A stretch of 64,000 nucleotides of DNA from contig JBMNOL010000001.1 of NCBI GenBank assembly GCA_050943055.1, positions 15,750-79,749 on the forward strand, given 5' to 3'. Position 1 is the first letter of the stretch; every line of letters starts with the position of its first letter. The DNA comes from Patescibacteria group bacterium (GTDB taxonomy: Bacteria > Patescibacteriota > Patescibacteriia > Patescibacteriales > UBA12465). The notes beneath the pieces are model-generated. The model did not search any database. It was given only the letters and a program-made list of their open reading frames with translations, and was not told the DNA's origin. A program made the position numbers and the translations under genes. Of the stretch, positions 1-64,000 are shown piece by piece.

Positions 1-201
1 TTTAAAATTACTCAAAAAGTATCAGCCCCAAGGCAACTTCCGTTTGGCGCAAACCTCTTTACAAAAATCAGAAACTAACGAGAAAACTTTAGAAAAATAT
101 TTAAACACTCTTAAACAAGAACTAACTACTTGGTTGACGCGCTAAAAATATTTTTTCTTGATTTGTCAGCCCATGAATGATATATCTATAAAGAAGATTA
201 A

Positions 202-277
202 GCGCCCATGGCTCAGTGGTTAGAGCACCGCTCTTATAAAGCGGGGGTCGATGGTTCGACTCCATCTGGGCGCACCA
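202..277 (+). tRNA. tRNA, probable tRNA-Ile with anticodon UAU (CCA encoded)
   Basis: Cloverleaf folds by hand: acceptor GCGCCCA/TGGGCGC, D-arm GCTC-AGTGGTTA-GAGC, anticodon stem CCGCT/AGCGG with loop CTTATAA (anticodon TAT), T-arm GATGG-TTCGACT-CCATC, discriminator A, 3' CCA. The D-loop resembles the Ile2/Met type. The minus-strand ORF 122-397 across it is spurious. Confidence 0.7.
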
Positions 278-346
278 AGGCGAAGCGCAAAGCTTCGTTT
301 TTACTAGGGGAGGAAAAACTAAAAAAAGCGTACTAATATATAGGAG

Positions 347-916
347 ATGGTTAATCTTTACGACCCCAATGAGGTTCCAGATGCCAGTCTGGTCCAAGCC
401 GCTTTAAAAAAAAGTGATGATTTTGTTTTTTTACTTAACCGCTATCAAGAGCCTATCGCCCGTTTTGTCGCTCGACTTAATAATTATTCCTTGGAAGATA
501 ATGAAGATTTATTACAGCAAATTTGGCTAAAAGTTTATTTAAATCTTAATTCCTACAAACCAGAAAAAAAGTTTTCTTCTTGGCTCTACGCTATCGCTCG
601 CAACCAAACCATAAGTTATCACCGAAAAAGACAAACGCGGGCTGAAGGCCACCAACAAAGTTTAGAAGATTTGGTTGACTCCCAATTAGCCGCGGCTCTT
701 AATTTAGAAGATGATTTACACCTCCGCCTGGAGCAAGACCGAGTTAAGGAGGCTTTAAAAACTATTAAACCTAAGTTCCGGGAAATCCTAATCTTAAGTT
801 TTTTGGAAGAAAAAAATTACCAGGAAATTTCAGAAATTTTAAAAAAACCAACCGGAACGGTCGCCTCCCTGTTAAATCGGGCCAAAAAAAGTTTAAGAGA
901 AAAATTAGAACTTTGA
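347..916 (+). CDS. ECF-type RNA polymerase sigma-70 family factor
   Basis: Sigma-70 region 2 and region 4 signatures, the latter with an HTH (ILILSFLEEKNYQEISEILKKPTGTVASLLNRAKKSLREKL). A conserved promoter-like motif lies at 305-345, and the -10 sits so close to the ATG that the mRNA may be leaderless. Confidence 0.85.
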   Translation: MVNLYDPNEVPDASLVQAALKKSDDFVFLLNRYQEPIARFVARLNNYSLEDNEDLLQQIWLKVYLNLNSYKPEKKFSSWLYAIARNQTISYHRKRQTRAEGHQQSLEDLVDSQLAAALNLEDDLHLRLEQDRVKEALKTIKPKFREILILSFLEEKNYQEISEILKKPTGTVASLLNRAKKSLREKLEL

Positions 917-920
917 AAAT

Positions 921-1688
921 ATGGAAATAAACCCTCAAAAATTTAAAAACAACGTAATTCAGGAAATTAAAGAAAAAAATCTTAAGCCACTTCCCGGCTG
1001 GTTCTTTGTGCTCAAAAACATTTTGCTTTGGATATTAGGAATACTGGCAGTTTTGGCCGGAGGCTTAACCCTTGCCGGCGCCTCTTTTATTAAACCTTTT
1101 GCCGTTTGGCAAGAGGCCTCCTCTATGGAAACCAGCCCCGTCTTTTTCTTAATTAACAGTCTCCCCTTAATTTGGGTTATAGCCATGATTGCTTTTACTC
1201 TTCTTGCTTATTCCCACATTAAAAAAACTGAAAACGGCTACCGCTTTTCTCCTCTCTTAATTTTAATATTAATTGTCGTCGCTACCTTAGCTACCGGTGG
1301 CGTGATGCGAGCAGCCGGAATAGATGAAAAAGTTGATGATGTTTTAAGCTATAATCTGCCTCAATATGAAACCATCATTAACCCCAATGTGAGATTGTGG
1401 TCCGATCCTCAAGCGGGGCGCCTGTGGGGCAAGGCGATTAGCCCCGAAGAAAATGGCTACCAAAAATTTTTAGATGCCAAACAAAAAGTCTGGAAAGTGA
1501 AGGCGGACAATTCCGACCACACTTTACCAATTGGCGAAACAATAAAACTTAAAGGCGAGAAAAAAAATAATGATACTTTTCATTATAAAACGAGTGCTCC
1601 TGGTGGTGCCGGGAAGGGATTTTTAGATCGCCTCTACCACAATCAGACTCAAGGGCGAGGTCAAGGACGAGGCCAGCGTAACCAATAA
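921..1688 (+). CDS. polytopic membrane protein, putative anti-sigma factor partner
   Basis: Starts 4 nt after the sigma-factor stop. It has about four predicted TM helices and a C-terminal QGRGQGRGQ tail. The anti-sigma role is inferred from position only. Confidence 0.4.
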   Translation: MEINPQKFKNNVIQEIKEKNLKPLPGWFFVLKNILLWILGILAVLAGGLTLAGASFIKPFAVWQEASSMETSPVFFLINSLPLIWVIAMIAFTLLAYSHIKKTENGYRFSPLLILILIVVATLATGGVMRAAGIDEKVDDVLSYNLPQYETIINPNVRLWSDPQAGRLWGKAISPEENGYQKFLDAKQKVWKVKADNSDHTLPIGETIKLKGEKKNNDTFHYKTSAPGGAGKGFLDRLYHNQTQGRGQGRGQRNQ

Positions 1689-1712
1689 AAACGGCTAAAA
1701 AAGCCGTTTTTA
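1689..1712 (+). terminator. rho-independent terminator
   Basis: ACGGCT-aaaaa-AGCCGT hairpin followed by TTTTTATT. Confidence 0.7.
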
Positions 1713-1865
1713 TTATAAACGAAGAGCTTAGATAAAATTAATTTTTACTTTTTTAAAGAAGACGCAAGAATGGAAGAATTATTTTTAAAAAGCGTACTAA
1801 TAAGTATAGGGCCCCTCAAATTAATAATTAACTAGCCAAAGGTTTAAAAAACCGGCTCAAACCTT

Positions 1866-2540
1866 ATGTTAAATAAAAATATAATCAAAGGTAGTACTCT
1901 TATCGCAGCTATCGCCTTAATCGGCAGCGCGAGTTCAGTCTTAGCAGCCAACGATAATAATTTTAAATTGTGGCAAAAAAATCAACCGCCGAGCAGCCTT
2001 AACACCAACCAAAGACCGGCCCACCGGGGAAATATGGGCTTAACTTTAGGTAAAATAAAACCTGCTAATTTTTCACAACTAACCACCGCTGAGAAGGAAG
2101 CGGTCCGAGTAAAAATGGAGGCAGTTAGAAACGCTTTAAAGACCGCTAATTATCAAGAGTGGGTAAAGGCGGTTAAGGCTTTAAGCCCAAATGCGCCCCA
2201 ACTCCAAACCGTCACCGCAGCCAACTTTCAAGATTATGTTAATCGCTTCCAAGCTAATAATGAAAACAGAGATCTCCACTTAACTAATATGGCCACGCTC
2301 CGAACGGCCATTAATAACAATAATTACGAAGCTTGGAAAGTAGCAGTGAAAAAAATTAATCCTGACTCGCCTTTACTTAGCAAAGTTACTGCTGAAAATT
2401 TCTCCCGTTTAGTCGCGGCCCATAAAGCCGGCACTCCGGCCGAAAAACAAGCGATTTTAAAAGAGTTAGGGGTTGAGCAAGGCCAAGGCCTAAAAGCCGG
2501 GCCAGGACACAGTCAAAAAATGAAGATCCAGCGCAATTAA
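1866..2540 (+). CDS. secreted protein with two internal ~38-aa repeats
   Basis: N-terminal signal peptide (MLNKNIIKGSTLIAAIALIGSASSVLA). Two repeated blocks: NYQEWVKAVKALSPNAPQLQTVTAANFQDYV and NYEAWKVAVKKINPDSPLLSKVTAENFSRLV. The ECF-promoter-like motif at 1769-1810 sits upstream. Confidence 0.6.
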   Translation: MLNKNIIKGSTLIAAIALIGSASSVLAANDNNFKLWQKNQPPSSLNTNQRPAHRGNMGLTLGKIKPANFSQLTTAEKEAVRVKMEAVRNALKTANYQEWVKAVKALSPNAPQLQTVTAANFQDYVNRFQANNENRDLHLTNMATLRTAINNNNYEAWKVAVKKINPDSPLLSKVTAENFSRLVAAHKAGTPAEKQAILKELGVEQGQGLKAGPGHSQKMKIQRN

Positions 2541-2570
2541 AAAAAAGTTAACACCCCCCTTAATCCTAAA

Positions 2571-2602
2571 AGCGGAGAAATTAATCTCCGCTTTTATTTT
2601 TC
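2571..2602 (+). terminator. rho-independent terminator
   Basis: AGCGGAGA-aattaa-TCTCCGCT hairpin then TTTTATTTTT. Confidence 0.7.
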
Positions 2603-2765
2603 CCCTGCTAACAAAATTTTGAACAAGAAAACCTGTTTTTATTTAAAACCTCACCGGCCGAGACCGATCCAAAATTAATATCTCGACAATGGAGCGGAAT
2701 AAATTTATCATTATTAACTAAGCCTTTCCAAATTTATCTTAATATAATATAATGGGCTTATTGAC

Positions 2766-2841
2766 GGGCTCGTAGCTCAGTTGGTTAGAGCGCTACGTTG
2801 ACATCGTAGAGGTCTGCAGTTCGAGTCTGCACGAGCCCACC
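2766..2841 (+). tRNA. tRNA-Val (anticodon GAC)
   Basis: Acceptor GGGCTCG/CGAGCCC, anticodon stem CTACG/CGTAG with loop TTGACAT, T-arm TGCAG-TTCGAGT-CTGCA, discriminator A. A TATAAT-like -10 sits just upstream. Confidence 0.85.
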
Positions 2842-2854
2842 GTAATTTTTTCTT

Positions 2855-3277
2855 ATGCTCAACAATTTATTCAATCGCCCCAATAAAGCGACCATCCAAG
2901 AAAATAGTCGACCAGCTATTAGCGATTGGTCTGCCGATCAAAATAATTACCAATTAGCCATTGATGTTTACCAAACCCCCAGTCAAATAATTATTCGAGC
3001 GATCGTTCCAGGAGCGGAACCGGAAGATTTAAAAATTTCTTTACATAATGACTTGCTCACCATCAAGTACCAAAAAATTGATGAGTTAGCAGTTCCTGAA
3101 GAAGACTACTTTTATAAAGAGTGTTTTTTTGGACCTTGTCACCGCTCTTTAATTTTACCGGCCGAGGTTGATAATCGAGAAATTAGCGCGAATGTTGAAA
3201 ATGGAATCTTAACCATCGCTCTCAAGCGCTTAAACCACGGCCCCGAACTCGGTCAAGAAATTAAAATTGATTATTAA
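2855..3277 (+). CDS. Hsp20/alpha-crystallin family small heat-shock protein
   Basis: 140 aa. Alpha-crystallin domain pattern: AIDVYQT...IIIRAIVPG...LKISLHNDLLTIKYQK...LILPAEVD...ANVENGILTIAL. Confidence 0.85.
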   Translation: MLNNLFNRPNKATIQENSRPAISDWSADQNNYQLAIDVYQTPSQIIIRAIVPGAEPEDLKISLHNDLLTIKYQKIDELAVPEEDYFYKECFFGPCHRSLILPAEVDNREISANVENGILTIALKRLNHGPELGQEIKIDY

Positions 3278-3397
3278 TCTTAATTATGAGTACACCCGAT
3301 TTATTTGAGCTCCTAAATAGTCAAACCTCGGAAGAAGATTCGGCTCCAAAAGATTTGCTTAATGACTTATTGACGGCCTAGGAACCAACAAACAAAT

Positions 3398-5293
3398 ATG
3401 AAAAAAATAGAAAAGCGCCCGCCAAAGAAAAATTTTTTTATCTTCTTGGGGGCATTTTTATTAATCTTATTATTAACCAGCGGCGCGATTTTTTTCTTCA
3501 CTTGGAAACTCAACGCTAATAAAATTAACCCGGGCACCAGTGTCGGCCCTATTTTAGTCGGCAATTTAACAATCGGTGAGGCCCAGCAGTTAATAGAAAA
3601 AAATCTGCAGGCTTGGGAGCAATCAAGATTAGTAGTCCGACATAATGATACCCGCTTAGAAATTCCGGCCGCCATCCAAGTCAACGTCGAGGCCAGTTTG
3701 CCAATTTTTACTTGGCAACCGGAACTAATAAATCAATTTTTAACCAACAATCTTGCAGCTAATTCTTGGCAACGTTATTTAGTTAGTTACTTTACCCCCG
3801 CCCACTTAGATATTCCTTATTTCTTAGATGAGGCCTTGCTTAAAAGCTATTTAACTGAAGCTCTTCCCGATCTTACCATCACCCCTCAGGACGCTAGTTT
3901 CATAGTTCATGAAGACTTAAGCACTGATTGGGAATTTACGATTCGGCCGGAACAGATTGGCCGACAAATTAATTTTGAAACGGCTCTCAAAACAATTCAT
4001 AAAAATTTAGCCACCCTAAGCAATGAAGAGGCTGTTCTTACAACCAAATTAGTTCGCCCCCAGGTTTATCAAGCTGATTTAGAAAATTTAAGACCAGCCG
4101 CTCAAGCCTTGATTAATCAAGGTGGTCTAACCTTAACTGTCGCCGCCGATGCAGAAACCGCCACGAGCACTTGGATAGTGCCAAAAAGCACCGTGGCGAC
4201 CTGGATTGTTCCTAAGTTTAATAATCAATCGCAAACGGTCGGTTTGGATTCTAAAAAAATTGCCGCTTATTTAAACGAACTAGTTGCCCCCGATATTAAT
4301 CGCGAACCTCAAGCACCTCGCTATGAACTAGCAGAAAATCGTTTAACTGATTGGTCGCCGGCCGTAATCGGAAAAAAATTAGACACGGAAAAAAGTGTTA
4401 CTGATATTTTAGAAAATTATTTAGAAAATAAAATTACGGAAACGGAGTTAAGTGTCAACCTAATCTTACCGGAAATAAAAAGTGGCGATAACCCCTTAAG
4501 AATTGAAGAACTAATCGGAACTGGCCACTCCAATTTTTCCGGCTCTTCTAAAAACCGACGTCACAACATTAAGGTTGGCGCCGATACTCTACATGGCTTA
4601 CTAATTGCTCCCGGTGAAGAATTTTCTTTAATTAAGGCTCTTGGGGATATGGATGCCAGTGGCGGCTACTTACCGGAATACGTAATTAAAGGTGACAAAA
4701 CCCAACTTGAATATGGTGGCGGCCTATGTCAGGTAGCAACGACCATCTTCCGTTCCGCCTTAGGCTCCGGCCTGCCAATCACGATGCGCCAAAATCATTC
4801 TTACCGCGTTAGCTACTATGAGCCAGCCGGTATGGATGCCGCTATTTATGATCCGCTCCCCGATGTCCGCTTTATCAATGATAGTCCCGATTATATATTG
4901 ATTCAGGCACGCATTGACGGCGATGATCTTTACTTTGATTTCTGGGGTAAAGAGGATGGCCGTGAAGCTACGACCACCACGCCGGTAATTTTTAACATTG
5001 TTAAACCGGCGCCAACAAAAATTATTGAAACCACCGATCTTAAACCCGGCGAAAAAAGATGTACCGAGAGTTCACATAATGGGGCTGATACTTATTTTGA
5101 TTACACTGTTATCTATCCTGACGGTGAAGAAAAAGTGAAGCGCTTTAAATCTCATTATGTTCCTTGGCAAGCAGTTTGTTTAGTCGGCGTCGACCCGGAA
5201 GCGAAAGCGGAAGAGGCAGAACAGACTGAAGCCGAAACAGATTCTTCTAACACTGCTAGCTCTACTCCAGAAACAGAGACGAAGCCGGAATAA
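3398..5293 (+). CDS. VanW-domain membrane-anchored protein with G5-like C-terminal region
   Basis: N-terminal TM helix. VanW signature GGGLCQVATTIFRSALGSGLPITMRQNHSYRVSYYEPAGMDAAIYDP. Contains the near-tandem duplication TWIVPKSTVA/TWIVPKF and an acidic T/E-rich C-terminal tail. Confidence 0.7.
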   Translation: MKKIEKRPPKKNFFIFLGAFLLILLLTSGAIFFFTWKLNANKINPGTSVGPILVGNLTIGEAQQLIEKNLQAWEQSRLVVRHNDTRLEIPAAIQVNVEASLPIFTWQPELINQFLTNNLAANSWQRYLVSYFTPAHLDIPYFLDEALLKSYLTEALPDLTITPQDASFIVHEDLSTDWEFTIRPEQIGRQINFETALKTIHKNLATLSNEEAVLTTKLVRPQVYQADLENLRPAAQALINQGGLTLTVAADAETATSTWIVPKSTVATWIVPKFNNQSQTVGLDSKKIAAYLNELVAPDINREPQAPRYELAENRLTDWSPAVIGKKLDTEKSVTDILENYLENKITETELSVNLILPEIKSGDNPLRIEELIGTGHSNFSGSSKNRRHNIKVGADTLHGLLIAPGEEFSLIKALGDMDASGGYLPEYVIKGDKTQLEYGGGLCQVATTIFRSALGSGLPITMRQNHSYRVSYYEPAGMDAAIYDPLPDVRFINDSPDYILIQARIDGDDLYFDFWGKEDGREATTTTPVIFNIVKPAPTKIIETTDLKPGEKRCTESSHNGADTYFDYTVIYPDGEEKVKRFKSHYVPWQAVCLVGVDPEAKAEEAEQTEAETDSSNTASSTPETETKPE

Positions 5294-5302
5294 TAATTAA
5301 TT

Positions 5303-5340
5303 AAAAAAGAAAGCGCCCCCACAGAGAGGGCGCTTTGATT
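5303..5340. terminator. bidirectional rho-independent terminator
   Basis: GCGCCC-ccacagaga-GGGCGC hairpin. It has a T-run on the plus strand (TTTGATTT) and a U-rich run on the minus strand (complement of aaaaaagaaa), so it serves the VanW gene on + and the candidate sRNA on -. Confidence 0.6.
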
Positions 5341-5521
5341 TAAAAAAAAGATCGTCTGAAACGGGCAGGCAAGAAAATCTCTTCTAGGAATCCCCGAGCC
5401 TATGAGAGAATACCATTTCTGATATTATCTCACAGGCCCAAAAAACCCTAGTAAGAAAATCCCCATGCTTGTCGTGCCTAACCCGTTTCAAACGACCTTA
5501 GTAAAAAGAACTGAAGCGCTA
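5341..5521 (-). ncRNA. candidate structured small RNA (~180 nt, 6S-RNA-like architecture), identity unverified
   Basis: The minus strand carries a canonical sigma-70 promoter: -35 TTGACA at 5552-5557 and -10 TATATT at 5529-5534, with a 17-nt spacer. The predicted transcript forms a 16-bp closing stem (5482-5497 with 5350-5365), perfect on the minus strand with two G-U pairs, enclosing about 110 nt of partly self-complementary sequence. It is followed by U8 and a second terminator hairpin. No ORF is present. Confidence 0.45.
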
Positions 5522-5580
5522 ACGATTCAATATAGCATACCGTTAATTCTTTGTCAAGCCCCTTGGAGTTAGTAACTTTA

Positions 5581-6414
5581 TTAGGGGGTCATTTTTAAAT
5601 AAATTTCTTTATTATTAGCAAATATATTTATAGTACCAAGCTCATCGGTGCGAAAAATATTTCCCGTTATCAACGCTAACCTTTTTAAAGTTTCCGGATG
5701 TGGATGAGAAAATTTATTATCCTTCCCTACTGAGATAATGGCGACAAGCGGCTTAACAGTTCTTAAAAAATTTTCCTGACTAGCACTTGAAGCCCCATGA
5801 TGAGAAATTTTTAAAACATCATAGGTGCTTAAACCGCCCACCAACAAATCAGTCTCGATTTCTTGACCAGCATCACCAGTAAATAAAAACTGACGCTGGC
5901 CGCAGACTAATTCACTGACCACCGACTGGTCATTAACTTCTTTACTGGCGGCGGCGCTCAAAATATTAATCCGACAATACTCCCCAAGCGGAAAAGAGTC
6001 AGCAGCAGTAATTTTTTGTTTAGGAATTTTATTTTTTTCTAAATTACTAAACCACTCTTTAATTAAAATATTATCCTCATCTACTTCTCCATAAAAAACT
6101 TGTTTAATTTGATAGCGCTCACCAAGCTCAATCAAACCGAACAAATGATCGCTGTGTTCATGAGTTAGTAAAACAAAATCTAACTGGCGCTGCCACCAAG
6201 GTAAGACGGTGCTCAATTCTTCTAACAGACGGTTATCGGGACCACCGTCAATTAACAAAGTTTTTTTGTCCGGAGTCACAATTAAAATTGCATCGCCTTG
6301 CCCGACGGAAAGAAAAGAAACCTTAACCGAACCCCGCGGATAAAGTGACTGAGGGAGAAAAACCGTCAGACCAAGTGAAAAAAATAAACTACTGACTAAA
6401 AGTAAGCGTTTCAT
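5581..6414 (-). CDS. secreted MBL-fold metallo-hydrolase, ComEC/Rec2-type beta-lactamase-like domain (stand-alone)
   Basis: Signal peptide. HxHxDH motif (LLTHEHSDHLFGL). C-terminal ISHHGASSASQENFLRTVKPLVAIISVGKDNKFSHPHPETLKRL matches the ComEC C-terminal MBL domain pattern. Confidence 0.75.
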   Translation of the reverse strand: MKRLLLVSSLFFSLGLTVFLPQSLYPRGSVKVSFLSVGQGDAILIVTPDKKTLLIDGGPDNRLLEELSTVLPWWQRQLDFVLLTHEHSDHLFGLIELGERYQIKQVFYGEVDEDNILIKEWFSNLEKNKIPKQKITAADSFPLGEYCRINILSAAASKEVNDQSVVSELVCGQRQFLFTGDAGQEIETDLLVGGLSTYDVLKISHHGASSASQENFLRTVKPLVAIISVGKDNKFSHPHPETLKRLALITGNIFRTDELGTINIFANNKEIYLKMTP

Positions 6415-6515
6415 ATTTTTAGTCTAACACAGCGAGTATCAAGTTTTCCTCAATTACAAAAATCGCCCGGAAACCGGACGATTTTTGTATAATTTTCAAA
6501 TGGCTTAAAAAAGAA

Positions 6516-6740
6516 TTATTTTTTCTTTTTTGGAGCGGCCTTTTTAACTGCTTTTTTAGGAGCAACTTTTTTCGGGGCGGCTTTTTTAACCATCTTTTTC
6601 ACTGCTTTTTTAGGAGCAGCCATCTTTACAACTTTTTTAGGAGCTGCTTTTTTAACCACCTTTTTAACTGCTTTTTTAGGAGCAACTTTTTTCGGGGCGG
6701 CTTTCTTCACAACTTTTTTAGCCGGTTTATTTGCGGGCAT
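6516..6740 (-). CDS. histone H1-like / KAAPKK-repeat basic DNA-binding protein
   Basis: 74 aa from the second Met. AGGAGGTG lies 6 nt upstream of that ATG; the first Met of the track ORF includes the SD. The protein is almost entirely K/A/P/V repeats (KKAAPKKVAPKKAVKKVV x3), and the DNA is a tandem repeat. Confidence 0.6.
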   Translation of the reverse strand: MPANKPAKKVVKKAAPKKVAPKKAVKKVVKKAAPKKVVKMAAPKKAVKKMVKKAAPKKVAPKKAVKKAAPKKKK

Positions 6741-6853
6741 ATTTTCACCTCCTTTCAATTGGAACTAATTTAAAATTTTTTTTAAAAAAAATTACATCGA
6801 CCGAAAAACTTATTCTAATTATACATCCAGATGAAAACGATAGCAATGCTTTT

Positions 6854-8233
6854 TTATTTTTTTAAACGTGCAAAAAAATATTTTTCCAATTCTGAAATTT
6901 TAATTCTCTCTTGAGTCATCGTATCACGATCACGAACAGTTACCGTCTCATCTTCCAAACTATCAAAATCAACGGTGATGCAAAACGGTGTACCAATTTC
7001 ATCTTGACGCCGGTAACGCTTGCCCACATTGCCATTATCATCAAACTCACAAGAAAATTGTGAGCGTAAATTATTATAAATTTTTTGAGCCGCTGCCACT
7101 AACTCCGGTTTATTTTTGAGAAGGGGAAAGACCGCAATCGTGACCGGCGCTAAATCGGCCGGCAATTTTAAAACCACTCTAGTTTCTTTTTCCGAAACAG
7201 TTTCTTCGTGATAAGCAGAAAGTAGGGTCACTAAAAAACAGCGATCTAAACCAAAGCTGGGTTCTAAAACATGAGGCGTGACATGACGATTAGTAGTAGC
7301 TTCAAAATATTCCAACTTTTGATTAGAAAATTCACTGTGTTGTTTTAAATCAAAATCGCCGCGATGAGCTAAACCACACAGTTCTTTAAAGCCACCAAAA
7401 GGCATGTCATACTCTAAGTCAACCGTCTTGCGGGAGTAGTGCGATAATTTTTCTTGGGGATGTTCATAGCGCCGAATTTTTTTAGAGTCAACCCCTAAAT
7501 CATCAACAAAAAAATGTTCCTGCTCCGCCAAAAGAGAAGCAAACAGTGGCTGCCAGTCTTTTTCCGGATCAATAAAATATTCTAATTCCATTTGTTCAAA
7601 TTCGCGAGTTCGAAAAATAAAATTACCGACAATAATCTCATTGCGAAAGGCTTTACCAATTTGCGCAATACCAAAGGGCAGCTTCGGACGCATCACATCA
7701 ACAACATTTTTAAACTCGGCAAAAATAGCGCCCGCTGTCTCCGGACGCAAATAGACCATTTCTTCAACACCATTCATCTCCGTTTTAAACATCATGTTAA
7801 AAAATCTGACCGCGCTCCAATTCTTTGCTCCGCAAGCGGGACAAGCAATTTCTAGCAACGCCTTATTTAAAGCGTCTAAATCACCTTCTAAATCTTGACC
7901 AGTGGCTTCTAAAACTAAATGATCAGCGCGCCAACGCTTACGGCATTTTTTACAATCAACCATGGCATCATTAAAACCACCGACGTGACCGCTGGCTTCC
8001 CATAACCGTGAGGGTAAAATAATCGGACCATCTAAACCATAAACTTCATCCCGACTAGAAACAAAACGATTCCACCATTTCTGTTTTATTTTATTTTTTA
8101 GAGTTACGCCGTAAGGGCCATAACTATAAGCCCCGGACAAACCGCCATAAATTTCCCCGGCCGGAAAAACAAAGCCGCGCCGCTTACAAAGAGAAACAAT
8201 TTTTTCCATTAAATCATTAGTAGCTTCTTTCAT
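6854..8233 (-). CDS. glyQS: glycine--tRNA ligase (class II, alpha2 homodimeric type)
   Basis: 459 aa. The N-terminus MKEATNDLMEKIVSLCKRRGFVFPAGEIYGGLSGAYSYGPYGVTLKNKIKQKWW is diagnostic of dimeric GlyRS. Confidence 0.9.
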   Translation of the reverse strand: MKEATNDLMEKIVSLCKRRGFVFPAGEIYGGLSGAYSYGPYGVTLKNKIKQKWWNRFVSSRDEVYGLDGPIILPSRLWEASGHVGGFNDAMVDCKKCRKRWRADHLVLEATGQDLEGDLDALNKALLEIACPACGAKNWSAVRFFNMMFKTEMNGVEEMVYLRPETAGAIFAEFKNVVDVMRPKLPFGIAQIGKAFRNEIIVGNFIFRTREFEQMELEYFIDPEKDWQPLFASLLAEQEHFFVDDLGVDSKKIRRYEHPQEKLSHYSRKTVDLEYDMPFGGFKELCGLAHRGDFDLKQHSEFSNQKLEYFEATTNRHVTPHVLEPSFGLDRCFLVTLLSAYHEETVSEKETRVVLKLPADLAPVTIAVFPLLKNKPELVAAAQKIYNNLRSQFSCEFDDNGNVGKRYRRQDEIGTPFCITVDFDSLEDETVTVRDRDTMTQERIKISELEKYFFARLKK

Positions 8234-8236
8234 ATT

Positions 8237-9925
8237 TTACATTTCTTCTAAATAAATAAGACCCAACAAATCAAAACCATTTTTTAAAACTTGACTGCAA
8301 GCGCGCACTAACTGCAAACGCCCCGCCGCCACTCCCGGCGCCGCCTTCAAAATCGGTCGCTGTTGGTAGTAATCATTAAACGCCTGCGCGAGCTCAAATA
8401 AGTAACGAGCAATTACCGACGGATCGCGCTCATTCGCCCCCTTGATAACTGTTTCTAAATAGCGCTCTAATTTTAAAACCAAGATTAATTCGGGTTCTTC
8501 GTAATTAGGCGCCTCCTTAGTCTCTAAAATTTTTCCGCTTTTACTCAGTAAGCTAGCAACGCGGGCGCCGGTATATTGCAAGTAAGCGGCCGTGTAACCA
8601 TCAAAACGCAAAGCTTCGGTAATATCAAAAGTGATAATTTTATCGGCGGACACTTTAATCATTTCAAATTTTAAAGCACTGACCGCTAAACCGCGCGCTG
8701 TGGTAGCAACTTTTTCCGCCGACCAATCTTCGTGTCGTTTGATAATTTCTTCACGGGCTCTGGCCTCGGCTTCATCTAAAACTTCTTGAAAAGTAATAAC
8801 ATTGCCGGTGCGCGAAGACATCATGCCATTTTTCAAAGTCAAAAAATCATAACCCAGGTGTGTCATTTTTTCTTGATACCCCATCCGCTTTAAGATGGCA
8901 AACAGTTGCTGAAAGTACAAACCTTGACGAATATCCACGACATAAATTGATTCGGCTAGATCATACTTGGCAAATTTAGCCGAAGCTAAAGCCAAATCAG
9001 CAACGGCATAAAGAGCGGTGCCATCAGAACGAATAATGGGCAGAACACCTAGACCTTCGGGCTCTAAATCAGCAATAATAGCGCCTTCGCTTTTTTTCAG
9101 AATCCCCTTAGCCAGCAACTCATCTTTTATTTTTAAGCCTTGATCAATGAAATCACTCTCATAAAAAGTATCATCGAAGTGAATGTTTAAAATCTGATAA
9201 ACAGAGGCAAAATAATCAAGGCTCCACTGGCGAGTCTCCTGCCAGAGCTGATAGACCTCTCCCTGACGACTCTCAATGGCCTTCATGATTTCACTGACCT
9301 CCTGCTTGGCAGTTTCATCGTCGCCAATTAACTGAACAGCTTCACTATAACAACGGCCTAATAAGTAGCCCTTCGGCTCCGTCGCCGTTGCGTATTTTTC
9401 TTGGCGTTGCCAATTCCAAATAGTTTTAGCCGTATGAATACCAAAATCATTAATATAGGAAACAGGGATAACCTTTTCGCCCGCCGCCGCTAAAATCTTA
9501 GCCACCGCCGCTCCGTAAGAAATATTGCGCAGGTGACCAACGTGTAATTCTTTATGCGTATTCCCATTTGAATATTCAATCATGATCGCCGGCGTCTCGC
9601 GCTCGGGCACAGATCCAAAATTTTTACCACCACTAATAATCTCCGTTGTGGCCGTAGTCGTAAAAATATCGGGCTCTAAAAAGAAATTTAAATAAGGCCC
9701 CACCGCCCGCACCTCTTTAATTGCGGCCGGTAAATCCGGGGCCGTGTTCGCTGTGGCCGCTAATTTAGCAGCTAACTCCGGCGCGCTAATTTTTTGTTTG
9801 GTGGCTTCAGTAAAGAGGGGCCAACTCAAGTGCCCCATTTTTGTCTCGGGTGGATAAACAAAATCCGTTGCCGCACAATTAAATTTTTTTGCTAGTTCTT
9901 CTTTTAACTTTTCCAAGTAAACCAT
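8237..9925 (-). CDS. argS: arginine--tRNA ligase
   Basis: 562 aa. Class I HIGH motif (HVGHLRN), KMSK-like MSSRTGNV, and an anticodon-binding DALR-type C-terminus. Confidence 0.85.
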   Translation of the reverse strand: MVYLEKLKEELAKKFNCAATDFVYPPETKMGHLSWPLFTEATKQKISAPELAAKLAATANTAPDLPAAIKEVRAVGPYLNFFLEPDIFTTTATTEIISGGKNFGSVPERETPAIMIEYSNGNTHKELHVGHLRNISYGAAVAKILAAAGEKVIPVSYINDFGIHTAKTIWNWQRQEKYATATEPKGYLLGRCYSEAVQLIGDDETAKQEVSEIMKAIESRQGEVYQLWQETRQWSLDYFASVYQILNIHFDDTFYESDFIDQGLKIKDELLAKGILKKSEGAIIADLEPEGLGVLPIIRSDGTALYAVADLALASAKFAKYDLAESIYVVDIRQGLYFQQLFAILKRMGYQEKMTHLGYDFLTLKNGMMSSRTGNVITFQEVLDEAEARAREEIIKRHEDWSAEKVATTARGLAVSALKFEMIKVSADKIITFDITEALRFDGYTAAYLQYTGARVASLLSKSGKILETKEAPNYEEPELILVLKLERYLETVIKGANERDPSVIARYLFELAQAFNDYYQQRPILKAAPGVAAGRLQLVRACSQVLKNGFDLLGLIYLEEM

Positions 9926-10081
9926 AAAAATAAATCTACTCCCAAACCACCAAGAGCGACAGCTTGGAATACTCCCGTTAAATATGCTACAATGTTAACA
10001 AATCTGTCAGTGTTTTTCAATCTTTAAACGCTGTCTTAAAATTTTATTTTTTGCTAAATTTTAAAAAATATTTTTAACTCT

Positions 10082-11152
10082 ATGTCTATCCATCGACCCA
10101 TTTTGAGCGCCTCCTGGCGCTTGGCAACGCGCCGAAAAAAACTCTGGGTTTTTGGTTTTTTTGCCCTCCTGGTTTTTATCGGTGGCGAATACCAGATTAT
10201 TAATCAATCTTTAAATAGTGGCTGGGGCGCTAATATTTATGAACGTCTTCTTGCCAGTAGCAGCTTTTCACCGGAACTCTGGAGCGCACTTCTTGAAGCT
10301 CTAAGCGTTGACTGGCGCACCAGTTTAGCGGTTATTATTTTGATTCTTCTGGTTGCCGGTCTCTTATTCGCGGTTCTTTGGCTCGCGGTTAAATCGCAAA
10401 TTGCCTTAATTCGTTGGGCCAAAAAAGATCACGCGGGCGAAGGCGATGAGGAAATTAGTTTGTGGGATGCCTTCACAGTCAAAGATGGTCGGTTTTGGCG
10501 CGTTTTAGCGGTCGGTGTTTTGGTAGAAATTATTATTTTTGCGGTCGGCGTCTTTTTAAGTCTGCCTTTAATTTATCTGTATTTTAAAAACTCTCTCTGG
10601 GCTATCGCCGCTTACTCCTTATTCTTCTTAATTTTGATTCCGGTCGCCGTTTCCTGCTCACTCTTAGCTAAATACGCCATGGCCGAAATAGTTTTAAACA
10701 AAAAAGGGTTCACTGCCGGCGTCATTAGTGCTGTTGAGCTATTTAAAAAGAATTGGTTGGTTAGCTTAGAGATGGCTTTGATTCTTTTCTTTATCAACTT
10801 TACCGTTAGCTTTATAATTCTCTTCCTCTTAACTTTTGTAGCCTTCCCAATTATGCTAACTTTGATGATCTTTGGCCTAGCCCTCCCGCTGGCATTACTG
10901 ATTCTTACTTGTTTTCTCCTGATAGTTTCCGTCGCTTCTTTCTTGATGACTTTCCAAACTACCGCTTGGACCAATCTCTACTTGGAAATTAAAGAACACG
11001 GTGCGCCCGCTAAAATTGAAAGAATTTTTGAAAAAGGTAAAAGCCCTAAAAAACCTAAGGCGGACAAGGCTCCTGACAAAACTACCAAAGAACCCGCTTC
11101 TAAAAAGCCCCGCCTTACCACCAAAAAAACTACTCCTAAGAAAAAATCCTAA
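10082..11152 (+). CDS. polytopic membrane protein with Lys/Pro-rich C-terminal tail (function unknown)
   Basis: 356 aa with 6-8 hydrophobic helices and a C-terminal KKPKADKAPDKTTKEPASKKPRLTTKKTTPKKKS tail. It is immediately upstream of the tandem ATPase gene (4-nt gap). An extended -10 TGcTACAAT sits upstream. Confidence 0.5.
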   Translation: MSIHRPILSASWRLATRRKKLWVFGFFALLVFIGGEYQIINQSLNSGWGANIYERLLASSSFSPELWSALLEALSVDWRTSLAVIILILLVAGLLFAVLWLAVKSQIALIRWAKKDHAGEGDEEISLWDAFTVKDGRFWRVLAVGVLVEIIIFAVGVFLSLPLIYLYFKNSLWAIAAYSLFFLILIPVAVSCSLLAKYAMAEIVLNKKGFTAGVISAVELFKKNWLVSLEMALILFFINFTVSFIILFLLTFVAFPIMLTLMIFGLALPLALLILTCFLLIVSVASFLMTFQTTAWTNLYLEIKEHGAPAKIERIFEKGKSPKKPKADKAPDKTTKEPASKKPRLTTKKTTPKKKS

Positions 11153-11155
11153 GCT

Positions 11156-14100
11156 ATGAGTCTGAGCTCCATTGACAATTTAATTACCGACGAGGAGCCG
11201 GAAGAAGGCTCACCTTTAGATAACTTTTCTCGAAAACAGAAAGAAATTAAAGTGCGCGAAATCGAACGCGAAGCGGAAGGGCGAGCCCGACTCCTCGGGC
11301 TTCCTTATATTAATCTAGATAGTTTTCCGATTAGCGGCGATGCTTTAGGTTTAATAGAGGAAATGAAGGCTCGCGATTTAAACTTGGTTTGCTTTTTTTA
11401 TGACGGCAAAGATTTTAGATTAGGGACCACTAACCCCACTACCGAAGTAAAAGAATTTGCCGAAGAGCTCCAAAAAAAATTATACGCCAATGGGGTTTTA
11501 TTTTTTATTTCCGAAAATAGTTTACAACACGCTCTTGAGCTTTACAAAAACCTGCCAAAAGTCACCCCTTACACGGGAACGGTCGAAATCAGCCCCCAAA
11601 AATTAGTAGAGTTCCAGGAAGACCTGGCTGATTATCGCAAGCTAAACGAACGGATCAACGAAGTTAATATCAGTGATGTTATTACTTTAATTTTGGCGGC
11701 TGCTATTCGTTCCGGATCTAGTGATATTCATATTGAAGCGGAAGCTCGCGGCTCGGTTATTCGCCTCCGCATTGATGGTGTTTTACACGAAGCGGCAGTT
11801 ATTACTGGTGAGAAGTGGCGACGAATAGCTACCCGTCTAAAAATTCTCGCTAAAGCAAAAATTAATATCACCGACCAGCCTCAGGATGGTCGTTTTAGTG
11901 TTCGCTTTAACGATCGCAAGCTTGATGTCCGCTGCTCTTTTTTACCAACAGCTTTTGGTGAGAGTGTGGCGCTGCGCCTACTCGACTCCTCCGCCCAATC
12001 TTTATCTTTTGAGCGCCTCGGTTTACGAACGGAAGTTTTAAAAATACTGAAAGCGCAAATCAAGAAACCAAACGGCATGATTTTAACCGCTGGTCCGACC
12101 GGCTCCGGAAAAACGACGACTCTTTATGCGATTTTAAACGAATTAAATAAGCCGAATATAAAGATTATTACTCTAGAAAACCCGATTGAATATCAGTTAC
12201 CGGGGATTAACCAGAGTCAAATTTCTGAAGATAAGGGCTATACTTTTGCCGAGGCCTTACGCTCGGTCTTGCGCCAAGATCCAAATATTTTAATGGTTGG
12301 CGAAATCCGCGATTCGGAAACAGCTAAGATTGCTTTACAATCTTCAATTACTGGCCATTTAGTTTTATCAACCATACATACCAATGATGCCGCGGGCGTG
12401 ATTCCGCGCTTACTAGATTTAGAAGTTGAACCTTATCTACTGCCACCGGCTCTAAACGTCGTTATCGGTCAACGTTTAGTGCGCCGGCTCTGTCCGCACT
12501 GCCGCGAATCTCACGAATTGAGTAATCTAGAAAAAGAACAAGTTAATAAAATTATTGGGGTCATTTCACCAAAGTCGGGCATAAGCGTCCCCGACCAGTT
12601 GCCTCCTCTCTGGAAAGCAGGCAAAGGTTGCCCAGAATGCAGTTATACCGGATACCATGGCCGAATTGGAATTTACGAACTGTTTACGATGGATGAAAAA
12701 ATAAAACAGTTAACCATTGATCGGGCGCCGTCTTTTAAAATTCTGCAACAAGCCATTGAGAATGGAATGATCACCATGCTTCAAGATGGTATTTTAAAAT
12801 GTTTTGAAGGTATTACTTCAATTGAAGAGGTTTATCGTGTAGTCGGTGATTTTGATTATATCAACGAAATCTACGATATCGTTATTTCTCAAACTATTGG
12901 TCGCGGTCTAATCATCAAGGAGGCTGACCTTACCCAAGCGAAAGAAACCCCGGTTGATGTTAAGACGCTTTCAGAACAGGTTAAAGTAATATCGCCCCGA
13001 GAAATTGTTAATTTGATTATGTCGCTAGCGATTGTTAAAGACGCGGGCGATGTTCACATTGAACCAACCGATAATTTAGTTAAAGTTCGTTTTCGAATTG
13101 ATGGCGTCTTACACGACATTGTTAATCTCCCCAAAACTTCCTATTTGCCGGTTTTAGCGGAAATGAAGATTTTAGCCGGCTTCGAAACCAACGTTAAGCG
13201 CGCCACTCTTGATGGCCGCTTTAGCTTGCATCTGCCCCAACAAAAAATGGACTGCCGCATTTCTATTATCTCTGGCGGCTACGGGGAAACGATTGTAATT
13301 CGTTTATTATCGGCGGCCGCGGTGAATTTAGATTTAGAAAAACTAGGTGTCAATGGTCCTTCTTTTGATTATTTGACTAAGGCGATGTCTAAGACTAAGG
13401 GCATTATTATTACCACCGGACCAACCGGCTCCGGTAAAACCACCACCCTCTACGCAATTTTGAATAAGTTAAATCGGCCCGATATTAAAATTATCACTGT
13501 TGAAGATCCAATTGAGTATCAACTACCAGGGACCATTCAAACTCAGATTGATACCGAACGGGGCTACACTTTTGCCTCGGCCATGCGCTCCTTGCTACGT
13601 CAAAATCCAAACATCATGATGATTGGCGAAATCCGCGATGCGGAAACCGCCAAAATTGCGATTGAAGCGGCCTCAACGGGGCACTTAGTGCTCTCGACGA
13701 TTCACGCTAATTCGGCGGCAGGAGCGATTTCTCGTTTCTCCGGTTTAGGAGTTGAGCGCCAAGCGCTGGCTAACACCTTAGAGTTTTCTATCGGCCAACG
13801 CCTGGTCCGTCGTCTTTGTAAATATTGCCGCCAGCCCGCACACATCGACGAGGAAACTCTCAGCCACGTACGCAGCATTTTATTACAAATTAAAAATCCT
13901 AAAATTAAAATCCCCCAAGATTTAATATTTTATACCGCTCCTGGTTGTCCGCACTGCAACCATATTGGCTACAAAGGAAGAGTGGGGATCTATGAGACTA
14001 TCACTACTACACCCACCATCATGAAACTGATTCAAGATAACCTCATTACCGATTATGAAATTGAGCAAGCGGCGATTGCGGAAGGAATGGTGCCAATTGT

Positions 14101-14167
14101 AGTTGATGGCATTTTAAAAGCTTTAGCCGGAGAAACCAGTTTAGACGAAATTTTTAGAGTAATTTAA
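11156..14167 (+). CDS. tandem-duplicated PilB/GspE-family secretion ATPase (two complete T2SS-E ATPase modules fused in one 1003-aa protein)
   Basis: Module 1 has a GSPII_E N-terminal domain, Walker A GPTGSGKTTTLYAILNEL, Walker B/Asp box LMVGEIRDSETA, His box GHLVLSTIHTND and a tetracysteine CPHC...CPEC. Module 2 has an N2-like domain, Walker A GPTGSGKTTTLYAILNKL, IMMIGEIRDAETA, GHLVLSTIHANS and CKYC...CPHC. Confidence 0.85.
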   Translation: MSLSSIDNLITDEEPEEGSPLDNFSRKQKEIKVREIEREAEGRARLLGLPYINLDSFPISGDALGLIEEMKARDLNLVCFFYDGKDFRLGTTNPTTEVKEFAEELQKKLYANGVLFFISENSLQHALELYKNLPKVTPYTGTVEISPQKLVEFQEDLADYRKLNERINEVNISDVITLILAAAIRSGSSDIHIEAEARGSVIRLRIDGVLHEAAVITGEKWRRIATRLKILAKAKINITDQPQDGRFSVRFNDRKLDVRCSFLPTAFGESVALRLLDSSAQSLSFERLGLRTEVLKILKAQIKKPNGMILTAGPTGSGKTTTLYAILNELNKPNIKIITLENPIEYQLPGINQSQISEDKGYTFAEALRSVLRQDPNILMVGEIRDSETAKIALQSSITGHLVLSTIHTNDAAGVIPRLLDLEVEPYLLPPALNVVIGQRLVRRLCPHCRESHELSNLEKEQVNKIIGVISPKSGISVPDQLPPLWKAGKGCPECSYTGYHGRIGIYELFTMDEKIKQLTIDRAPSFKILQQAIENGMITMLQDGILKCFEGITSIEEVYRVVGDFDYINEIYDIVISQTIGRGLIIKEADLTQAKETPVDVKTLSEQVKVISPREIVNLIMSLAIVKDAGDVHIEPTDNLVKVRFRIDGVLHDIVNLPKTSYLPVLAEMKILAGFETNVKRATLDGRFSLHLPQQKMDCRISIISGGYGETIVIRLLSAAAVNLDLEKLGVNGPSFDYLTKAMSKTKGIIITTGPTGSGKTTTLYAILNKLNRPDIKIITVEDPIEYQLPGTIQTQIDTERGYTFASAMRSLLRQNPNIMMIGEIRDAETAKIAIEAASTGHLVLSTIHANSAAGAISRFSGLGVERQALANTLEFSIGQRLVRRLCKYCRQPAHIDEETLSHVRSILLQIKNPKIKIPQDLIFYTAPGCPHCNHIGYKGRVGIYETITTTPTIMKLIQDNLITDYEIEQAAIAEGMVPIVVDGILKALAGETSLDEIFRVI

Positions 14168-14170
14168 TTT

Positions 14171-14746
14171 ATGCTTAATAAGAAATTTTTTGCTGATTTA
14201 ATTGCTAATTATCGTGACCAATCCGAATCACGACGAGAGATTATCGCCGCCACCGCTCCAGTGTTATTTGCGGCCAAAACAGCCATCTTCTCTCTACACC
14301 GAGGCGAAGAAGAAAAGGCGCGCCAATATTTAGAAACGGCCACAACCACTCTAAAAACTTTACAAACAGACTATTCGATTAAACGACTAGAAGAAGAAGG
14401 TACTTACCGAGCGGCGGTTGAAGAATTTGCTGAAGCCTCCTTCTTGGAACAAGTAGTTTTAAAAAATACTTTAAGTGCTAATCCTGAAGTCACCTTAAAC
14501 CACGAAGCTTACTTGGGTGGCTTATGTGATTTAGTTGGCGAGTTAGTCCGCTTGGCAACCAACAGGGCCGCGGCCGGACAACTTGAAGCGCCCGCGGAAT
14601 TAAAAATCTTAGCTGACGAAATCCTGGCGACTTTAGCGCCGGCAAATTTTACCAGCTATTTGCGAACAAAATACGACCAAGCTAATAGCCACCTGCGCAA
14701 ACTTGAACAGATGGCTTACGAAATTCGTTTACGTCAAAACACATGA
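14171..14746 (+). CDS. translin-family protein (bacterial homologue)
   Basis: 191 aa. The segment NHEAYLGGLCDLVGELVRLATNRAAAGQLE matches the conserved translin/TRAX core (compare human YLLGVADLTGELMRLAI). The protein is all-helical and sits 4 nt after the ATPase gene. Confidence 0.6.
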   Translation: MLNKKFFADLIANYRDQSESRREIIAATAPVLFAAKTAIFSLHRGEEEKARQYLETATTTLKTLQTDYSIKRLEEEGTYRAAVEEFAEASFLEQVVLKNTLSANPEVTLNHEAYLGGLCDLVGELVRLATNRAAAGQLEAPAELKILADEILATLAPANFTSYLRTKYDQANSHLRKLEQMAYEIRLRQNT

Positions 14747-15237
14747 GCTTAGTAGCAATTTTTTCCGATCTCCATGACAATCTAAGTAACTTAGATTTAT
14801 TTTTAACTAAGGCCCGCGCCCAAAAAGTCGCGGCCCTTATTTTTACCGGCGACCTAACCAGTGCCGAAACCTTAGATTATCTCGTCTCGCAGTGGGACAG
14901 GCCGCTCTATTTAGTTAGTGGCAATGCTGATTTTTTTCGAAGTAATGATGTTAAAAAACACCCCCACCTTATTTATGCGGAGAATTATTTAGATTTTACT
15001 TACGAGAATTTTCACTTCTTAATTGCTCACAAGCCAACAGATTTAAAAAAAATTCTCGTCACTAACACTGTTTACGATTTCGCTTTTTATGGTCACACGC
15101 ACCGGCCCTGGATTAAAAATGAAGGCGGTGTAATTATCGCCAACCCCGGCAACTTAAAAGATGGCTTTGGCCAAGCCACCTACGCTCTTTTAGACACAAG
15201 GAGTGGTCACTTAAAATTAAAAAAACTGAGCGATTAA
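14743..15237 (+). CDS. metallophosphoesterase (YfcE/MJ0936-like calcineurin-type phosphoesterase)
   Basis: Motifs DLHDN, GDLTS, GNAD and GHTHRPW. The ATGA start overlaps the translin gene stop. Confidence 0.8.
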   Translation: MSLVAIFSDLHDNLSNLDLFLTKARAQKVAALIFTGDLTSAETLDYLVSQWDRPLYLVSGNADFFRSNDVKKHPHLIYAENYLDFTYENFHFLIAHKPTDLKKILVTNTVYDFAFYGHTHRPWIKNEGGVIIANPGNLKDGFGQATYALLDTRSGHLKLKKLSD

Positions 15238-15243
15238 CAAAAA

Positions 15244-15270
15244 CGGCTCCAGTCAGGAGCCGTTTTTTTA
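15244..15270. terminator. bidirectional terminator
   Basis: CGGCTCC-agtc-AGGAGCCG hairpin flanked by A-run and T-run. It serves the + operon and uvrA on the minus strand. Confidence 0.7.
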
Positions 15271-17727
15271 TTTCAATTTTCGTAGATATTGACCGGTATA
15301 GCTTTCTTTTACTTTCGCTACTTGAGCAGGAGTCCCGGCAGCAACCAGGTAGCCTCCCGCCTTCCCGCCTTCTGGTCCCAAATCAATCAACCAATCACAA
15401 GTTTTAATCAAATCTAAATTATGTTCAATCACCAAAACGGTATTCCCTTGCTCAACTAAAAGATTAAGAACTTTTAAGAGGCGATCAATATCGGCAAAAT
15501 GCAGGCCGGTGGTGGGCTCGTCTAAAATATAAAGAGTTCGGCCGGTTGAACGTCTCGCCAGCTCTGTCGCCAGTTTAATTCGTTGAGCTTCACCGCCAGA
15601 AAAAGTAGTCGCAGCTTGACCCAGTTTTATGTAACCCAAACCAACTTGATCTAAGATTTCTAACTTATGATGCAACGCGCTTTGATCACGAAAAAAAGAA
15701 AGCGCTTCTTTAACTGTTAAGTTGAGGACTTCAAAAATATTTTTTCCCTGGTATTTAACGGCGAGAACTTTAGGTTTAAAGCGCTTACCACCACAAGCTT
15801 CGCAATTCAAATAAACATCGGCCAAAAATTGCATCTCTACTTTTATCAGGCCATCACCGCGGCAGGTTTCACAACGACCACCGGGAACATTAAAAGAAAA
15901 ATCTCCCGCCGTTAAACCGCGGGTTTTCGATTCTGGTAAATTCGCATAGAGGTCGCGAACATAACTAAAAATACCCGTATAGGTAGCCGGATTAGATCGA
16001 GGTGTCCGCCCAATTGGTGACTGATCAATAGCGATCACCTTATCAATATTTTCCAGGCCGATGATTTTTTTATGTTTACCTGGGACTGCCTTAGCTCGAT
16101 AAAAATGACGATTTAAAGCCTTGGCCAAAATATCATTCATTAAAGTAGATTTCCCCGACCCCGAGACTCCGGTAATCGCCACTAATTTACCGAGGGGTAA
16201 GCTCACATCAATATTTTTTAAATTATGTTCGCTCGCACCAATAATCTCTAAGAATTTACCCGTCCCTAAATGATCGCGACCGCGCGGTTGAATTTTTTTA
16301 CGACCGGCTAAATAATCGCCGGTTAAAGACTTCGGGCAGTTAACAATCTCACTGGGAGGGCCGGCATAAATAATCTCACCGCCATACTCACCTGCCCCAG
16401 GGCCAATATCAATTAAGTAGTCCGCTGATCGCATCATTTGCGCATCATGCTCGACGACAATCACAGTATTACCGTTATCACGCAGGCTCTTCAAAATTTC
16501 AATCAGTTTCTGATTATCCCTTTCGTGCAAACCAATTGAAGGTTCGTCTAAAATATAGATGACGCCACTTAGCCCGGCTCCGGCTTGAGTGGCCAGGCGT
16601 AAACGTTGAGCTTCGCCACCAGAAAGACTTGCCGCCCCGCGAGATAAACTTAAATAGCCTAAACCAACGTGTTGTAAAAATTTTACCTTTTTTAAAACCT
16701 CGGTTAGAATTGGCTGGGTTACGGCCGTTAAGCCAGTTTTCGCCGCTAACCATTTATTGAGTACTTCAGAAAAAGAATCAAGATCTAAATCGGTTAAAGC
16801 GGCTAAATTATAATTATGAAATTTTACTGCTAAGGCTTCGGGGTTTAAACGCGCGCCCTGACAAGCGCGGCACGTAAAAGACAACATCGCTTTTTCAAGC
16901 TCCTGTTTAACAAAGTTAGATCGCGTTTCTTGATAACGTTTATTTAAGTAAGCAATTACGCCGTCAAATTTAGAGTCGCCATACAATAAAGCTTTTTTTT
17001 GCTCTTCTTTTAAATCTTTGATTTCCGTATCCAAAGTAAAACCCTCTCGAGCGGCCAGTGCCGCCAGGTCTCGAAGTAATTCTTGCTGACGGTTAGAATT
17101 ATTGAAAGACAAAACTTTAATTGCTCCTTGAGCCAAACTTAATTTTTGATTAAAAATTAAACTTTCTTCCACCAATAATTCTGTTCCCAGTCCGGTACAA
17201 GTTGGGCAGGCCCCGGCTGTAGAGTTAAAAGAAAAATCGCGAGCTTCAAGCGGTAAACGGCAATAGCCGCAAGTCGGACACTCCCAACTGCCATTAATCT
17301 TAGTGACATCTGGACTATCTTTTTGGCACTTAACTTTTTTTAATTTAGCGCCACAATGAGGGCAAAAAGGAACGCCGGCCCGAGCATAGAGCAGGCGCAG
17401 ATAATCATAAATTTCAGTAATAGTCCCAACGGTTGAGCGCGGATTATTGCCTATTGTGCGCTGATCAATAGAAATTGCGGGTGATAAACCCTCAATAATA
17501 TCCACCTCCGGACGATCACTTAAATTCATAAATTGACGGGCGTAAGAAGATAGTGATTCAACATAACGACGCTGCCCTTCAGCATAAATCGTGTCAAAAG
17601 CCAATGAGGATTTGCCGGAACCAGACAAACCGGTAATCACCGTTAATTGATTACGCGGAATCGTTAGGCTTAAATTTTTTAAATTATTCGCACGTGCCCC
17701 TTTTATTTTTATAAAATCAACCGCCAT
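15268..17727 (-). CDS. uvrA: excinuclease ABC subunit A (UvrA), short 819-aa form
   Basis: Two ABC modules: Walker [10 protein letters not shown] and GVSGSGKST, signature LSGGEAQRL and FSGGEAQRI, Zn-finger cysteine pairs. It is about 120 aa shorter than E. coli UvrA in the first half. Confidence 0.9.
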
Positions 17728-17840
17728 AAAGTCGAAATTTAGAAAATTATTAGCCTAGATTATAAATGTTATTAACCAATAAATCAAGAGCCGGCCAATC
17801 AAAAAACGGCCTTAAGGCCGTCCTGACTGAATCTTTTCTC

Positions 17841-18881
17841 TTAAAAAAGTGGTTCTAAAAACTTGATTACGGTCAATAAGAAGCGATCTGAGCAATTTAT
17901 TTTTTTCTTCTTCTTGTAATTAAACGGGGTGCTGGTTTTTTTCCAATTATCAAAAATTCTGAGTAGATTTCGCACTGCCTCTTTTTGAGAAAAGAAAATA
18001 CCGGCTTCAAAATTTATACCAAAAGAAAAAATATCCAAATTTTGCGACCCCACCACCGCCTCCTCGTCGTCAATAATCATTATTTTAGAATGATTCATGA
18101 CAGGGAGAAAATAACAGCGGGTGCCGAGAGCACTTAACCGCCCAGCATTTAAATAATTAACTTTATTTAAGGAGCGATGGTCAGTATTTTTTGGTATTAA
18201 AATTTCCACCCGGACGCCCCGTCTTAGGGCGCTATCAATAAGAGCCATTAGCCAACGTGGGGGCGCTAAATAAGGAGAAGTCATCTTGACGCTTTTTTGA
18301 GCATTAGCGATTTTCTCTCGGTAATAATTGTCTAGATAATAAGTCTTGCGCGAACGTGGCCAATTATCAACTAACCACGCCTTAATTTTTCTTGATAAAG
18401 CCTGTTCTGAGTAGGCTAAAATTTGCGGATTCTTGCCACCCGAAATTTTATAAGTATAAGCAAAGCTTTTTAGAATCGGTTTTACGACTACTCCCGAAAC
18501 TTGCATTGTTAAATCATTCCACTGCTGAGTATTTTTCTTGATGTTCGCCCCGCCAATAAAAGCTAATTTTTTATCAATAACCAATATTTTTCGGTGACTG
18601 CGATAAAGGAGATGGCTAAAAAAATGTAAGTCTACGCCGGCAGTTCTCAGTCTTTTAATCGCCTTTTTTGATAAGTTATGACTACCGAAGGCATCTAAAA
18701 CTAAAACAACTAAAACGCCAGCCTCGGCTTTGGCAACCAATAGCCCCACAAAGTCATGAGTCTCGCGCGTATCTTCTAAAAAAATATACATTTCCAAAAA
18801 AACAGATTCCTGGGCCTGACTGATGGCTTGATACATGCCTGACCAAACGCTAGTGGATTTTGTATAAAAACGATAAGACAT
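17841..18881 (-). CDS. phospholipase D / cardiolipin-synthase-like protein with two HKD motifs
   Basis: HRKILVIDKKLAFIGGANI and HSKIMIIDDEEAVVGSQNLD. There is no N-terminal TM segment. Confidence 0.8.
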   Translation of the reverse strand: MSYRFYTKSTSVWSGMYQAISQAQESVFLEMYIFLEDTRETHDFVGLLVAKAEAGVLVVLVLDAFGSHNLSKKAIKRLRTAGVDLHFFSHLLYRSHRKILVIDKKLAFIGGANIKKNTQQWNDLTMQVSGVVVKPILKSFAYTYKISGGKNPQILAYSEQALSRKIKAWLVDNWPRSRKTYYLDNYYREKIANAQKSVKMTSPYLAPPRWLMALIDSALRRGVRVEILIPKNTDHRSLNKVNYLNAGRLSALGTRCYFLPVMNHSKIMIIDDEEAVVGSQNLDIFSFGINFEAGIFFSQKEAVRNLLRIFDNWKKTSTPFNYKKKKKINCSDRFLLTVIKFLEPLF

Positions 18882-19747
18882 TAGGCAGCTAAAAGACGTT
18901 TAAGTTTAGGAAGTTGTTTTTTTGTTTCTTGATAGCCAATTGCCATCATCTCCGCCAGGTTTTTAGGGGTAAGCAGCTGGCTGGGTTTTTTATTAATATA
19001 AGCGGAAAGGTCGGGACTAATTATTAAGTCCGCGCTTTGAATTGAATGCTTAGCTAAATGATAAAGAGCAATCCGCGAGGTCCGTAAAGCGGCTTTAACT
19101 AAATTCAATTCTTCGTTAACAAACTCATGACGATGATATAAATTAACGGCAATGATAATTTCGGCGCCCGCCTCTTTAAGAGTCTTAACTGGCACCGGAT
19201 TACTTAAGCCGCCGTCAACAAAATAACGATTTTTTAATTTCAGCGGTTCAAAAATTAAAGGCACTGAACAACTAGCACAAACCGCACTCGCTAAAGAACC
19301 GCTTTTAACAATTTTGCCGGTGCCACCACTTAAATCCGTCACCGCGACTCGCAAAGGGATTTTAGTGTTAGCAAAAGTTTCTGTCTTAAAAATTTCTTTT
19401 AAAATGTTTTCTAAGGTCTTGCCTTTAATCAACCCCGGTGATAGGCGTAAATCAGACAAGCCAATTCTTTTTAAAGATCGTGCCCGCTCCAGCAAGTATT
19501 CGGTAGTCGCGTTCGCCTCTAGAGACAGCGCGTAACAAGCCGCCACCAAAGAACCAATCGAGGCGCCACTAATAAAATCTATTTTTATCTCCGCCTCTTC
19601 TAAAGCTTGTAAGACCCCTAAAAGAGCAAAACCACGTTGACCGCCACTACCTAAAGCAAGGCCGATTTTTTTAGGATTATTTTTTGTTTTCATAATTGAA
19701 TTATATCTTAGCCTGAGGGAAAAAACAAAAAGAGTACACTCTGACAC
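18881..19747 (-). CDS. patatin-like phospholipase
   Basis: Gly-rich oxyanion loop LGSGGQRGF, nucleophile elbow GASIGSL and the DGG catalytic Asp motif. Its stop overlaps the PLD gene start by 1 nt. Confidence 0.85.
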   Translation of the reverse strand: MSECTLFVFSLRLRYNSIMKTKNNPKKIGLALGSGGQRGFALLGVLQALEEAEIKIDFISGASIGSLVAACYALSLEANATTEYLLERARSLKRIGLSDLRLSPGLIKGKTLENILKEIFKTETFANTKIPLRVAVTDLSGGTGKIVKSGSLASAVCASCSVPLIFEPLKLKNRYFVDGGLSNPVPVKTLKEAGAEIIIAVNLYHRHEFVNEELNLVKAALRTSRIALYHLAKHSIQSADLIISPDLSAYINKKPSQLLTPKNLAEMMAIGYQETKKQLPKLKRLLAA

Positions 19748-19759
19748 ACTTTTTTTATG

Positions 19760-19776
19760 TAGTCCCTAGGGGAATT
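19760..19776 (-). repeat. 17-nt direct duplicate of the tRNA-Glu 3' end (att-like remnant)
   Basis: GTAGTCCCTAGGGGAAT occurs at 19760-19776 and again at 19984-20000, inside tRNA-Glu. Between them lies a 208-bp GC-rich segment unlike the surrounding AT-rich DNA. Confidence 0.5.
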
Positions 19777-19940
19777 ATCGCGCTCGCCCGCCGCCGTTAT
19801 GCGGCGAGCTCACTTGTCCAGAGTTGGCGTCCGAATATCCCCCGGATATTCGTCCGACGCTCGTCCGCTCGTTCCGGCTTCCGCCGTCTCTCGCATCTCG
19901 CTTCCAACTTGTTCGATTCCCCAGCCTAACGGCTGTCTAA

Positions 19941-19975
19941 CTAAAAAGCGCCCAGTTTGCACTGGACGCTTTTTA
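19941..19975. terminator. terminator hairpin downstream of tRNA-Glu
   Basis: GCGCCCAGT-ttgc-ACTGGACGC. On the minus strand this is a perfect 9-bp stem with one G-U pair, followed by a U-run. The + orientation has a C-A mismatch but also a T-run. Confidence 0.6.
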
Positions 19976-19984
19976 GTTAGCTAG

Positions 19985-20056
19985 TAGTCCCTAGGGGAAT
20001 CGAACCCCTGTTACCAGGATGAAAACCTGGTGTCCTAACCACTAGACGAAGGGACC
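19985..20056 (-). tRNA. tRNA-Glu (anticodon UUC)
   Basis: Reverse complement GGTCCCTTCGTCTAGTGGTTAGGACACCAGGTTTTCATCCTGGTAACAGGGGTTCGATTCCCCTAGGGACTA. Anticodon stem CCAGG/CCTGG with loop TTTTCAT. Closely resembles E. coli tRNA-Glu. Confidence 0.85.
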
Positions 20057-20185
20057 AAATTTTTTAGACAAAAAAGCGCTGCAAACGGCGCAAATTCAAT
20101 CTCAATTTTACCTACAAAGATTTTTAATGTCAAGAAAGACTAGACGGAATTTGGCCTTTAGGCTAGAATCACTTAAAATATATTT

Positions 20186-21217
20186 ATGAAAATACTAGGC
20201 ATTGAAAGTAGCTGTGACGAAACTGCCGCTTCAGTTGTAGAGGTGGATGAAATTAGCGGTGGCAACAAAACCTTAAGTAATGTCATTTCTTCACAAATTG
20301 CTATCCATCAAAAATATGGCGGCGTTATCCCCGAAGTGGCGGCGCGCGAGCATGTTTTAAATATCTTACCCGTAATTACTGAGGCTTTAGAGACTGCCAA
20401 AGTGAGCCCCGAGGAACTTGATTTATTAGGAGTCACTGCGGGCCCCGGTCTAATAACTTCCCTAATTTCTGGAGTCGAAACCGCCCGGACTTTAGCCGCG
20501 GTTTGGCAAAAACCATTAGTTGGCGTTAACCATATTGCCGGCCATATTTATTCGGGCTTCCTCGACCAAAATATCCCGCCCCAATTTCCTGTCATTATTT
20601 TAACTGTTTCTGGAGGGCATACTAATTTAGTCTTAATGAAAGATTGGGAAGACTTTGAAGTGATTGGCGAAACCTTAGACGATGCGGCCGGCGAAGCCTT
20701 TGATAAAGGAGCAAAAATGCTGGGACTCGGCTATCCCGGCGGACCAGCGATAGGAAAGGCGGCCGCTGATTTTATCGCTAGCGCCCAAAATACTGATCTC
20801 AAATTTCCTCGTCCTCTGCTAGGCAAAGGCTTTAATTTTTCTTTCTCCGGCCTAAAAACCGCTCTTCTTTATAAATTACAAAAAGATCCCACTTGGTCCA
20901 AAAAAGTTTCAGAATATGCCTTTGCCTACCAAGAGGCGATTATTGATGTTTTAGTGGCTAAGGTTTTAGCGGCGGTAAAAAAATATCAACCTCGAGCCGT
21001 TACTCTTTCTGGTGGCGTTAGTGCTAATACTCGCTTACGCGAAGTTTTAAAAAATAAACTTACTGAGCAGCACCCCGACTTAACTTTAAGAATTCCGGAT
21101 TTTGCCTACACCACCGATAACGCCGCGATGATTGCCTTAGCTGCCTACTATGCCAACCGGGCGGGAGCTCCTAATGCTTGGCAAAATTTACAAGTTAAGG
21201 TAAACTTCTCCTTGTAG
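20186..21217 (+). CDS. tsaD: tRNA N6-adenosine threonylcarbamoyltransferase TsaD (Kae1/Gcp family)
   Basis: MKILGIESSCDETAASVV..., GVIPEVAAREH, and the metal-binding HxxxH region GHIYSG. Confidence 0.9.
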   Translation: MKILGIESSCDETAASVVEVDEISGGNKTLSNVISSQIAIHQKYGGVIPEVAAREHVLNILPVITEALETAKVSPEELDLLGVTAGPGLITSLISGVETARTLAAVWQKPLVGVNHIAGHIYSGFLDQNIPPQFPVIILTVSGGHTNLVLMKDWEDFEVIGETLDDAAGEAFDKGAKMLGLGYPGGPAIGKAAADFIASAQNTDLKFPRPLLGKGFNFSFSGLKTALLYKLQKDPTWSKKVSEYAFAYQEAIIDVLVAKVLAAVKKYQPRAVTLSGGVSANTRLREVLKNKLTEQHPDLTLRIPDFAYTTDNAAMIALAAYYANRAGAPNAWQNLQVKVNFSL

Positions 21218-21222
21218 CTTCG

Positions 21223-21296
21223 GGTTCGGTGGTGAAGCGGTCTAACACAGCAGTTTGCAAAACTGCCATTCGTGGGTTCAAATCCCACCCGAACCT
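21223..21296 (+). tRNA. tRNA-Cys (anticodon GCA)
   Basis: Acceptor GGTTCGG/CCGAACC, anticodon stem GCAGT/ACTGC with loop TTGCAAA, T-arm GTGGG-TTCAAAT-CCCAC. Discriminator U is typical of tRNA-Cys. Confidence 0.8.
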
Positions 21297-21310
21297 CAAG
21301 AAGCGAAAAA

Positions 21311-21345
21311 CGACTCAAACGGAATCTTGGGTCGTTTTTTATTTT
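21311..21345 (+). terminator. rho-independent terminator after tRNA-Cys
   Basis: CGACTCAA-acggaatc-TTGGGTCG hairpin then TTTTTTATTTT. Confidence 0.65.
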
Positions 21346-21913
21346 ATAAAATTAAAAAATGATATCTTTTATTTTAATGAAAATTGTGGATAAGTTGTGA
21401 TTTTCCCAGTGGAGAAATAAAGTTAAGTCCACTCTGCAGTGGACTCTACCTTGGGGAAAGGGACTTTTTTATCCCCTTGTCAAATAAATATATTTATTTA
21501 ATATTAGTTAAAAATTATTATTTTTGCCCAAGTTTTCAACATTTTACGCTTGAGGCTTGCTACTAGTTTTGAAAAATGTTAGAATATACACATAAATAGT
21601 TCTTTAATTTATTTACTGCAACCCGTTACTTTATCAGCGTCAGAATGATAAACGCTTATAGAGCCAGTCTATTCAATAAAGATTTGATCAATTTCTCGGA
21701 TTAAATGTTTATTAAATCACTTGCTAAGTTACGGTAAATAAAAAGTTTCTTAATCTGACCAGAAACAAAAAAACGCTAAGCAATTTAGCGCCAAAAAACA
21801 ATCAGAGGCTCTCGGCCACGAAATCATTTTATGCCCAATGCATAGCCGGTCTTACGAGCCTCTTTTTATTTTTACTAAAGTCTGCTTAAATAGAGTTTAA
21901 TAGTTTTTAGTTT

Positions 21914-22981
21914 ATGTCTTTATCGATTGGCATTGTTGGTTTACCTAATGTTGGTAAATCATCCTTATTTAATTTATTGACCCAGAAAGGCGTAGAGGCG
22001 GCCAACTATCCCTTTTGCACGATTGATCCGAATGTCGGCATTGTTAAGGTACCCGATGAGCGTTTAGAAAAATTAGCCGCCATTTCCAAGTCTCAACAAA
22101 TAATTCCCACAGTTATTGAGTTTGTTGATATCGCCGGCTTGGTAGCGGGCGCTAGTCAAGGCGAGGGTTTAGGAAATAAATTTCTCGCCCATATCAGAGA
22201 ATGCGATGCCATCTGCGAAGTAATTCGTGATTTTAAAGATGAGAACATTATTCATGTCGCCAATAAAATAGACCCCGAAAGCGATAAAGAAACAATTAGC
22301 TTAGAATTAATTTTAGCTGACTTAGCGACTGTTGAAAAACGTTTAGCCTCGCTTAAAAGAGAAAGTCGCAGTGGCGATAAAGAAATTGTCGCTCAAGTGG
22401 CCACTTTAGAGAGAATTTTTGAACATTTAAGCGCTAGCCGCGCGGTTCGCGAACTGGAATTTAGCGACGCCGAGGCCCCTTTTGTCAAATCTTTATGCTT
22501 ATTAAGCGCTAAACCAATTATTTATTTATTAAATATTGATGATGCTTACAGCGGCGAGCCCCGCCTGAAAGGAACTAACGAGCAGATTTTAAGCATTAAT
22601 ATTAAAACGGAAGAAGAAATTGCTGCTCTACCTGCCGCCGAACAAGCTGAATTCATTGAGGAATTAGGTTTAAAAAATAGCGGTCTTAATCGCTTAATTG
22701 CCGCCGCTTATAAACTTCTGGGCTTAGAAACCTTCTTTACCACCGGTCCGGATGAAACCAGAGCATGGACAATTAAAAGCGGTACCAAGGCTCCTGAGGC
22801 AGCCGGCGTAATTCATACCGATTTTATTAAAGGTTTTGTTCGTGCCGAGGTTATCCAATGGGATAAATTTATTACCAGTGGCGGCGAAGTAAAAGCTCGT
22901 GAAGCCGGGCTAATTCGTACCGAAGGTAAGGATTACGTAGTAAAAGACGGCGATGTTTGTCATTTCTTAATCAATCGTTAA
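21914..22981 (+). CDS. ychF: redox-regulated ATPase YchF (Obg-family GTPase-like)
   Basis: MSLSIGIVGLPNVGKSSLFNLLTQKGVEAANYPFCTIDPNVGIVKVPDERL plus a C-terminal TGS domain. Confidence 0.9.
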   Translation: MSLSIGIVGLPNVGKSSLFNLLTQKGVEAANYPFCTIDPNVGIVKVPDERLEKLAAISKSQQIIPTVIEFVDIAGLVAGASQGEGLGNKFLAHIRECDAICEVIRDFKDENIIHVANKIDPESDKETISLELILADLATVEKRLASLKRESRSGDKEIVAQVATLERIFEHLSASRAVRELEFSDAEAPFVKSLCLLSAKPIIYLLNIDDAYSGEPRLKGTNEQILSINIKTEEEIAALPAAEQAEFIEELGLKNSGLNRLIAAAYKLLGLETFFTTGPDETRAWTIKSGTKAPEAAGVIHTDFIKGFVRAEVIQWDKFITSGGEVKAREAGLIRTEGKDYVVKDGDVCHFLINR

Positions 22982-23000
22982 CTTTTTAAACAAAGCCAAA

Positions 23001-23026
23001 GCCCCGCTCCGCGGGGCTTTTTTTTG
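23001..23026. terminator. terminator
   Basis: GCCCCGC-tcc-GCGGGGC followed by T9. Confidence 0.75.
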
Positions 23027-23035
23027 TGAATTCAT

Positions 23036-24217
23036 TTATTTCTTCTCCAAAACAACAATTTCTCGGAAAACTTTTTGTCCGGCCCGACCATAGATCACGG
23101 TTCCGCGTGAGGTTAATTTTATTTCCGGCCATTTTTGCCAATCTTCGGGTAAAAAATTAACAATTTTAAAAGCGCCGTAATTCGGTTTTAAGAGTTGATT
23201 GCCAAAAAAACTAGGCCAAACCATAACTACTCTTCCTTGAGGCGCAATAATCTTAGAAAATTCCATTAAACTAGCCGTATATAAAGCCTCTAAATCTTCT
23301 TTTACCGTCCTTAAATCATGCCAACCACGCTGGGGCCCCAAATAAGGCTCGCTCACAATTACCGCTATTTCCTTGGGCTTAAAAGATTCGCTTAACCGGG
23401 TGGCATTTTTTAGAAAAACTCGGACCGTCCTTTTTTCTAAATGGTATTTTTCTTTAATCCAAGCTAAATTTTCTTTAGTGTCAGAAATTGCCTTAGGCGA
23501 AATATCGGTACCAATAACCTCTTTTGCTCCTAAAAGTAGGGCTTCTTGTAAAATTGTTCCGGAGCCACAAAAAGGATCAAGAACTGGACCGCTATTTTCA
23601 TTTACCCCGGCTAAATTAAGCATGATTTGGGCTAATTTTGGCGGTAACATGCCAGAGGCGTCATCGCGCGCCGGACGACCATAATCCCTTTTTGACAGGT
23701 CTTTAAAAGCCTGAACCGCCAAAGTCTGACCAATAAACAACTTGCCCCCATCGGAGGCCAGCACTAATTCACAGCCCTTAGTTAATAATTTATTCTGCTC
23801 AACAACCACACTGGACAAATTAGGCTCTTTACTAGTTACCAGTCGCGAACTAACGCCTTCAGCCTTCAACTTTTTCTTTAATTCCAACCCCCAAGGCAGA
23901 AGCGGTAATTTATGTGGACCATAACTAGAAAGGCCAAAATTAAATTTCCCAGTTAAATCTGGGTTCTGGCTAGCTTTTTTTAAAATATTAAATAAAGCCG
24001 GCTGAGAATCTTGTTGCGATGGTAAAGTTTTCTTAATTACCCCAATCTTAATCACACCTCCTAATTTTTTAATCAGCGTAGCGGGCTGAAGCTCGTGCTC
24101 ACTTTCCCAAAGCAAAAAATCCTTGCCCAAAATTTGAGCTTGATGATCAGGTAAAATGGCCGCCAACTCCATTAAGGAGAGGCTGGGGTTATTTCCTAAA
24201 ATGAAAAAATAAGTCAT
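23036..24217 (-). CDS. class I SAM-dependent RNA methyltransferase (UPF0020 / Trm11-RlmL-like)
   Basis: SAM-binding motif I VLDPFCGSGTILQEA and a (D/N)PPY-like VIVSEPYLG. The N-terminal half may be THUMP-like. Confidence 0.6.
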   Translation of the reverse strand: MTYFFILGNNPSLSLMELAAILPDHQAQILGKDFLLWESEHELQPATLIKKLGGVIKIGVIKKTLPSQQDSQPALFNILKKASQNPDLTGKFNFGLSSYGPHKLPLLPWGLELKKKLKAEGVSSRLVTSKEPNLSSVVVEQNKLLTKGCELVLASDGGKLFIGQTLAVQAFKDLSKRDYGRPARDDASGMLPPKLAQIMLNLAGVNENSGPVLDPFCGSGTILQEALLLGAKEVIGTDISPKAISDTKENLAWIKEKYHLEKRTVRVFLKNATRLSESFKPKEIAVIVSEPYLGPQRGWHDLRTVKEDLEALYTASLMEFSKIIAPQGRVVMVWPSFFGNQLLKPNYGAFKIVNFLPEDWQKWPEIKLTSRGTVIYGRAGQKVFREIVVLEKK

Positions 24218-24455
24218 ACCCTGCTAGCTTACCGCAAGCTTTTAACTATTGCAATTATTTAGTATCTATGTTAGATTAAGTGGGTAAAATGAATAGCAAT
24301 ATCTTTTCCATGATTCCTTTATAGGAATCGGCTTTCCGGCATTAGCGACAGGAAAGCCAAAGGTGTTCTAGGAAACCTCTCGGCTTTTTTAGGATACCGG
24401 GAGGATTTTTTTTAACTGAGCCCCCTTCATCAAAAAAGGCGCTCCTAAACAAATT

Positions 24456-24962
24456 ATGTCAAAAAGTAAAGCGTCGGGTTTAACCCGTTACGAAATCATG
24501 TTCATTGTTCCCAATAAGTACACCGAGGTTGAGGCAAAAACCATTATTGGTCAGGTGGAAAAAATGATTATGGATAATGGCGGTCAAATTATTTCCGGTG
24601 AATATTGGGGCAAGAAAAAAATGGCTTACGAGATTAAACACAATTCTTATGGTTATTATCAGCTCTACCAGTTTGATTTCCCTAGCACTAATTTAAGCAA
24701 GCTAAACAACGACTTGCGTCTCTCCACCGAAATTTTACGCCATCAAATTTTAAAGATTAAGGTAAAAAGTGAAGAACAATTAGCTAAGGAGCAAGCGGCT
24801 CGTGATCGTTTGATCGCTAAAGAGGAAGAAGTTAAGGCCGCTGCTGCTAAATCCGCAAAAAAAACCACTCCTCGCAAAAAGAAGGATGAGGATAAGACAG
24901 AATTGAAAGATTTAGACAAAAAATTAGATGGTATTATTGAAGACGCCGAAGGGTTGGTTTAA
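24456..24962 (+). CDS. rpsF: 30S ribosomal protein S6 with Lys/Glu-rich C-terminal extension
   Basis: LTRYEIMFIVPNKYTEVEAKTIIGQVEKMIMDNGGQIISGEYWGKKKMAYEI matches the S6 core. It heads the rpsF-ssb-rpsR block. Confidence 0.9.
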   Translation: MSKSKASGLTRYEIMFIVPNKYTEVEAKTIIGQVEKMIMDNGGQIISGEYWGKKKMAYEIKHNSYGYYQLYQFDFPSTNLSKLNNDLRLSTEILRHQILKIKVKSEEQLAKEQAARDRLIAKEEEVKAAAAKSAKKTTPRKKKDEDKTELKDLDKKLDGIIEDAEGLV

Positions 24963-25013
24963 GAGATGTAAATAATATTAATTAAAGCGACCCCCTACTC
25001 GCTTACTAAAAAT

Positions 25014-25454
25014 ATGACTTTAAACAAAGCAATGATCATCGGCAATCTTACTCGAGACCCAGAATTACGCAACACCGCCTCCGGAGCAAATGTGGCTTCT
25101 TTTTCGGTGGCGACCAGCTTAATCTGGAGCGATGCTAATGGTCAAAAACAACAAAAAACCGAGTTTCATAATGTCGTGGCCTGGCGCCGTTTAGCTGAAA
25201 TTTGCGGACAATACCTGCGCAAAGGCTCTAAGGTTTTTATTGAGGGACGGCTACAAACTATCGACTGGACTGGTCAGGACGGAGTAAAGCGTTATCGCAC
25301 CGAAATTGTTGCCGAAAATCTAATCATGTTAGATTCAAAAAATTCTAACCGCGGCGATTCAGTTGACAATAATAATTTGCGCGAAGAATTAAAGGAAATC
25401 CAAGTTGAAGAGGAGCCCGAAGAAGAAATTCGCGTGGAAAACATCCCCTTCTAA
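25014..25454 (+). CDS. ssb: single-stranded DNA-binding protein
   Basis: OB-fold signature MIIGNLTRDPELRNTASGANVASFSVAT...FHNVVAWRRLAEICGQYLRKGSKVFIEGRLQT and an acidic C-terminus ending IPF. Confidence 0.9.
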   Translation: MTLNKAMIIGNLTRDPELRNTASGANVASFSVATSLIWSDANGQKQQKTEFHNVVAWRRLAEICGQYLRKGSKVFIEGRLQTIDWTGQDGVKRYRTEIVAENLIMLDSKNSNRGDSVDNNNLREELKEIQVEEEPEEEIRVENIPF

Positions 25455-25470
25455 AATTAAAAAAATATAA

Positions 25471-25692
25471 TTGTTAATTATGACTACTAAAAAAAGTAAG
25501 GAGTGCTATTTTTGCGCCAATGATATTGAGGTTGATTACAAAGATACCCGATCATTACGTAAATTTGTAAACTTCTATGTTAAAATTTTACCGGGAAAAC
25601 GCACCGGTGTTTGTGCTTGGCATCAACGCAAGTTAGCGGAAGCTGTTAAGCGCGCCCGCACGATGGCTTTGATGAGCCACACCCATCGTTAA
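25471..25692 (+). CDS. rpsR: 30S ribosomal protein S18
   Basis: CYFCANDIEVDYKDTRSLRKFVNFYVKILPGKRTGVCAWHQRKLAEAVKRARTMALM. Confidence 0.9.
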   Translation: MLIMTTKKSKECYFCANDIEVDYKDTRSLRKFVNFYVKILPGKRTGVCAWHQRKLAEAVKRARTMALMSHTHR

Positions 25693-25703
25693 TTTATTAG
25701 CCT

Positions 25704-26261
25704 ATGTTAAGTATCAGCGAAATCAAACCGGGACGAGTGATTAAAATCAATAATCAACCCTACGTCGTCACCAAAACCGATCATCATAAAATGGGTCGTG
25801 GCGGGGCCGTTTTAAAAACTAAACTTCGCAACCTTATTGACGGCCGTGTCCTCGATCAAACCTTTCAGGGCGTTCAACAAGCCGAAGAAGCAGAAACGGA
25901 AACTAAAAAAGCCAACTATCTTTATAAAGATGCCGAACAAGTTTTTTTCATGGACAATGAATCGTTTGAGCAGTTTAGTTTAGATCTAGAGTCAATCGGC
26001 GACCAAGCCAAATTCTTAAAAGATGGCACCGATGTCTCTGTTCTTTATTTTGAGGGTAAACCAGTGACCATTGAATTGCCAATTAAGATGGAGTTTAAAG
26101 TTGTTTCCGCCCCTCCTGGTGTTAAAGGTAATTCAGCCGGCAACGTTAATAAACAAGTAGAGATTGAAACTGGTGCCACCATCTCTGTACCGATGTTTAT
26201 CAATGAGGGTGATATTATTAGAATTAATACGGAAAGCGGCGACTACGTTGAACGCGCTTAA
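25704..26261 (+). CDS. efp: elongation factor P
   Basis: 185 aa. N-terminal KOW-like MLSISEIKPGRVIKINNQPYVVTKTDHHKMGRGGAVLKTKLRNL with the conserved loop region. A terminator follows at 26282-26306. Confidence 0.9.
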   Translation: MLSISEIKPGRVIKINNQPYVVTKTDHHKMGRGGAVLKTKLRNLIDGRVLDQTFQGVQQAEEAETETKKANYLYKDAEQVFFMDNESFEQFSLDLESIGDQAKFLKDGTDVSVLYFEGKPVTIELPIKMEFKVVSAPPGVKGNSAGNVNKQVEIETGATISVPMFINEGDIIRINTESGDYVERA

Positions 26262-26338
26262 AAATTATCCCAACTTAAAAAGACCGCCTCACTGGCGGTC
26301 TTTTTGCTATTTTTAGCCCCGTGCTATAATAATTATCT

Positions 26339-27718
26339 ATGATTTACTTACTGTTAGCGAGCCTGGCCTTTCTTATTTTGGCCTGGAAGCGCTTAGATCT
26401 AGCCGTATTACTAATTATTGCCGGCACTCCGCTTTATTTGTGGCGTGGTCAGTTAGCTGGCCTACCGCTGACTTTTTTAGAGATTATGATTTTAGAGGCT
26501 TTTGCTGTTTGGCTTCTAAAAGATGGTCCTCATTTTAAAACTCTCTTAAAAAAAGATTCGGAACGAACACCCTACCCATTCCGCTGGGAAATTATTGCCA
26601 TCCTTTTGGTTTCTTTTGCTGGGGTGATTGTCGCTCAAGTTAGCCCGGCGGCGCTGGGCATTTTTAAAGCTTATTTTTTTGAACCGCTCTTACTTTTCAT
26701 TTTAATTATTAATTTATTTTCTTCCCCGGCCGGACGAAAAAAAATTATCGGCGCCTTAGCAATTTCCGCTTTAGCAGTTTCTCTCTTTGCTATTTTTCAA
26801 CAACTGACTGGTCTTTTTATTGACAATCCTTTTTGGCAAGCAGCAGGCAGTAGACGGGCTACTTCCTTTTTCCCTTATCCCAATGCCGTCGGTTTATTTC
26901 TAGCGCCCTTAGTTCTAATTTTTCTCGGTCACTTAATTAATTATTGGCAGGAACGTTCTTGGGCTTGGAAGGTTTTTTATATTTTAACAATCCTAATCGC
27001 TGTAACTGCGATGGTGGCTGCTCAATCCGAGGGCGCGCTCGTAGGGCTAATTGCCGGGCTCGGAATTTTTGCGCTTCTGGTTAATAAAAAAGTACGCTTA
27101 ATCACAATTATCTCCGGAATACTTTTAGCGCTAATGATTTGGTTCACGCCACCGGTAAAAGATTTTGTCTTAACTAAAGTTTTATTAAAGGATTTATCGG
27201 GTCAAATTCGGCGCCAACAATGGAGTGAAACGATATTAATGTTAAAAGATGGCCGCTTAATTACCGGCGCTGGATTAAGCGCTTATCAAGAAGCAGTTGC
27301 CCCTTATCATCAAGACGGAATTTGGATTAAAACCGATGACCCCAACTGGTTACATGACATCATGTTTACTCCCGGCTTCCGAGAAAAAATGTGGCAGCCG
27401 ACGGAAATCTATCTCTATCCTCATAATATATTCTTGAATTTTTGGAGTGAACTTGGTATTCTTGGCGCTCTGATATTTCTTTGGCTAATTGCTAAAACTC
27501 TGGGTTCGTCGCTAAAATTATTCCGCGAAAAAGATAATTCGGAGCGGTATTTAGCTTTAGGCCTTTTCGGTGCGCTCGTAACCTTAACTATTCATGGCTT
27601 AGTTGATGTCCCCTATTTTAAAAATGATCTCGCTGTCCTTTTTTGGATTTATTTAGCCCTAATTGGCGGCTTAACCTTAAAATCAAATGGAAAAAATCTT
27701 ACAAAAAGTAATCGCTGA
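26339..27718 (+). CDS. O-antigen ligase/polymerase (Wzy_C)-family polytopic membrane protein
   Basis: 459 aa, about 10-12 TM helices, with a large periplasmic loop typical of the O-antigen ligase family. Confidence 0.5.
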   Translation: MIYLLLASLAFLILAWKRLDLAVLLIIAGTPLYLWRGQLAGLPLTFLEIMILEAFAVWLLKDGPHFKTLLKKDSERTPYPFRWEIIAILLVSFAGVIVAQVSPAALGIFKAYFFEPLLLFILIINLFSSPAGRKKIIGALAISALAVSLFAIFQQLTGLFIDNPFWQAAGSRRATSFFPYPNAVGLFLAPLVLIFLGHLINYWQERSWAWKVFYILTILIAVTAMVAAQSEGALVGLIAGLGIFALLVNKKVRLITIISGILLALMIWFTPPVKDFVLTKVLLKDLSGQIRRQQWSETILMLKDGRLITGAGLSAYQEAVAPYHQDGIWIKTDDPNWLHDIMFTPGFREKMWQPTEIYLYPHNIFLNFWSELGILGALIFLWLIAKTLGSSLKLFREKDNSERYLALGLFGALVTLTIHGLVDVPYFKNDLAVLFWIYLALIGGLTLKSNGKNLTKSNR

Positions 27719-28400
27719 ATCTGGTTTTTGTTCCCGCCGGCAAGCGGAAGCGGCCATAAAACGTGGTGAAGTAAAAGTCAACGGAACTTTGGCTAAGCCT
27801 GGAGATTTAGCTTCGCCGACTGATAAAATTACCGTTCGCGGAAAAAAAATTGGCGCTCCGCAAGAAAAAATTTATTTAAAACTTAATAAGCCCAAGGGGT
27901 ATATCTGTACTAATCGCACCTTTGCTAATGAAAAAAATATTTTCTCACTTCTACCTGATAACATTAAGGGTTTATTTGCTGTCGGCCGCTTAGATAAAAA
28001 TAGCCAAGGTTTAATTATCTTAACTAATGATGGCGACTTAACCTTAAAGCTAACGCATCCGCGCTCCGGTCATACCAAGATCTATGAAGTAAAAACCCGA
28101 CCGAACCTGGAAGAAAAAATTATTAAAAGAATTCAGAATAATTTTATTAGCGGTATTCCTTTTGAAGAAGAGGAAGCTATTGCTAAAGCCCAAAAGGTTA
28201 CTTATTTAGGCGAAGGTGCTTTTGAGGTAGTCTTAGCCGAAGGGAAAAAGCGCCAAATCAGAAGAATGTTTGAAGCTTGTGGCGTAAAAGTTTCCAACCT
28301 TAAAAGAACAACTTTTGCCGGCCTGAAATTGGGCGGTTTAGCGGAAGGACAATGGGGCTACTTAAGCAAAGATGAGGTTGCCAAACTGCGCGGCTTATAA
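27687..28400 (+). CDS. pseudouridine synthase, RsuA/RluB family (S4 domain plus catalytic domain)
   Basis: S4 domain MEKILQKVIAESGFCSRRQAEAAIKRGEVKVNG. Catalytic motif GRLDKNSQGLIILTNDGDL with the conserved Asp. Confidence 0.85.
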   Translation: MEKILQKVIAESGFCSRRQAEAAIKRGEVKVNGTLAKPGDLASPTDKITVRGKKIGAPQEKIYLKLNKPKGYICTNRTFANEKNIFSLLPDNIKGLFAVGRLDKNSQGLIILTNDGDLTLKLTHPRSGHTKIYEVKTRPNLEEKIIKRIQNNFISGIPFEEEEAIAKAQKVTYLGEGAFEVVLAEGKKRQIRRMFEACGVKVSNLKRTTFAGLKLGGLAEGQWGYLSKDEVAKLRGL

Positions 28401-28418
28401 TAAGATAAAGGCGCTTAA

Positions 28419-28512
28419 GGAGGAGTCGCATAGCCCGGTTGATTGCGCCGCATTCGAAACGCGGTATACCCGTCAAAAGGTATCAAGGGTTCGAATCCCT
28501 TCTCCTCCGCCA
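28419..28512 (+). tRNA. tRNA-Ser (anticodon CGA), long variable arm, CCA encoded
   Basis: Acceptor GGAGGAG/CTCCTCC, anticodon loop TTCGAAA, variable-arm hairpin, T-arm AGGG-TTCGAAT-CCCT. Discriminator G is typical of tRNA-Ser. Confidence 0.8.
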
Positions 28513-28819
28513 AATTAAAACCTAATAAAATAAGAGTCTTTACCAGTTGACCAATGAGCATCAGAATAAGCGACCAGCTAATTCTGGTTTTCAAAATATG
28601 CGCATTTGGGATATACCAACAAAATCACTGTGCCATAAACATCTTTTCGCCGAACCAGCCGGAAGCAAAGACAAACAAGATATAAAAATTGATACCATCG
28701 CCAAACAAAAAGAACTCCTCAATAACAAGCCCTGCACTTGTAAATTTATCCCTCACCAAAAAAATAGCCACTAACAAAGGCCGAGCTAGTATTTAAATTA
28801 TTATTTAATATTTAAAAAT

Positions 28820-29137
28820 ATGAAAAAAAATACCCTTATTAAACAAGGCCTTCTCTACGCCTTCGGGGTTGTTGTCTATGTTTCACTCTTAAGCCTCTTT
28901 ATGGAAAATGCTTCCGGCTGGTTCGGCGAAAAGGATGTTAGGGTAATAACTCCAGTGGCCGTTCTTTTGCTCTTTATTTTCTCCGCCTTAATCACTGGCG
29001 GCCTGGTTCTCGGAAAACCAATTTTACTTTATCTTGAGGGAAAGAAAAAAGAGGGCCTCGGTCAATTATTATCTACCGGCCTGAGCCTGTTTATCTTTCT
29101 CCTAATTGTTTTTTTGCTATTGTGGCTACAAAAATAA
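28820..29137 (+). CDS. small membrane protein (3 predicted TM helices)
   Basis: 105 aa, ATG start, hydrophobic helices, no homology recognised. Confidence 0.45.
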   Translation: MKKNTLIKQGLLYAFGVVVYVSLLSLFMENASGWFGEKDVRVITPVAVLLLFIFSALITGGLVLGKPILLYLEGKKKEGLGQLLSTGLSLFIFLLIVFLLLWLQK

Positions 29138-29364
29138 ACATTAATCCTATTTTTTAATAACCCCTAAAAAACACCCTCAGTAGTGTTTTTGTTTTTGTAA
29201 AAACGCCTTAAGTGCGATACAATTTAATTAGAGCTAGAGGCGGCACTAATCTTTTGAGGATGTTACTTTCAGAAATAACTAGAGCCTACTATAATATCAC
29301 AACCCCTTGTGAGCGCTGGACGCTTCAATTAACAAAAATTTTACAAATTATAAAAAATAAAAGT

Positions 29365-30252
29365 ATGAAAAAACTAGGCACTCTCCTTATTTTATTGATT
29401 GTTTTTTTAGTTGCCTCTTTTATTATTATCCAGCAAAAAAACAACAGTAGTATAACTATTCTCTGGCCTAACGGTGGAGAAACTATCGAGGCGGGATCAA
29501 CTCAAATAATTAATTGGGGAACAAAAAACATCCCCGAAGGAAACAAAATTTCAATTTCCATCAAACGGGTTCTTACCGCTGATGAGGTGGTTGAAGAGCA
29601 AGAATTTGATCCGCTACTTTTTGTCGGCCTAGAAAATACTGGCACTATCGAATGGGAAGTGTCTGAGAGTTATCCTGAAGGTGATTATATATTAGAAATT
29701 AACAGCTACGAATCCTTACCGATGACTAACCCAATTAGCGATGAAAGTGACGCTGCTTTTAAAATTACTAAAAGTAATACCGTCGCCGATGACAGCTGGC
29801 TAACTTACAAAAACGAGAATTTTTCTTACCAAATAGATTATCCCCACAACCTGACCTTAAGAGAGTTTTCAGAAACAGGAACAGGGGCGGGTTTTATCAT
29901 CACTGATCAAGATCCAATTGACTGCCTGACGGTCTCGGCAAGAACCGCAGTCGGCCCGAAAGCTGAATTAACTTTTGACGATTATGTTAAGGAGGCGGCG
30001 ATTCAAGAAATTCAAGGCGTAACTGAATTAAATTCCATTGAAACTATTACTACTAATACTGGCGATTCGGTTTACAAAACCACCTGGAATTATAAAATGA
30101 CCGGTGACAATCAAGATAAAAATTTAGCAATTACTTACCTTGAAGGCCCAGGAATAGTGGGCGCTGAAAACTACAAGACTATTCAGTTAACTTTAAATGA
30201 TTCTCGCTGCGAAGATATCTATAACCAAATGTTGTTAACTCTTAGCAAATAA
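29365..30252 (+). CDS. secreted/membrane-anchored protein of unknown function
   Basis: Start moved to the ATG at 29365 (MKKLGTLLILLIVFLVASFIIIQ signal anchor). The track ORF began at a GTG at 29212. A bidirectional terminator sits at 30272-30302. Confidence 0.55.
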   Translation: MKKLGTLLILLIVFLVASFIIIQQKNNSSITILWPNGGETIEAGSTQIINWGTKNIPEGNKISISIKRVLTADEVVEEQEFDPLLFVGLENTGTIEWEVSESYPEGDYILEINSYESLPMTNPISDESDAAFKITKSNTVADDSWLTYKNENFSYQIDYPHNLTLREFSETGTGAGFIITDQDPIDCLTVSARTAVGPKAELTFDDYVKEAAIQEIQGVTELNSIETITTNTGDSVYKTTWNYKMTGDNQDKNLAITYLEGPGIVGAENYKTIQLTLNDSRCEDIYNQMLLTLSK

Positions 30253-30271
30253 AAACGTCAACGACAGATAA

Positions 30272-30302
30272 AAAACCCTTCATATTATATGAAGGGTTTT
30301 TG
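30272..30302. terminator. bidirectional terminator
   Basis: AAAACCCTTCATAT/ATATGAAGGGTTTT perfect palindrome between convergent genes. Confidence 0.75.
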
Positions 30303-30305
30303 TGT

Positions 30306-31109
30306 TTACAACACTGTTTCACCGTCCCACTCTTCGATCACATCAAAAGTGATTTTAGCACCGCCAAGATCCGAGCCATCACTGTTACCGCCGAGGAGTT
30401 TAGTAATTACTTTATATCTCCGGTTTGGTTGGATATTAACAGTGCGAGAATAGCGATCATAATCTTGGTTAGATAAATTAGAGTGAAGAGTAACCTCAAT
30501 CTTTACGTTTTCCGCCGGAAAAACGAAATTAAAGTTGTTATCACCGGTAACTGCTGTCCATTTTTTAGACGAGGAAAAATTCCAGGTGGTTAAATCTAAA
30601 GAAGTTGGTGAAGAAACACTCGCTTTAATCGTAATCCAGGGAAATAATTTTAAGCCGTCACTTTTGATAATTTCAATTGCCGAAACCATTCTTTTTAACA
30701 CTACGGTGACTTCCGTGCCTGTTTCTAAAACATTAAGGGCGTAATCGGTGTGGTAAAAATGTTGAGAGCTTAAATCTGTAATTAGCAAAGGGTTTTTATA
30801 GGTTTCTGAACAAACAAACCGGCAATTATAATTGCCTGGGAAAAGCTCCAAATTCAACCCCTGGCTTCTTTGGCAATCACCTTCTAGAGCAATTTTTCCA
30901 GAAGTAGCCTCAGTAATTACATAATGCAAGTTTTGTGGAGCAGCTGTTTCGCTCATAGCCGAACGTAAACCGCCTTCTTCCACCACCAATCCACTGAAAC
31001 TAAATTTAACAGGAACCTTTTTAGTCAACTCTGGAATCTCATCTTTAGAACAAGACACCAAAAATACTAAACAAACTAATAATACATTTCTTGCATTGTT
31101 TTTTTTCAT
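30306..31109 (-). CDS. lipoprotein of unknown function
   Basis: Lipobox MKKNNARNVLLVCLVFLVSCSKD with a Cys after LVS. Beta-rich mature domain. Confidence 0.55.
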   Translation of the reverse strand: MKKNNARNVLLVCLVFLVSCSKDEIPELTKKVPVKFSFSGLVVEEGGLRSAMSETAAPQNLHYVITEATSGKIALEGDCQRSQGLNLELFPGNYNCRFVCSETYKNPLLITDLSSQHFYHTDYALNVLETGTEVTVVLKRMVSAIEIIKSDGLKLFPWITIKASVSSPTSLDLTTWNFSSSKKWTAVTGDNNFNFVFPAENVKIEVTLHSNLSNQDYDRYSRTVNIQPNRRYKVITKLLGGNSDGSDLGGAKITFDVIEEWDGETVL

Positions 31110-31351
31110 TTCTTAAATTATTTTTTTTCTAGACCAGAATTAGTCGTAGCTAAAAAACCTCAAATACTTCAGGCCTTATAGCTACTACCAAGGGTCTAGC
31201 GCTTGTTAAAGAACTAAAAAACCTTATTCAAGATAGCAAAATAAAATGATTTAGTCAACCCCCACGGTTGCTTTCAAGCACCCTTAATTTAACTGCACAG
31301 CAGCAAGAACCAAAAAACACTCCCGTTTGGGGAGTATTTTAATTATTATTT

Positions 31352-31969
31352 TTAATAGCCCAAACTTTCCTTAACAATTAAGACACGCACCTTTCGGCCC
31401 ATAAAATTAGGTTCTCGATTTAAGAGCAAGACTTTAGAAGGATAAGTGCCAACTCCTTGAGTGGCTTGCATCCGCTCTTCCTCTAAAGGAATTACATGTT
31501 CCTCTAAGCGCTTCCAAGCCTCCGAGACTGTGGGTACAATCTTTTGAGAGCCAACTACTAAAATTAAATTATTAGAAGTGGAAACTAGGTGTGGTAATTG
31601 GCTGCCGGAATTAGAAGCAATTAGAAGCTCCCCATCTTCGGTTAGAGCGTGAACTGAGCCTAAATAAAATTCGGACACCAAGGCTTGTTTTCTCATTTCC
31701 TGCTGTTCGGTGGGATCGCTAATCGCTAAAATATCGGCATGTAAATTTTTCCAACCATGCTCACCACTTTTTAAATAATCAACAAAACCGATTTCTTCCA
31801 AAGTGCGGGAAGAGCCATTCATCACTGAAGATTCAGGAGTAATTAATTCTTTAATTCTTTCAAGAGCCGCCTCCTTGGTGTTTATTAATTCTGGTAAAAA
31901 TCCGCGCTCCTTCAAAGCGCCCATTGTTTTTTCAACTACCTGCGGAGAAGCTAAATTATTATAAGTCAT
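31352..31969 (-). CDS. LUD-domain (YkgG/LutC-like, DUF162) protein
   Basis: 205 aa with LUD-domain-like blocks (GSVHALTEDGELLIASNSGSQL...LILVVGSQKIVPT). A terminator follows on the minus strand at about 31318-31350. Confidence 0.5.
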   Translation of the reverse strand: MTYNNLASPQVVEKTMGALKERGFLPELINTKEAALERIKELITPESSVMNGSSRTLEEIGFVDYLKSGEHGWKNLHADILAISDPTEQQEMRKQALVSEFYLGSVHALTEDGELLIASNSGSQLPHLVSTSNNLILVVGSQKIVPTVSEAWKRLEEHVIPLEEERMQATQGVGTYPSKVLLLNREPNFMGRKVRVLIVKESLGY

Positions 31970-32095
31970 ATTTGTTTTATTTTAAATTTTTCTAAAGACT
32001 GTCTTTCAGTATATACCCCCTGGGGGTATTAGTCAAGAGAAAGACTTCTAATCGGCCCTTAATAAAAGCTCAGGAATAAATCCTGAGCTAAAGGG

Positions 32096-32169
32096 CGGAA
32101 TGGACGGGACTCGAACCCGCGACCTCCTGCGTGACAGGCAGGCGCTCTAACCAGCTGAGCTACCACTCC
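32096..32169 (-). tRNA. tRNA-Asp (anticodon GUC)
   Basis: Reverse complement GGAGTGGTAGCTCAGCTGGTTAGAGCGCCTGCCTGTCACGCAGGAGGTCGCGGGTTCGAGTCCCGTCCATTCCG with discriminator G. A terminator hairpin GCTCAGGA-ataaa-TCCTGAGC lies downstream on the minus strand. Confidence 0.85.
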
Positions 32170-32331
32170 TAATTTTTGAAAAAAGGCCGCCTTCTTAGAA
32201 GTCGGCAAAGAAATGATAGCAAAAGAATCTTTGCCTTGTCAAACCCCTTTTTTTATCCTACAATAATTTTGTTCTTGATCTAACTCTTTTTATAATAAAA
32301 GCGATTTTTTCAAGAACTTAGTCTAAAATAT

Positions 32332-32715
32332 ATGGAAAAAGAACTGACTCCACAAGAGATTGAAAAAATCAAAAAAAACCTAAGCGCCCGACGCGCCGAG
32401 TTGATGGCGGACATGGAGGAAAAATCTCGACTAAACCCCAACGAGGCCGATAATTTGAGCTCTAAATTTCCGGAATACGGCGACAAACCGGATGAAAATG
32501 CCCAAGAGATAATGGATTATTCCACTGATTTAGCGACTGAGCAAATTTTAGAAAAAACTTTAATTGAAATTGATGGTGCTTTAAAGAGAATTGAAAATGG
32601 AACTTATGGCATCTGCCGTTACTGTAAAAAACCCATTGGCGCTAAACGTCTAATGGCTCGTCCAGTAGCTAGTTCTTGTATTTCCTGCAAAACCGAGCTC
32701 CAAGAAAATGAATAA
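32332..32715 (+). CDS. DksA/TraR-family C4 zinc-finger protein
   Basis: CRYCKKPIGAKRLMARPVASSCISC, a C-x2-C-x17-C-x2-C finger at the C-terminus, with an N-terminal coiled-coil. Confidence 0.7.
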   Translation: MEKELTPQEIEKIKKNLSARRAELMADMEEKSRLNPNEADNLSSKFPEYGDKPDENAQEIMDYSTDLATEQILEKTLIEIDGALKRIENGTYGICRYCKKPIGAKRLMARPVASSCISCKTELQENE

Positions 32716-33187
32716 AATACTCGCTAGAGATAAATTTAGCCATATAGCCTGGTTTCTAACCTTGGCTATATTTTTTTTAAGCGACCGGTGGTTTAAGCGT
32801 TTAAGCTTGAGCGAAATTGACCTTGTTTTGATTCCTGAATTTTTAAATTTTAAATTTTTCGCTAACAAAAACATCGCCTTTTCTCTACCCCTTGAGGGCG
32901 CCTGGCTTACTTTTATTATTACCTTAATTATAGGCTTTTTACTTTTTTATTTTCTCCGTTTTTACTGGGACTTAAATAAGACAACATTTTTTGGCTTAGA
33001 AGCTGTGATTACTGGCGCCTTAAGTAATTTAATTGACCGCTTTACCCATGGTTTTGTGATTGATTATCTCAATTTAAGGTACTTTACCATCTTTAATGTA
33101 GCCGATATTTTAATTGTGAGCGGAACAGTTCTTATCTTTTGGGGGCTAATAAAAGAAAATCGACAAAACGCGAATCAACTTAAATAG
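32708..33187 (+). CDS. lspA: lipoprotein signal peptidase (signal peptidase II)
   Basis: Four TM helices with conserved NLIDR and FNVADILIVSG motifs. Confidence 0.8.
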   Translation: MNKILARDKFSHIAWFLTLAIFFLSDRWFKRLSLSEIDLVLIPEFLNFKFFANKNIAFSLPLEGAWLTFIITLIIGFLLFYFLRFYWDLNKTTFFGLEAVITGALSNLIDRFTHGFVIDYLNLRYFTIFNVADILIVSGTVLIFWGLIKENRQNANQLK

Positions 33188-33611
33188 TTTGTTTTTTTTG
33201 ATAAATTTTGAGCTCTCGTCCCGCGGCCGTATTTTTAAATTTAACCTTTATTGCTCCGCGCGGTTTTAAATCAACAACCAAGTCGGCCCATTCAATAACC
33301 GTGACGGTTGTTGGTGAATTTAAATAGTCTTTAATTCCCAGATCTAATAAATCTTGAGCGGACTGTAGACGATAAGCATCAACATGGCATAGATTAAGAC
33401 GACGCCCCTCATAAATCTTCATGATATTAAAGGTTGGGCTAGTAACCACACTCTTAACACCAAGGCCGCGGGCCAACCCCTTAGTTAAGTAGGTTTTGCC
33501 GGCCCCTAATTCACCAACTAATAAAAAAACCTCGCCTCCACGACAAGTCGCCCCCAGGCGCCTCCCCAAAGATTCTGTCTCCTCGGGGGTTTTGGTGATT
33601 ATTTTCTCCAT
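33180..33611 (-). CDS. tsaE: tRNA threonylcarbamoyladenosine biosynthesis protein TsaE (YjeE ATPase)
   Basis: P-loop GELGAGKTYLTKGLARGLGV and SPTFNIMKIY. Confidence 0.85.
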   Translation of the reverse strand: MEKIITKTPEETESLGRRLGATCRGGEVFLLVGELGAGKTYLTKGLARGLGVKSVVTSPTFNIMKIYEGRRLNLCHVDAYRLQSAQDLLDLGIKDYLNSPTTVTVIEWADLVVDLKPRGAIKVKFKNTAAGRELKIYQKKQTI

Positions 33612-33662
33612 AATTAATGTTACTTTTAGAAACAGTCTCTGTCTATTATAATAGAATAAGTT

Positions 33663-34199
33663 ATGGCCAGCAACTTTAATTCAACCACGACTACCGCCGC
33701 TTTTGACAAGCTGTACGCGGATTACATTGAAGCTATTTACAACTTCTTGTTTTATAAAACTTTAAACCGCGAGACGGCCGCTGATTTAACCCAAGAAGTA
33801 TTTTTAAAAGCCTGGCGGAGTTTAGAAAAAGCTCAAGTTAAAAATCCTAAGGCCTGGCTCTACACTATCAGCCGTCACACCGTAGCTGATTACTACAAAA
33901 ACTTAAAACCCCAAGCAAATATTGATGATTTTTGGGACCTGGCTGATTCTAACGACCTTTTAGAAAAACTTGATCAGAAATTAGCGGGGGAGAAAGTCGT
34001 TCAGACTTTAAAAAGTTTATCGAGCAGTGATCGCGACCTTCTAATTATGCGTTTTTGGTTGGACTTACCCTTTGCCGAAATTGCACTTCATTTAGACAAG
34101 AAAGAAGGAGCGGTTAAAATGGCTTGCGCGCGTGCCCTTAAAAAAATGCAAGCCGAGGTGCCGCTGATTTGTTTCTTACTCTTAGCGACTCAACTATGA
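33663..34199 (+). CDS. ECF-type sigma-70 family factor
   Basis: Region 2 (DLTQEVFLKAWRSL) and region 4 HTH (DRDLLIMRFWLDLPFAEIALHLDKKEGAVKMACARALKKM). Confidence 0.85.
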   Translation: MASNFNSTTTTAAFDKLYADYIEAIYNFLFYKTLNRETAADLTQEVFLKAWRSLEKAQVKNPKAWLYTISRHTVADYYKNLKPQANIDDFWDLADSNDLLEKLDQKLAGEKVVQTLKSLSSSDRDLLIMRFWLDLPFAEIALHLDKKEGAVKMACARALKKMQAEVPLICFLLLATQL

Positions 34200-35824
34200 A
34201 ATCTATGACTACAAAAAAAATAAGCCAATGGTTGGAAGAATTATATGAATTTGACCCGGGCCTAAAAGAACACGAAACGGCTTTACGCCGATTAATTCCC
34301 GAAATGATTGCCGCTAAACCTGAATCTGGTTTTAGCCCCGAATTAGCTCAAAAAATTAAAACTCGCCTCGAGCGAGACCTTAAAAAAATTAATTATAAAC
34401 CTATGCCCGAAAAAAGAATGCCTATTTGGCGGCCAATCTTAGTTTGGTCAACCGGGGTAATGGCGATGCTCTTTTTAGCCATCACCATCTACCAAGTTAT
34501 ACCTAGTAGTAATATTCAGTTAGCGACCAAAAATCCAGAAACGGGAATTAAGAAAGTGGCCGCCTCCGCTTTTGGCCCTTTAAACTCTCAAGGAGGTTCT
34601 ACTGTTGCCGATGCCCGAACCGTCGGTGGTTTAGGTGGTAACAATAATGCTGTTAGTCAAAGTGCCCCTCTAACAAAAGAATTATTGGTAACCACTTCAG
34701 AGACCCTAATAACTGCTGCTGAGCCGGTAGCAACCATGGAAGCCGATGCGCTCACCTCCTTAGATGCGGTGGGGATGGGTAGTGGCGGTTCAGAATTTAG
34801 TCAAGAAAAAATGATGATCATGCCGATTACTAATTATCGCTTTAGCTACCAAGGCGAACCTTTGGACTTAAGTAATATTAGTAATACTGTTTATAAGCGT
34901 ATCAAAGGCCAAAATGGTTTTGCTGTAGCCGGTCTACTTAGCGGTTTAAAAATTGACACCATCAATTTAAACTCTTTAACTAACCTTAAAGCAACCTACC
35001 TTTCCTTAGCTGAAGATAAGCCTTTTGGTTTAACCGCTTCTTTTGATTTTAATGAAGATTCTGTTTCTCTTTATTCAAATTGGGAGAGATGGAGAAATCC
35101 CGAGAGAGATAATTGTCAGGACGAAACCTGCTGGAACCGTTTTCGAGTTAAATATGAAGATATCCCGGAAGATTCAGTCGCTATCGCCGCTACTACAGAA
35201 TTCTTAAATAATCTCGGTGTTGATCTTAGTCATTACGGGGAACCGAGTGTCAATAATTATTGGCGCCAGTGGTACGATCAGACTGAAGATAAAGCTAATT
35301 ATTATTTCCCGGAAACAGTAAGTGTGACCTACCCCTTATTAATTGAAGGGCAAGAAGTAAGCAACTCTTCCGGTGAACCAGATGGTCTTTTGGTTAGTTA
35401 CAATATTTTAGAAAAGAGAGTTTCTGATGCGGGCGCTTTCACTCCTTATAATTACGAAGCCTCGGAATACACCACTGAAACTAACTCTGATCGTTTAATT
35501 GGCTTAGCCGAAGCTGGGGGTTGGAACCAATCCGGTTATTACTTTGATCAAGGGGCAGAAGGGGTAGAAGTGATTAATAAAGAATTAGGTTTAGGTACTC
35601 CTCGGACAGGGCTGATTCGCTTCTGGAGCTATCAGAATAATACCAGTCAGGAATTATTTGCTCCCGCTTTAATCTTCCCTGTTCTTAATGCTCCGGCCGA
35701 CTACTATGGCTCAAAAAATATTGTTGTCCCGCTAACTGAAGACCTAATCACTGAAGTAGAGGAAAGAAACAACCAATACAATAATGTCGTAAAACCAATG
35801 CCGGCAATTGACTTGGCTCGTTAA
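34196..35824 (+). CDS. putative anti-sigma factor: single-pass membrane protein with ~460-aa extracytoplasmic domain
   Basis: The ATGA start overlaps the sigma-factor stop. The track ORF began at a TTG at 34169. One TM helix lies at residues ~80-100, followed by a large Ser/Thr/Asn-rich ectodomain. Confidence 0.5.
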   Translation: MKSMTTKKISQWLEELYEFDPGLKEHETALRRLIPEMIAAKPESGFSPELAQKIKTRLERDLKKINYKPMPEKRMPIWRPILVWSTGVMAMLFLAITIYQVIPSSNIQLATKNPETGIKKVAASAFGPLNSQGGSTVADARTVGGLGGNNNAVSQSAPLTKELLVTTSETLITAAEPVATMEADALTSLDAVGMGSGGSEFSQEKMMIMPITNYRFSYQGEPLDLSNISNTVYKRIKGQNGFAVAGLLSGLKIDTINLNSLTNLKATYLSLAEDKPFGLTASFDFNEDSVSLYSNWERWRNPERDNCQDETCWNRFRVKYEDIPEDSVAIAATTEFLNNLGVDLSHYGEPSVNNYWRQWYDQTEDKANYYFPETVSVTYPLLIEGQEVSNSSGEPDGLLVSYNILEKRVSDAGAFTPYNYEASEYTTETNSDRLIGLAEAGGWNQSGYYFDQGAEGVEVINKELGLGTPRTGLIRFWSYQNNTSQELFAPALIFPVLNAPADYYGSKNIVVPLTEDLITEVEERNNQYNNVVKPMPAIDLAR

Positions 35825-35852
35825 AAGGTATTAGCAAAATAGTTAACAAAAA

Positions 35853-35879
35853 AGACAGATTATTAATCTGTCTTTTTTT
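35853..35879. terminator. bidirectional terminator
   Basis: AGACAGATTA/TAATCTGTCT palindrome with flanking A-run and T-run. Confidence 0.75.
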
Positions 35880-35884
35880 ATAAG

Positions 35885-35958
35885 TGGGCGCACAAGGACT
35901 CGAACCCTGGACCCCTTCGGTGTAAACGAAGTGCTCTAACCAACTGAGCTATGCGCCC
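35885..35958 (-). tRNA. tRNA-Val (anticodon UAC)
   Basis: Reverse complement GGGCGCATAGCTCAGTTGGTTAGAGCACTTCGTTTACACCGAAGGGGTCCAGGGTTCGAGTCCTTGTGCGCCCA. Confidence 0.85.
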
Positions 35959-35969
35959 TTAAATAAGGG

Positions 35970-36053
35970 TGGGCGAAAGAGGATTTGAACCTCCACGGCC
36001 TTGCGGCCACAAGCCCCTCAAGCTTGCGTGTCTACCAATTTCACCATCCGCCC
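35970..36053 (-). tRNA. tRNA-Leu (anticodon GAG), long variable arm
   Basis: Reverse complement GGGCGGATGGTGAAATTGGTAGACACGCAAGCTTGAGGGGCTTGTGGCCGCAAGGCCGTGGAGGTTCAAATCCTCTTTCGCCCA with discriminator A. Confidence 0.8.
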
Positions 36054-36075
36054 CCTCGCCCTTTCTTATTAAAAA

Positions 36076-36435
36076 CTAACGAAGAGTTGTTTCTTTTAAC
36101 TTTTTCTTGTAAGGCTTCTTTAGGTAATTCAACTTAGCCCGATTAACTTTAGCGATTTTTTTCACCTCAATTTTTGTAATCGTCGGCAAGTTAAGGGGAA
36201 AAATCTTTTCCACGCCCACGCCGTCCGAAACTTTACGAACAGTAATGGTCGCCCCTTTTTCCTTCTGATGTTTACGCGCAATAATAATGCCTTCAAAATA
36301 CTGAACGCGTTCTTTTTCTTCACCCTTAGAATTAAGTTCTTTAATTTTTTGATATATCCGAACCGTCATTCCTGGTTTCAGTTCTAAATCTTGCTCCATT
36401 GCCTTCTCGGCTAAAGTCGCCTTTTTTTCTACCAT
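36076..36435 (-). CDS. rplS: 50S ribosomal protein L19
   Basis: [10 protein letters not shown]...[50 protein letters not shown]. Confidence 0.9.
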
Positions 36436-36504
36436 ATTACTTAAAATTAGAAACGAAGCTAATGAGCCTCGCTTTGATTTTACAACTTAAAATCTCGCTT
36501 TATC

Positions 36505-37086
36505 TTATAATTTACTATTTGAATTGTCAATGCCTGCTCTTTGGGCCTGTTCTTTTTTTATTAGGGCGTAAACTTCAGCAAAAACCTCAGCTTCATTTAA
36601 ATTAGTGGTATCAACAACATAATCAAAATTATCCGGATTATAAGCATCAATGCCAAAATATTTCTGATAACGAGTTTGATCACTGAGCTGACGGCGGCGG
36701 GTACTCGCCAAAACTTCTTCTAAGGTGGACATTTTATCATCTTCACCTTGGCGCTGAGCTAAAAGAATGCGCCGCGCCCCCTCAGTTTCCTCTACCTTTA
36801 GGAAAATTTTTAAAGAATGGGGAATAAAATACCAAGAAGTGCGCCCCTCAATGATAAAATTATCCTCGGTTTGACCAAGTTTCTTTTGATATTCATCAAC
36901 CTCCAAGTCGGTTGTCGGGTCTATTTCTCCTAACTTATTGTATTCAGCCAGGGTTAGCCCGCGCCGCGCCGCGGCTTCCCGTCTTAAGCCGCCCATATAA
37001 TAATGAGGCCAACCTAAAGCAGCAGCTAATTTTTCCGCTAAAACGCTTTTTCCTGAACCTTGATTACCGCTTAAAGAAATAATCAT
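36505..37086 (-). CDS. cmk: cytidylate kinase, archaeal/Cytidylate_kin2 type
   Basis: MIISLSGNQGSGKSVLAEKLAAALGWPHYYMGGLRREAAARRGLTLAEYNKLGEIDPTTDLEVD closely follows the archaeal-type CMP kinase pattern. Confidence 0.75.
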   Translation of the reverse strand: MIISLSGNQGSGKSVLAEKLAAALGWPHYYMGGLRREAAARRGLTLAEYNKLGEIDPTTDLEVDEYQKKLGQTEDNFIIEGRTSWYFIPHSLKIFLKVEETEGARRILLAQRQGEDDKMSTLEEVLASTRRRQLSDQTRYQKYFGIDAYNPDNFDYVVDTTNLNEAEVFAEVYALIKKEQAQRAGIDNSNSKL

Positions 37087-37174
37087 GTTGTCTTTTACTT
37101 AATAAAAGTCTATTATATTATAAGCTAAGCCGGCTCTAGATGCAAAGAGATGGCCGGAATTTTCTTTTTTTATT

Positions 37175-40100
37175 ATGTATTTAGAAAAATTAGACATTCA
37201 AGGTTTTAAATCTTTTGCTAACAAAAACTCTCTAGTTTTTCCGGGAATTATTTCCGGTTCCAAGCGCGGTCTAACCTCTATTGTTGGCCCTAATGGGTCA
37301 GGAAAATCAAACATTGCTGATGCTGTCCGCTGGGTTTTGGGCGAACAAAGCCTAAAAACTTTGCGCGGTAAAAAAAGCGAGGATGTAATTTTTTCTGGCT
37401 CTGATAAAAAAAGCCAGCTTAGTTTTGCTGAAGTTTCGCTAATTTTAAATAATGAAGATCTTAAAACACGCCCAATTTTTGACAAAGAAATTGCTCCCCA
37501 AACCAAAGAAGAGGACACGCCTTTAAATTTTGATATTGTCCGAGAATTCCTAAAGTCTCCCAAAATTACTATTACCAGGCGCCTGTTTAGAAGTGGGGAG
37601 AGTGAATACTTAATTAACGGTAAGCGCGTTCGTCTGACTGACGTCCAAATGTTGCTAGCTAAAGCTAATGTTGGCCAAAAAACTTATAGCATTATTGGCC
37701 AAGGAATGGTCGAAAATTTTTTAAACACCAGTGCTAGTGAGCGAAAAGATTTTTTTGACGAAGCGACCGGAATTAAAGAGTTTCAAATTAAACGCGATTT
37801 GTCTATTAATAAACTGGAAGGAAGTTACGAAAATTTACAGCAAGTAGAGATGCTTTTAACAGAAATTAGACCGCGATTAAAAAGCCTAACTCGCCAAGTT
37901 GATAAATTAAAACGTCGCGATGAGCTGGAAAGCGAATTAAAAACCCATCAATTAAATTATTACGGTTATCTCTATAAAGAGGCGGAACAAAAACTTAAAG
38001 AAGCAAATACTAATTACTTAAAATTGGAAAAAGAGCGCTTTGATGAGAATGACCGCCTGATAGAACTTGAAAAAACCATCGAACAAATGCGCGCCAGCAC
38101 TGATCGCCAAAAACTTAACACCTGGCAACTTGAATTAGCTAGCTACCAAAAAGAAAAGGACCAAGCCTGGCGCGAATTGACTAAACTCCAAGCTGAGCTT
38201 GAACACCAATTAGATGCTCAAGGTCAATATGATATTTCTTGGCTAAAAACTAAAGACCAAGATTTAGTCAGCGCTATTAGTGCCGCCCAAGAAGAGTTGC
38301 GATCTTTACCCTTAAGCTCAACAACTGAAGCTTTGGTGGCCAGCCAAGAAGAATTAGTTTTAGTAAATAAAGAGCTCGCCGCGGCCAAAGAAGCCCTCAA
38401 CGCCGTTAAAAAACAAGAAGCAGAAAAAAGCCGCTGTTTACAAGAAATTGCCCGCCTGGATGCCGTTTTACAGGTCAGCCGAGAATTTCTAAATTTTGAC
38501 CCGAAACTTAAAGCCGAAGAAAAAAAGACTCTTACAAAAAGAGTTTCTGATTGCGACGCTTTACTTAAAGAGGCAGAGGCCGAAGTAGCGCGCCTAAAAG
38601 ATGAAGAGAGAAGGGCAACTGAAAAAATTAACTCCTTAAACAATTCCCTCAACGAAACGCGCGCCGAAGTGGAGCGTCTAAAAAATAAATTAAAACAAAG
38701 CGAATTAAAAAGCGGTAAATCAGTAATTAGTGCTGCTGTGGATCGCTTTCTTGAGGAATTGGCGCAACTGGAAGAAGAGACCGACAGTAAACGTCTTAAG
38801 TCTAGACTGAAAGAGAGTCAAAAAAAGTTTGCCGCCGAGATTAAAGAAATTTTAGATTACGGCGCGGAAGCGGAAACTGAACAATTAAAAGATTTACAAG
38901 AACGCTTAATTGCCTTGGGACAAGAAAAACAACTAGCGAGTGATTCCTTAATGGATTGTCGCCTTAAGGTTGCGGCCGCCGAAGAAAAATGGCGCTTAGC
39001 GGTTTCCGCCCACAAGGACGCGGAACGGGATTTAAAAAATAATCAAGAAGAAATAACGAGAGCCCGAGAAGCGCAAGGCGAAGCTAGTTCGGCGCAAGAA
39101 AAAAAAGATTTACTGATAAAAGAAGTAGAAACTTTAGAGCAAAAGATTAAAGCTGTTTACGAGGCTAATAAGTACCAAACCTTGGAGGAGAGTCGGCGTG
39201 AAGCGGAGAAGCGCTTAAACGCTAAGCACTTGGAATTAAATTCTTTAAATGAAAAAAAACGCTTAATAACTACCCGCCTAGAAAGTCTGACCCGAGAACA
39301 AACAGAAATTCAGAATAAGATTAAGCGTAGCGAAATAAAATTTGATGCTGCCGAACTAGAGAAAAAAATTGCCAGTGTTCAGTCCGAAATTAACCGGAGT
39401 CAAGAAAAAATTACTGCCGTTCAAGAAAAAATAAAGGTTTATTCAGACGCTAAAGAGGCGGAAACGGCGCAGCTTTTTAAACTCCAACGCCAAGCTGATG
39501 AAAAGCGTCGCCTCATTAATCGCCTAGCGACAGAACTAAATGATTGGCGTGTCGTTGCCGCTAAAGAAGAGACTCGACTGGAAAACCTGGAAAGCAATAT
39601 TCGCGACGCGGATTTGGATCTACTGCTTATTAAAAAACATGTTTTAGAAACTGAAGAAATTGAATTAGAGCGCTGGCGCGAAAGAATAAACCAACTCCAA
39701 AATCAATTAGAATTAATTGGTGGAATTGACCCAGAAACTGAAACTGAATTTAATCAAACCAAAGAGCGCTTTGATTTTTTAAGCGCGCAGACAGCCGATT
39801 TAAATCAAGCGATTGTTTCTTTAGAAAAAATTATTACCGAATTAGACACCAATATCAAAGAACGCTTTGACCAGGAGTTCGCAATAATTTCTGAGAAATT
39901 TAGTGAATATTTTAAAATTTTATTTAATGGTGGTGAAGCTAAGATATTTAAATTGTCAGAACCAGAAACCTCGGAAACTGAAGAGGAAAACTCTAGCCAA
40001 AGCCTTAGCGAACGAAATCTCCGTAAAGTTAAACGCTTAAAAAGAAATAACTCTTTAGGTTTATCAGGAATTGAAGTTCAAGCCACGCCGCCCGGGAAAA

Positions 40101-40414
40101 AAATTAAAACCGTTTCCATGCTTTCCGGCGGCGAGCGCGCCTTAACGGCAATTGCTTTAATTTGCGCTATTATTAGTGCTAATCCTTCACCATTTGTGAT
40201 TTTAGATGAAGTTGATGCCGCCCTAGATGAAGCTAATTCGGAGCGCTTAGCTCAAATCTTAGACGATCTCTCCAATCAAACCCAATTTATTGTTATTACC
40301 CACAACCGCGCCTCAATGAAACGCTCCCAAATTTTATACGGCGTCACTATGCAAGCTGATGGCGTCAGCCAACTCCTTAGTATTAAGTTAGAAGACGCCC
40401 CACTTCCTCAGTAA
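37175..40414 (+). CDS. smc: chromosome segregation protein SMC
   Basis: N-terminal Walker A GPNGSGKSN, long coiled coils, C-terminal signature LSGGERALTAIALI and Walker B ILDEVDAALD. A terminator palindrome lies at 40438-40464. Confidence 0.85.
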   Translation: MYLEKLDIQGFKSFANKNSLVFPGIISGSKRGLTSIVGPNGSGKSNIADAVRWVLGEQSLKTLRGKKSEDVIFSGSDKKSQLSFAEVSLILNNEDLKTRPIFDKEIAPQTKEEDTPLNFDIVREFLKSPKITITRRLFRSGESEYLINGKRVRLTDVQMLLAKANVGQKTYSIIGQGMVENFLNTSASERKDFFDEATGIKEFQIKRDLSINKLEGSYENLQQVEMLLTEIRPRLKSLTRQVDKLKRRDELESELKTHQLNYYGYLYKEAEQKLKEANTNYLKLEKERFDENDRLIELEKTIEQMRASTDRQKLNTWQLELASYQKEKDQAWRELTKLQAELEHQLDAQGQYDISWLKTKDQDLVSAISAAQEELRSLPLSSTTEALVASQEELVLVNKELAAAKEALNAVKKQEAEKSRCLQEIARLDAVLQVSREFLNFDPKLKAEEKKTLTKRVSDCDALLKEAEAEVARLKDEERRATEKINSLNNSLNETRAEVERLKNKLKQSELKSGKSVISAAVDRFLEELAQLEEETDSKRLKSRLKESQKKFAAEIKEILDYGAEAETEQLKDLQERLIALGQEKQLASDSLMDCRLKVAAAEEKWRLAVSAHKDAERDLKNNQEEITRAREAQGEASSAQEKKDLLIKEVETLEQKIKAVYEANKYQTLEESRREAEKRLNAKHLELNSLNEKKRLITTRLESLTREQTEIQNKIKRSEIKFDAAELEKKIASVQSEINRSQEKITAVQEKIKVYSDAKEAETAQLFKLQRQADEKRRLINRLATELNDWRVVAAKEETRLENLESNIRDADLDLLLIKKHVLETEEIELERWRERINQLQNQLELIGGIDPETETEFNQTKERFDFLSAQTADLNQAIVSLEKIITELDTNIKERFDQEFAIISEKFSEYFKILFNGGEAKIFKLSEPETSETEEENSSQSLSERNLRKVKRLKRNNSLGLSGIEVQATPPGKKIKTVSMLSGGERALTAIALICAIISANPSPFVILDEVDAALDEANSERLAQILDDLSNQTQFIVITHNRASMKRSQILYGVTMQADGVSQLLSIKLEDAPLPQ

Positions 40415-40526
40415 TAAAAAAATAATCCTATTTTAAAAGAGCGCTACTAGTAGCGCTCTTTTTAGTTTTAGCATTTTTTTGTTATAATAATTATGTTTAA
40501 GAGATTACTAATCGCGCTTTGATTTT

Positions 40527-41897
40527 ATGTTAAAAAAACCTCTTTTGCTCGCATCTTTATTAATTTTTTTTGTAGGAGCTGGTTTCGGCTGTCAAACAAA
40601 AATAGACGAAGCCACTTTAAAAGCTTCAGAGCCAATCAAAATTGTTTTTTGGCAAGCTTTTGATGATTCGGATGCTTTTTCAGAAGCAATCAAAAAGTAC
40701 CAAGAGCTACACCCCAACGTTACCATTGAATATAAAAAATTCCGTTACGAAGAGTATGAAAATCAGCTTTTAAACGCTTGGGCTGAGGACCGGGGGCCGG
40801 ATATTTTTGCCATCCATAATACTTGGGTCAAAAAATACCAACCAAAAATTACCCCCTTACCAGAATACACTTCAATTGCTTTTTTCGTAGAAAGTACGGG
40901 TTTTAAAAAAGAACTGGTTCCCGAATTAAGAAGTATTAGAAGTTTAAGCACTAGAGAACTTAAAAATAATTTTGCCGATGTTGTGGCTACAGACGCTATT
41001 TTAGAAGATGGCTTAATTTATGGCTTACCTTTATCGGTAGACACCTTAGCTCTTTATTACAATCGCGATCTACTAAATAGTGCTGGAATCGTGGAGCCGC
41101 CCCGTTACTGGAACCGAGAATTCCAGCAAGCCGTTAAAAAGATGACTAAACAGGATCCTAAAAAAGGTTTAGTCCAATCAGGAATTGCTTTAGGAACGGC
41201 GAATAATATTAATCGGGCCAGCGACATTTTGGCGGTCTTAATGCTACAAAATGGCGCCACTATAATTGATAACAATCGAGTCGTCTTTAACCAGGTCCCC
41301 CCTTATATTACTAGCGGCTACAACCCCGGACTAGAAGCCCTTCGTTTTTATACCGACTTTGCCAACCCCAACAAAGAAGTTTATTCCTGGAATGCTGACC
41401 AAGAGAATGCTTTAGATGCCTTCACTAGTGGCAATCTGGCGATGATGCTGGGCTATTCTTTTAACTTGGAGCAAATTCGCTCGCAAGCGCCAAAATTAAA
41501 CTTCGGCGTCGCCAAACTGCCGCAAATAGAGGGTAATCAGCTCCAAATAAATATGGCTAATTATTGGCTCTTAACCGTTTCTAAAAAAAGTGAACATAGT
41601 GATGTGGCCTGGGATTTTATCCAGTTTTTAACTAAAAAAGAAAACGCCGATGTTTACTTAGAAAAAACTGGTAAACCGACTGCTTTAAAAGCTAGTATTA
41701 ATGACCAGAAAAATGATGAATATCTTGGTCCTTTTGCGGAACAAGTCTTAAGCGCTAAAAGTTGGTATCGTGGCCTTAGTGCTCAGGATGCCGAAGCGGC
41801 CATGGGGGAAATGATTAAAAACGCCTTAAATCCTAATTTTAAGATAATAGACGTTTTAAATGATGGGGCGATTAAAGTTCAACAAACAATCCGCTAA
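40527..41897 (+). CDS. ABC-transporter extracellular solute-binding lipoprotein (family 1, sugar-type), orphan
   Basis: Lipobox LLASLLIFFVGAGFGC and SBP_bac_1-like fold features. No permease or ATPase genes are adjacent. Confidence 0.65.
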   Translation: MLKKPLLLASLLIFFVGAGFGCQTKIDEATLKASEPIKIVFWQAFDDSDAFSEAIKKYQELHPNVTIEYKKFRYEEYENQLLNAWAEDRGPDIFAIHNTWVKKYQPKITPLPEYTSIAFFVESTGFKKELVPELRSIRSLSTRELKNNFADVVATDAILEDGLIYGLPLSVDTLALYYNRDLLNSAGIVEPPRYWNREFQQAVKKMTKQDPKKGLVQSGIALGTANNINRASDILAVLMLQNGATIIDNNRVVFNQVPPYITSGYNPGLEALRFYTDFANPNKEVYSWNADQENALDAFTSGNLAMMLGYSFNLEQIRSQAPKLNFGVAKLPQIEGNQLQINMANYWLLTVSKKSEHSDVAWDFIQFLTKKENADVYLEKTGKPTALKASINDQKNDEYLGPFAEQVLSAKSWYRGLSAQDAEAAMGEMIKNALNPNFKIIDVLNDGAIKVQQTIR

Positions 41898-41901
41898 TTA
41901 T

Positions 41902-42300
41902 ATGAAGTTAAAAAAAATTATTCCCCCTCTTCTTTTTCTTGGTTTTATAATCGTCGGGCCAGGGCTTACTCACGCCCAAAGCTTGGTTGATACCACCGAT
42001 CCGGCTTATGCTACCGGAGGTTACACCCTAGATCATATTCGCAATTATTTAATTTATTTAATGTATTTTATTTTAGGTCTCGTAGGCACCCTCTCCTTAG
42101 CAGCTTTTGTTTATGGTGGTATTGTTTTTTTAACTTCGGCCGGCTCCGATCAGAAAGTAAAAAAAGGGAAAGACATTTTAGGAGCAGCGGTAATTGGTTT
42201 ACTAATTGTCTTTTCCAGTGTTTTAATTATTCAAACCCTATTTAATGGCTTAGGAATTAAATGGGACGCCACCAAAGGAACTCTTCCTGATATAAAATAA
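41902..42300 (+). CDS. T4SS-pilin-like (TrbC/VirB2-like, CPR 'pilin') small membrane protein
   Basis: Start moved to the ATG at 41902. Signal peptide, TM helix and the motif GGIVFLTSAGSDQKVKKGKDILGAAVIGLLIV, related to the array at 44410-46972. Confidence 0.6.
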   Translation: MKLKKIIPPLLFLGFIIVGPGLTHAQSLVDTTDPAYATGGYTLDHIRNYLIYLMYFILGLVGTLSLAAFVYGGIVFLTSAGSDQKVKKGKDILGAAVIGLLIVFSSVLIIQTLFNGLGIKWDATKGTLPDIK

Positions 42301-42306
42301 AGGGTT

Positions 42307-42969
42307 ATGGCTGAATTTACCAGAAAATCCTTAAACAATAAAAGCAGTCTAGGGACGCGCTTAAGAGAGACTCGCGAATTAAAGCAAGTAGATGTCGCTC
42401 TGGCCGCCAAAAAATTAGGCATCCGTTTAGAATATTTATTAGCCTTAGAGGAAGATCGCTTTGACCGCTTGCCGGCCGGTTTATATGGCCGCAATTATGT
42501 AAAAAAATATGGCCGCTGGTTGGGTTTTCCCAGCTCCGAAATTAATAAATGGTTGATTGAACAGGAAAAAAATGCCGGCCCGGGAGTTGATCCATTTTCT
42601 CAAAAAATTGTCGCTAAAAAAGAGTTTGCCAATTTTCCTAAACTAATCCGCAACCTTGTTCTAATTTTAATTCTTTTAGCTTTTCTGGGATACTTAGCTT
42701 TTTATCTAACCAGAATTGTTTCCGCCCCGGAATTAGTAATCTTTGAACCAGCCAATAATTTAAAAACTACCAGCACTGTTTGGGAAATTAGCGGACACAG
42801 TGAACCGGAAGCGGAAATTAGAATTAATGGCGAGGAAGTATTAAGCATGAAAAATGGCGATTTTTCTTTAGTGGTTAATTTAAAAAAGGGGCTGAACAAT
42901 ATCACTGTTAGCGCCAAAAAAAAGCATAGCAGCGAAGCTGTGGTTGAACGCCAAATTTTAGTAGAATAA
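42307..42969 (+). CDS. RodZ-like HTH/XRE membrane protein
   Basis: N-terminal HTH (LRETRELKQVDVALAAKKLGIRLEYLLALEEDRFDRLPAGLYGRNYVKKYGRWLGF), one TM helix, and a C-terminal DUF4115-like beta domain. Confidence 0.65.
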   Translation: MAEFTRKSLNNKSSLGTRLRETRELKQVDVALAAKKLGIRLEYLLALEEDRFDRLPAGLYGRNYVKKYGRWLGFPSSEINKWLIEQEKNAGPGVDPFSQKIVAKKEFANFPKLIRNLVLILILLAFLGYLAFYLTRIVSAPELVIFEPANNLKTTSTVWEISGHSEPEAEIRINGEEVLSMKNGDFSLVVNLKKGLNNITVSAKKKHSSEAVVERQILVE

Positions 42970-42985
42970 ATTAAATACTACTTAT

Positions 42986-43537
42986 ATGAGCGAACTTTCT
43001 TTTAGAAAAACTTTAGACATGGATTTGATTTTTGAAAAAATGCCAATTCAGGAGGGGCAAGTAGTCGCCGAATTAGGCTGCGGTCATTTAGGTCATTTTG
43101 TTTTCCCTCTCGCTAACCGAGTTGGCAGCACTGGTACTCTTTATGCTGTCGACATTATTCCGGAAATTTTAGATGATATTAAAAAACGCGCTCACCTGGA
43201 GAATCTACCACAAATAAAAACCATCTGGACTAACTTGGAAGTATTTAAAGGCGCCGCTATTAAATCTGGAACTGTGGAAACTGCTTTTTTAATTAATGTT
43301 TTACATCAATCCGAAAAAAAGCTGGACATTCTCCGCGAAACTGCTAGGCTACTAAAAGTAGGTGGCCACTTAGTTTTAGTTGATTGGAAGCTAGACGCCC
43401 CCAGTTTTGGCCCCCCACCTGAAAATCGCCTGGCTCCAGCCAATCTCCCCGATTTAGCCGCTAAAAGCGGTTTAGCGATCAAAGAGCAATTTGCCGCCGG
43501 TGATTATTATTATGCCTTTATTTTAAAAAAACTTTAA
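42986..43537 (+). CDS. class I SAM-dependent methyltransferase
   Basis: Motif I VAELGCGHLGHF and motif II LYAVDI. Confidence 0.6.
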   Translation: MSELSFRKTLDMDLIFEKMPIQEGQVVAELGCGHLGHFVFPLANRVGSTGTLYAVDIIPEILDDIKKRAHLENLPQIKTIWTNLEVFKGAAIKSGTVETAFLINVLHQSEKKLDILRETARLLKVGGHLVLVDWKLDAPSFGPPPENRLAPANLPDLAAKSGLAIKEQFAAGDYYYAFILKKL

Positions 43538-43543
43538 TTTTTT

Positions 43544-43930
43544 ATGTGGTCAGAATTACTCTCTCTTTCTTTTTGGTTTAATCTACGTCCCGGCAGCTTT
43601 TCCGATGTCGAGCGCTATTCTTTATTAGGCTTTATCGGCTTACTCTTAATTGTTTCAGTCATTTCCTTTATTATTAAAAAACGCGCGGGCAAAAATCGTT
43701 TTACCGCTCGCCTTTTTTATGATTTTAGCTTTACCAATGCCTTAATCGGTCTCATTCTGCTTTTCTTTAACTATGAAATAATCCCTTTTTTATCGGCTCA
43801 TTTTTGGTACTTACTGTGGCTGATAGCGATGATTTGGTGGCTTATTTCAATTATTAAAAAAATTAAGGCGGTTTCCAAGAAGCGCTCCCAGGAGCCCAAT
43901 GGTCCAGATTTAAAAAAATATCTGCCTTAA
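43544..43930 (+). CDS. small membrane protein
   Basis: 128 aa, 3-4 TM helices. A terminator lies at 43959-43985. Confidence 0.45.
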   Translation: MWSELLSLSFWFNLRPGSFSDVERYSLLGFIGLLLIVSVISFIIKKRAGKNRFTARLFYDFSFTNALIGLILLFFNYEIIPFLSAHFWYLLWLIAMIWWLISIIKKIKAVSKKRSQEPNGPDLKKYLP

Positions 43931-43985
43931 AATAAGATCTTAACAACTTGAATTTATTAAAACCCCTCATAAAAAAGGGGTTTTT

Positions 43986-44336
43986 ATGACTAATAAAAAA
44001 ATTTTAGGTAACTGGGGCGAGGATCAGGCTTTAAAATATTTACTAAAACACGACTATCGACTTGTGGCCCGTAATTGGCGCTGCCAAAGACAAGAACTTG
44101 ATTTATTAGTAGCTACCCCCCAGCTACTGGTGGCTATTGAAGTTAAAACGAGGCGTTCTCCTTTAGCCGCCGATCAACCCCTTTTAAGCCTGGGGCAAAT
44201 TACAAGACTGCGCCGAGCCTTAAAATCTTTTTGTTTTTTGCATCATTACCCCTACCAAAAGACCCGTCTTGATCTAATCACAGTTATTGCCAACTCCAAA
44301 CAATCTTTTACTTTAAATCACTACCAAGACTTGTAA
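43986..44336 (+). CDS. yraN: YraN-family (UPF0102) endonuclease
   Basis: ILGNWGEDQALKYLLKHDYRLVARNWRCQRQELDLLVATPQLLVAIEVKTRRS. Confidence 0.8.
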   Translation: MTNKKILGNWGEDQALKYLLKHDYRLVARNWRCQRQELDLLVATPQLLVAIEVKTRRSPLAADQPLLSLGQITRLRRALKSFCFLHHYPYQKTRLDLITVIANSKQSFTLNHYQDL

Positions 44337-44343
44337 TTTTTTG

Positions 44344-44381
44344 TTGTCTTGAAGTCTGGTTTATGCTAAAATCTTAGCATA
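44344..44381 (+). promoter_or_regulatory. sigma-70 promoter with overlapping perfect palindromic operator
   Basis: -35 TTGTCT at 44344-44349, a 17-nt spacer, and an extended -10 TGcTAAAAT at 44364-44372. The palindrome TATGCTAA-aatc-TTAGCATA (44362-44381, 8-bp arms) spans the -10. An RBS GGTGGTG precedes the ATG at 44410. Confidence 0.55.
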
Positions 44382-44409
44382 ATATATAAAACTAGAAAGG
44401 TGGTGAATT

Positions 44410-44793
44410 ATGAAAAAATTGACAAAACACTTATTGTCTTTGGTGTTACTGCTCTCATTGGTAGCGATCCCAATGACAACCTTGGCGAGTGGCGGATTAA
44501 ATGTAAACGATCTCGGCGTTGATGAAATTGATAACACCTTAGATTTAGGGAGACGCAGCCCAATTGAAACTGTAACTAGATTAATTAACTCAGCTATGAT
44601 CTTCTTAGGCATCATTGCTGTCGGGATTATCTTGGTTGCTGGCTTTAAGTGGATGACAGCTGGAGGTAGTGAGGATAAGGTTAGCGAAGCTCAAAAGTTA
44701 ATGTCCTCTGGTGTTGTTGGCTTAATCATCATCTTAGCCGCTTGGGGTATTGCCTACTTCATTTTGGAAATGGCAGTTGATGTTACCCAATAA
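44410..44793 (+). CDS. T4SS-pilin-like protein, paralog 1
   Basis: Signal peptide, TM helix and the motif GFKWMTAGGSEDKVSEAQKLMSSGVVGLIIILAAWGIAYF. Confidence 0.7.
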   Translation: MKKLTKHLLSLVLLLSLVAIPMTTLASGGLNVNDLGVDEIDNTLDLGRRSPIETVTRLINSAMIFLGIIAVGIILVAGFKWMTAGGSEDKVSEAQKLMSSGVVGLIIILAAWGIAYFILEMAVDVTQ

Positions 44794-44898
44794 AAAAATT
44801 TTCAGAAATCGATTCTTGAAAAACGGTCCCTCATTTTTTTATGGGGGGTACCGCCGCGAGCCGGAAATAGTTGCGACTCGCAGCCGTAATTAGTTTTT

Positions 44899-45318
44899 AT
44901 GAAAACTTTTCGCATTTTTTTGCTACTTGCTATTTTCTCTTTTGTTGGCCTGTTTTTACCGGCGACTTCTGGAGCGACCAATAAAGGGATAGAAAAAACC
45001 TTAGAGGGTTTAAATGAGACTGTTAAGGGAGAAGGGGCGGATGGTGGAATTGGTGCCTATAAATCGCAAGTAGATGAAGATCCTCAGAATATTTTAACGA
45101 AACAAGTCACTGATATTATCTCCTTGATTCTTTCTTTTCTTGGGGTTATTTTCTTAGTCATTACTATTTATGCCGGTTTTCTCTGGATGACGGCCAACGG
45201 CAATGACACTCAAATTAAGAAAGCTAAAGATTTATTAATGAATGCTATTGTTGGTCTAGTTATTATTACCGCCGCCTACTCACTAACCGCCTTTGTCGGC
45301 AATCAGCTAACTCGTTAA
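44899..45318 (+). CDS. T4SS-pilin-like protein, paralog 2
   Basis: GFLWMTANGNDTQIKKAKDLLMNAIVGLVIITAAYSLTAF. Confidence 0.7.
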   Translation: MKTFRIFLLLAIFSFVGLFLPATSGATNKGIEKTLEGLNETVKGEGADGGIGAYKSQVDEDPQNILTKQVTDIISLILSFLGVIFLVITIYAGFLWMTANGNDTQIKKAKDLLMNAIVGLVIITAAYSLTAFVGNQLTR

Positions 45319-45319
45319 C

Positions 45320-45736
45320 ATGAAGCGCTTTATCACCACCATTCTTATTGTCAGTTCTTTATTTTTTGGCTTAAGCACCCAAGCTTCTTATAATTTTATC
45401 AGTGATAGTGGCCTAAAAAAAACTGGCGAAAATTTAGGCTATCAAACCGACCAAAACACCGACACTTTTATTGAGTCTTACATTGGTCAAATACTTACCC
45501 TTGTTTTTTCGATTTTAGGCTTAATTTTCTTTGTCTTAATTATCTATGCCGGCTTTTTGTGGATGACCGCCCAAGGTAACGATAGTAAGGTCAGTGAAGC
45601 AAAAAAGATTTTGACTAATGCGATTATTGGTTTGGTTATTGTTCTCGCCTCCTACGCTATCAGTTATTTCGTCTTTAGCGCCTTAACCCCAGCGGTGGAA
45701 ACAGCCACCGAAACGACAGCAGTGGTTGGAGAATAA
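45320..45736 (+). CDS. T4SS-pilin-like protein, paralog 3
   Basis: GFLWMTAQGNDSKVSEAKKILTNAIIGLVIVLASYAISYF. Confidence 0.7.
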   Translation: MKRFITTILIVSSLFFGLSTQASYNFISDSGLKKTGENLGYQTDQNTDTFIESYIGQILTLVFSILGLIFFVLIIYAGFLWMTAQGNDSKVSEAKKILTNAIIGLVIVLASYAISYFVFSALTPAVETATETTAVVGE

Positions 45737-45743
45737 TTATTAT

Positions 45744-46148
45744 ATGCTTAAGAATCAAAAAATTTTCACCCTTTCTCTGGCTTTGCCCCTTTTACTGAAT
45801 AGTCTTTTATTTTTAGCCCCGGCCAGCGCGACTACCACCACTACTGGCGTCAAGGGCGCTTTTTCTTCCGAAGGAAAATTAGGAGACTTTGCTAAAGATG
45901 TTGGTTATAATCAAGAACCACAAACCCCCGAATACTATGTCGGTTTGGTTATCAATATTATCTTCTCACTTTTGGGAGTTATTGCTATCACCTTAATAAT
46001 CTTTAATGGTTTTAAGTGGATGACGGCGGGCGGTAATGATAATAAAGTTAAGGAAGCCCGGGGGGGATTAACTAGCTCAATTCTCGGATTACTAATTATT
46101 TTGGCTAGTTATGCTATCACCTTTTTTGTCTTTAATATTTTTACTTAA
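45744..46148 (+). CDS. T4SS-pilin-like protein, paralog 4
   Basis: ATG at 45744; the track's TTG start at 45726 overlaps the previous gene. Motif GFKWMTAGGNDNKVKEARGGLTSSILGLLIILASYAITFF. Confidence 0.7.
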   Translation: MLKNQKIFTLSLALPLLLNSLLFLAPASATTTTTGVKGAFSSEGKLGDFAKDVGYNQEPQTPEYYVGLVINIIFSLLGVIAITLIIFNGFKWMTAGGNDNKVKEARGGLTSSILGLLIILASYAITFFVFNIFT

Positions 46149-46157
46149 AAACTGTTT

Positions 46158-46562
46158 ATGAAAAAAATTCCTTCTTGGTTAATAGTTATTTTTTTAACCA
46201 CCATCCTGATTATCCCGGGTTTAGTTTTTGCCGGTAACAATATTATTAAAGACAGTGCCTCGCCCCTAGAACGCCTTAACAATGCGGCCACCAATTATGG
46301 CCCTTTTTCTCAAACTGCTACTGAAACCTCGGCGGCCTCCATTATCGGCTTAGTAATTAATGTTATCTTGGGAATACTAGGAGTTATTTTCCTCGTTCTA
46401 ACTATTTTAGCGGGTATTCAATGGATGACGGCCGGCGGCAATGATGCCAAAGTAAAGGAAGCTCAAGGATCAATCACCAGAGCGGTTACAGGATTAGTCG
46501 TAGTTGTCTCTTCTTACGCTATCTGGCTTTTTATTCAAATGGCTTTTTTATCAAAAATATGA
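46158..46562 (+). CDS. T4SS-pilin-like protein, paralog 5
   Basis: GIQWMTAGGNDAKVKEAQGSITRAVTGLVVVVSSYAIWLF. Confidence 0.7.
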   Translation: MKKIPSWLIVIFLTTILIIPGLVFAGNNIIKDSASPLERLNNAATNYGPFSQTATETSAASIIGLVINVILGILGVIFLVLTILAGIQWMTAGGNDAKVKEAQGSITRAVTGLVVVVSSYAIWLFIQMAFLSKI

Positions 46563-46972
46563 AACATCTTTTTTATTCCTTTATTGGTACCACTCTTCTT
46601 ATTGTTCCAAGCATTGTCCTGGCCTCAACAACACCCGCCTCTGGTCTTAATACTGAAAAAATGGATGCTCAGACCCAAGCTCTTACTCAGGCAGCCGGTT
46701 TAGGACAAAACACTAGCTTAAGCTTTATTATTGCTACTCTTATTCAGGTCCTATTAGGATTTTTAGGAATAATTTTTTTAATCCTGACAATTGTTTCCGG
46801 TTTTAAATGGATGACTGCTCAAGGCAATGAAGATACAATTAAAAAAGCCCAAGGAACTTTAATGAATGCTATTATTGGCTTAGTAATTGTCCTTGCCGCT
46901 TATATTATTACCACTACTTTATTTAAATTACTGCCTTTTTCGGGCGGTAGTGGCGGCGTTACCGGCGGCTAA
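46559..46972 (+). CDS. T4SS-pilin-like protein, paralog 6
   Basis: GFKWMTAQGNEDTIKKAQGTLMNAIIGLVIVLAAYIITTT with a Gly-rich C-terminus. ATGA overlap with paralog 5. A bidirectional terminator lies at 46995-47025. Confidence 0.7.
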   Translation: MKHLFYSFIGTTLLIVPSIVLASTTPASGLNTEKMDAQTQALTQAAGLGQNTSLSFIIATLIQVLLGFLGIIFLILTIVSGFKWMTAQGNEDTIKKAQGTLMNAIIGLVIVLAAYIITTTLFKLLPFSGGSGGVTGG

Positions 46973-47029
46973 GAATAATTATTTTTTAAAAAATAAGGAC
47001 TATCTTTAGGATAGTCCTTTTTTTATTGT

Positions 47030-47638
47030 TTAAAAATCTGCTAGGGTCTTTTCGGCCCAAAAATAACACTTTTGGCCATCAGCATATTTGATATTGGCCG
47101 GATCGACCTTGCAAACTACATGGCCCATAAAGCGGCTGCCCATCGACACTTCTACTAAGTAATCGCCAGCCGGTAATTTTACCCATAACCTCTCTTCCGG
47201 AGCCAAATTATAGATTTGTGGAGGGAACTCCTTAAAACCACGACGAGTGATTTTAAAAGTAACATTCTCCCCCAAACCTCTTTTATTGTTAATGAGTAAG
47301 CCGGGCAAACCATAACCAAGTAGATCTTGACTCGCCAAAGGATCATCATAGTCATAAAAGAAGGCCTCCCCTTTGGCTTGACGGATGGCTTGTTGGGCTA
47401 GAGCTTCATTAACTTTAAATTGTTGTGCCCTGGTGCGACGCTTAAATTCATAATGCCCCATCTTGTCCGGAAGTTCAGCTTCTACATCAGTCGCTTTAAC
47501 AAAATCAAGTTGAGCTTTTAATTCTTCAATCTCTGTTTTAAGTTCAATAATCTTTCGTTGTGCTGAAATTAGATCCGCTTGAGCAATAAGAGAAAAACTG
47601 CTGACAAGAAATGCTGTTAGAAATAATACTTTCTTCAT
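47030..47638 (-). CDS. secreted protein with N-terminal coiled-coil (function unknown)
   Basis: Signal peptide MKKVLFLTAFLVSSFSLIAQA. No family recognised. Confidence 0.5.
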   Translation of the reverse strand: MKKVLFLTAFLVSSFSLIAQADLISAQRKIIELKTEIEELKAQLDFVKATDVEAELPDKMGHYEFKRRTRAQQFKVNEALAQQAIRQAKGEAFFYDYDDPLASQDLLGYGLPGLLINNKRGLGENVTFKITRRGFKEFPPQIYNLAPEERLWVKLPAGDYLVEVSMGSRFMGHVVCKVDPANIKYADGQKCYFWAEKTLADF

Positions 47639-47809
47639 TTTTTATTGTTTTTATTGTTAATGTTCTAAAGGCATTTTACCATTTTTATATAAAAATGTCA
47701 ATGGCTTATCCACAGTCTTACTATTGACTAAAATCAAAGCTTATGATAAAAAGATCAGTCGCGAAATAAACCAGTCCTCTGGTTTTTGTTTTGAGGCTTA
47801 AAATAATTT

Positions 47810-48487
47810 ATGAAAACTAAACTCCAAAAAATCGGCGAGGACATTGTTCCTCTTAGTAGACGGCAAAGCTTTTTGCTTTATTTGTTGATTGTTTGCGTCT
47901 TTGAATTCCTCTTCTTTTTTACTCCCGCCCTCGCTAGCGCTAGTGTGGCGGCCACCGAAAATCCAACTAACGAAGACGACTTGATTAGTCTAACAGCGCC
48001 TTTAAAAAGTTCTGAATTAGACCCCAGCGCCCAAATAATCGTCAACCATCTATTGGCTAACCCGGACAAAACTCCGGCGCCAGTAGAGGAAGAAAAAACT
48101 TTGCGCTTAAGTAATCCTCAAGTTATTTCTGGACCAGAAGATCACCTTACTCAGGAAAAATCCCCAAAATACCGCGTTGTCAGAACCAGTGAGCATGTTA
48201 TCACTGCCTACAATTCGGAAGCCGCCCAAACTGATAGCTCTCCCTGTATCACCGCTAGCGGCTTCAATGTTTGCGAGCATGGCCTTGAAGATACAATTGG
48301 CGCTAATTTCTTAAAACTAGGCACCAAAGTCCGCATCCCCGAGCTATTTGGCGACCAAGTCTTTGTTGTTCGCGACCGAATGAATAAGCGTTATTCTAAT
48401 CGCATTGACGTCTGGATGGTGAAAAAAGAAGATGCTCTTAAATTCGGTGTGAAAACCGCCAAAATTGAAGTTTTAGAAGAAATTTAA
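47810..48487 (+). CDS. 3D-domain protein (MltA/YuiC-like cell-wall-binding domain), membrane-anchored
   Basis: The C-terminus CITASGFNVCEHGLEDTIGANFLKLGTKVRIPELFGDQVFVVRDRMNKRYSNRIDVWM matches the 3D domain with its conserved Asp residues. A terminator lies at 48511-48549. Confidence 0.6.
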   Translation: MKTKLQKIGEDIVPLSRRQSFLLYLLIVCVFEFLFFFTPALASASVAATENPTNEDDLISLTAPLKSSELDPSAQIIVNHLLANPDKTPAPVEEEKTLRLSNPQVISGPEDHLTQEKSPKYRVVRTSEHVITAYNSEAAQTDSSPCITASGFNVCEHGLEDTIGANFLKLGTKVRIPELFGDQVFVVRDRMNKRYSNRIDVWMVKKEDALKFGVKTAKIEVLEEI

Positions 48488-48617
48488 GGAAATATTTTTT
48501 GAAAAATCCACCTTACCCCTTTTTCTTTGAAAAAGGGGTAAGGTTTTTTAAATCACCAAATTTTCTTGACTAATCTTACTTCACATTTAAGTAAATATAG
48601 TTTAAAATGATTAAGTC

Positions 48618-48700
48618 GCGGACATGGCGAAACTGGTAGACGCACTAGCCTTAGGAGCTAGCGGGGCAACCCGTGAGAGTTCGAGTCTCTCTGTCCGCAC
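48618..48700 (+). tRNA. tRNA-Leu (anticodon UAG), long variable arm
   Basis: GCGGACATGGCGAAACTGGTAGACGCACTAGCCTTAGGAGCTAGCGGGGCAACCCGTGAGAGTTCGAGTCTCTCTGTCCGCA with discriminator A. Confidence 0.85.
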
Positions 48701-49546
48701 ATGTTTTATTTTTTACATAATTTTGAACCCCAGCCTATTTTTTTATCCCTCGGTTTTCTAAATATTCGCTGGTATGGAATTTTTGTTGTCCTAGGAATCA
48801 CCGTTGGTCTAGTGCTAACCATTTATCTGGCGAAAAGGTTTCAAAAAAAACTAGACTTGGTTTGGGATCTACTTTTCTATTTAGTGATTTGGGGCTTAGT
48901 TGGCGCTCGCCTTTATGAGGTTTTTTTATTTTGGCCTTATTACCAGAATAATCTATTACAAATTTTTCAGATTTGGAAAGGGGGGTTAGCGATTCATGGC
49001 GCTCTCATTGCCGGAGTTATTGTTTTGTGGTGGTGGACCAAAAAACACCAAGACAGTTTTTGGCACTGGGCGGCAATTCTTAGCCCCGGACTCGCCTTCG
49101 GGCAAGCCATTGGTCGTTTTGGTAATTGGTTCAATCAAGAGTTATTTGGACAGCCAACCAATTTACCTTGGGGAATACCGATTACATTTCAAAATAGACC
49201 CCTTGCCTATCAAGACTTTTCCTTTTTTCACCCCACCTTTCTTTATGAAAGCCTGGGACTCCTAATTCTGGCCACTGCTTTGTTTTTTTTATTAAAAAAA
49301 ACAAAAACTCTAAGCGAAAAAAAATCTGTCTCTATTTTAGCCCTCTACTTAATCGGAGCATCACTACTGAGGTTTTTTCTAGAATTTATCAAAATTGACT
49401 CCGCGCCACTAATCTTTTCTTGGCGTTGGCCTCAATTTTTTTCTTTTATTTTAGTTATTATTACCCTTATCGGCTATCTAATTTATTTATACCACCATGA
49501 GAAACATTCTTCACTCCGACCAGTTTGGAACTCCAAAAAAAGTTAG
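48701..49546 (+). CDS. lgt: prolipoprotein diacylglyceryl transferase
   Basis: N-terminus FEPQPIFLSLGFLNIRWYGIFVVLG and the Lgt signature GRFGNWFNQELFG. It starts 1 nt after the tRNA-Leu. Confidence 0.9.
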   Translation: MFYFLHNFEPQPIFLSLGFLNIRWYGIFVVLGITVGLVLTIYLAKRFQKKLDLVWDLLFYLVIWGLVGARLYEVFLFWPYYQNNLLQIFQIWKGGLAIHGALIAGVIVLWWWTKKHQDSFWHWAAILSPGLAFGQAIGRFGNWFNQELFGQPTNLPWGIPITFQNRPLAYQDFSFFHPTFLYESLGLLILATALFFLLKKTKTLSEKKSVSILALYLIGASLLRFFLEFIKIDSAPLIFSWRWPQFFSFILVIITLIGYLIYLYHHEKHSSLRPVWNSKKS

Positions 49547-50717
49547 TCAAAAAAAAACACGACAAAAAACATTAATAATTTTTGGCTTATTTGCTTTTTT
49601 GTTGTCTCTCGCTGATGCTTTACCCGCTTATATCCGCTCCAGCTATATGGAGAGTTTTGTTGGTGTTTCCGCGGTTAGTTGGTTTTATATTGCATCCAAT
49701 TTTGTCTCCATAGCTGCAATTTTAATCTTTCCTAAAATAATCAAGCGCTTAAGTAATTATTTAAGCGCTGGAATTATTATTCTTATTTTTATTTTTTCCT
49801 TACTTGGGCTCAGTTTTAGTAGCACCGCTCTTTGTGTATTTTTATTCTTTATTATCATGCAGATGGCCTCATATCTACTTTGGATTAATTTAGATATTTT
49901 TCTAGAATCAGCCTCTGATAATGAAACAACCGGACAAACACGCACAATCTATCTAACTTTTATGAATTTAGCTTGGGTTCTTGCCCCAGCTATTTCAGCT
50001 TGGCTGGTAGAAATCAAGGGATATGAAATAACTTTTTTTGTTTCAGCCTTAATCATGATTCCTTTTTTAATCATTTACCTGCTTACGCGTCAAAAACTAA
50101 AAAACACCACCATTGACGTCCCGCAAACTTCTCTAAAGGTAGCCCTAAAGGAAACCGTCAAAAACAAAAATTTACTGGCTATCTTTGTTGCCGCTGGACA
50201 ATTGACTGTTTTTTTTAATGCTGCCGTTGTTTTTTTACCAATTTACCTTAATCAAAATTTAGGATTTTCCTGGAGCGAACTTAGTATTGTCTTTTCTATT
50301 ATGCTCATTCCTTTCTTGCTTGTAGAAATTCCCGCCGGCATCTTAGCTGATAAATATATTGGCGAAAAAGAATTACTCACCCTGGGGTTCTTAATCATTA
50401 TCACTTGCCTAGCAATTTTCTTTATGAGCACTTCAAGGAATATTTGGTTTTGGGCGACGATTCTTTTTATTTCCCGAATTGGAGCTGCTTTAATTGAAGC
50501 AATGAAAGAATCTTATTTTTTTAAAAATGTTGACGCTCACGATATTGAAAAAATAAACATTTTTAGAATTGCCCCTCCTTTGGGTTATTTGGTGGCCTCT
50601 TTTATATCCTTAATTATTTTACTTTACCTGCCTTTGGAGTATATCTTTATTATAACCGCTCTTTTTATTTGCTTATTTACCTTTCCGGTGTTAATAAGCA
50701 TGAAAGACTCTCTTTAA
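49497..50717 (+). CDS. MFS-type transporter
   Basis: 406 aa with about 12 TM helices. Its 5' end overlaps lgt by 50 nt. Confidence 0.65.
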   Translation: MRNILHSDQFGTPKKVSQKKTRQKTLIIFGLFAFLLSLADALPAYIRSSYMESFVGVSAVSWFYIASNFVSIAAILIFPKIIKRLSNYLSAGIIILIFIFSLLGLSFSSTALCVFLFFIIMQMASYLLWINLDIFLESASDNETTGQTRTIYLTFMNLAWVLAPAISAWLVEIKGYEITFFVSALIMIPFLIIYLLTRQKLKNTTIDVPQTSLKVALKETVKNKNLLAIFVAAGQLTVFFNAAVVFLPIYLNQNLGFSWSELSIVFSIMLIPFLLVEIPAGILADKYIGEKELLTLGFLIIITCLAIFFMSTSRNIWFWATILFISRIGAALIEAMKESYFFKNVDAHDIEKINIFRIAPPLGYLVASFISLIILLYLPLEYIFIITALFICLFTFPVLISMKDSL

Positions 50718-50782
50718 GGCTAGCCTAAAGTTAAGATTAGGCCGTTGACGGGGACTTAAATTATGTTATTATAATAACATTG

Positions 50783-50854
50783 GCGGGTATCGTATAATGG
50801 CTTTTATATCAGCCTTCCAAGCTGAGGATAGGGGTTCGATTCCCCTTACCCGCT
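50783..50854 (+). tRNA. tRNA-Gly (anticodon UCC)
   Basis: Acceptor GCGGGTA/TACCCGC, anticodon stem TCAGC/GCTGA with loop CTTCCAA, T-arm AGGGG-TTCGATT-CCCCT, discriminator U. A terminator follows at 50860-50887. Confidence 0.8.
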
Positions 50855-50892
50855 CTAAGAGCGCCGCTAACAGTGGCGCTTTTTTTAAGTTT

Positions 50893-51987
50893 ATGAAGTA
50901 TTTATTTTTTGTTCAAAGTGAGGGACGTGGCCATTTAAACCAAGCTTTAGCGGTGGCCGCCGGCCTCCGGCGCCATGGCCACGAAATTTGTGGAGTGGTA
51001 ACTAATTATTTACCGACCCGCCCGATACCTGAATATTTTATTAAGGAAATTGATGCCCCCTTATATTCAGTTGATAGCCCCTACTTTTTAATCACTAAAG
51101 ATCAAAAGGGGGTTGCTTTTGGACGTAGTCTAGTTTTTAATTTTTCCCGTCTCCATGCCTATTGGCTGAGCTTAAAAAAAATAAAGAATTTAATCAAAAC
51201 CTTGGAGCCCGATATTGTCATCAATTTTTATGAATCTTTATTTGGTTTATACCGCTTATTATTTCGCCCCCCAGTTAAAAGTTTCACTATCGGTCATCAA
51301 TTCTTTATTACCAACCCGGATTTTATCAGACCCCCAAAAAACCATTACTCTTTTTTATTATTAAAACTTTATAACTGGCTAGTTTCCTATGGCTCAACCG
51401 CTAAAATTGCCCTTTCTTTTTCCAACTCGCCCGACCAGCCTCAAAAAAAAATACTTGTTTGCCCACCCTTAATTCGCCAAAGTATTTTAGATCAAAAAAT
51501 AAAAACTGATAATTTTATTCTTTCTTACATATTAAACCCCGGTTATGCGGAGATAATTACTGACTTTGCGACTAAGAATAAAGAAATAAAAATTGAAGCT
51601 TTTTGGGATAAACTGGAAGCGGCCCCGAAAGAACAGCCTTTAGAAAATTTATGTTTTTATAAAATCAACGGGGATTTATTTATTGATCGCCTGTCTAAAT
51701 GCGGCGCTTACATCGCCACCGCCGGGTTTGAATCTATTTGTGAGGCCGCCTATCTAGAAAAACCAATTCTAATGATTCCCACCCCCAACCATTACGAGCA
51801 GTGGTGTAATGCTTATGACGCTAAACGCTGTGGCTTAGCTGAGTTTAGCGCTGAATTTGATTTTGATAAATTACTAGCCCTAACAAAAACCCAGTTTATT
51901 AAACCTGGGCAATGTTTCAAAAAATGGCACGACGAGAATAAGGACAAAATTTTTACAATTCTAGAGAATCGCTGGTATCAAAAATAA
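50893..51987 (+). CDS. glycosyltransferase (GT1/GT28 MurG-UGT-like fold)
   Basis: Start moved to the ATG at 50893; the track ORF read through tRNA-Gly. N-terminal Gly-rich SEGRGHLNQALAVAAGLRRHGHEI and a C-terminal nucleotide-sugar-binding region TAGFESICEAAYLEKPILMIP. Confidence 0.6.
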   Translation: MKYLFFVQSEGRGHLNQALAVAAGLRRHGHEICGVVTNYLPTRPIPEYFIKEIDAPLYSVDSPYFLITKDQKGVAFGRSLVFNFSRLHAYWLSLKKIKNLIKTLEPDIVINFYESLFGLYRLLFRPPVKSFTIGHQFFITNPDFIRPPKNHYSFLLLKLYNWLVSYGSTAKIALSFSNSPDQPQKKILVCPPLIRQSILDQKIKTDNFILSYILNPGYAEIITDFATKNKEIKIEAFWDKLEAAPKEQPLENLCFYKINGDLFIDRLSKCGAYIATAGFESICEAAYLEKPILMIPTPNHYEQWCNAYDAKRCGLAEFSAEFDFDKLLALTKTQFIKPGQCFKKWHDENKDKIFTILENRWYQK

Positions 51988-52990
51988 ATTTACCAATTTC
52001 CCAATACTCCGGATTACCATAGAGCTTCTGCCAGTACCACCACTCTACTCCCCAAACATATACATCTTTAAAACCGGTATTAATGGCAAATTGTAAATTA
52101 GCTTTAAATTGATCAATACTCATGGACTTATCAATCTCTGATTGGCTTAAGTAAATAATTTTTCCATTAGGCACCCAGGGTTCGGTTTGTAACTCAATAA
52201 TACTAGCTTCGCGATAATCAAGTCCTGACAATTTAGCTTTAGTGCGATAAAAACCGGGGGTGAAAAAATAATTAAAGAAACCCCAGCGATGATCATAAAC
52301 TACCCGGTAGAGAGTACTACCAAAAACATCCCCTAAAGCTACCTCTTTTTTCCAGCTACTAATCTCACCGGAGGCAGTAATTATAACCGGGCGAGAATCC
52401 AAACTCTTAACTAACTCTACCTCTTTATTCAAAAACTCCTCATCTAAGGGCGGGCAAACACCAAAAGAATTAAAGTAAGCTTCGTTTTCAACCTGCCAAG
52501 CAACAATTTGTGGATTATCTTTATAACGGTTAACTGTTTCGACAATTGCTTCAATTAGAGCATCCTGACGGTCTGATTTTTCTTTTAAAACTACCCAAGA
52601 GGGCGCATGACATTCCGGCCACCGGGGCTGCCGATGACCTAAAACAATAATAATTTCCACCCCCTCTTTACTAGCCAAATCTACCATCTCATCTAATTTG
52701 GTAAAATTATAAACGCCTTCCTCGGGATTAATTTCATCCCAATAAGCGGGAAGACGTAATTTTTTTACCCCTAAATCATAAATAATAGCCTGATAAACAT
52801 CGCGCCACTCCAAACCAAGTTCGGTTGCATATTTAGAAGAAAAGGTGGCACCAAAATAATTAGAATCATGCTCTAAATTAATGTCTTTAGGATAATAATT
52901 ACAAAACTTACTAGCATAAAAAAAGGCACCCACTAGTAATAATAAAAAACCAACAATAATATACAACCACATCTTTTTTTTCTTTCTCAT
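51953..52990 (-). CDS. membrane-anchored glycoside hydrolase, GH5-like TIM barrel
   Basis: N-terminal TM helix. Catalytic-acid-type motif WQVENEAYF (NE(P/A)) and the HRQPRWPECHAP region. Confidence 0.5.
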   Translation of the reverse strand: MRKKKKMWLYIIVGFLLLLVGAFFYASKFCNYYPKDINLEHDSNYFGATFSSKYATELGLEWRDVYQAIIYDLGVKKLRLPAYWDEINPEEGVYNFTKLDEMVDLASKEGVEIIIVLGHRQPRWPECHAPSWVVLKEKSDRQDALIEAIVETVNRYKDNPQIVAWQVENEAYFNSFGVCPPLDEEFLNKEVELVKSLDSRPVIITASGEISSWKKEVALGDVFGSTLYRVVYDHRWGFFNYFFTPGFYRTKAKLSGLDYREASIIELQTEPWVPNGKIIYLSQSEIDKSMSIDQFKANLQFAINTGFKDVYVWGVEWWYWQKLYGNPEYWEIGKFIFDTSDSLEL

Positions 52991-53003
52991 AATAATTAAA
53001 AAC

Positions 53004-53948
53004 TTAAAGCTGAAGAGCAGTTAAATATAAGCCGCCACTAATTAATAACAAGGCAATTAATTTTTGCCAAAAAACTCGCCAAACAAATTTTTCTTTATAT
53101 TGTTTTATAAAAAGACCCAAAACAAAAGACAAAACTATTAAAACACCGTATTGCACTCCTTGTAAAGCGGTGACCATTGCTACCGGCCCTAAAAAAATCG
53201 CATAATTTTGCAAAACCGAACTAAGCGCCCCTAAACCCTGATTAGCCAAAAACAGAAAATTATTATTTTTACTTTTCTTTTTCTTCTGCGGGAAAATTTG
53301 TTTAATAATTTCTTGACGGCTTTTAGGATCGAGAAGAAAAAGCATCGCCGTTAAAGCCGCTCCCAGTCGTAGCCACATAAAACCACTAACAAAAGATTGT
53401 TGCGTATAAACTTCTTTAGTTGCTACAAAAAAAGCGGCATAGAAAAAAGCCGACAAAGCCGTTAAACGCCAAGATCGTCGCTTGTATTTACTTGGATGAA
53501 AAGTTTGCCAAATTTTTTCCCAGAAAGAGGTTACGGTGGGTAAAAAAGCAATTAAAAAAATACCAGTAATAAGTAATAGTAAACCGCCTATTTGGTAAAT
53601 CGAGAAAATTTCCCTAAGAAAGGCAAAACTAAACAGAGCTGTAAAAACTGGCACCAAACCGCCAATAATAATAATCGTTTGACTGGCAGCACTACGGCGC
53701 AAAGCTTCATACATAAAAAATATCGCTGCCGTAAATAAAGATCCTGAGAGCAACGCTATTAATAAATTCCGCCAACCGGGAAATTCTAAAAACCAAGGGG
53801 CCCCAATAAAAATAATTAAACTAAGGACGCAGACCAAGAAAGTGTAGGTCTTTGAACTTTTAACGACATTGTCAATCAAAAACTTATCAGTGAGATTAAC
53901 CACCGCCATTAAAATATAAGAAACTATAGCAAAACTAAACCAAGCCAT
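53004..53948 (-). CDS. EamA/DMT-superfamily membrane transporter
   Basis: 314 aa with 10 TM helices in two 5-helix repeats. Confidence 0.5.
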   Translation of the reverse strand: MAWFSFAIVSYILMAVVNLTDKFLIDNVVKSSKTYTFLVCVLSLIIFIGAPWFLEFPGWRNLLIALLSGSLFTAAIFFMYEALRRSAASQTIIIIGGLVPVFTALFSFAFLREIFSIYQIGGLLLLITGIFLIAFLPTVTSFWEKIWQTFHPSKYKRRSWRLTALSAFFYAAFFVATKEVYTQQSFVSGFMWLRLGAALTAMLFLLDPKSRQEIIKQIFPQKKKKSKNNNFLFLANQGLGALSSVLQNYAIFLGPVAMVTALQGVQYGVLIVLSFVLGLFIKQYKEKFVWRVFWQKLIALLLISGGLYLTALQL

Positions 53949-53957
53949 AAGCCTTTC

Positions 53958-55229
53958 TTAATTAAATAAAGCTTCAATATTGTAGGTTCCTCTCGGATTA
54001 TCATTAAGATAAGCATCAAACGCCGCTCGGGCTAAACGACCAGACTTTAATAAATCCGGGAACCACTCATTAACATATTTTAAATCTAAAGAATCAATCC
54101 CGGCGCCACTTTTAAGTAAAGTTTCACGATTAAAAACCTCTTGCGAACCAATCACCGGTGACATAATAATTGGCAAACCTAAAGCGGCATAAAAAGATAA
54201 TTCTGAAGGCTTAGTCCACAAAACGTCAGTTGTTCTTAAAACCTGATTAAACTCTTTAAAATATTCAACCTTATCGGGATTAAAAACAACTCGAACATTT
54301 TTATTATCAGCCACCCCCGCCTCTTTTAGACAATTGTCAAAATAGTCTTTAACTTCTGGACGGTTACCGGCAATTAAATTTAAGCCTAAACGACCATCCT
54401 TAATCCAATCAATTAAACCGTTTAATATTTGCGCGCCAATTTCTTTTTGAGCACCAGCGCCACCAACGGCATAAGTAATTGTTGTTGGCCGATCAATATT
54501 TTCAGCGACCGGCAAATGCTCATCAATTAAAGCTTGATAATTCTTATGATAAATTCCATTCGGATCAAGATGAGACAAACGATTAGCTAAATCTTGTTTT
54601 AAAATTTCATTATTTTCGCCAATGTTTTCTTTAGGAAGTGGAAAACCGGTTACTTTTAAATTTTCCGGCTTCACGCCATACATCAAAAAGCGCTCACGAA
54701 CACGGTCGTTTGGTAGTAAATATTTAACGCGGGTATTTTTTGAGTCCATATTAACCCAAGCCCGGGAAACATCAGTGTCAGTAATTATACAATAAATATC
54801 ACCGGCGTAATTTTGCTCTTCGGCAAAATAAGCGCCAACAAAAAAAGTTGTTAAAAATGGTAAACCATTGGCGCGCAAACTATCTATCAAGTTTTTTCCC
54901 AAACCTTTTTTGACTTGGTAATAAAAAAATCTTTCCTGTACCGTCGGAGCGGATAAATCTCGCTTCGGATAGAAAGGTTGAATTTTTTGAAAAGCATCCA
55001 TAATTGAAAAAACCAACCCCCCTACTAGTGGCCATTTCTTTAAACGAGAAATTTGATTATAAGTTTTATTGCTGCTGGTCCAATATTTTTTTTCCCAAGC
55101 GGCAATACCCTCATAATTATTAATTGTGATAATTTTTTGACCAACGGCGATATCAAGTAATGGATAGGCGGCCCTTTGATGGCCATAGCCCATATCCACG
55201 GCGATTAAATTAATTTTTTCTTGTGACAT
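53958..55229 (-). CDS. glycosyltransferase, MGDG-synthase/UgtP-like (GT28 family)
   Basis: The N-terminus INLIAVDMGYGHQRAAYPL resembles the G-x-GH-xxAA motif of MGDG_synth/UgtP. C-terminal GT-B Rossmann half. Confidence 0.45.
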   Translation of the reverse strand: MSQEKINLIAVDMGYGHQRAAYPLLDIAVGQKIITINNYEGIAAWEKKYWTSSNKTYNQISRLKKWPLVGGLVFSIMDAFQKIQPFYPKRDLSAPTVQERFFYYQVKKGLGKNLIDSLRANGLPFLTTFFVGAYFAEEQNYAGDIYCIITDTDVSRAWVNMDSKNTRVKYLLPNDRVRERFLMYGVKPENLKVTGFPLPKENIGENNEILKQDLANRLSHLDPNGIYHKNYQALIDEHLPVAENIDRPTTITYAVGGAGAQKEIGAQILNGLIDWIKDGRLGLNLIAGNRPEVKDYFDNCLKEAGVADNKNVRVVFNPDKVEYFKEFNQVLRTTDVLWTKPSELSFYAALGLPIIMSPVIGSQEVFNRETLLKSGAGIDSLDLKYVNEWFPDLLKSGRLARAAFDAYLNDNPRGTYNIEALFN

Positions 55230-55237
55230 ATTGATAA

Positions 55238-56179
55238 TTAATAAACGACTTTTGATTTCTTTATTTGATTTCTAGTTTGTAAATATTTATAAGCGGACAG
55301 TGCGGCCGTGGTCGCTTGTCCAACAGCCACCGTTATTTGTTTGTATTCGCTTTTATTGGTAACATCTCCAGCCGCGAACAAGCCAGGAGTTTTAGTTTCC
55401 ATTAAATTATTAACAACAAGCTGTAAACTATCATCACGATCAACTAAATCAGCTACAACATCAGTGTGAGCAATGCGACCAATTTCAATAAAGACACCAT
55501 CGACTGCTAACTCTTTTACTTCACCACCTGGTAATTCATAAACAATTTTTTCAACCTTACTGTCGCCGGCAATTTCTTTAACCACCGCATCGGCAATAAT
55601 AGTAATATTTTCTCGTTCTTTAACCTCAGTGATTAGAGATTCAAAAGCCTTAAAGTTTTGGTTGCGGTGCACCAGATAAACCTGGTTGGCAATTTTGGAA
55701 AGCATCTCCGCTGAATCAAAAGCGGAGTTGCCACCACCAATCACCACCACCGTTTTCCCGCGATATAAAGGGCCGTCACAATTAGCACAATAGGAAACGC
55801 CGTGCCCCATAAGCTCCACTTCTCCAGCGACCGCTAAACGGCGCGGCGATAAACCGATAGTTAAAATAACCGTCTTTGCTAAAAATTCTTCTTTATTTGT
55901 ATAAACTTTAAAAGTTTCATCGGCCATTTTTTCTAAACGCACCACTTCCGCTGTTTTGAGTTCGGCACCAAAAGAAAGCGCTTGATCGTGTAAGCGCTCA
56001 ATAAATTCAAAATTACTAATATTTTTAAAACCAGGATAGTTTTCAATTTCGGAAGCCCAAACTACCTGACCCCCTAATTGCTTACCGATAATCAAAGTTT
56101 TCATTTCTCGACGAGTTGAAAAAATAGCCGCCGTTAAACCGGCTGGACCTGAGCCAACAATTATTGTGTCGTATAACAT
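55238..56179 (-). CDS. trxB: thioredoxin-disulfide reductase
   Basis: FAD site MLYDTIIVGSGPAGLTAA, redox-active CANCDG, and NADPH site VVIGGGNSAFDSA. Confidence 0.85.
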   Translation of the reverse strand: MLYDTIIVGSGPAGLTAAIFSTRREMKTLIIGKQLGGQVVWASEIENYPGFKNISNFEFIERLHDQALSFGAELKTAEVVRLEKMADETFKVYTNKEEFLAKTVILTIGLSPRRLAVAGEVELMGHGVSYCANCDGPLYRGKTVVVIGGGNSAFDSAEMLSKIANQVYLVHRNQNFKAFESLITEVKERENITIIADAVVKEIAGDSKVEKIVYELPGGEVKELAVDGVFIEIGRIAHTDVVADLVDRDDSLQLVVNNLMETKTPGLFAAGDVTNKSEYKQITVAVGQATTAALSAYKYLQTRNQIKKSKVVY

Positions 56180-56208
56180 AAAAGGAAAAGAATTATTTCT
56201 TTAAGTTG

Positions 56209-56239
56209 AAATTATAACCTTTTTTTAATTTCTTTTCAA
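56209..56239 (-). promoter_or_regulatory. canonical sigma-70 promoter for trxB
   Basis: Minus strand: -35 TTGAAA (56234-56239), 17-nt spacer, -10 TATAAT (56209-56214), about 23 nt 5' UTR before the trxB ATG. Confidence 0.6.
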
Positions 56240-56266
56240 ATTTAAGCCTTTATTTTTATTATTTCA

Positions 56267-56298
56267 CTAATATTAGCTATTCTTACTAATATTAGCTA
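56267..56298. repeat. two direct copies of a 13-nt motif, each containing a perfect 10-bp palindrome
   Basis: CTAATATTAGCTA at 56267-56279 and 56286-56298. CTAATATTAG is its own reverse complement. The centre-to-centre distance is 19 bp, and the motifs lie 30-60 bp upstream of the trxB -35. Confidence 0.4.
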
Positions 56299-57002
56299 AA
56301 TAATAAGTGTTCTTTGAAAAACAATATGATTAGAAAAAATTTAAGAATTTAAACCTCTTAAAAAATATTTAACTTAGAGAAAATTAGTAACAAAAAACTC
56401 TTTAAAAAATAATAATTTTAAGAAAAGTTTTTAAAGAAGAATCCCTCCCTTTTTTCTAAAGCCTAATAACTAAAAAACTAACTCACTTTTAAATTTTATT
56501 TTCAACAAAAAGCTTAACTCAAATATATTGTATTTTTAAACTATCTAATTTTAACCTTTTTGAGAAAATCCTTATCTAAATATATTTTAATAAATTACAA
56601 TTCTTTTTTGGGGAATTTTTAAAATCTATACCATTTTAATTAAAAATACTTTTTATGTTCCTTAAGGAACTTGACTATTTTTTAAAAGGGTAAAAATGTC
56701 TTTAAAAAAATAAAGAGATAAGTCCAGAGTGTTGTCGACTTATCTCCTTAAAAAATATTTTCTTTATTTTTTCTTTAGATTACCTTTAATTTAAAATCAA
56801 GAGATTATCTTAACTATCACCATCACCTTAGTCTGGGCATAAATCTATTTTTTAAATCAAAAAAGGGGAAAGATCAAAAAATAAATTAAACCAAACAATT
56901 ATTTATTAAACCAAAAAAGACTCTTAATTCTTAAAACCCACCCCTTAATTACCCAAAAAACTTCAACTTTTCTAAAATTATTTGCTAATATTAATTAAAT
57001 TG

Positions 57003-57076
<74 letters not shown>

Positions 57077-57155
57077 ATTTTAAAATTTAACACGACAATC
57101 ATAACTAATTTAATAAAATTAGTAAAGACTGCCTTTGTATTTTTTACAGGATCGG

Positions 57156-57227
57156 CGTCTTCGTCAGGAATCGAACCTGAATCTAGAACTTAGGAGGTTC
57201 TTGTTCTATCCATTGAACTACGAAGAC
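57156..57227 (-). tRNA. tRNA-Arg (anticodon CCU)
   Basis: Reverse complement GTCTTCGTAGTTCAATGGATAGAACAAGAACCTCCTAAGTTCTAGATTCAGGTTCGATTCCTGACGAAGACG with discriminator G. Confidence 0.75.
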
Positions 57228-57355
57228 CAGGAATTCTTTCTTTAGTATGCTTTTTTTATTATTTTAAGTCAATTATTTTTTGACAAATGACCACCTATCG
57301 CTTAGAATTAAGTTGTTATTAATAACAACCCGCGCACGCTTGGGTTTTTAAAATT

Positions 57356-57763
57356 ATGTTTAACAAAGAAATGAAACTAGAAAAATTTAAGGATGCCGAA
57401 ACCGTTATTGGCTCGTCAGTTTTTGTTAAGGGTGACTTCCATGGCACCGGAAACATTATCATTGAAGGTAGTCTTGAAGGTAGCTTAAAAACTGATGCTG
57501 ATGTCTATATCGGCGAAAAAGCCCAAGTTACTGCTACTATTGAAGCGGCCAATGCCACTATCAACGGCCAAATTAACGGTACGGTAAAAGTTAGTCAGTA
57601 TCTAGCCTTAGGAAGCACCGCCAAAATTACTGGTGATGTTAATTTTCAAGAACTTTCTGTTGTTAGGGGTGCTCTGATTAATGGTCGCCTAAGCAGTCAT
57701 GGTGCTGGTCGCAATAAAAAAAATGCCCCCGATAAAAAAGATGTTTTAGTAGAAGACGAGTAA
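57356..57763 (+). CDS. bactofilin-family cytoskeletal protein
   Basis: DUF583 beta-helical repeats: VIGSSVFVKGDFHGTGNIIIEGSLEGSLKTDADVYIGEKAQVTATIEAANATINGQINGTVKV. Confidence 0.85.
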   Translation: MFNKEMKLEKFKDAETVIGSSVFVKGDFHGTGNIIIEGSLEGSLKTDADVYIGEKAQVTATIEAANATINGQINGTVKVSQYLALGSTAKITGDVNFQELSVVRGALINGRLSSHGAGRNKKNAPDKKDVLVEDE

Positions 57764-57786
57764 TTTATTGATTAGAAGGGGCGCTT

Positions 57787-58539
57787 ATGAACATCTATAT
57801 TTACGATGATTATTTAAATAAACCAAAATACAGCCGCATTTTAAACCGGGTTGAGATTCGTTTGACTGATTTAAATTTAAACGGAAAGATTATTCGTTTA
57901 GGAACCATTAGAAATGTCTCCGATGTTATTCAAAATGAAATAAAAAACGGTGCTAAAACTATTGTTGCGGTTGGTAATAATCAAACGGTAAGTAAGGTGA
58001 TTGGAGCGATCATTGATAATGAGCTTTACGGCTTCTTTCAAAAAAATATTCTCTTTTCTATTATTCCTATTGGTGAAGATAACTCCATTGCCGAATCTTT
58101 AGGTATTAAAGCTGGTGAAGAAGCTTGTAATATTTTACTTGCTCGTCATATCAAAAAAATTGATATCGGGATTATTAATAACTATTACTTTTTAAATAAG
58201 GTTAGTTTGCCTAGTGCTGGTGCTGTCTTAGAGTTTAAAGATAATTTTTCTTTAAGCACTAATCAAAAAGGGATAATTGAAATTTTTAATCTTCGTAGCG
58301 CCACCGGTGATGATAAAAACTTAAAAGTTAACCCGGTTGATGGTTTGTTGGATGTTTACATAAAAACTGGTAAGGGGGTTAAAGATTTAACTCGTTTAAG
58401 TACCGACAATTTAAAAATCAGCGCCGCTGGCGCTGAACTGGTTGTTGATGGGGCTCTTAGTTTACCGGCACCGGCTAACATTAGTATTGTTCGCGGCAAA
58501 TTAAATGTCGTGGTTGGTCGCGATCGTAGTTTTGATTAA
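57787..58539 (+). CDS. DAGK_cat-like (YegS/BmrU lipid-kinase fold) protein with degenerate catalytic motifs
   Basis: TIVAVGNNQTVSKVIGAI aligns to the GGDGT block with GNNQT in its place. FSIIPIGEDNSIAESLGI aligns to the P-x-GTGND block. Confidence 0.45.
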   Translation: MNIYIYDDYLNKPKYSRILNRVEIRLTDLNLNGKIIRLGTIRNVSDVIQNEIKNGAKTIVAVGNNQTVSKVIGAIIDNELYGFFQKNILFSIIPIGEDNSIAESLGIKAGEEACNILLARHIKKIDIGIINNYYFLNKVSLPSAGAVLEFKDNFSLSTNQKGIIEIFNLRSATGDDKNLKVNPVDGLLDVYIKTGKGVKDLTRLSTDNLKISAAGAELVVDGALSLPAPANISIVRGKLNVVVGRDRSFD

Positions 58540-58571
58540 AAAAAACCGAACAGTCAAGTTCGGTTTTTAAA

Positions 58572-59324
58572 TTATTTTTCTTCAGAAACAGAGACAACTA
58601 CTCCATCAATAGGGCCTTGGTCCTGTTTTTTTTGAATTAAAAATTGCTGCAGTACAGTTAAAAGGCTAAAAATGAGCCAATAAAGAGTTAGTCCGCCCGG
58701 TAAATACAAACCAAAAATAATTGTCATTATGGGGAATAAATAAGAAGATTGTTTGCTCATTATTGCCGCCATATCCTCCATTCCTGAGCTTTTAGCAGTA
58801 GCCACTGTTTTAGTCTGATTCTTTAACATCATTTTACTTTGAATAAACTGAGCTGCCCCGGCTAAAATCGCTAAAACAACAACCGGTTGACCCAAATCAA
58901 CACCAAAAGAAATTGAACTAATCTCGGCCGCCGAACCAACAAAAGAATAAACTAAATTTAAATCCTCGGTTAGGCCCACTCGTAAAGATTGGAAAATTGC
59001 ATAAATAAAAGGAAGTTGAATTAAAAGAGGTAAACAAGAGGAAAAGGGATTTATTTTATGTTTCTTATACAATTCCATGGTTGCCCGACCTAAAGCCTCT
59101 TTATTGTCAGCATATTTCTTCTTTAATTCATTTAATTCAGCTTGAACTCCCTGTATCGCCAGTTGTGATTTAGTTGATTTTTGTGACAACGGCCAAAAAA
59201 TTAATTTAACAATAGTTGTTAATAAAATAATAGCAATCCCTAGATCACCCACCTGACCATATAAAAACACTAAAAGGTTGAGAATTGGTTGATAAAAGAT
59301 AACTTGAAAAAGGTTGCCAAACAT
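58572..59324 (-). CDS. yidC: membrane protein insertase YidC (short Oxa1-type)
   Basis: QPILNLLVFLYGQVGDLGIAIILLTTIVKLIFWPLSQKS and five TM helices of the 60 kDa IMP core. Confidence 0.85.
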   Translation of the reverse strand: MFGNLFQVIFYQPILNLLVFLYGQVGDLGIAIILLTTIVKLIFWPLSQKSTKSQLAIQGVQAELNELKKKYADNKEALGRATMELYKKHKINPFSSCLPLLIQLPFIYAIFQSLRVGLTEDLNLVYSFVGSAAEISSISFGVDLGQPVVVLAILAGAAQFIQSKMMLKNQTKTVATAKSSGMEDMAAIMSKQSSYLFPIMTIIFGLYLPGGLTLYWLIFSLLTVLQQFLIQKKQDQGPIDGVVVSVSEEK

Positions 59325-59336
59325 ATGTTTTATAAA

Positions 59337-59675
59337 TTATTTTAAACCACTTTTTACTAACAAATCATTGAGATTTTTATGTAAGTCTTCGTAAGATAAG
59401 TTTTTAATTTCCGGCTTAGTAACAATAACTAGATCGTAACCTTGCTTTAAGGTTTTATTTTCCTGATAAAATATCGCCCGCAGGCGACGCTTATAAAGAT
59501 TGCGAAGAACCGCTAATTTACTTACCTTTACCCCCACCAAAATACCCACACGATTAAATCCTAAATCATTATTAAAATATTTTAAACCTAAAGAACCGCT
59601 ATAAACAGAGCGGCCTTCTTTAAAAATGGAGCTAAACTCCCGGTTTTTTGTTAATCGATTTTTTGCGGGTAACAT
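59337..59675 (-). CDS. rnpA: ribonuclease P protein component
   Basis: 112 aa. Basic RnpA pattern LTKNREFSSIFKEGRSVYSGSLGLKY...RVGILVGVKVSKLAVLRNLYKRRLR. Confidence 0.8.
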   Translation of the reverse strand: MLPAKNRLTKNREFSSIFKEGRSVYSGSLGLKYFNNDLGFNRVGILVGVKVSKLAVLRNLYKRRLRAIFYQENKTLKQGYDLVIVTKPEIKNLSYEDLHKNLNDLLVKSGLK

Positions 59676-59693
59676 CCCTATTTTTGACTATCA

Positions 59694-59831
59694 TTATTTA
59701 GTCAAACTTTCTCTTCCTTTATCGCGTCGACGTTTCAAAACAGCCCGTCCATCCTTAGTCTCCATTCTACTCATAAAACCATGTTTTGTGCTGGCTCTTT
59801 TTTTATTTGGCTGATAGGTTCTTTTTGGCAT
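59694..59831 (-). CDS. rpmH: 50S ribosomal protein L34 (not in the ORF track, 45 aa)
   Basis: Hand translation of the minus strand gives [45 protein letters not shown], which matches the L34 consensus. It lies in the classic position upstream of rnpA. Confidence 0.85.
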
Positions 59832-60017
59832 AAAAAATGTTTGTTTCTACATTTAAAGTCTAATTCACTCTATCATTTTTATTTCGAACGGTCAATAATT
59901 TTTTTCTTTCTTATTTTTAACAATTATTAACAATTTACCCACATCTTGTAAACATTTTTCGCTTGTTAAAAAGTTTTTTATTAAATATAATGGAATCATA
60001 TTCTTACTCACCCCCTT

Positions 60018-61403
60018 ATGTCATACGAACAGATTTGGCAAGCCGTCTTAGGCGAAATTGAAATTGGCTTATCTCGAGCCAATTTTATTACTTGGTTTAA
60101 AAATACCTTTATCCATTCTCTTGAAGGTAATCATGTTGTTATTGGCGTTCCTAACACTTTTATTAAAAAGTGGTTAGAGGAAAAATATCATCGTAATATT
60201 GTCGCGGCTTTAGAAAATATTCTAAAAGAAAAAGTGGAGGTTTCTTATCAAGTTGAATTACGCCCAGCAATGGAAAAAGAAGCTACCCAAAAACCAACTA
60301 CCAACGAAACTATAAAAATACAACCAAACTTTTCCCCTTTACCTAATAATAACCCTACTTTTAATGGTGGGAAATCAAACTCCGGTTTAAATCCTAAATA
60401 TGTTTTTGAAAAATTTATTGTTGGTAAAAATAATGAACTTGCTTATGCTGCTTGTCAAGCGGTAGTTAATAATTTAGGCAAAGCCTACAACCCTTTATTT
60501 ATTTATGGCGGTGTTGGTTTAGGAAAAACTCATCTTTTGCAAGCAATTGGTAATGAGGTAGTAAAATTTAATAACCAACGGGTTTTATACACAACCTCCG
60601 AACAATTTACCAATGACTATATTCAAGCAGTGCACTCTGGAAAAGCGAAAGATTTTAAAAATTTATATCGCAATGTTGATCTTCTTCTAGTTGATGATGT
60701 TCAATTTATGGGTGGTAAAGACGGAACACAACAAGAATTTTTTCACACCTTTAATGAACTCCAGCAAGCTGATAAACAAATTGTTTTAAGTTCTGATAGA
60801 CCACCTAAATCTTTGCCGGCGATTGAGGCTCGCTTAATCTCTCGTTTTGAATCGGGAATGGTTGCTGATATTGGTAAACCAGATACTGAAACAAAAATTG
60901 CAATTCTAGAAAGACGAGCTGAAGAAAAAGGTTTTCCTTTAAGCCCAGAAATTCTAACTATGATGGCCGAGAGTGTTCAAAATAATATTCGTGAATTAGA
61001 GGGTTTATTAAATAAAATTATTGCTGTTCATCAACTTAAAGGTGTCCCAATTACAGAAAAAAGTGTTAAAGAAATTATGTCTGATTTTGTGGCCACCACT
61101 AAAACTAAATCTCTTTCTAATAAAGAAATTATTGATGCTGTTTGTCGCTACTATGATATTAATCAAAAAGATATTTTAGGTTCTAATCGAAAAAAAGAAT
61201 TTGTTTGGCCTCGGCAAATTGCTATTTATTTAATGCGCGAAGAATTAGAATCTTCTTATCCTACTATTGGCCAAGAAATGGGGGGTCGTGATCATACCAC
61301 CGCTATCCATGCTTATAATAAAATTCGCCATGAGGTTATTGATTTAGGTAATGAAAAAATAAAACAAGAATTAAATTCAATTAAACAACTGTTTTCTGTC
61401 TAG
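60018..61403 (+). CDS. dnaA: chromosomal replication initiator protein DnaA
   Basis: AAA+ Walker A GGVGLGKTHLLQAIGNE, Walker B LLLVDDVQF, and the C-terminal DNA-binding domain IGQEMGGRDHTTAIHAYNKI. Confidence 0.95.
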   Translation: MSYEQIWQAVLGEIEIGLSRANFITWFKNTFIHSLEGNHVVIGVPNTFIKKWLEEKYHRNIVAALENILKEKVEVSYQVELRPAMEKEATQKPTTNETIKIQPNFSPLPNNNPTFNGGKSNSGLNPKYVFEKFIVGKNNELAYAACQAVVNNLGKAYNPLFIYGGVGLGKTHLLQAIGNEVVKFNNQRVLYTTSEQFTNDYIQAVHSGKAKDFKNLYRNVDLLLVDDVQFMGGKDGTQQEFFHTFNELQQADKQIVLSSDRPPKSLPAIEARLISRFESGMVADIGKPDTETKIAILERRAEEKGFPLSPEILTMMAESVQNNIRELEGLLNKIIAVHQLKGVPITEKSVKEIMSDFVATTKTKSLSNKEIIDAVCRYYDINQKDILGSNRKKEFVWPRQIAIYLMREELESSYPTIGQEMGGRDHTTAIHAYNKIRHEVIDLGNEKIKQELNSIKQLFSV

Positions 61404-61647
61404 AGGATAAACTGTTCTTTAGGGGGTGATAGTTTGGGGTTAATTATCACTACTTGGGTATAATTTTAAAACTTTAAAAAGTTATCAATTTTTTATCAAT
61501 ACCTAATAAACTATCTACCCCTAGGTAATTAACAAGTAAAAACTATAATAATCTTAATTAATACCGACCTTTTTAAAAAATTCTTAAAATTATCCCCGCC
61601 CTTATTATTGTTTTTGTTTATATATATTATTATATAATTAATGTAAT

Positions 61648-62775
61648 ATGCGTTTAATAAGTACTCAAGAAAATTTAAAAAAAGCCCTTTCAATTACTAG
61701 TCATGGAACTGGTAAAAATATAAATTTACCCATCCTTAGTAATATTTTAATAAGAGCAAAAAATGGAATTATTGAATTAATAAGTACTAATCTAGAAATT
61801 GGTATTATTTATCAACTTCGTGGAAAAATTGAAGTTGAGGGTGAATTTACTGTTGATTCAAAGGTTATTACAGAATATATTAATTTATTACCAGGAGAGA
61901 ATATTTTATTAGAAGTTAATGATAATAGTTTGCAGGTAGAGTGTTTAAACTACCAAACAAAAATTAGAGGTGAATCAGCTCAAGAATTTCCTTTAATTCC
62001 TAATGTTAATCAGAGTAATTATTATTATTGTGAAGCTGATCAGTTGCGCCAAGCTTTAAATAGTGTTATTTTTGCGGCTTCAATTAGTGATAATCGGGTG
62101 GAGTTAGCGGGGGTTTTATTTAATTTTGAAGATAATGAGTTAACCTTAGCGGCTACTGATAGTTATCGTTTAGCCGAAAAAAAATTAGAAATTAAAGCAA
62201 AAAATGATTTTGTTAAACAAAGAGTAATTGTCCCCGCTAGAACAATTCAAGAATTGTTGAGAATTTTAAGTAATTATTCAACCGAAGGAGTTAATATAAA
62301 TAATAAAGAGGGGATAAAAATATCTGTTTCCGATAATCAAATTTTATTTTCTATTGATTCGGTGGAATTAGTTTCTCGTTTAATTAGTGGGCAATATCCT
62401 GATTATCAACAAATTATTCCTGATAAAACCCAAACTACAGTAAGAGTTAATCGTTCCGATTTTTTACGAGCCGCCAAAGCGACTGCAATTTTCTCCAAAG
62501 TCGGAATTAATGATATTAATTTAGAATTAGTTAGTGGAAAAATTATTATTTCCGCGTCTTCTGGTCAAACTGGTGAAAGTAGGGTGGAAATAAGTGCTGA
62601 TATTTCTGGTGATAATAATGAAATTGCTATAAATTATCGTTATTTAGTTGATGGTTTAAATAATTTAAATAGTGAGGAGGTAATAATCGGAATAAATAGT
62701 TCTAATACCCCCTGTGTTTTAACTAGTGATTCAGATCCGTCTTATTGTTACGTTGTAATGCCAATAAAACAATAA
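61648..62775 (+). CDS. dnaN: DNA polymerase III beta subunit (sliding clamp)
   Basis: 375 aa with three-domain clamp architecture, in conserved position after dnaA. Confidence 0.9.
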   Translation: MRLISTQENLKKALSITSHGTGKNINLPILSNILIRAKNGIIELISTNLEIGIIYQLRGKIEVEGEFTVDSKVITEYINLLPGENILLEVNDNSLQVECLNYQTKIRGESAQEFPLIPNVNQSNYYYCEADQLRQALNSVIFAASISDNRVELAGVLFNFEDNELTLAATDSYRLAEKKLEIKAKNDFVKQRVIVPARTIQELLRILSNYSTEGVNINNKEGIKISVSDNQILFSIDSVELVSRLISGQYPDYQQIIPDKTQTTVRVNRSDFLRAAKATAIFSKVGINDINLELVSGKIIISASSGQTGESRVEISADISGDNNEIAINYRYLVDGLNNLNSEEVIIGINSSNTPCVLTSDSDPSYCYVVMPIKQ

Positions 62776-62822
62776 TAAAAAATAAAAAAAAGAACCAGCC
62801 TATTAAGCTGGTTCTTTTTTTG

Positions 62823-64000
62823 TTACTCTTCAATTATTATATTATCAAGTGGAAAAATAATTGTACTGGTTGATATTACTTCAGTGGAGGTGGAAAATTC
62901 AGTATCTTCTAAGTCAGGAGGTGTGCTACTGCTAATAATTTCAATTAATGGTGGTGGTAAGGGTTGTTCAGGGGTAGACATAAATTCCCAATTCTTTTCT
63001 GCCCATTTTCTAATTCCTTCTTCCCATCTAACAAATTGAGGATCATTTTCTGGATTTTCTGGGGCTGGACCTAAAGGATCATCTTTATCAATATAAAATA
63101 AAATCGAGTGATTATCGCTTAACTGTTTTATCTCTAAAAATTCCTCAGGAGTATTAGGGCTGGCTGGCATTTTAGTGCGACTATCAAGATATAATTCACC
63201 AATTATTGGGCGTTCACCGTCTAAAATAGCTTTACCGGTTTTTTCTATTTTTGGTTGTTTAAAAACTTCTTTTGGTGTACCTTCTAAAGCCCGAGTCATA
63301 AATTTTTGCCAAATTGGAGCCGCAATTACACTTCCATCAGCACCAGTATTCATTTTGGTATTGTCGGTATTTCCAACCCAAACACCAGTAACTAAAGAAG
63401 GAGTATAGCCAATTGTCCAAGCATCTCTAAATTCATTAGTGGTCCCGGTTTTAGCGGCTACCTCACGATCATTTAAAGTTAAATAGTTTTTTGAGCCAAA
63501 AATAAAAGAACGCGCGTTATTATCAATTAAAATACTAGTTACCATTCGGGCGGTCTCTGAAGTTAAAATATTCCTCTTATTTGGTTGCCATTCTTCTAGG
63601 ATATTTCCATTCTTGTCTTCTACTTTTAAGATGACACTAGGGGTGCTAATTTCCCCATCACGAGCTAGGGCGCTAAAAGCATTAGTATGGTCCAATAAGC
63701 TAACCTCAGCGCCACCTAAGACCAAAGAGAGTCCAACTCCTTCACTTAAATTCTTATATCCTAAAGACTCTGCTAAAGAAATAACATTTTTTAAACCAGC
63801 TAAATATAAAACCTTAACAGCCGGAATATTTAAAGAACCAGCCAAGGCTTGTCGTAAAGTTACAGGTCCATACTCTTTTAAATTATAATTTTTTGGCGAG
63901 TAATTACCAAAATCCGTAACTGTATCAAAAACTAAAGTGTTGGGATTGTAGCCACCCTTTTCAAATAAAGCAGCATAAACAATCGGCTTAATAGAAGAGC
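62823..64000 (-). CDS. penicillin-binding protein (transpeptidase domain, C-terminal part; gene runs off the window end)
   Basis: KTGTT motif and a C-terminal Pro/Glu/Thr-rich tail. The frame stays open upstream of the TTG the track used as start (...YSPKNYNLKEYGPVTLRQALAGS...), so the CDS is partial. Confidence 0.75.
   Translation of the reverse strand, partial: SSIKPIVYAALFEKGGYNPNTLVFDTVTDFGNYSPKNYNLKEYGPVTLRQALAGSLNIPAVKVLYLAGLKNVISLAESLGYKNLSEGVGLSLVLGGAEVSLLDHTNAFSALARDGEISTPSVILKVEDKNGNILEEWQPNKRNILTSETARMVTSILIDNNARSFIFGSKNYLTLNDREVAAKTGTTNEFRDAWTIGYTPSLVTGVWVGNTDNTKMNTGADGSVIAAPIWQKFMTRALEGTPKEVFKQPKIEKTGKAILDGERPIIGELYLDSRTKMPASPNTPEEFLEIKQLSDNHSILFYIDKDDPLGPAPENPENDPQFVRWEEGIRKWAEKNWEFMSTPEQPLPPPLIEIISSSTPPDLEDTEFSTSTEVISTSTIIFPLDNIIIEE

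What the first reader, a model, noticed from the sequence alone, without database searches (positions are those of the whole stretch)
44344..46972. A tandem array of six diverged T4SS-pilin-like paralogs under a promoter with a palindromic operator, plus a seventh copy 2 kb upstream
All six ORFs of 127-140 aa share the same build: a signal peptide, a variable N-terminal region, a TM helix, the conserved core G(F/I)xWMTA(G/Q/N)GN(D/E)xK(V/I)xEA(K/Q)xxLxxAIxGLVIVxxAY(A/S)I, and a variable C-terminus. Genes are separated by 0-10 nt or overlap, as one operon. The N-terminal and C-terminal parts have diverged strongly while the membrane core is conserved, as expected for surface-exposed or host-interacting proteins under diversifying selection. 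A seventh family member is at 41902-42300, beside an orphan solute-binding lipoprotein. The function of this family is unknown.
Basis: partly seen in the sequence, partly recalled or inferred. Interest (0 to 1): 0.65.

Follow-up and report, generated by a model that had tools for sequence, protein, structure and literature searches.

The report
Patescibacterial VirB2-like pilin gene array
This is a real operon of six different small membrane "pilin" genes, plus a seventh nearby, of a type already described in ultra-small Patescibacteria; the new points are that each copy is individually conserved rather than fast-evolving, and that a conserved folded RNA sits between the first gene and the other five.

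Summary
The six ORFs and the seventh copy are real. All seven pass Pfam's curated threshold for PF18895 (T4SS_pilin). The genome is a Patescibacteria MAG, and NCBI already names two of these proteins "pilin". Tandem arrays of 2-11 diverged VirB2-like pilins in Patescibacteria were described in 2025. A six-pilin array is essential in Southlakia epibionticum. The finding is therefore a new member of a known kind.

- **Diversifying selection:** the 1+6 layout is strictly syntenic, with 42/42 one-to-one orthologue matches. dN/dS is 0.03-0.15 in the N-terminal regions and core, and at most 0.45 in the short C-tails.
- **Palindromic operator:** the promoter palindrome is perfect only in this genome. 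The promoter itself is conserved.

Gene 1 and gene 2 are 105 nt apart, not 0-10. This spacer holds an AT-rich palindrome and two adjacent hairpins. The hairpins covary strongly: 19 of 22 pairs show compensatory changes. They occur after the first pilin in 26 of 29 six-gene arrays and match no Rfam family. Gene 1 has the strongest Shine-Dalgarno site of 58 window genes.

Best reading: gene 1 encodes the major subunit, the other six encode minor subunits, and the RNA sets their ratio. No T4SS machinery gene lies in the window.

The parts
41902..42300 (+). g0: seventh, solitary VirB2-like pilin (132 aa). It lies 4 nt after the solute-binding lipoprotein gene and 6 nt before a RodZ-like HTH_25 membrane protein gene.
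   Evidence: PF18895 30.3 bits against a gathering score of 26.6. It is syntenic in all orthologous loci. NCBI MGI5826879.1 calls it hypothetical.
44344..44372 (+). Sigma-70-type promoter: -35 TTGTCT (44344-44349), TG (44364-44365), -10 TAAAAT (44367-44372).
   Evidence: Consensus scan. TTTGTCTTG...TGCTAAAAT is conserved upstream of g1 in most of the loci compared (about 21 of 26), whose g1 proteins are 45-99% identical.
44362..44381 (.). Palindrome TATGCTAA-aatc-TTAGCATA overlapping the -10 element.
   Evidence: Read directly from the sequence. It is perfect only in this genome and is not conserved in distant loci, so it is probably a by-product of the extended -10 element and the start-site region.
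44396..44406 (+). Extended Shine-Dalgarno sequence AAAGGTGGTGA of g1.
   Evidence: Duplex energy with a canonical anti-SD is -12.6 to -13.1 kcal/mol, the strongest of 58 genes in the window; most genes have none. AACTAGAAAGGTGGTGAA is nearly invariant across divergent loci.
44410..44793 (+). g1: first pilin (127 aa), proposed major subunit.
   Evidence: PF18895 38.2 bits. With g5 it is one of the two most conserved paralogues (72-99% identity to orthologues). NCBI MGI5826884.1 names it 'pilin'.
44799..44822 (.). H1: AT-rich inverted repeat TTTTCAGAAATCGATTCTTGAAAA in the g1-g2 spacer.
   Evidence: Invariant in seven orthologous loci although synonymous sites are saturated. It occurs once in the window. 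Variants elsewhere keep a self-complementary centre (TCGA, CCGG, TATA), and it is absent from more distant arrays.
44822..44892 (+). H2-H3: two adjacent conserved RNA hairpins. H2 spans about 44825-44852 (CCCUCAU...AUGGGGG). H3 spans about 44853-44884 and can be extended by UAC/GUA at its base.
   Evidence: Fold. RNAalifold finds compensatory changes in 19 of 22 pairs. 93.7% of cells are paired against 37-50% in slid controls, and 0 of 500 shuffles reach the observed values. Covariance model R2 hits the sense strand only, directly after the first pilin. No Rfam match.
44899..45318 (+). g2: pilin (139 aa).
   Evidence: PF18895 35.1 bits; TrbC PF04956 23.4 bits, below its threshold. No SD sequence.
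45320..45736 (+). g3: pilin (138 aa).
   Evidence: PF18895 45.5 bits. Identical to NCBI MGI5826886.1 'MAG: pilin [Patescibacteria group bacterium]'. AlphaFold2 gives a helical hairpin.
45744..46148 (+). g4: pilin (134 aa from ATG 45744; the ORF is also open from TTG 45726).
   Evidence: PF18895 28.3 bits. Orthologues are called from the ATG.
46158..46562 (+). g5: pilin (134 aa).
   Evidence: PF18895 30.1 bits. Its N-terminal region ASPLERLNNAATNYGPF is strongly conserved among orthologues.
46559..46972 (+). g6: pilin (137 aa) with a conserved Gly-rich tail LLPFSGGSGGVTGG.
   Evidence: PF18895 38.4 bits. Tail conservation is shown.
46995..47019 (.). Bidirectional intrinsic terminator closing the operon.
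   Evidence: 11-bp stem followed by a T run. The stem is invariant and the loop variable across orthologous loci.

Best explanation
The locus encodes seven non-redundant VirB2-like (PF18895) pilins of a Patescibacterium.

**Protein build and topology.** Each protein is exported by a cleavable signal peptide and sits in the membrane as a two-helix hairpin. The K-rich loop faces the cytoplasm. The paralogue-specific N-terminal segment and the C-tail face outward.

**Expression.** Six genes form one operon, driven by a conserved promoter with an extended -10 element. Gene 1 has an exceptionally strong ribosome-binding site. It is separated from genes 2-6 by a conserved structured RNA made of palindrome H1 and hairpins H2 and H3.

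**Proposed mechanism (inferred).** Gene 1 supplies the abundant major subunit. Genes 2-6 and g0 supply low-abundance specialised subunits. The intercistronic RNA sets this ratio after transcription, most likely as a processing or stabilising site; it has no U-tract and so is not a terminator. A T4SS machine encoded elsewhere extracts the hairpins from the membrane and assembles them into a pilus or conduit at the host contact.

**Shown versus inferred.**
- Shown here: family membership, layout, selection regime, and the RNA structure and its position.
- Inferred: the major/minor roles, what the RNA does, and dependence on a T4SS.
For: - **Family:** all seven proteins exceed the PF18895 gathering score. 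They also give sub-threshold hits to TrbC/VirB2 PF04956 and to NF045849, the pilin-like conjugal transfer protein of Mycoplasma ICEs.
- **Host:** NCBI labels the host a Patescibacteria MAG.
- **Hairpin:** AlphaFold2 gives two long helices with pLDDT above 90.
- **C-terminus outside:** relatives carry Ig-like Big_5 and Fib_succ_major domains after TM2.
- **Non-redundancy:** 42/42 one-to-one orthologue matches, positional order kept in distant arrays, and dN/dS of 0.03-0.15 in the N-terminal regions and core.
- **Operon signals:** the promoter and terminator are conserved.
- **Gene 1 is special:** it has the strongest SD of 58 genes in a genome that mostly lacks SD sequences. Its 5' region is nearly invariant across lineages. 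With g5 it is one of the two most conserved paralogues.
- **RNA element:** 19 of 22 pairs carry compensatory changes. 93.7% of cells are paired against 37-50% in slid controls, and no shuffle reaches the observed values. Sense-strand scores far exceed antisense scores, and every hit follows the first pilin, in 26 of 29 six-gene arrays. Three loci not used to build the model also fold into two adjacent hairpins.
- **Literature:** arrays of 2-11 VirB2-like pilins occur in 383 Patescibacteria assemblies (PMC12102498). A six-pilin array inside the T4SS cluster is essential in S. epibionticum (PMC10633639; PMC12857230).
Against: - No VirB4, VirB6, VirB3, VirB8 or coupling-protein gene occurs in the 64-kb window, in 10 kb further left, or in 3.4 kb further right. 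Linkage to a T4SS is therefore not shown for this genome.
- No solved conjugative pilin is detectable by sequence profile or by Foldseek, whose best E-value was 0.7.
- Nobody has yet seen a filament made of these proteins. The cryo-EM study of filaments from a cultured Saccharimonadia species found unrelated Ig-like Pam pili and does not mention T4SS pilins.
- The SD comparison assumes a canonical anti-SD, because the 16S gene is not in the window.
- Natural polyproteins with 2-17 fused pilin hairpins fit fixed side-by-side packing better than a large excess of one subunit.
- The single-sequence fold of the spacer is only moderately better than shuffles (z = -1.85).
Confidence: 0.55

Rival explanations
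1. The paralogues are surface variants under diversifying selection, serving antigenic variation or host-range variation. This is the first reader's view and is also speculated in the literature by analogy with Bartonella and Anaplasma VirB2 arrays.
For: Paralogues share only 18-41% identity, and the differences concentrate in the N- and C-terminal segments. PMC12102498 suggests that versatility might aid adaptation to different host strains.
Against: There is strict one-to-one orthology (42/42), and positional order is kept down to about 45% g1 identity. dN/dS for the N-terminal regions is 0.09-0.15 and never approaches 1 in any region. Paralogue-specific N-terminal motifs are conserved between species. 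Divergence lies within the range of neighbouring housekeeping genes. No gain, loss or conversion of copies is seen among seven genomes.
Confidence: 0.08
2. The seven hairpin proteins do not form a T4SS pilus. They assemble side by side into a fixed-composition membrane complex, such as a ring, pore or envelope scaffold, that works independently of a VirB4 machine.
For: No T4SS gene lies within at least 54 kb to the left or about 20 kb to the right of the array. g0 is embedded in a conserved operon with a solute-binding protein and a RodZ-like protein. Polyproteins with one signal peptide and 2-17 tandem hairpins exist. The best structural matches are generic hairpins, including ATP-synthase subunit c.
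Against: Homology points to VirB2/TrbC and to an ICE pilin-like conjugal transfer protein. In 1135 of 1948 assemblies the pilin genes lie near virB4. In S. epibionticum the array lies inside the essential T4SS cluster. The strong asymmetry of expression signals between g1 and the other genes argues against equimolar assembly.
Confidence: 0.22
3. The conserved g1-g2 spacer acts at the DNA level. H1 would be the operator of a dimeric regulator controlling an internal promoter for genes 2-6, and H2-H3 would be incidental.
For: H1 is an almost perfect dyad whose centre stays self-complementary in three sequence variants (TCGA, CCGG, TATA). Its inner mismatches are not compensated as an RNA stem would require. 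It contains a TTGAAA hexamer that resembles a -35 element.
Against: No conserved -10 element follows H1, and the promoter scan reports none there. H1 is absent from many arrays that keep H2-H3. H2-H3 covariation includes G-U pairs and is strongly strand-specific, for example 76.9 against 28.8 bits. That pattern is expected for RNA and not for DNA.
Confidence: 0.15
4. The shared motif is a compositional artefact of hydrophobic helices, and the ORFs are unrelated small membrane proteins.
For: Many weak, non-specific Pfam hits to other membrane families appear alongside the pilin hit.
Against: All seven pass a curated gathering score. Invariant Gly, Thr and Leu positions lie in register. A profile of the family finds 77,007 cluster representatives at E<=0.001 and 28,710 at E<=1e-10.
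Confidence: 0.01

Closest known systems
VirB2-like pilin arrays of Patescibacteria (Quinonero-Coronel et al. 2025, PMC12102498), including the essential six-pilin array of Southlakia epibionticum ML1 (Wang et al. 2023, PMC10633639)
   Same: Both have tandem PF18895/VirB2-like genes with very low identity between paralogues: 25% mean and 54% maximum in the paper, 18-41% here. Both have a Patescibacterial host and six genes in the main array. Both lie near the replication origin. The array here is about 13 kb from dnaA, and the Southlakia T4SS genes carry tags SEML1_0006-0019, so their nearness to the origin is inferred from the low tag numbers.
   Different: Here the array is not embedded in or next to a T4SS gene cluster. 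The lineage is labelled Parcubacteria/Patescibacteria rather than Saccharimonadia. The one-to-one orthology, the purifying selection, the special expression signals of gene 1 and the intercistronic RNA were not found in the papers read here.
Conjugative pilins VirB2 (Agrobacterium T-pilin), TrbC (RP4) and TraA (F)
   Same: All are small proteins with a long signal peptide, two hydrophobic helices and a short basic loop. The termini face outward (from my knowledge of TraA and VirB2 topology). Weak profile similarity to PF04956 is detected.
   Different: Scores are below the PF04956 threshold. No match to solved pilin structures is found by sequence or by Foldseek. There is no evidence for C-terminal processing or cyclisation. 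The host is a monoderm. There are seven paralogues rather than one.
VirB2 paralogue arrays of Bartonella and Anaplasma phagocytophilum
   Same: Both involve tandem amplification of pilin genes in a host-associated bacterium.
   Different: Those arrays are interpreted as antigenic or host-range variation. Here the copies are ancient, colinear and under purifying selection.
NF045849, the Mbov_0395 family pilin-like conjugal transfer protein of Mycoplasma ICEs
   Same: All seven proteins align over nearly the whole 80-position model, with E-values from 2e-9 to 3e-4. This family too belongs to a monoderm T4SS; that Mycoplasma ICE T4SSs are of the MPF-FATA type is from my knowledge.
   Different: Scores of 20-37 bits are below the 40-bit cut-off, so these proteins are not members of that equivalog. 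The Mycoplasma gene is a single copy on a mobile element.
Intercistronic stem-loops that set subunit ratios in fimbrial and other operons, such as papBA mRNA processing in E. coli and the puf operon hairpins of Rhodobacter (from my knowledge)
   Same: A stable RNA structure lies directly after the gene for the abundant structural subunit and before the genes for less abundant components.
   Different: Function here is untested. The element has a specific conserved two-hairpin design. Its junction bases can join either helix. It has no U-tract. In part of the clade it is preceded by an extra palindrome.

Membership tests
Pfam PF18895 T4SS_pilin | Whole-protein score at or above the curated gathering score (26.6 bits) | tested here: met
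   Scores are 38.2, 35.1, 45.5, 28.3, 30.1, 38.4 and 30.3 bits for g1-g6 and g0.
Pfam PF18895 T4SS_pilin | Small protein with a signal peptide and a two-helix hydrophobic hairpin joined by a short polar loop | tested here: met
   Sequence regions are defined. AlphaFold2 models helices 51-83 and 88-122 with pLDDT above 90.
Patescibacterial VirB2-like pilin array (PMC12102498) | Two to eleven pilin genes in tandem, or separated by one non-pilin gene, in a Patescibacteria genome | tested here: met
   Six genes lie in tandem and one lies 2.1 kb upstream. The host is labelled Patescibacteria group bacterium.
Patescibacterial VirB2-like pilin array (PMC12102498) | High divergence within the array (mean about 25%, maximum 54% identity) | tested here: met
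   Pairwise identity is 18-41%.
Patescibacterial VirB2-like pilin array (PMC12102498) | Pilin genes near virB4 (true for 1135 of 1948 assemblies, so typical but not obligatory) | tested here: not met
   No T4SS machinery domain occurs in any ORF of at least 110 aa in the window, nor in the adjoining 10 kb to the left or 3.4 kb to the right.
TrbC/VirB2 conjugative pilin (Pfam PF04956) | Score at or above the gathering score (27.9 bits) | tested here: not met
   The best score is 23.4 bits (g2). Others are 17.4 and 13.7 bits or give no hit.
TrbC/VirB2 conjugative pilin (Pfam PF04956) | Fold match to solved T-pilus or F-pilus subunits | tested here: inconclusive
TrbC/VirB2 conjugative pilin (Pfam PF04956) | Polymerises into an extracellular pilus in a VirB4-dependent way | not testable with these tools
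   This needs microscopy or genetics. No filament of these proteins has been reported in the papers read.
NCBIfam NF045849 Mbov_0395 family pilin-like conjugal transfer protein | Score at or above the 40-bit cut-off | tested here: not met
   Scores are 20.5-36.8 bits for all seven proteins. They are related but are not members of the equivalog.
Any described RNA family (Rfam 15), for the g1-g2 spacer element | Covariance-model match at or near the gathering score | tested here: not met
   No relevant hit at E<=10 in window 44300-45000, and none at E<=1 at the spacer in six divergent loci.
Intrinsic (Rho-independent) terminator, for the g1-g2 spacer element | G+C-rich hairpin directly followed by a U run | tested here: not met
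   The terminator scan reports nothing in 44794-44898. The sequence after H3 is A-rich in most loci.

The most novel reading that the evidence does not exclude
The element between the first and second pilin genes may be an undescribed, clade-wide cis-acting RNA. It consists of palindrome H1 and two covarying hairpins whose junction bases can join either helix. It would fix the ratio between one major pilin and five or six individually conserved minor pilins of the Patescibacterial T4SS filament. If so, the "pilin array" would be an ordered parts list for a hetero-oligomeric structure rather than a set of variants.
Probability: 0.35. Interest if true: 0.6.

Novelty: new member of a known kind. 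Interest (0 to 1): 0.4.

Why it matters
T4SS pilin arrays are among the few functions shown to be essential for the epibiotic life of Patescibacteria. What they build is unknown.

This locus shows that, in a large clade, the array is a fixed, colinear set of six distinct subunits plus a seventh elsewhere. All are under purifying selection. That argues against the current "variation" idea and for a defined hetero-oligomeric structure.

The unique expression signals of gene 1 and the conserved RNA after it give concrete, testable handles:
- which subunit is the major one;
- how the stoichiometry is set;
- which sequence to mutate.

As a genome annotation the finding itself is ordinary. The family is known, and the proteins are already labelled "pilin" in NCBI.

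Tried and rejected
- **PDB sequence-profile search:** it gave only spurious summed hits to designed "Pizza" beta-propeller repeats, each stretch with an i-Evalue near 87.
- **Micro-ORF MGGTAASRK inside H2-H3:** rejected, because the start codon is absent in L035, L029, L033 and L082, and the apparently synonymous changes fall in unpaired positions.
- **Internal promoter after H1:** no conserved -10 element.
- **Terminator role for H2-H3:** no U-tract.
- **Exact 20-mer of H1 in 185,579 species genomes:** only two true relatives were found, plus five chance matches inside unrelated coding regions.
- **Looking beyond the window for VirB4:** the NCBI 112.9-kb contig could not be walked. Only 10 kb to the left and 3.4 kb to the right were reachable, and they held no T4SS genes.
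- **Supplement of PMC12102498:** it does not list the related assemblies.
- **Pairing of H1 or H2 with the g1 leader:** considered from the sequences but not conserved, so dropped.
- **Pam pili preprint:** it describes an unrelated Ig-like pilus and is not relevant to this family.


Full report
**Observation**

The region holds six + strand ORFs: 44410-44793, 44899-45318, 45320-45736, 45726/45744-46148, 46158-46562 and 46559-46972. A related ORF lies at 41902-42300. All seven exceed the curated Pfam threshold for PF18895 T4SS_pilin, with 28.3-45.5 bits against 26.6. Hits to TrbC/VirB2 (PF04956) are weaker and below threshold.

A seven-way alignment shows invariant Gly, Thr and Leu positions in register and the reported WMTAxGN..K core. 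An HMM built from the seven finds no other copy in the window. A profile of 94 family members finds 77,007 cluster representatives at E<=0.001 in a library of 1.84 billion proteins. The similarity is therefore real homology and not a hydrophobic artefact.

Two details of the first description are wrong:
- Gene 1 and gene 2 are 105 nt apart. The other gaps are 1, 7, 9 and -4 nt.
- Gene 4 most likely starts at ATG 45744, as in all orthologues.

**Organism and context**

Gene 3 is 100% identical to NCBI MGI5826886.1, "MAG: pilin [Patescibacteria group bacterium]". Gene 1 is MGI5826884.1, "pilin". g0 is annotated as hypothetical.

The window is ordinary chromosome. It carries SMC, tRNA synthetases, UvrA, Lgt, ribosomal protein genes and 12 tRNAs. 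dnaA lies at 60018-61403 and dnaN at 61648-62775, with rnpA and yidC divergent from dnaA. The cumulative GC-skew minimum falls near 58-60 kb.

The array therefore lies about 13 kb from the origin, on the lagging strand. In the complete 717-kb relative AP029158.1 it lies at 701.4-704.0 kb.

No T4SS machinery domain was found in any ORF of at least 110 aa in the window. None was found in the 10 kb to the left or the 3.4 kb to the right.

**What is already known**

PMC12102498 reports 441 VirB2 arrays of 2-11 pilin genes in 383 Patescibacteria assemblies, detected with PF18895 and PF04956. Mean identity within an array is 25% and the maximum is 54%.

In Southlakia epibionticum a series of pilins inside the T4SS cluster is essential (PMC10633639). 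A 2025 review counts six "structurally conserved, but sequence-divergent" pilins there and speculates about a pilus-like conduit (PMC12857230). The role of this T4SS is described as completely unknown (PMC11665869).

The finding is therefore a further example of a described phenomenon.

**Selection and orthology**

Six orthologous loci were fetched, with gene 3 identity of 58-94% to the window copy. All have the same layout: SBP, g0, RodZ-like gene, methyltransferase, a 128-aa membrane protein gene, YraN, then g1-g6.

- Every paralogue is closest to the gene in the same position (42/42).
- Identity to orthologues is 54-99%, while identity between paralogues is 18-41%.
- Pooled Nei-Gojobori dN/dS values are listed below.

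| Region | dN/dS |
|---|---|
| Signal peptides | 0.14-0.32 |
| N-terminal "variable" regions | 0.09-0.15 |
| TM1, loop and TM2 | 0.03-0.11 |
| C-tails | 0.16-0.45 |

- Paralogue-specific N-terminal motifs and the Gly-rich tail of g6 are conserved between species.
- Divergence lies inside the range of the neighbouring genes.
- In 80 metagenomic loci found with a g1 profile, 29 have runs of exactly six tandem pilins.
- The positional order g1,g2,g3,(g4),g5,g6 persists down to about 45% g1 identity.

Paralogue-to-paralogue dN/dS cannot be used because pS averages 0.69. The array is therefore ancient, colinear and under purifying selection. The diversifying-selection reading is not supported.

**Protein architecture**

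Each protein has these parts in order:
- a signal-peptide-like N-terminus ending in a small-x-Ala site;
- a paralogue-specific segment of 24-43 aa;
- TM1, a 16-residue K-rich loop, and TM2;
- a tail of 3-18 aa.

AlphaFold2 with a 94-sequence alignment gives two long helices (51-83 and 88-122) with pLDDT above 90. The N-terminal segment has low confidence.

Relatives of 870-1100 aa carry Ig-like Big_5 and Fib_succ_major domains after TM2. This places the C-terminus outside the cell and, by the positive-inside rule, the loop in the cytoplasm. From my knowledge this is the same membrane topology as TraA and VirB2.

No solved pilin is detectable by sequence or by Foldseek. All seven proteins give sub-threshold hits to NF045849, a pilin-like conjugal transfer protein of Mycoplasma ICEs. 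That is a link to monoderm T4SSs worth noting.

**Expression signals**

The promoter-like site at 44344-44372 is conserved as TTTGTCTTG...TGCTAAAAT in most of the divergent loci compared. The leader AACTAGAAAGGTGGTGAA-N2-ATG is nearly invariant.

With a canonical anti-SD, g1 has the strongest predicted SD of 58 window genes (-12.6 kcal/mol, next best -9.1). Most genes, including g2, g3, g5, g6 and g0, have essentially none.

It decays without compensation elsewhere.

**The g1-g2 spacer**

This 100-113-nt spacer is far more conserved than synonymous sites. A 24-mer, TTTTCAGAAATCGATTCTTGAAAA, is invariant in seven genomes and occurs once in the window.

Independent minimum-free-energy folds of 29 spacers give the same layout: an AT-rich palindrome (H1) followed by two adjacent hairpins (H2 and H3). 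In more distant arrays only H2 and H3 are present.

On 27 diverse H2-H3 sequences:
- 19 of 22 predicted pairs show compensatory double changes;
- 93.7% of cells are paired, against 37-50% when partners are slid;
- 121 cells carry double changes, against 11-44 in the slid controls;
- no shuffle out of 500 reaches the observed values.

A covariance model of H2-H3 was searched over 663 kb. Its only sense-strand hits at E<1e-3 lie directly after the first pilin of a run. Two weaker hits (E = 0.03 and 0.24) fall between later pilins of two arrays. Antisense mirror hits score much lower.
- Hits occur in 26 of 29 six-gene arrays.
- They include three lineages that were not used to build the model.

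The four or five bases at the H2/H3 junction (UCAC or UUAC) are complementary both to the 5' end of H2 and to the 3' end of H3. All three segments covary. This leaves open a small alternative-pairing switch.

There is no Rfam match, no U-tract and no conserved internal promoter. H1 keeps a self-complementary centre in three sequence variants, and its inner mismatches are not compensated. H1 may therefore act as DNA rather than RNA. This remains unresolved.

**Interpretation**

The most economical reading is that g1 is the abundant major subunit. It has a strong, conserved promoter, leader and SD. With g5 it is one of the two most conserved proteins of the set, and it is followed by a stable RNA structure. 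Genes g2-g6 and g0 would then be low-abundance, non-redundant subunits. The spacer RNA would set the ratio after transcription.

Dependence on a T4SS machine is inferred from homology and from other Patescibacteria. It is not shown for this genome.

The main rival is a T4SS-independent membrane complex of fixed composition. Two observations favour it: no T4SS genes lie nearby, and natural polyproteins exist with one signal peptide and 2-17 fused pilin hairpins.

**Verdict**

Three points add value:
- the refutation of diversifying selection;
- the deep positional orthology;
- the conserved intercistronic RNA, together with the singular expression signals of gene 1.

I found none of these three in the papers I read.

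Noticed in passing
window 11156-14167 (+): A 1003-aa protein with two T2SSE (PilB/PilT-type) ATPase domains fused in one polypeptide (749 bits, two stretches). It is preceded by a 356-aa ORF with no Pfam match. It probably belongs to a type IV pilus system rather than a T4SS.
   Followed up: no
window 56000-64000: Replication-origin region: rnpA and yidC on the - strand, dnaA at 60018-61403 and dnaN at 61648-62775. G+C falls to about 0.30-0.33 and the cumulative GC skew turns near 58-60 kb. The pilin operon lies about 13 kb away and is transcribed head-on to replication.
   Followed up: partly
whole window (58 genes): Almost no gene has a Shine-Dalgarno sequence. g1 is the clear exception (-12.6 kcal/mol against a next best of -9.1). 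The comparison assumes a canonical anti-SD, because the 16S gene is outside the window.
   Followed up: partly
L056:3989-6676, L072:3992-7297, L067:3899-6595, L074:3157-5766: Proteins of 870-1100 aa with an N-terminal PF18895 pilin hairpin followed by Ig-like Big_5 domains and, in one case, a Fib_succ_major domain. These are pilin hairpins used as anchors for large surface domains.
   Followed up: partly
P0132, P0134, P0143 (six repeats); P0136 (8); P0170 (17); P0242 (11): Single polypeptides with one signal peptide and 2-17 tandem pilin hairpins without internal signal peptides. These are natural fusions of the unit that is encoded as separate genes in this window.
   Followed up: partly
window 40527-43930: g0 sits in a tightly packed, conserved gene string with gaps of 4-16 nt: solute-binding lipoprotein, g0, RodZ-like HTH_25 protein with a Glucodextran_B-like domain, methyltransferase, and a 128-aa membrane protein. 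This suggests co-expression of the solitary pilin with envelope functions.
   Followed up: no
L015 = CAYLPC010000001.1; L012 = CAZSWP010000004.1: The public record carrying a syntenic Patescibacterial pilin locus is titled 'uncultured Gammaproteobacteria bacterium'. This is probably a mislabelled MAG.
   Followed up: no
window 202-277 (+): ARAGORN calls a tRNA-Ile with anticodon UAU, an uncommon way for bacteria to read AUA.
   Followed up: no
window 347-1688 and 33663-35824: Two ECF-type sigma factor genes are present. Each is followed by a gene with no confident Pfam match (255 aa, membrane-like; 551 aa), possibly encoding anti-sigma partners.
   Followed up: no
window 44822-44892 and homologous spacers: The junction bases of H2/H3 (UCAC or UUAC) can pair either with the 5' end of H2 or with the 3' end of H3, and all three segments covary. 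In one lineage (L027) H2 is literally CCUCCUU paired with AAGGAGG. The meaning is unknown.
   Followed up: partly
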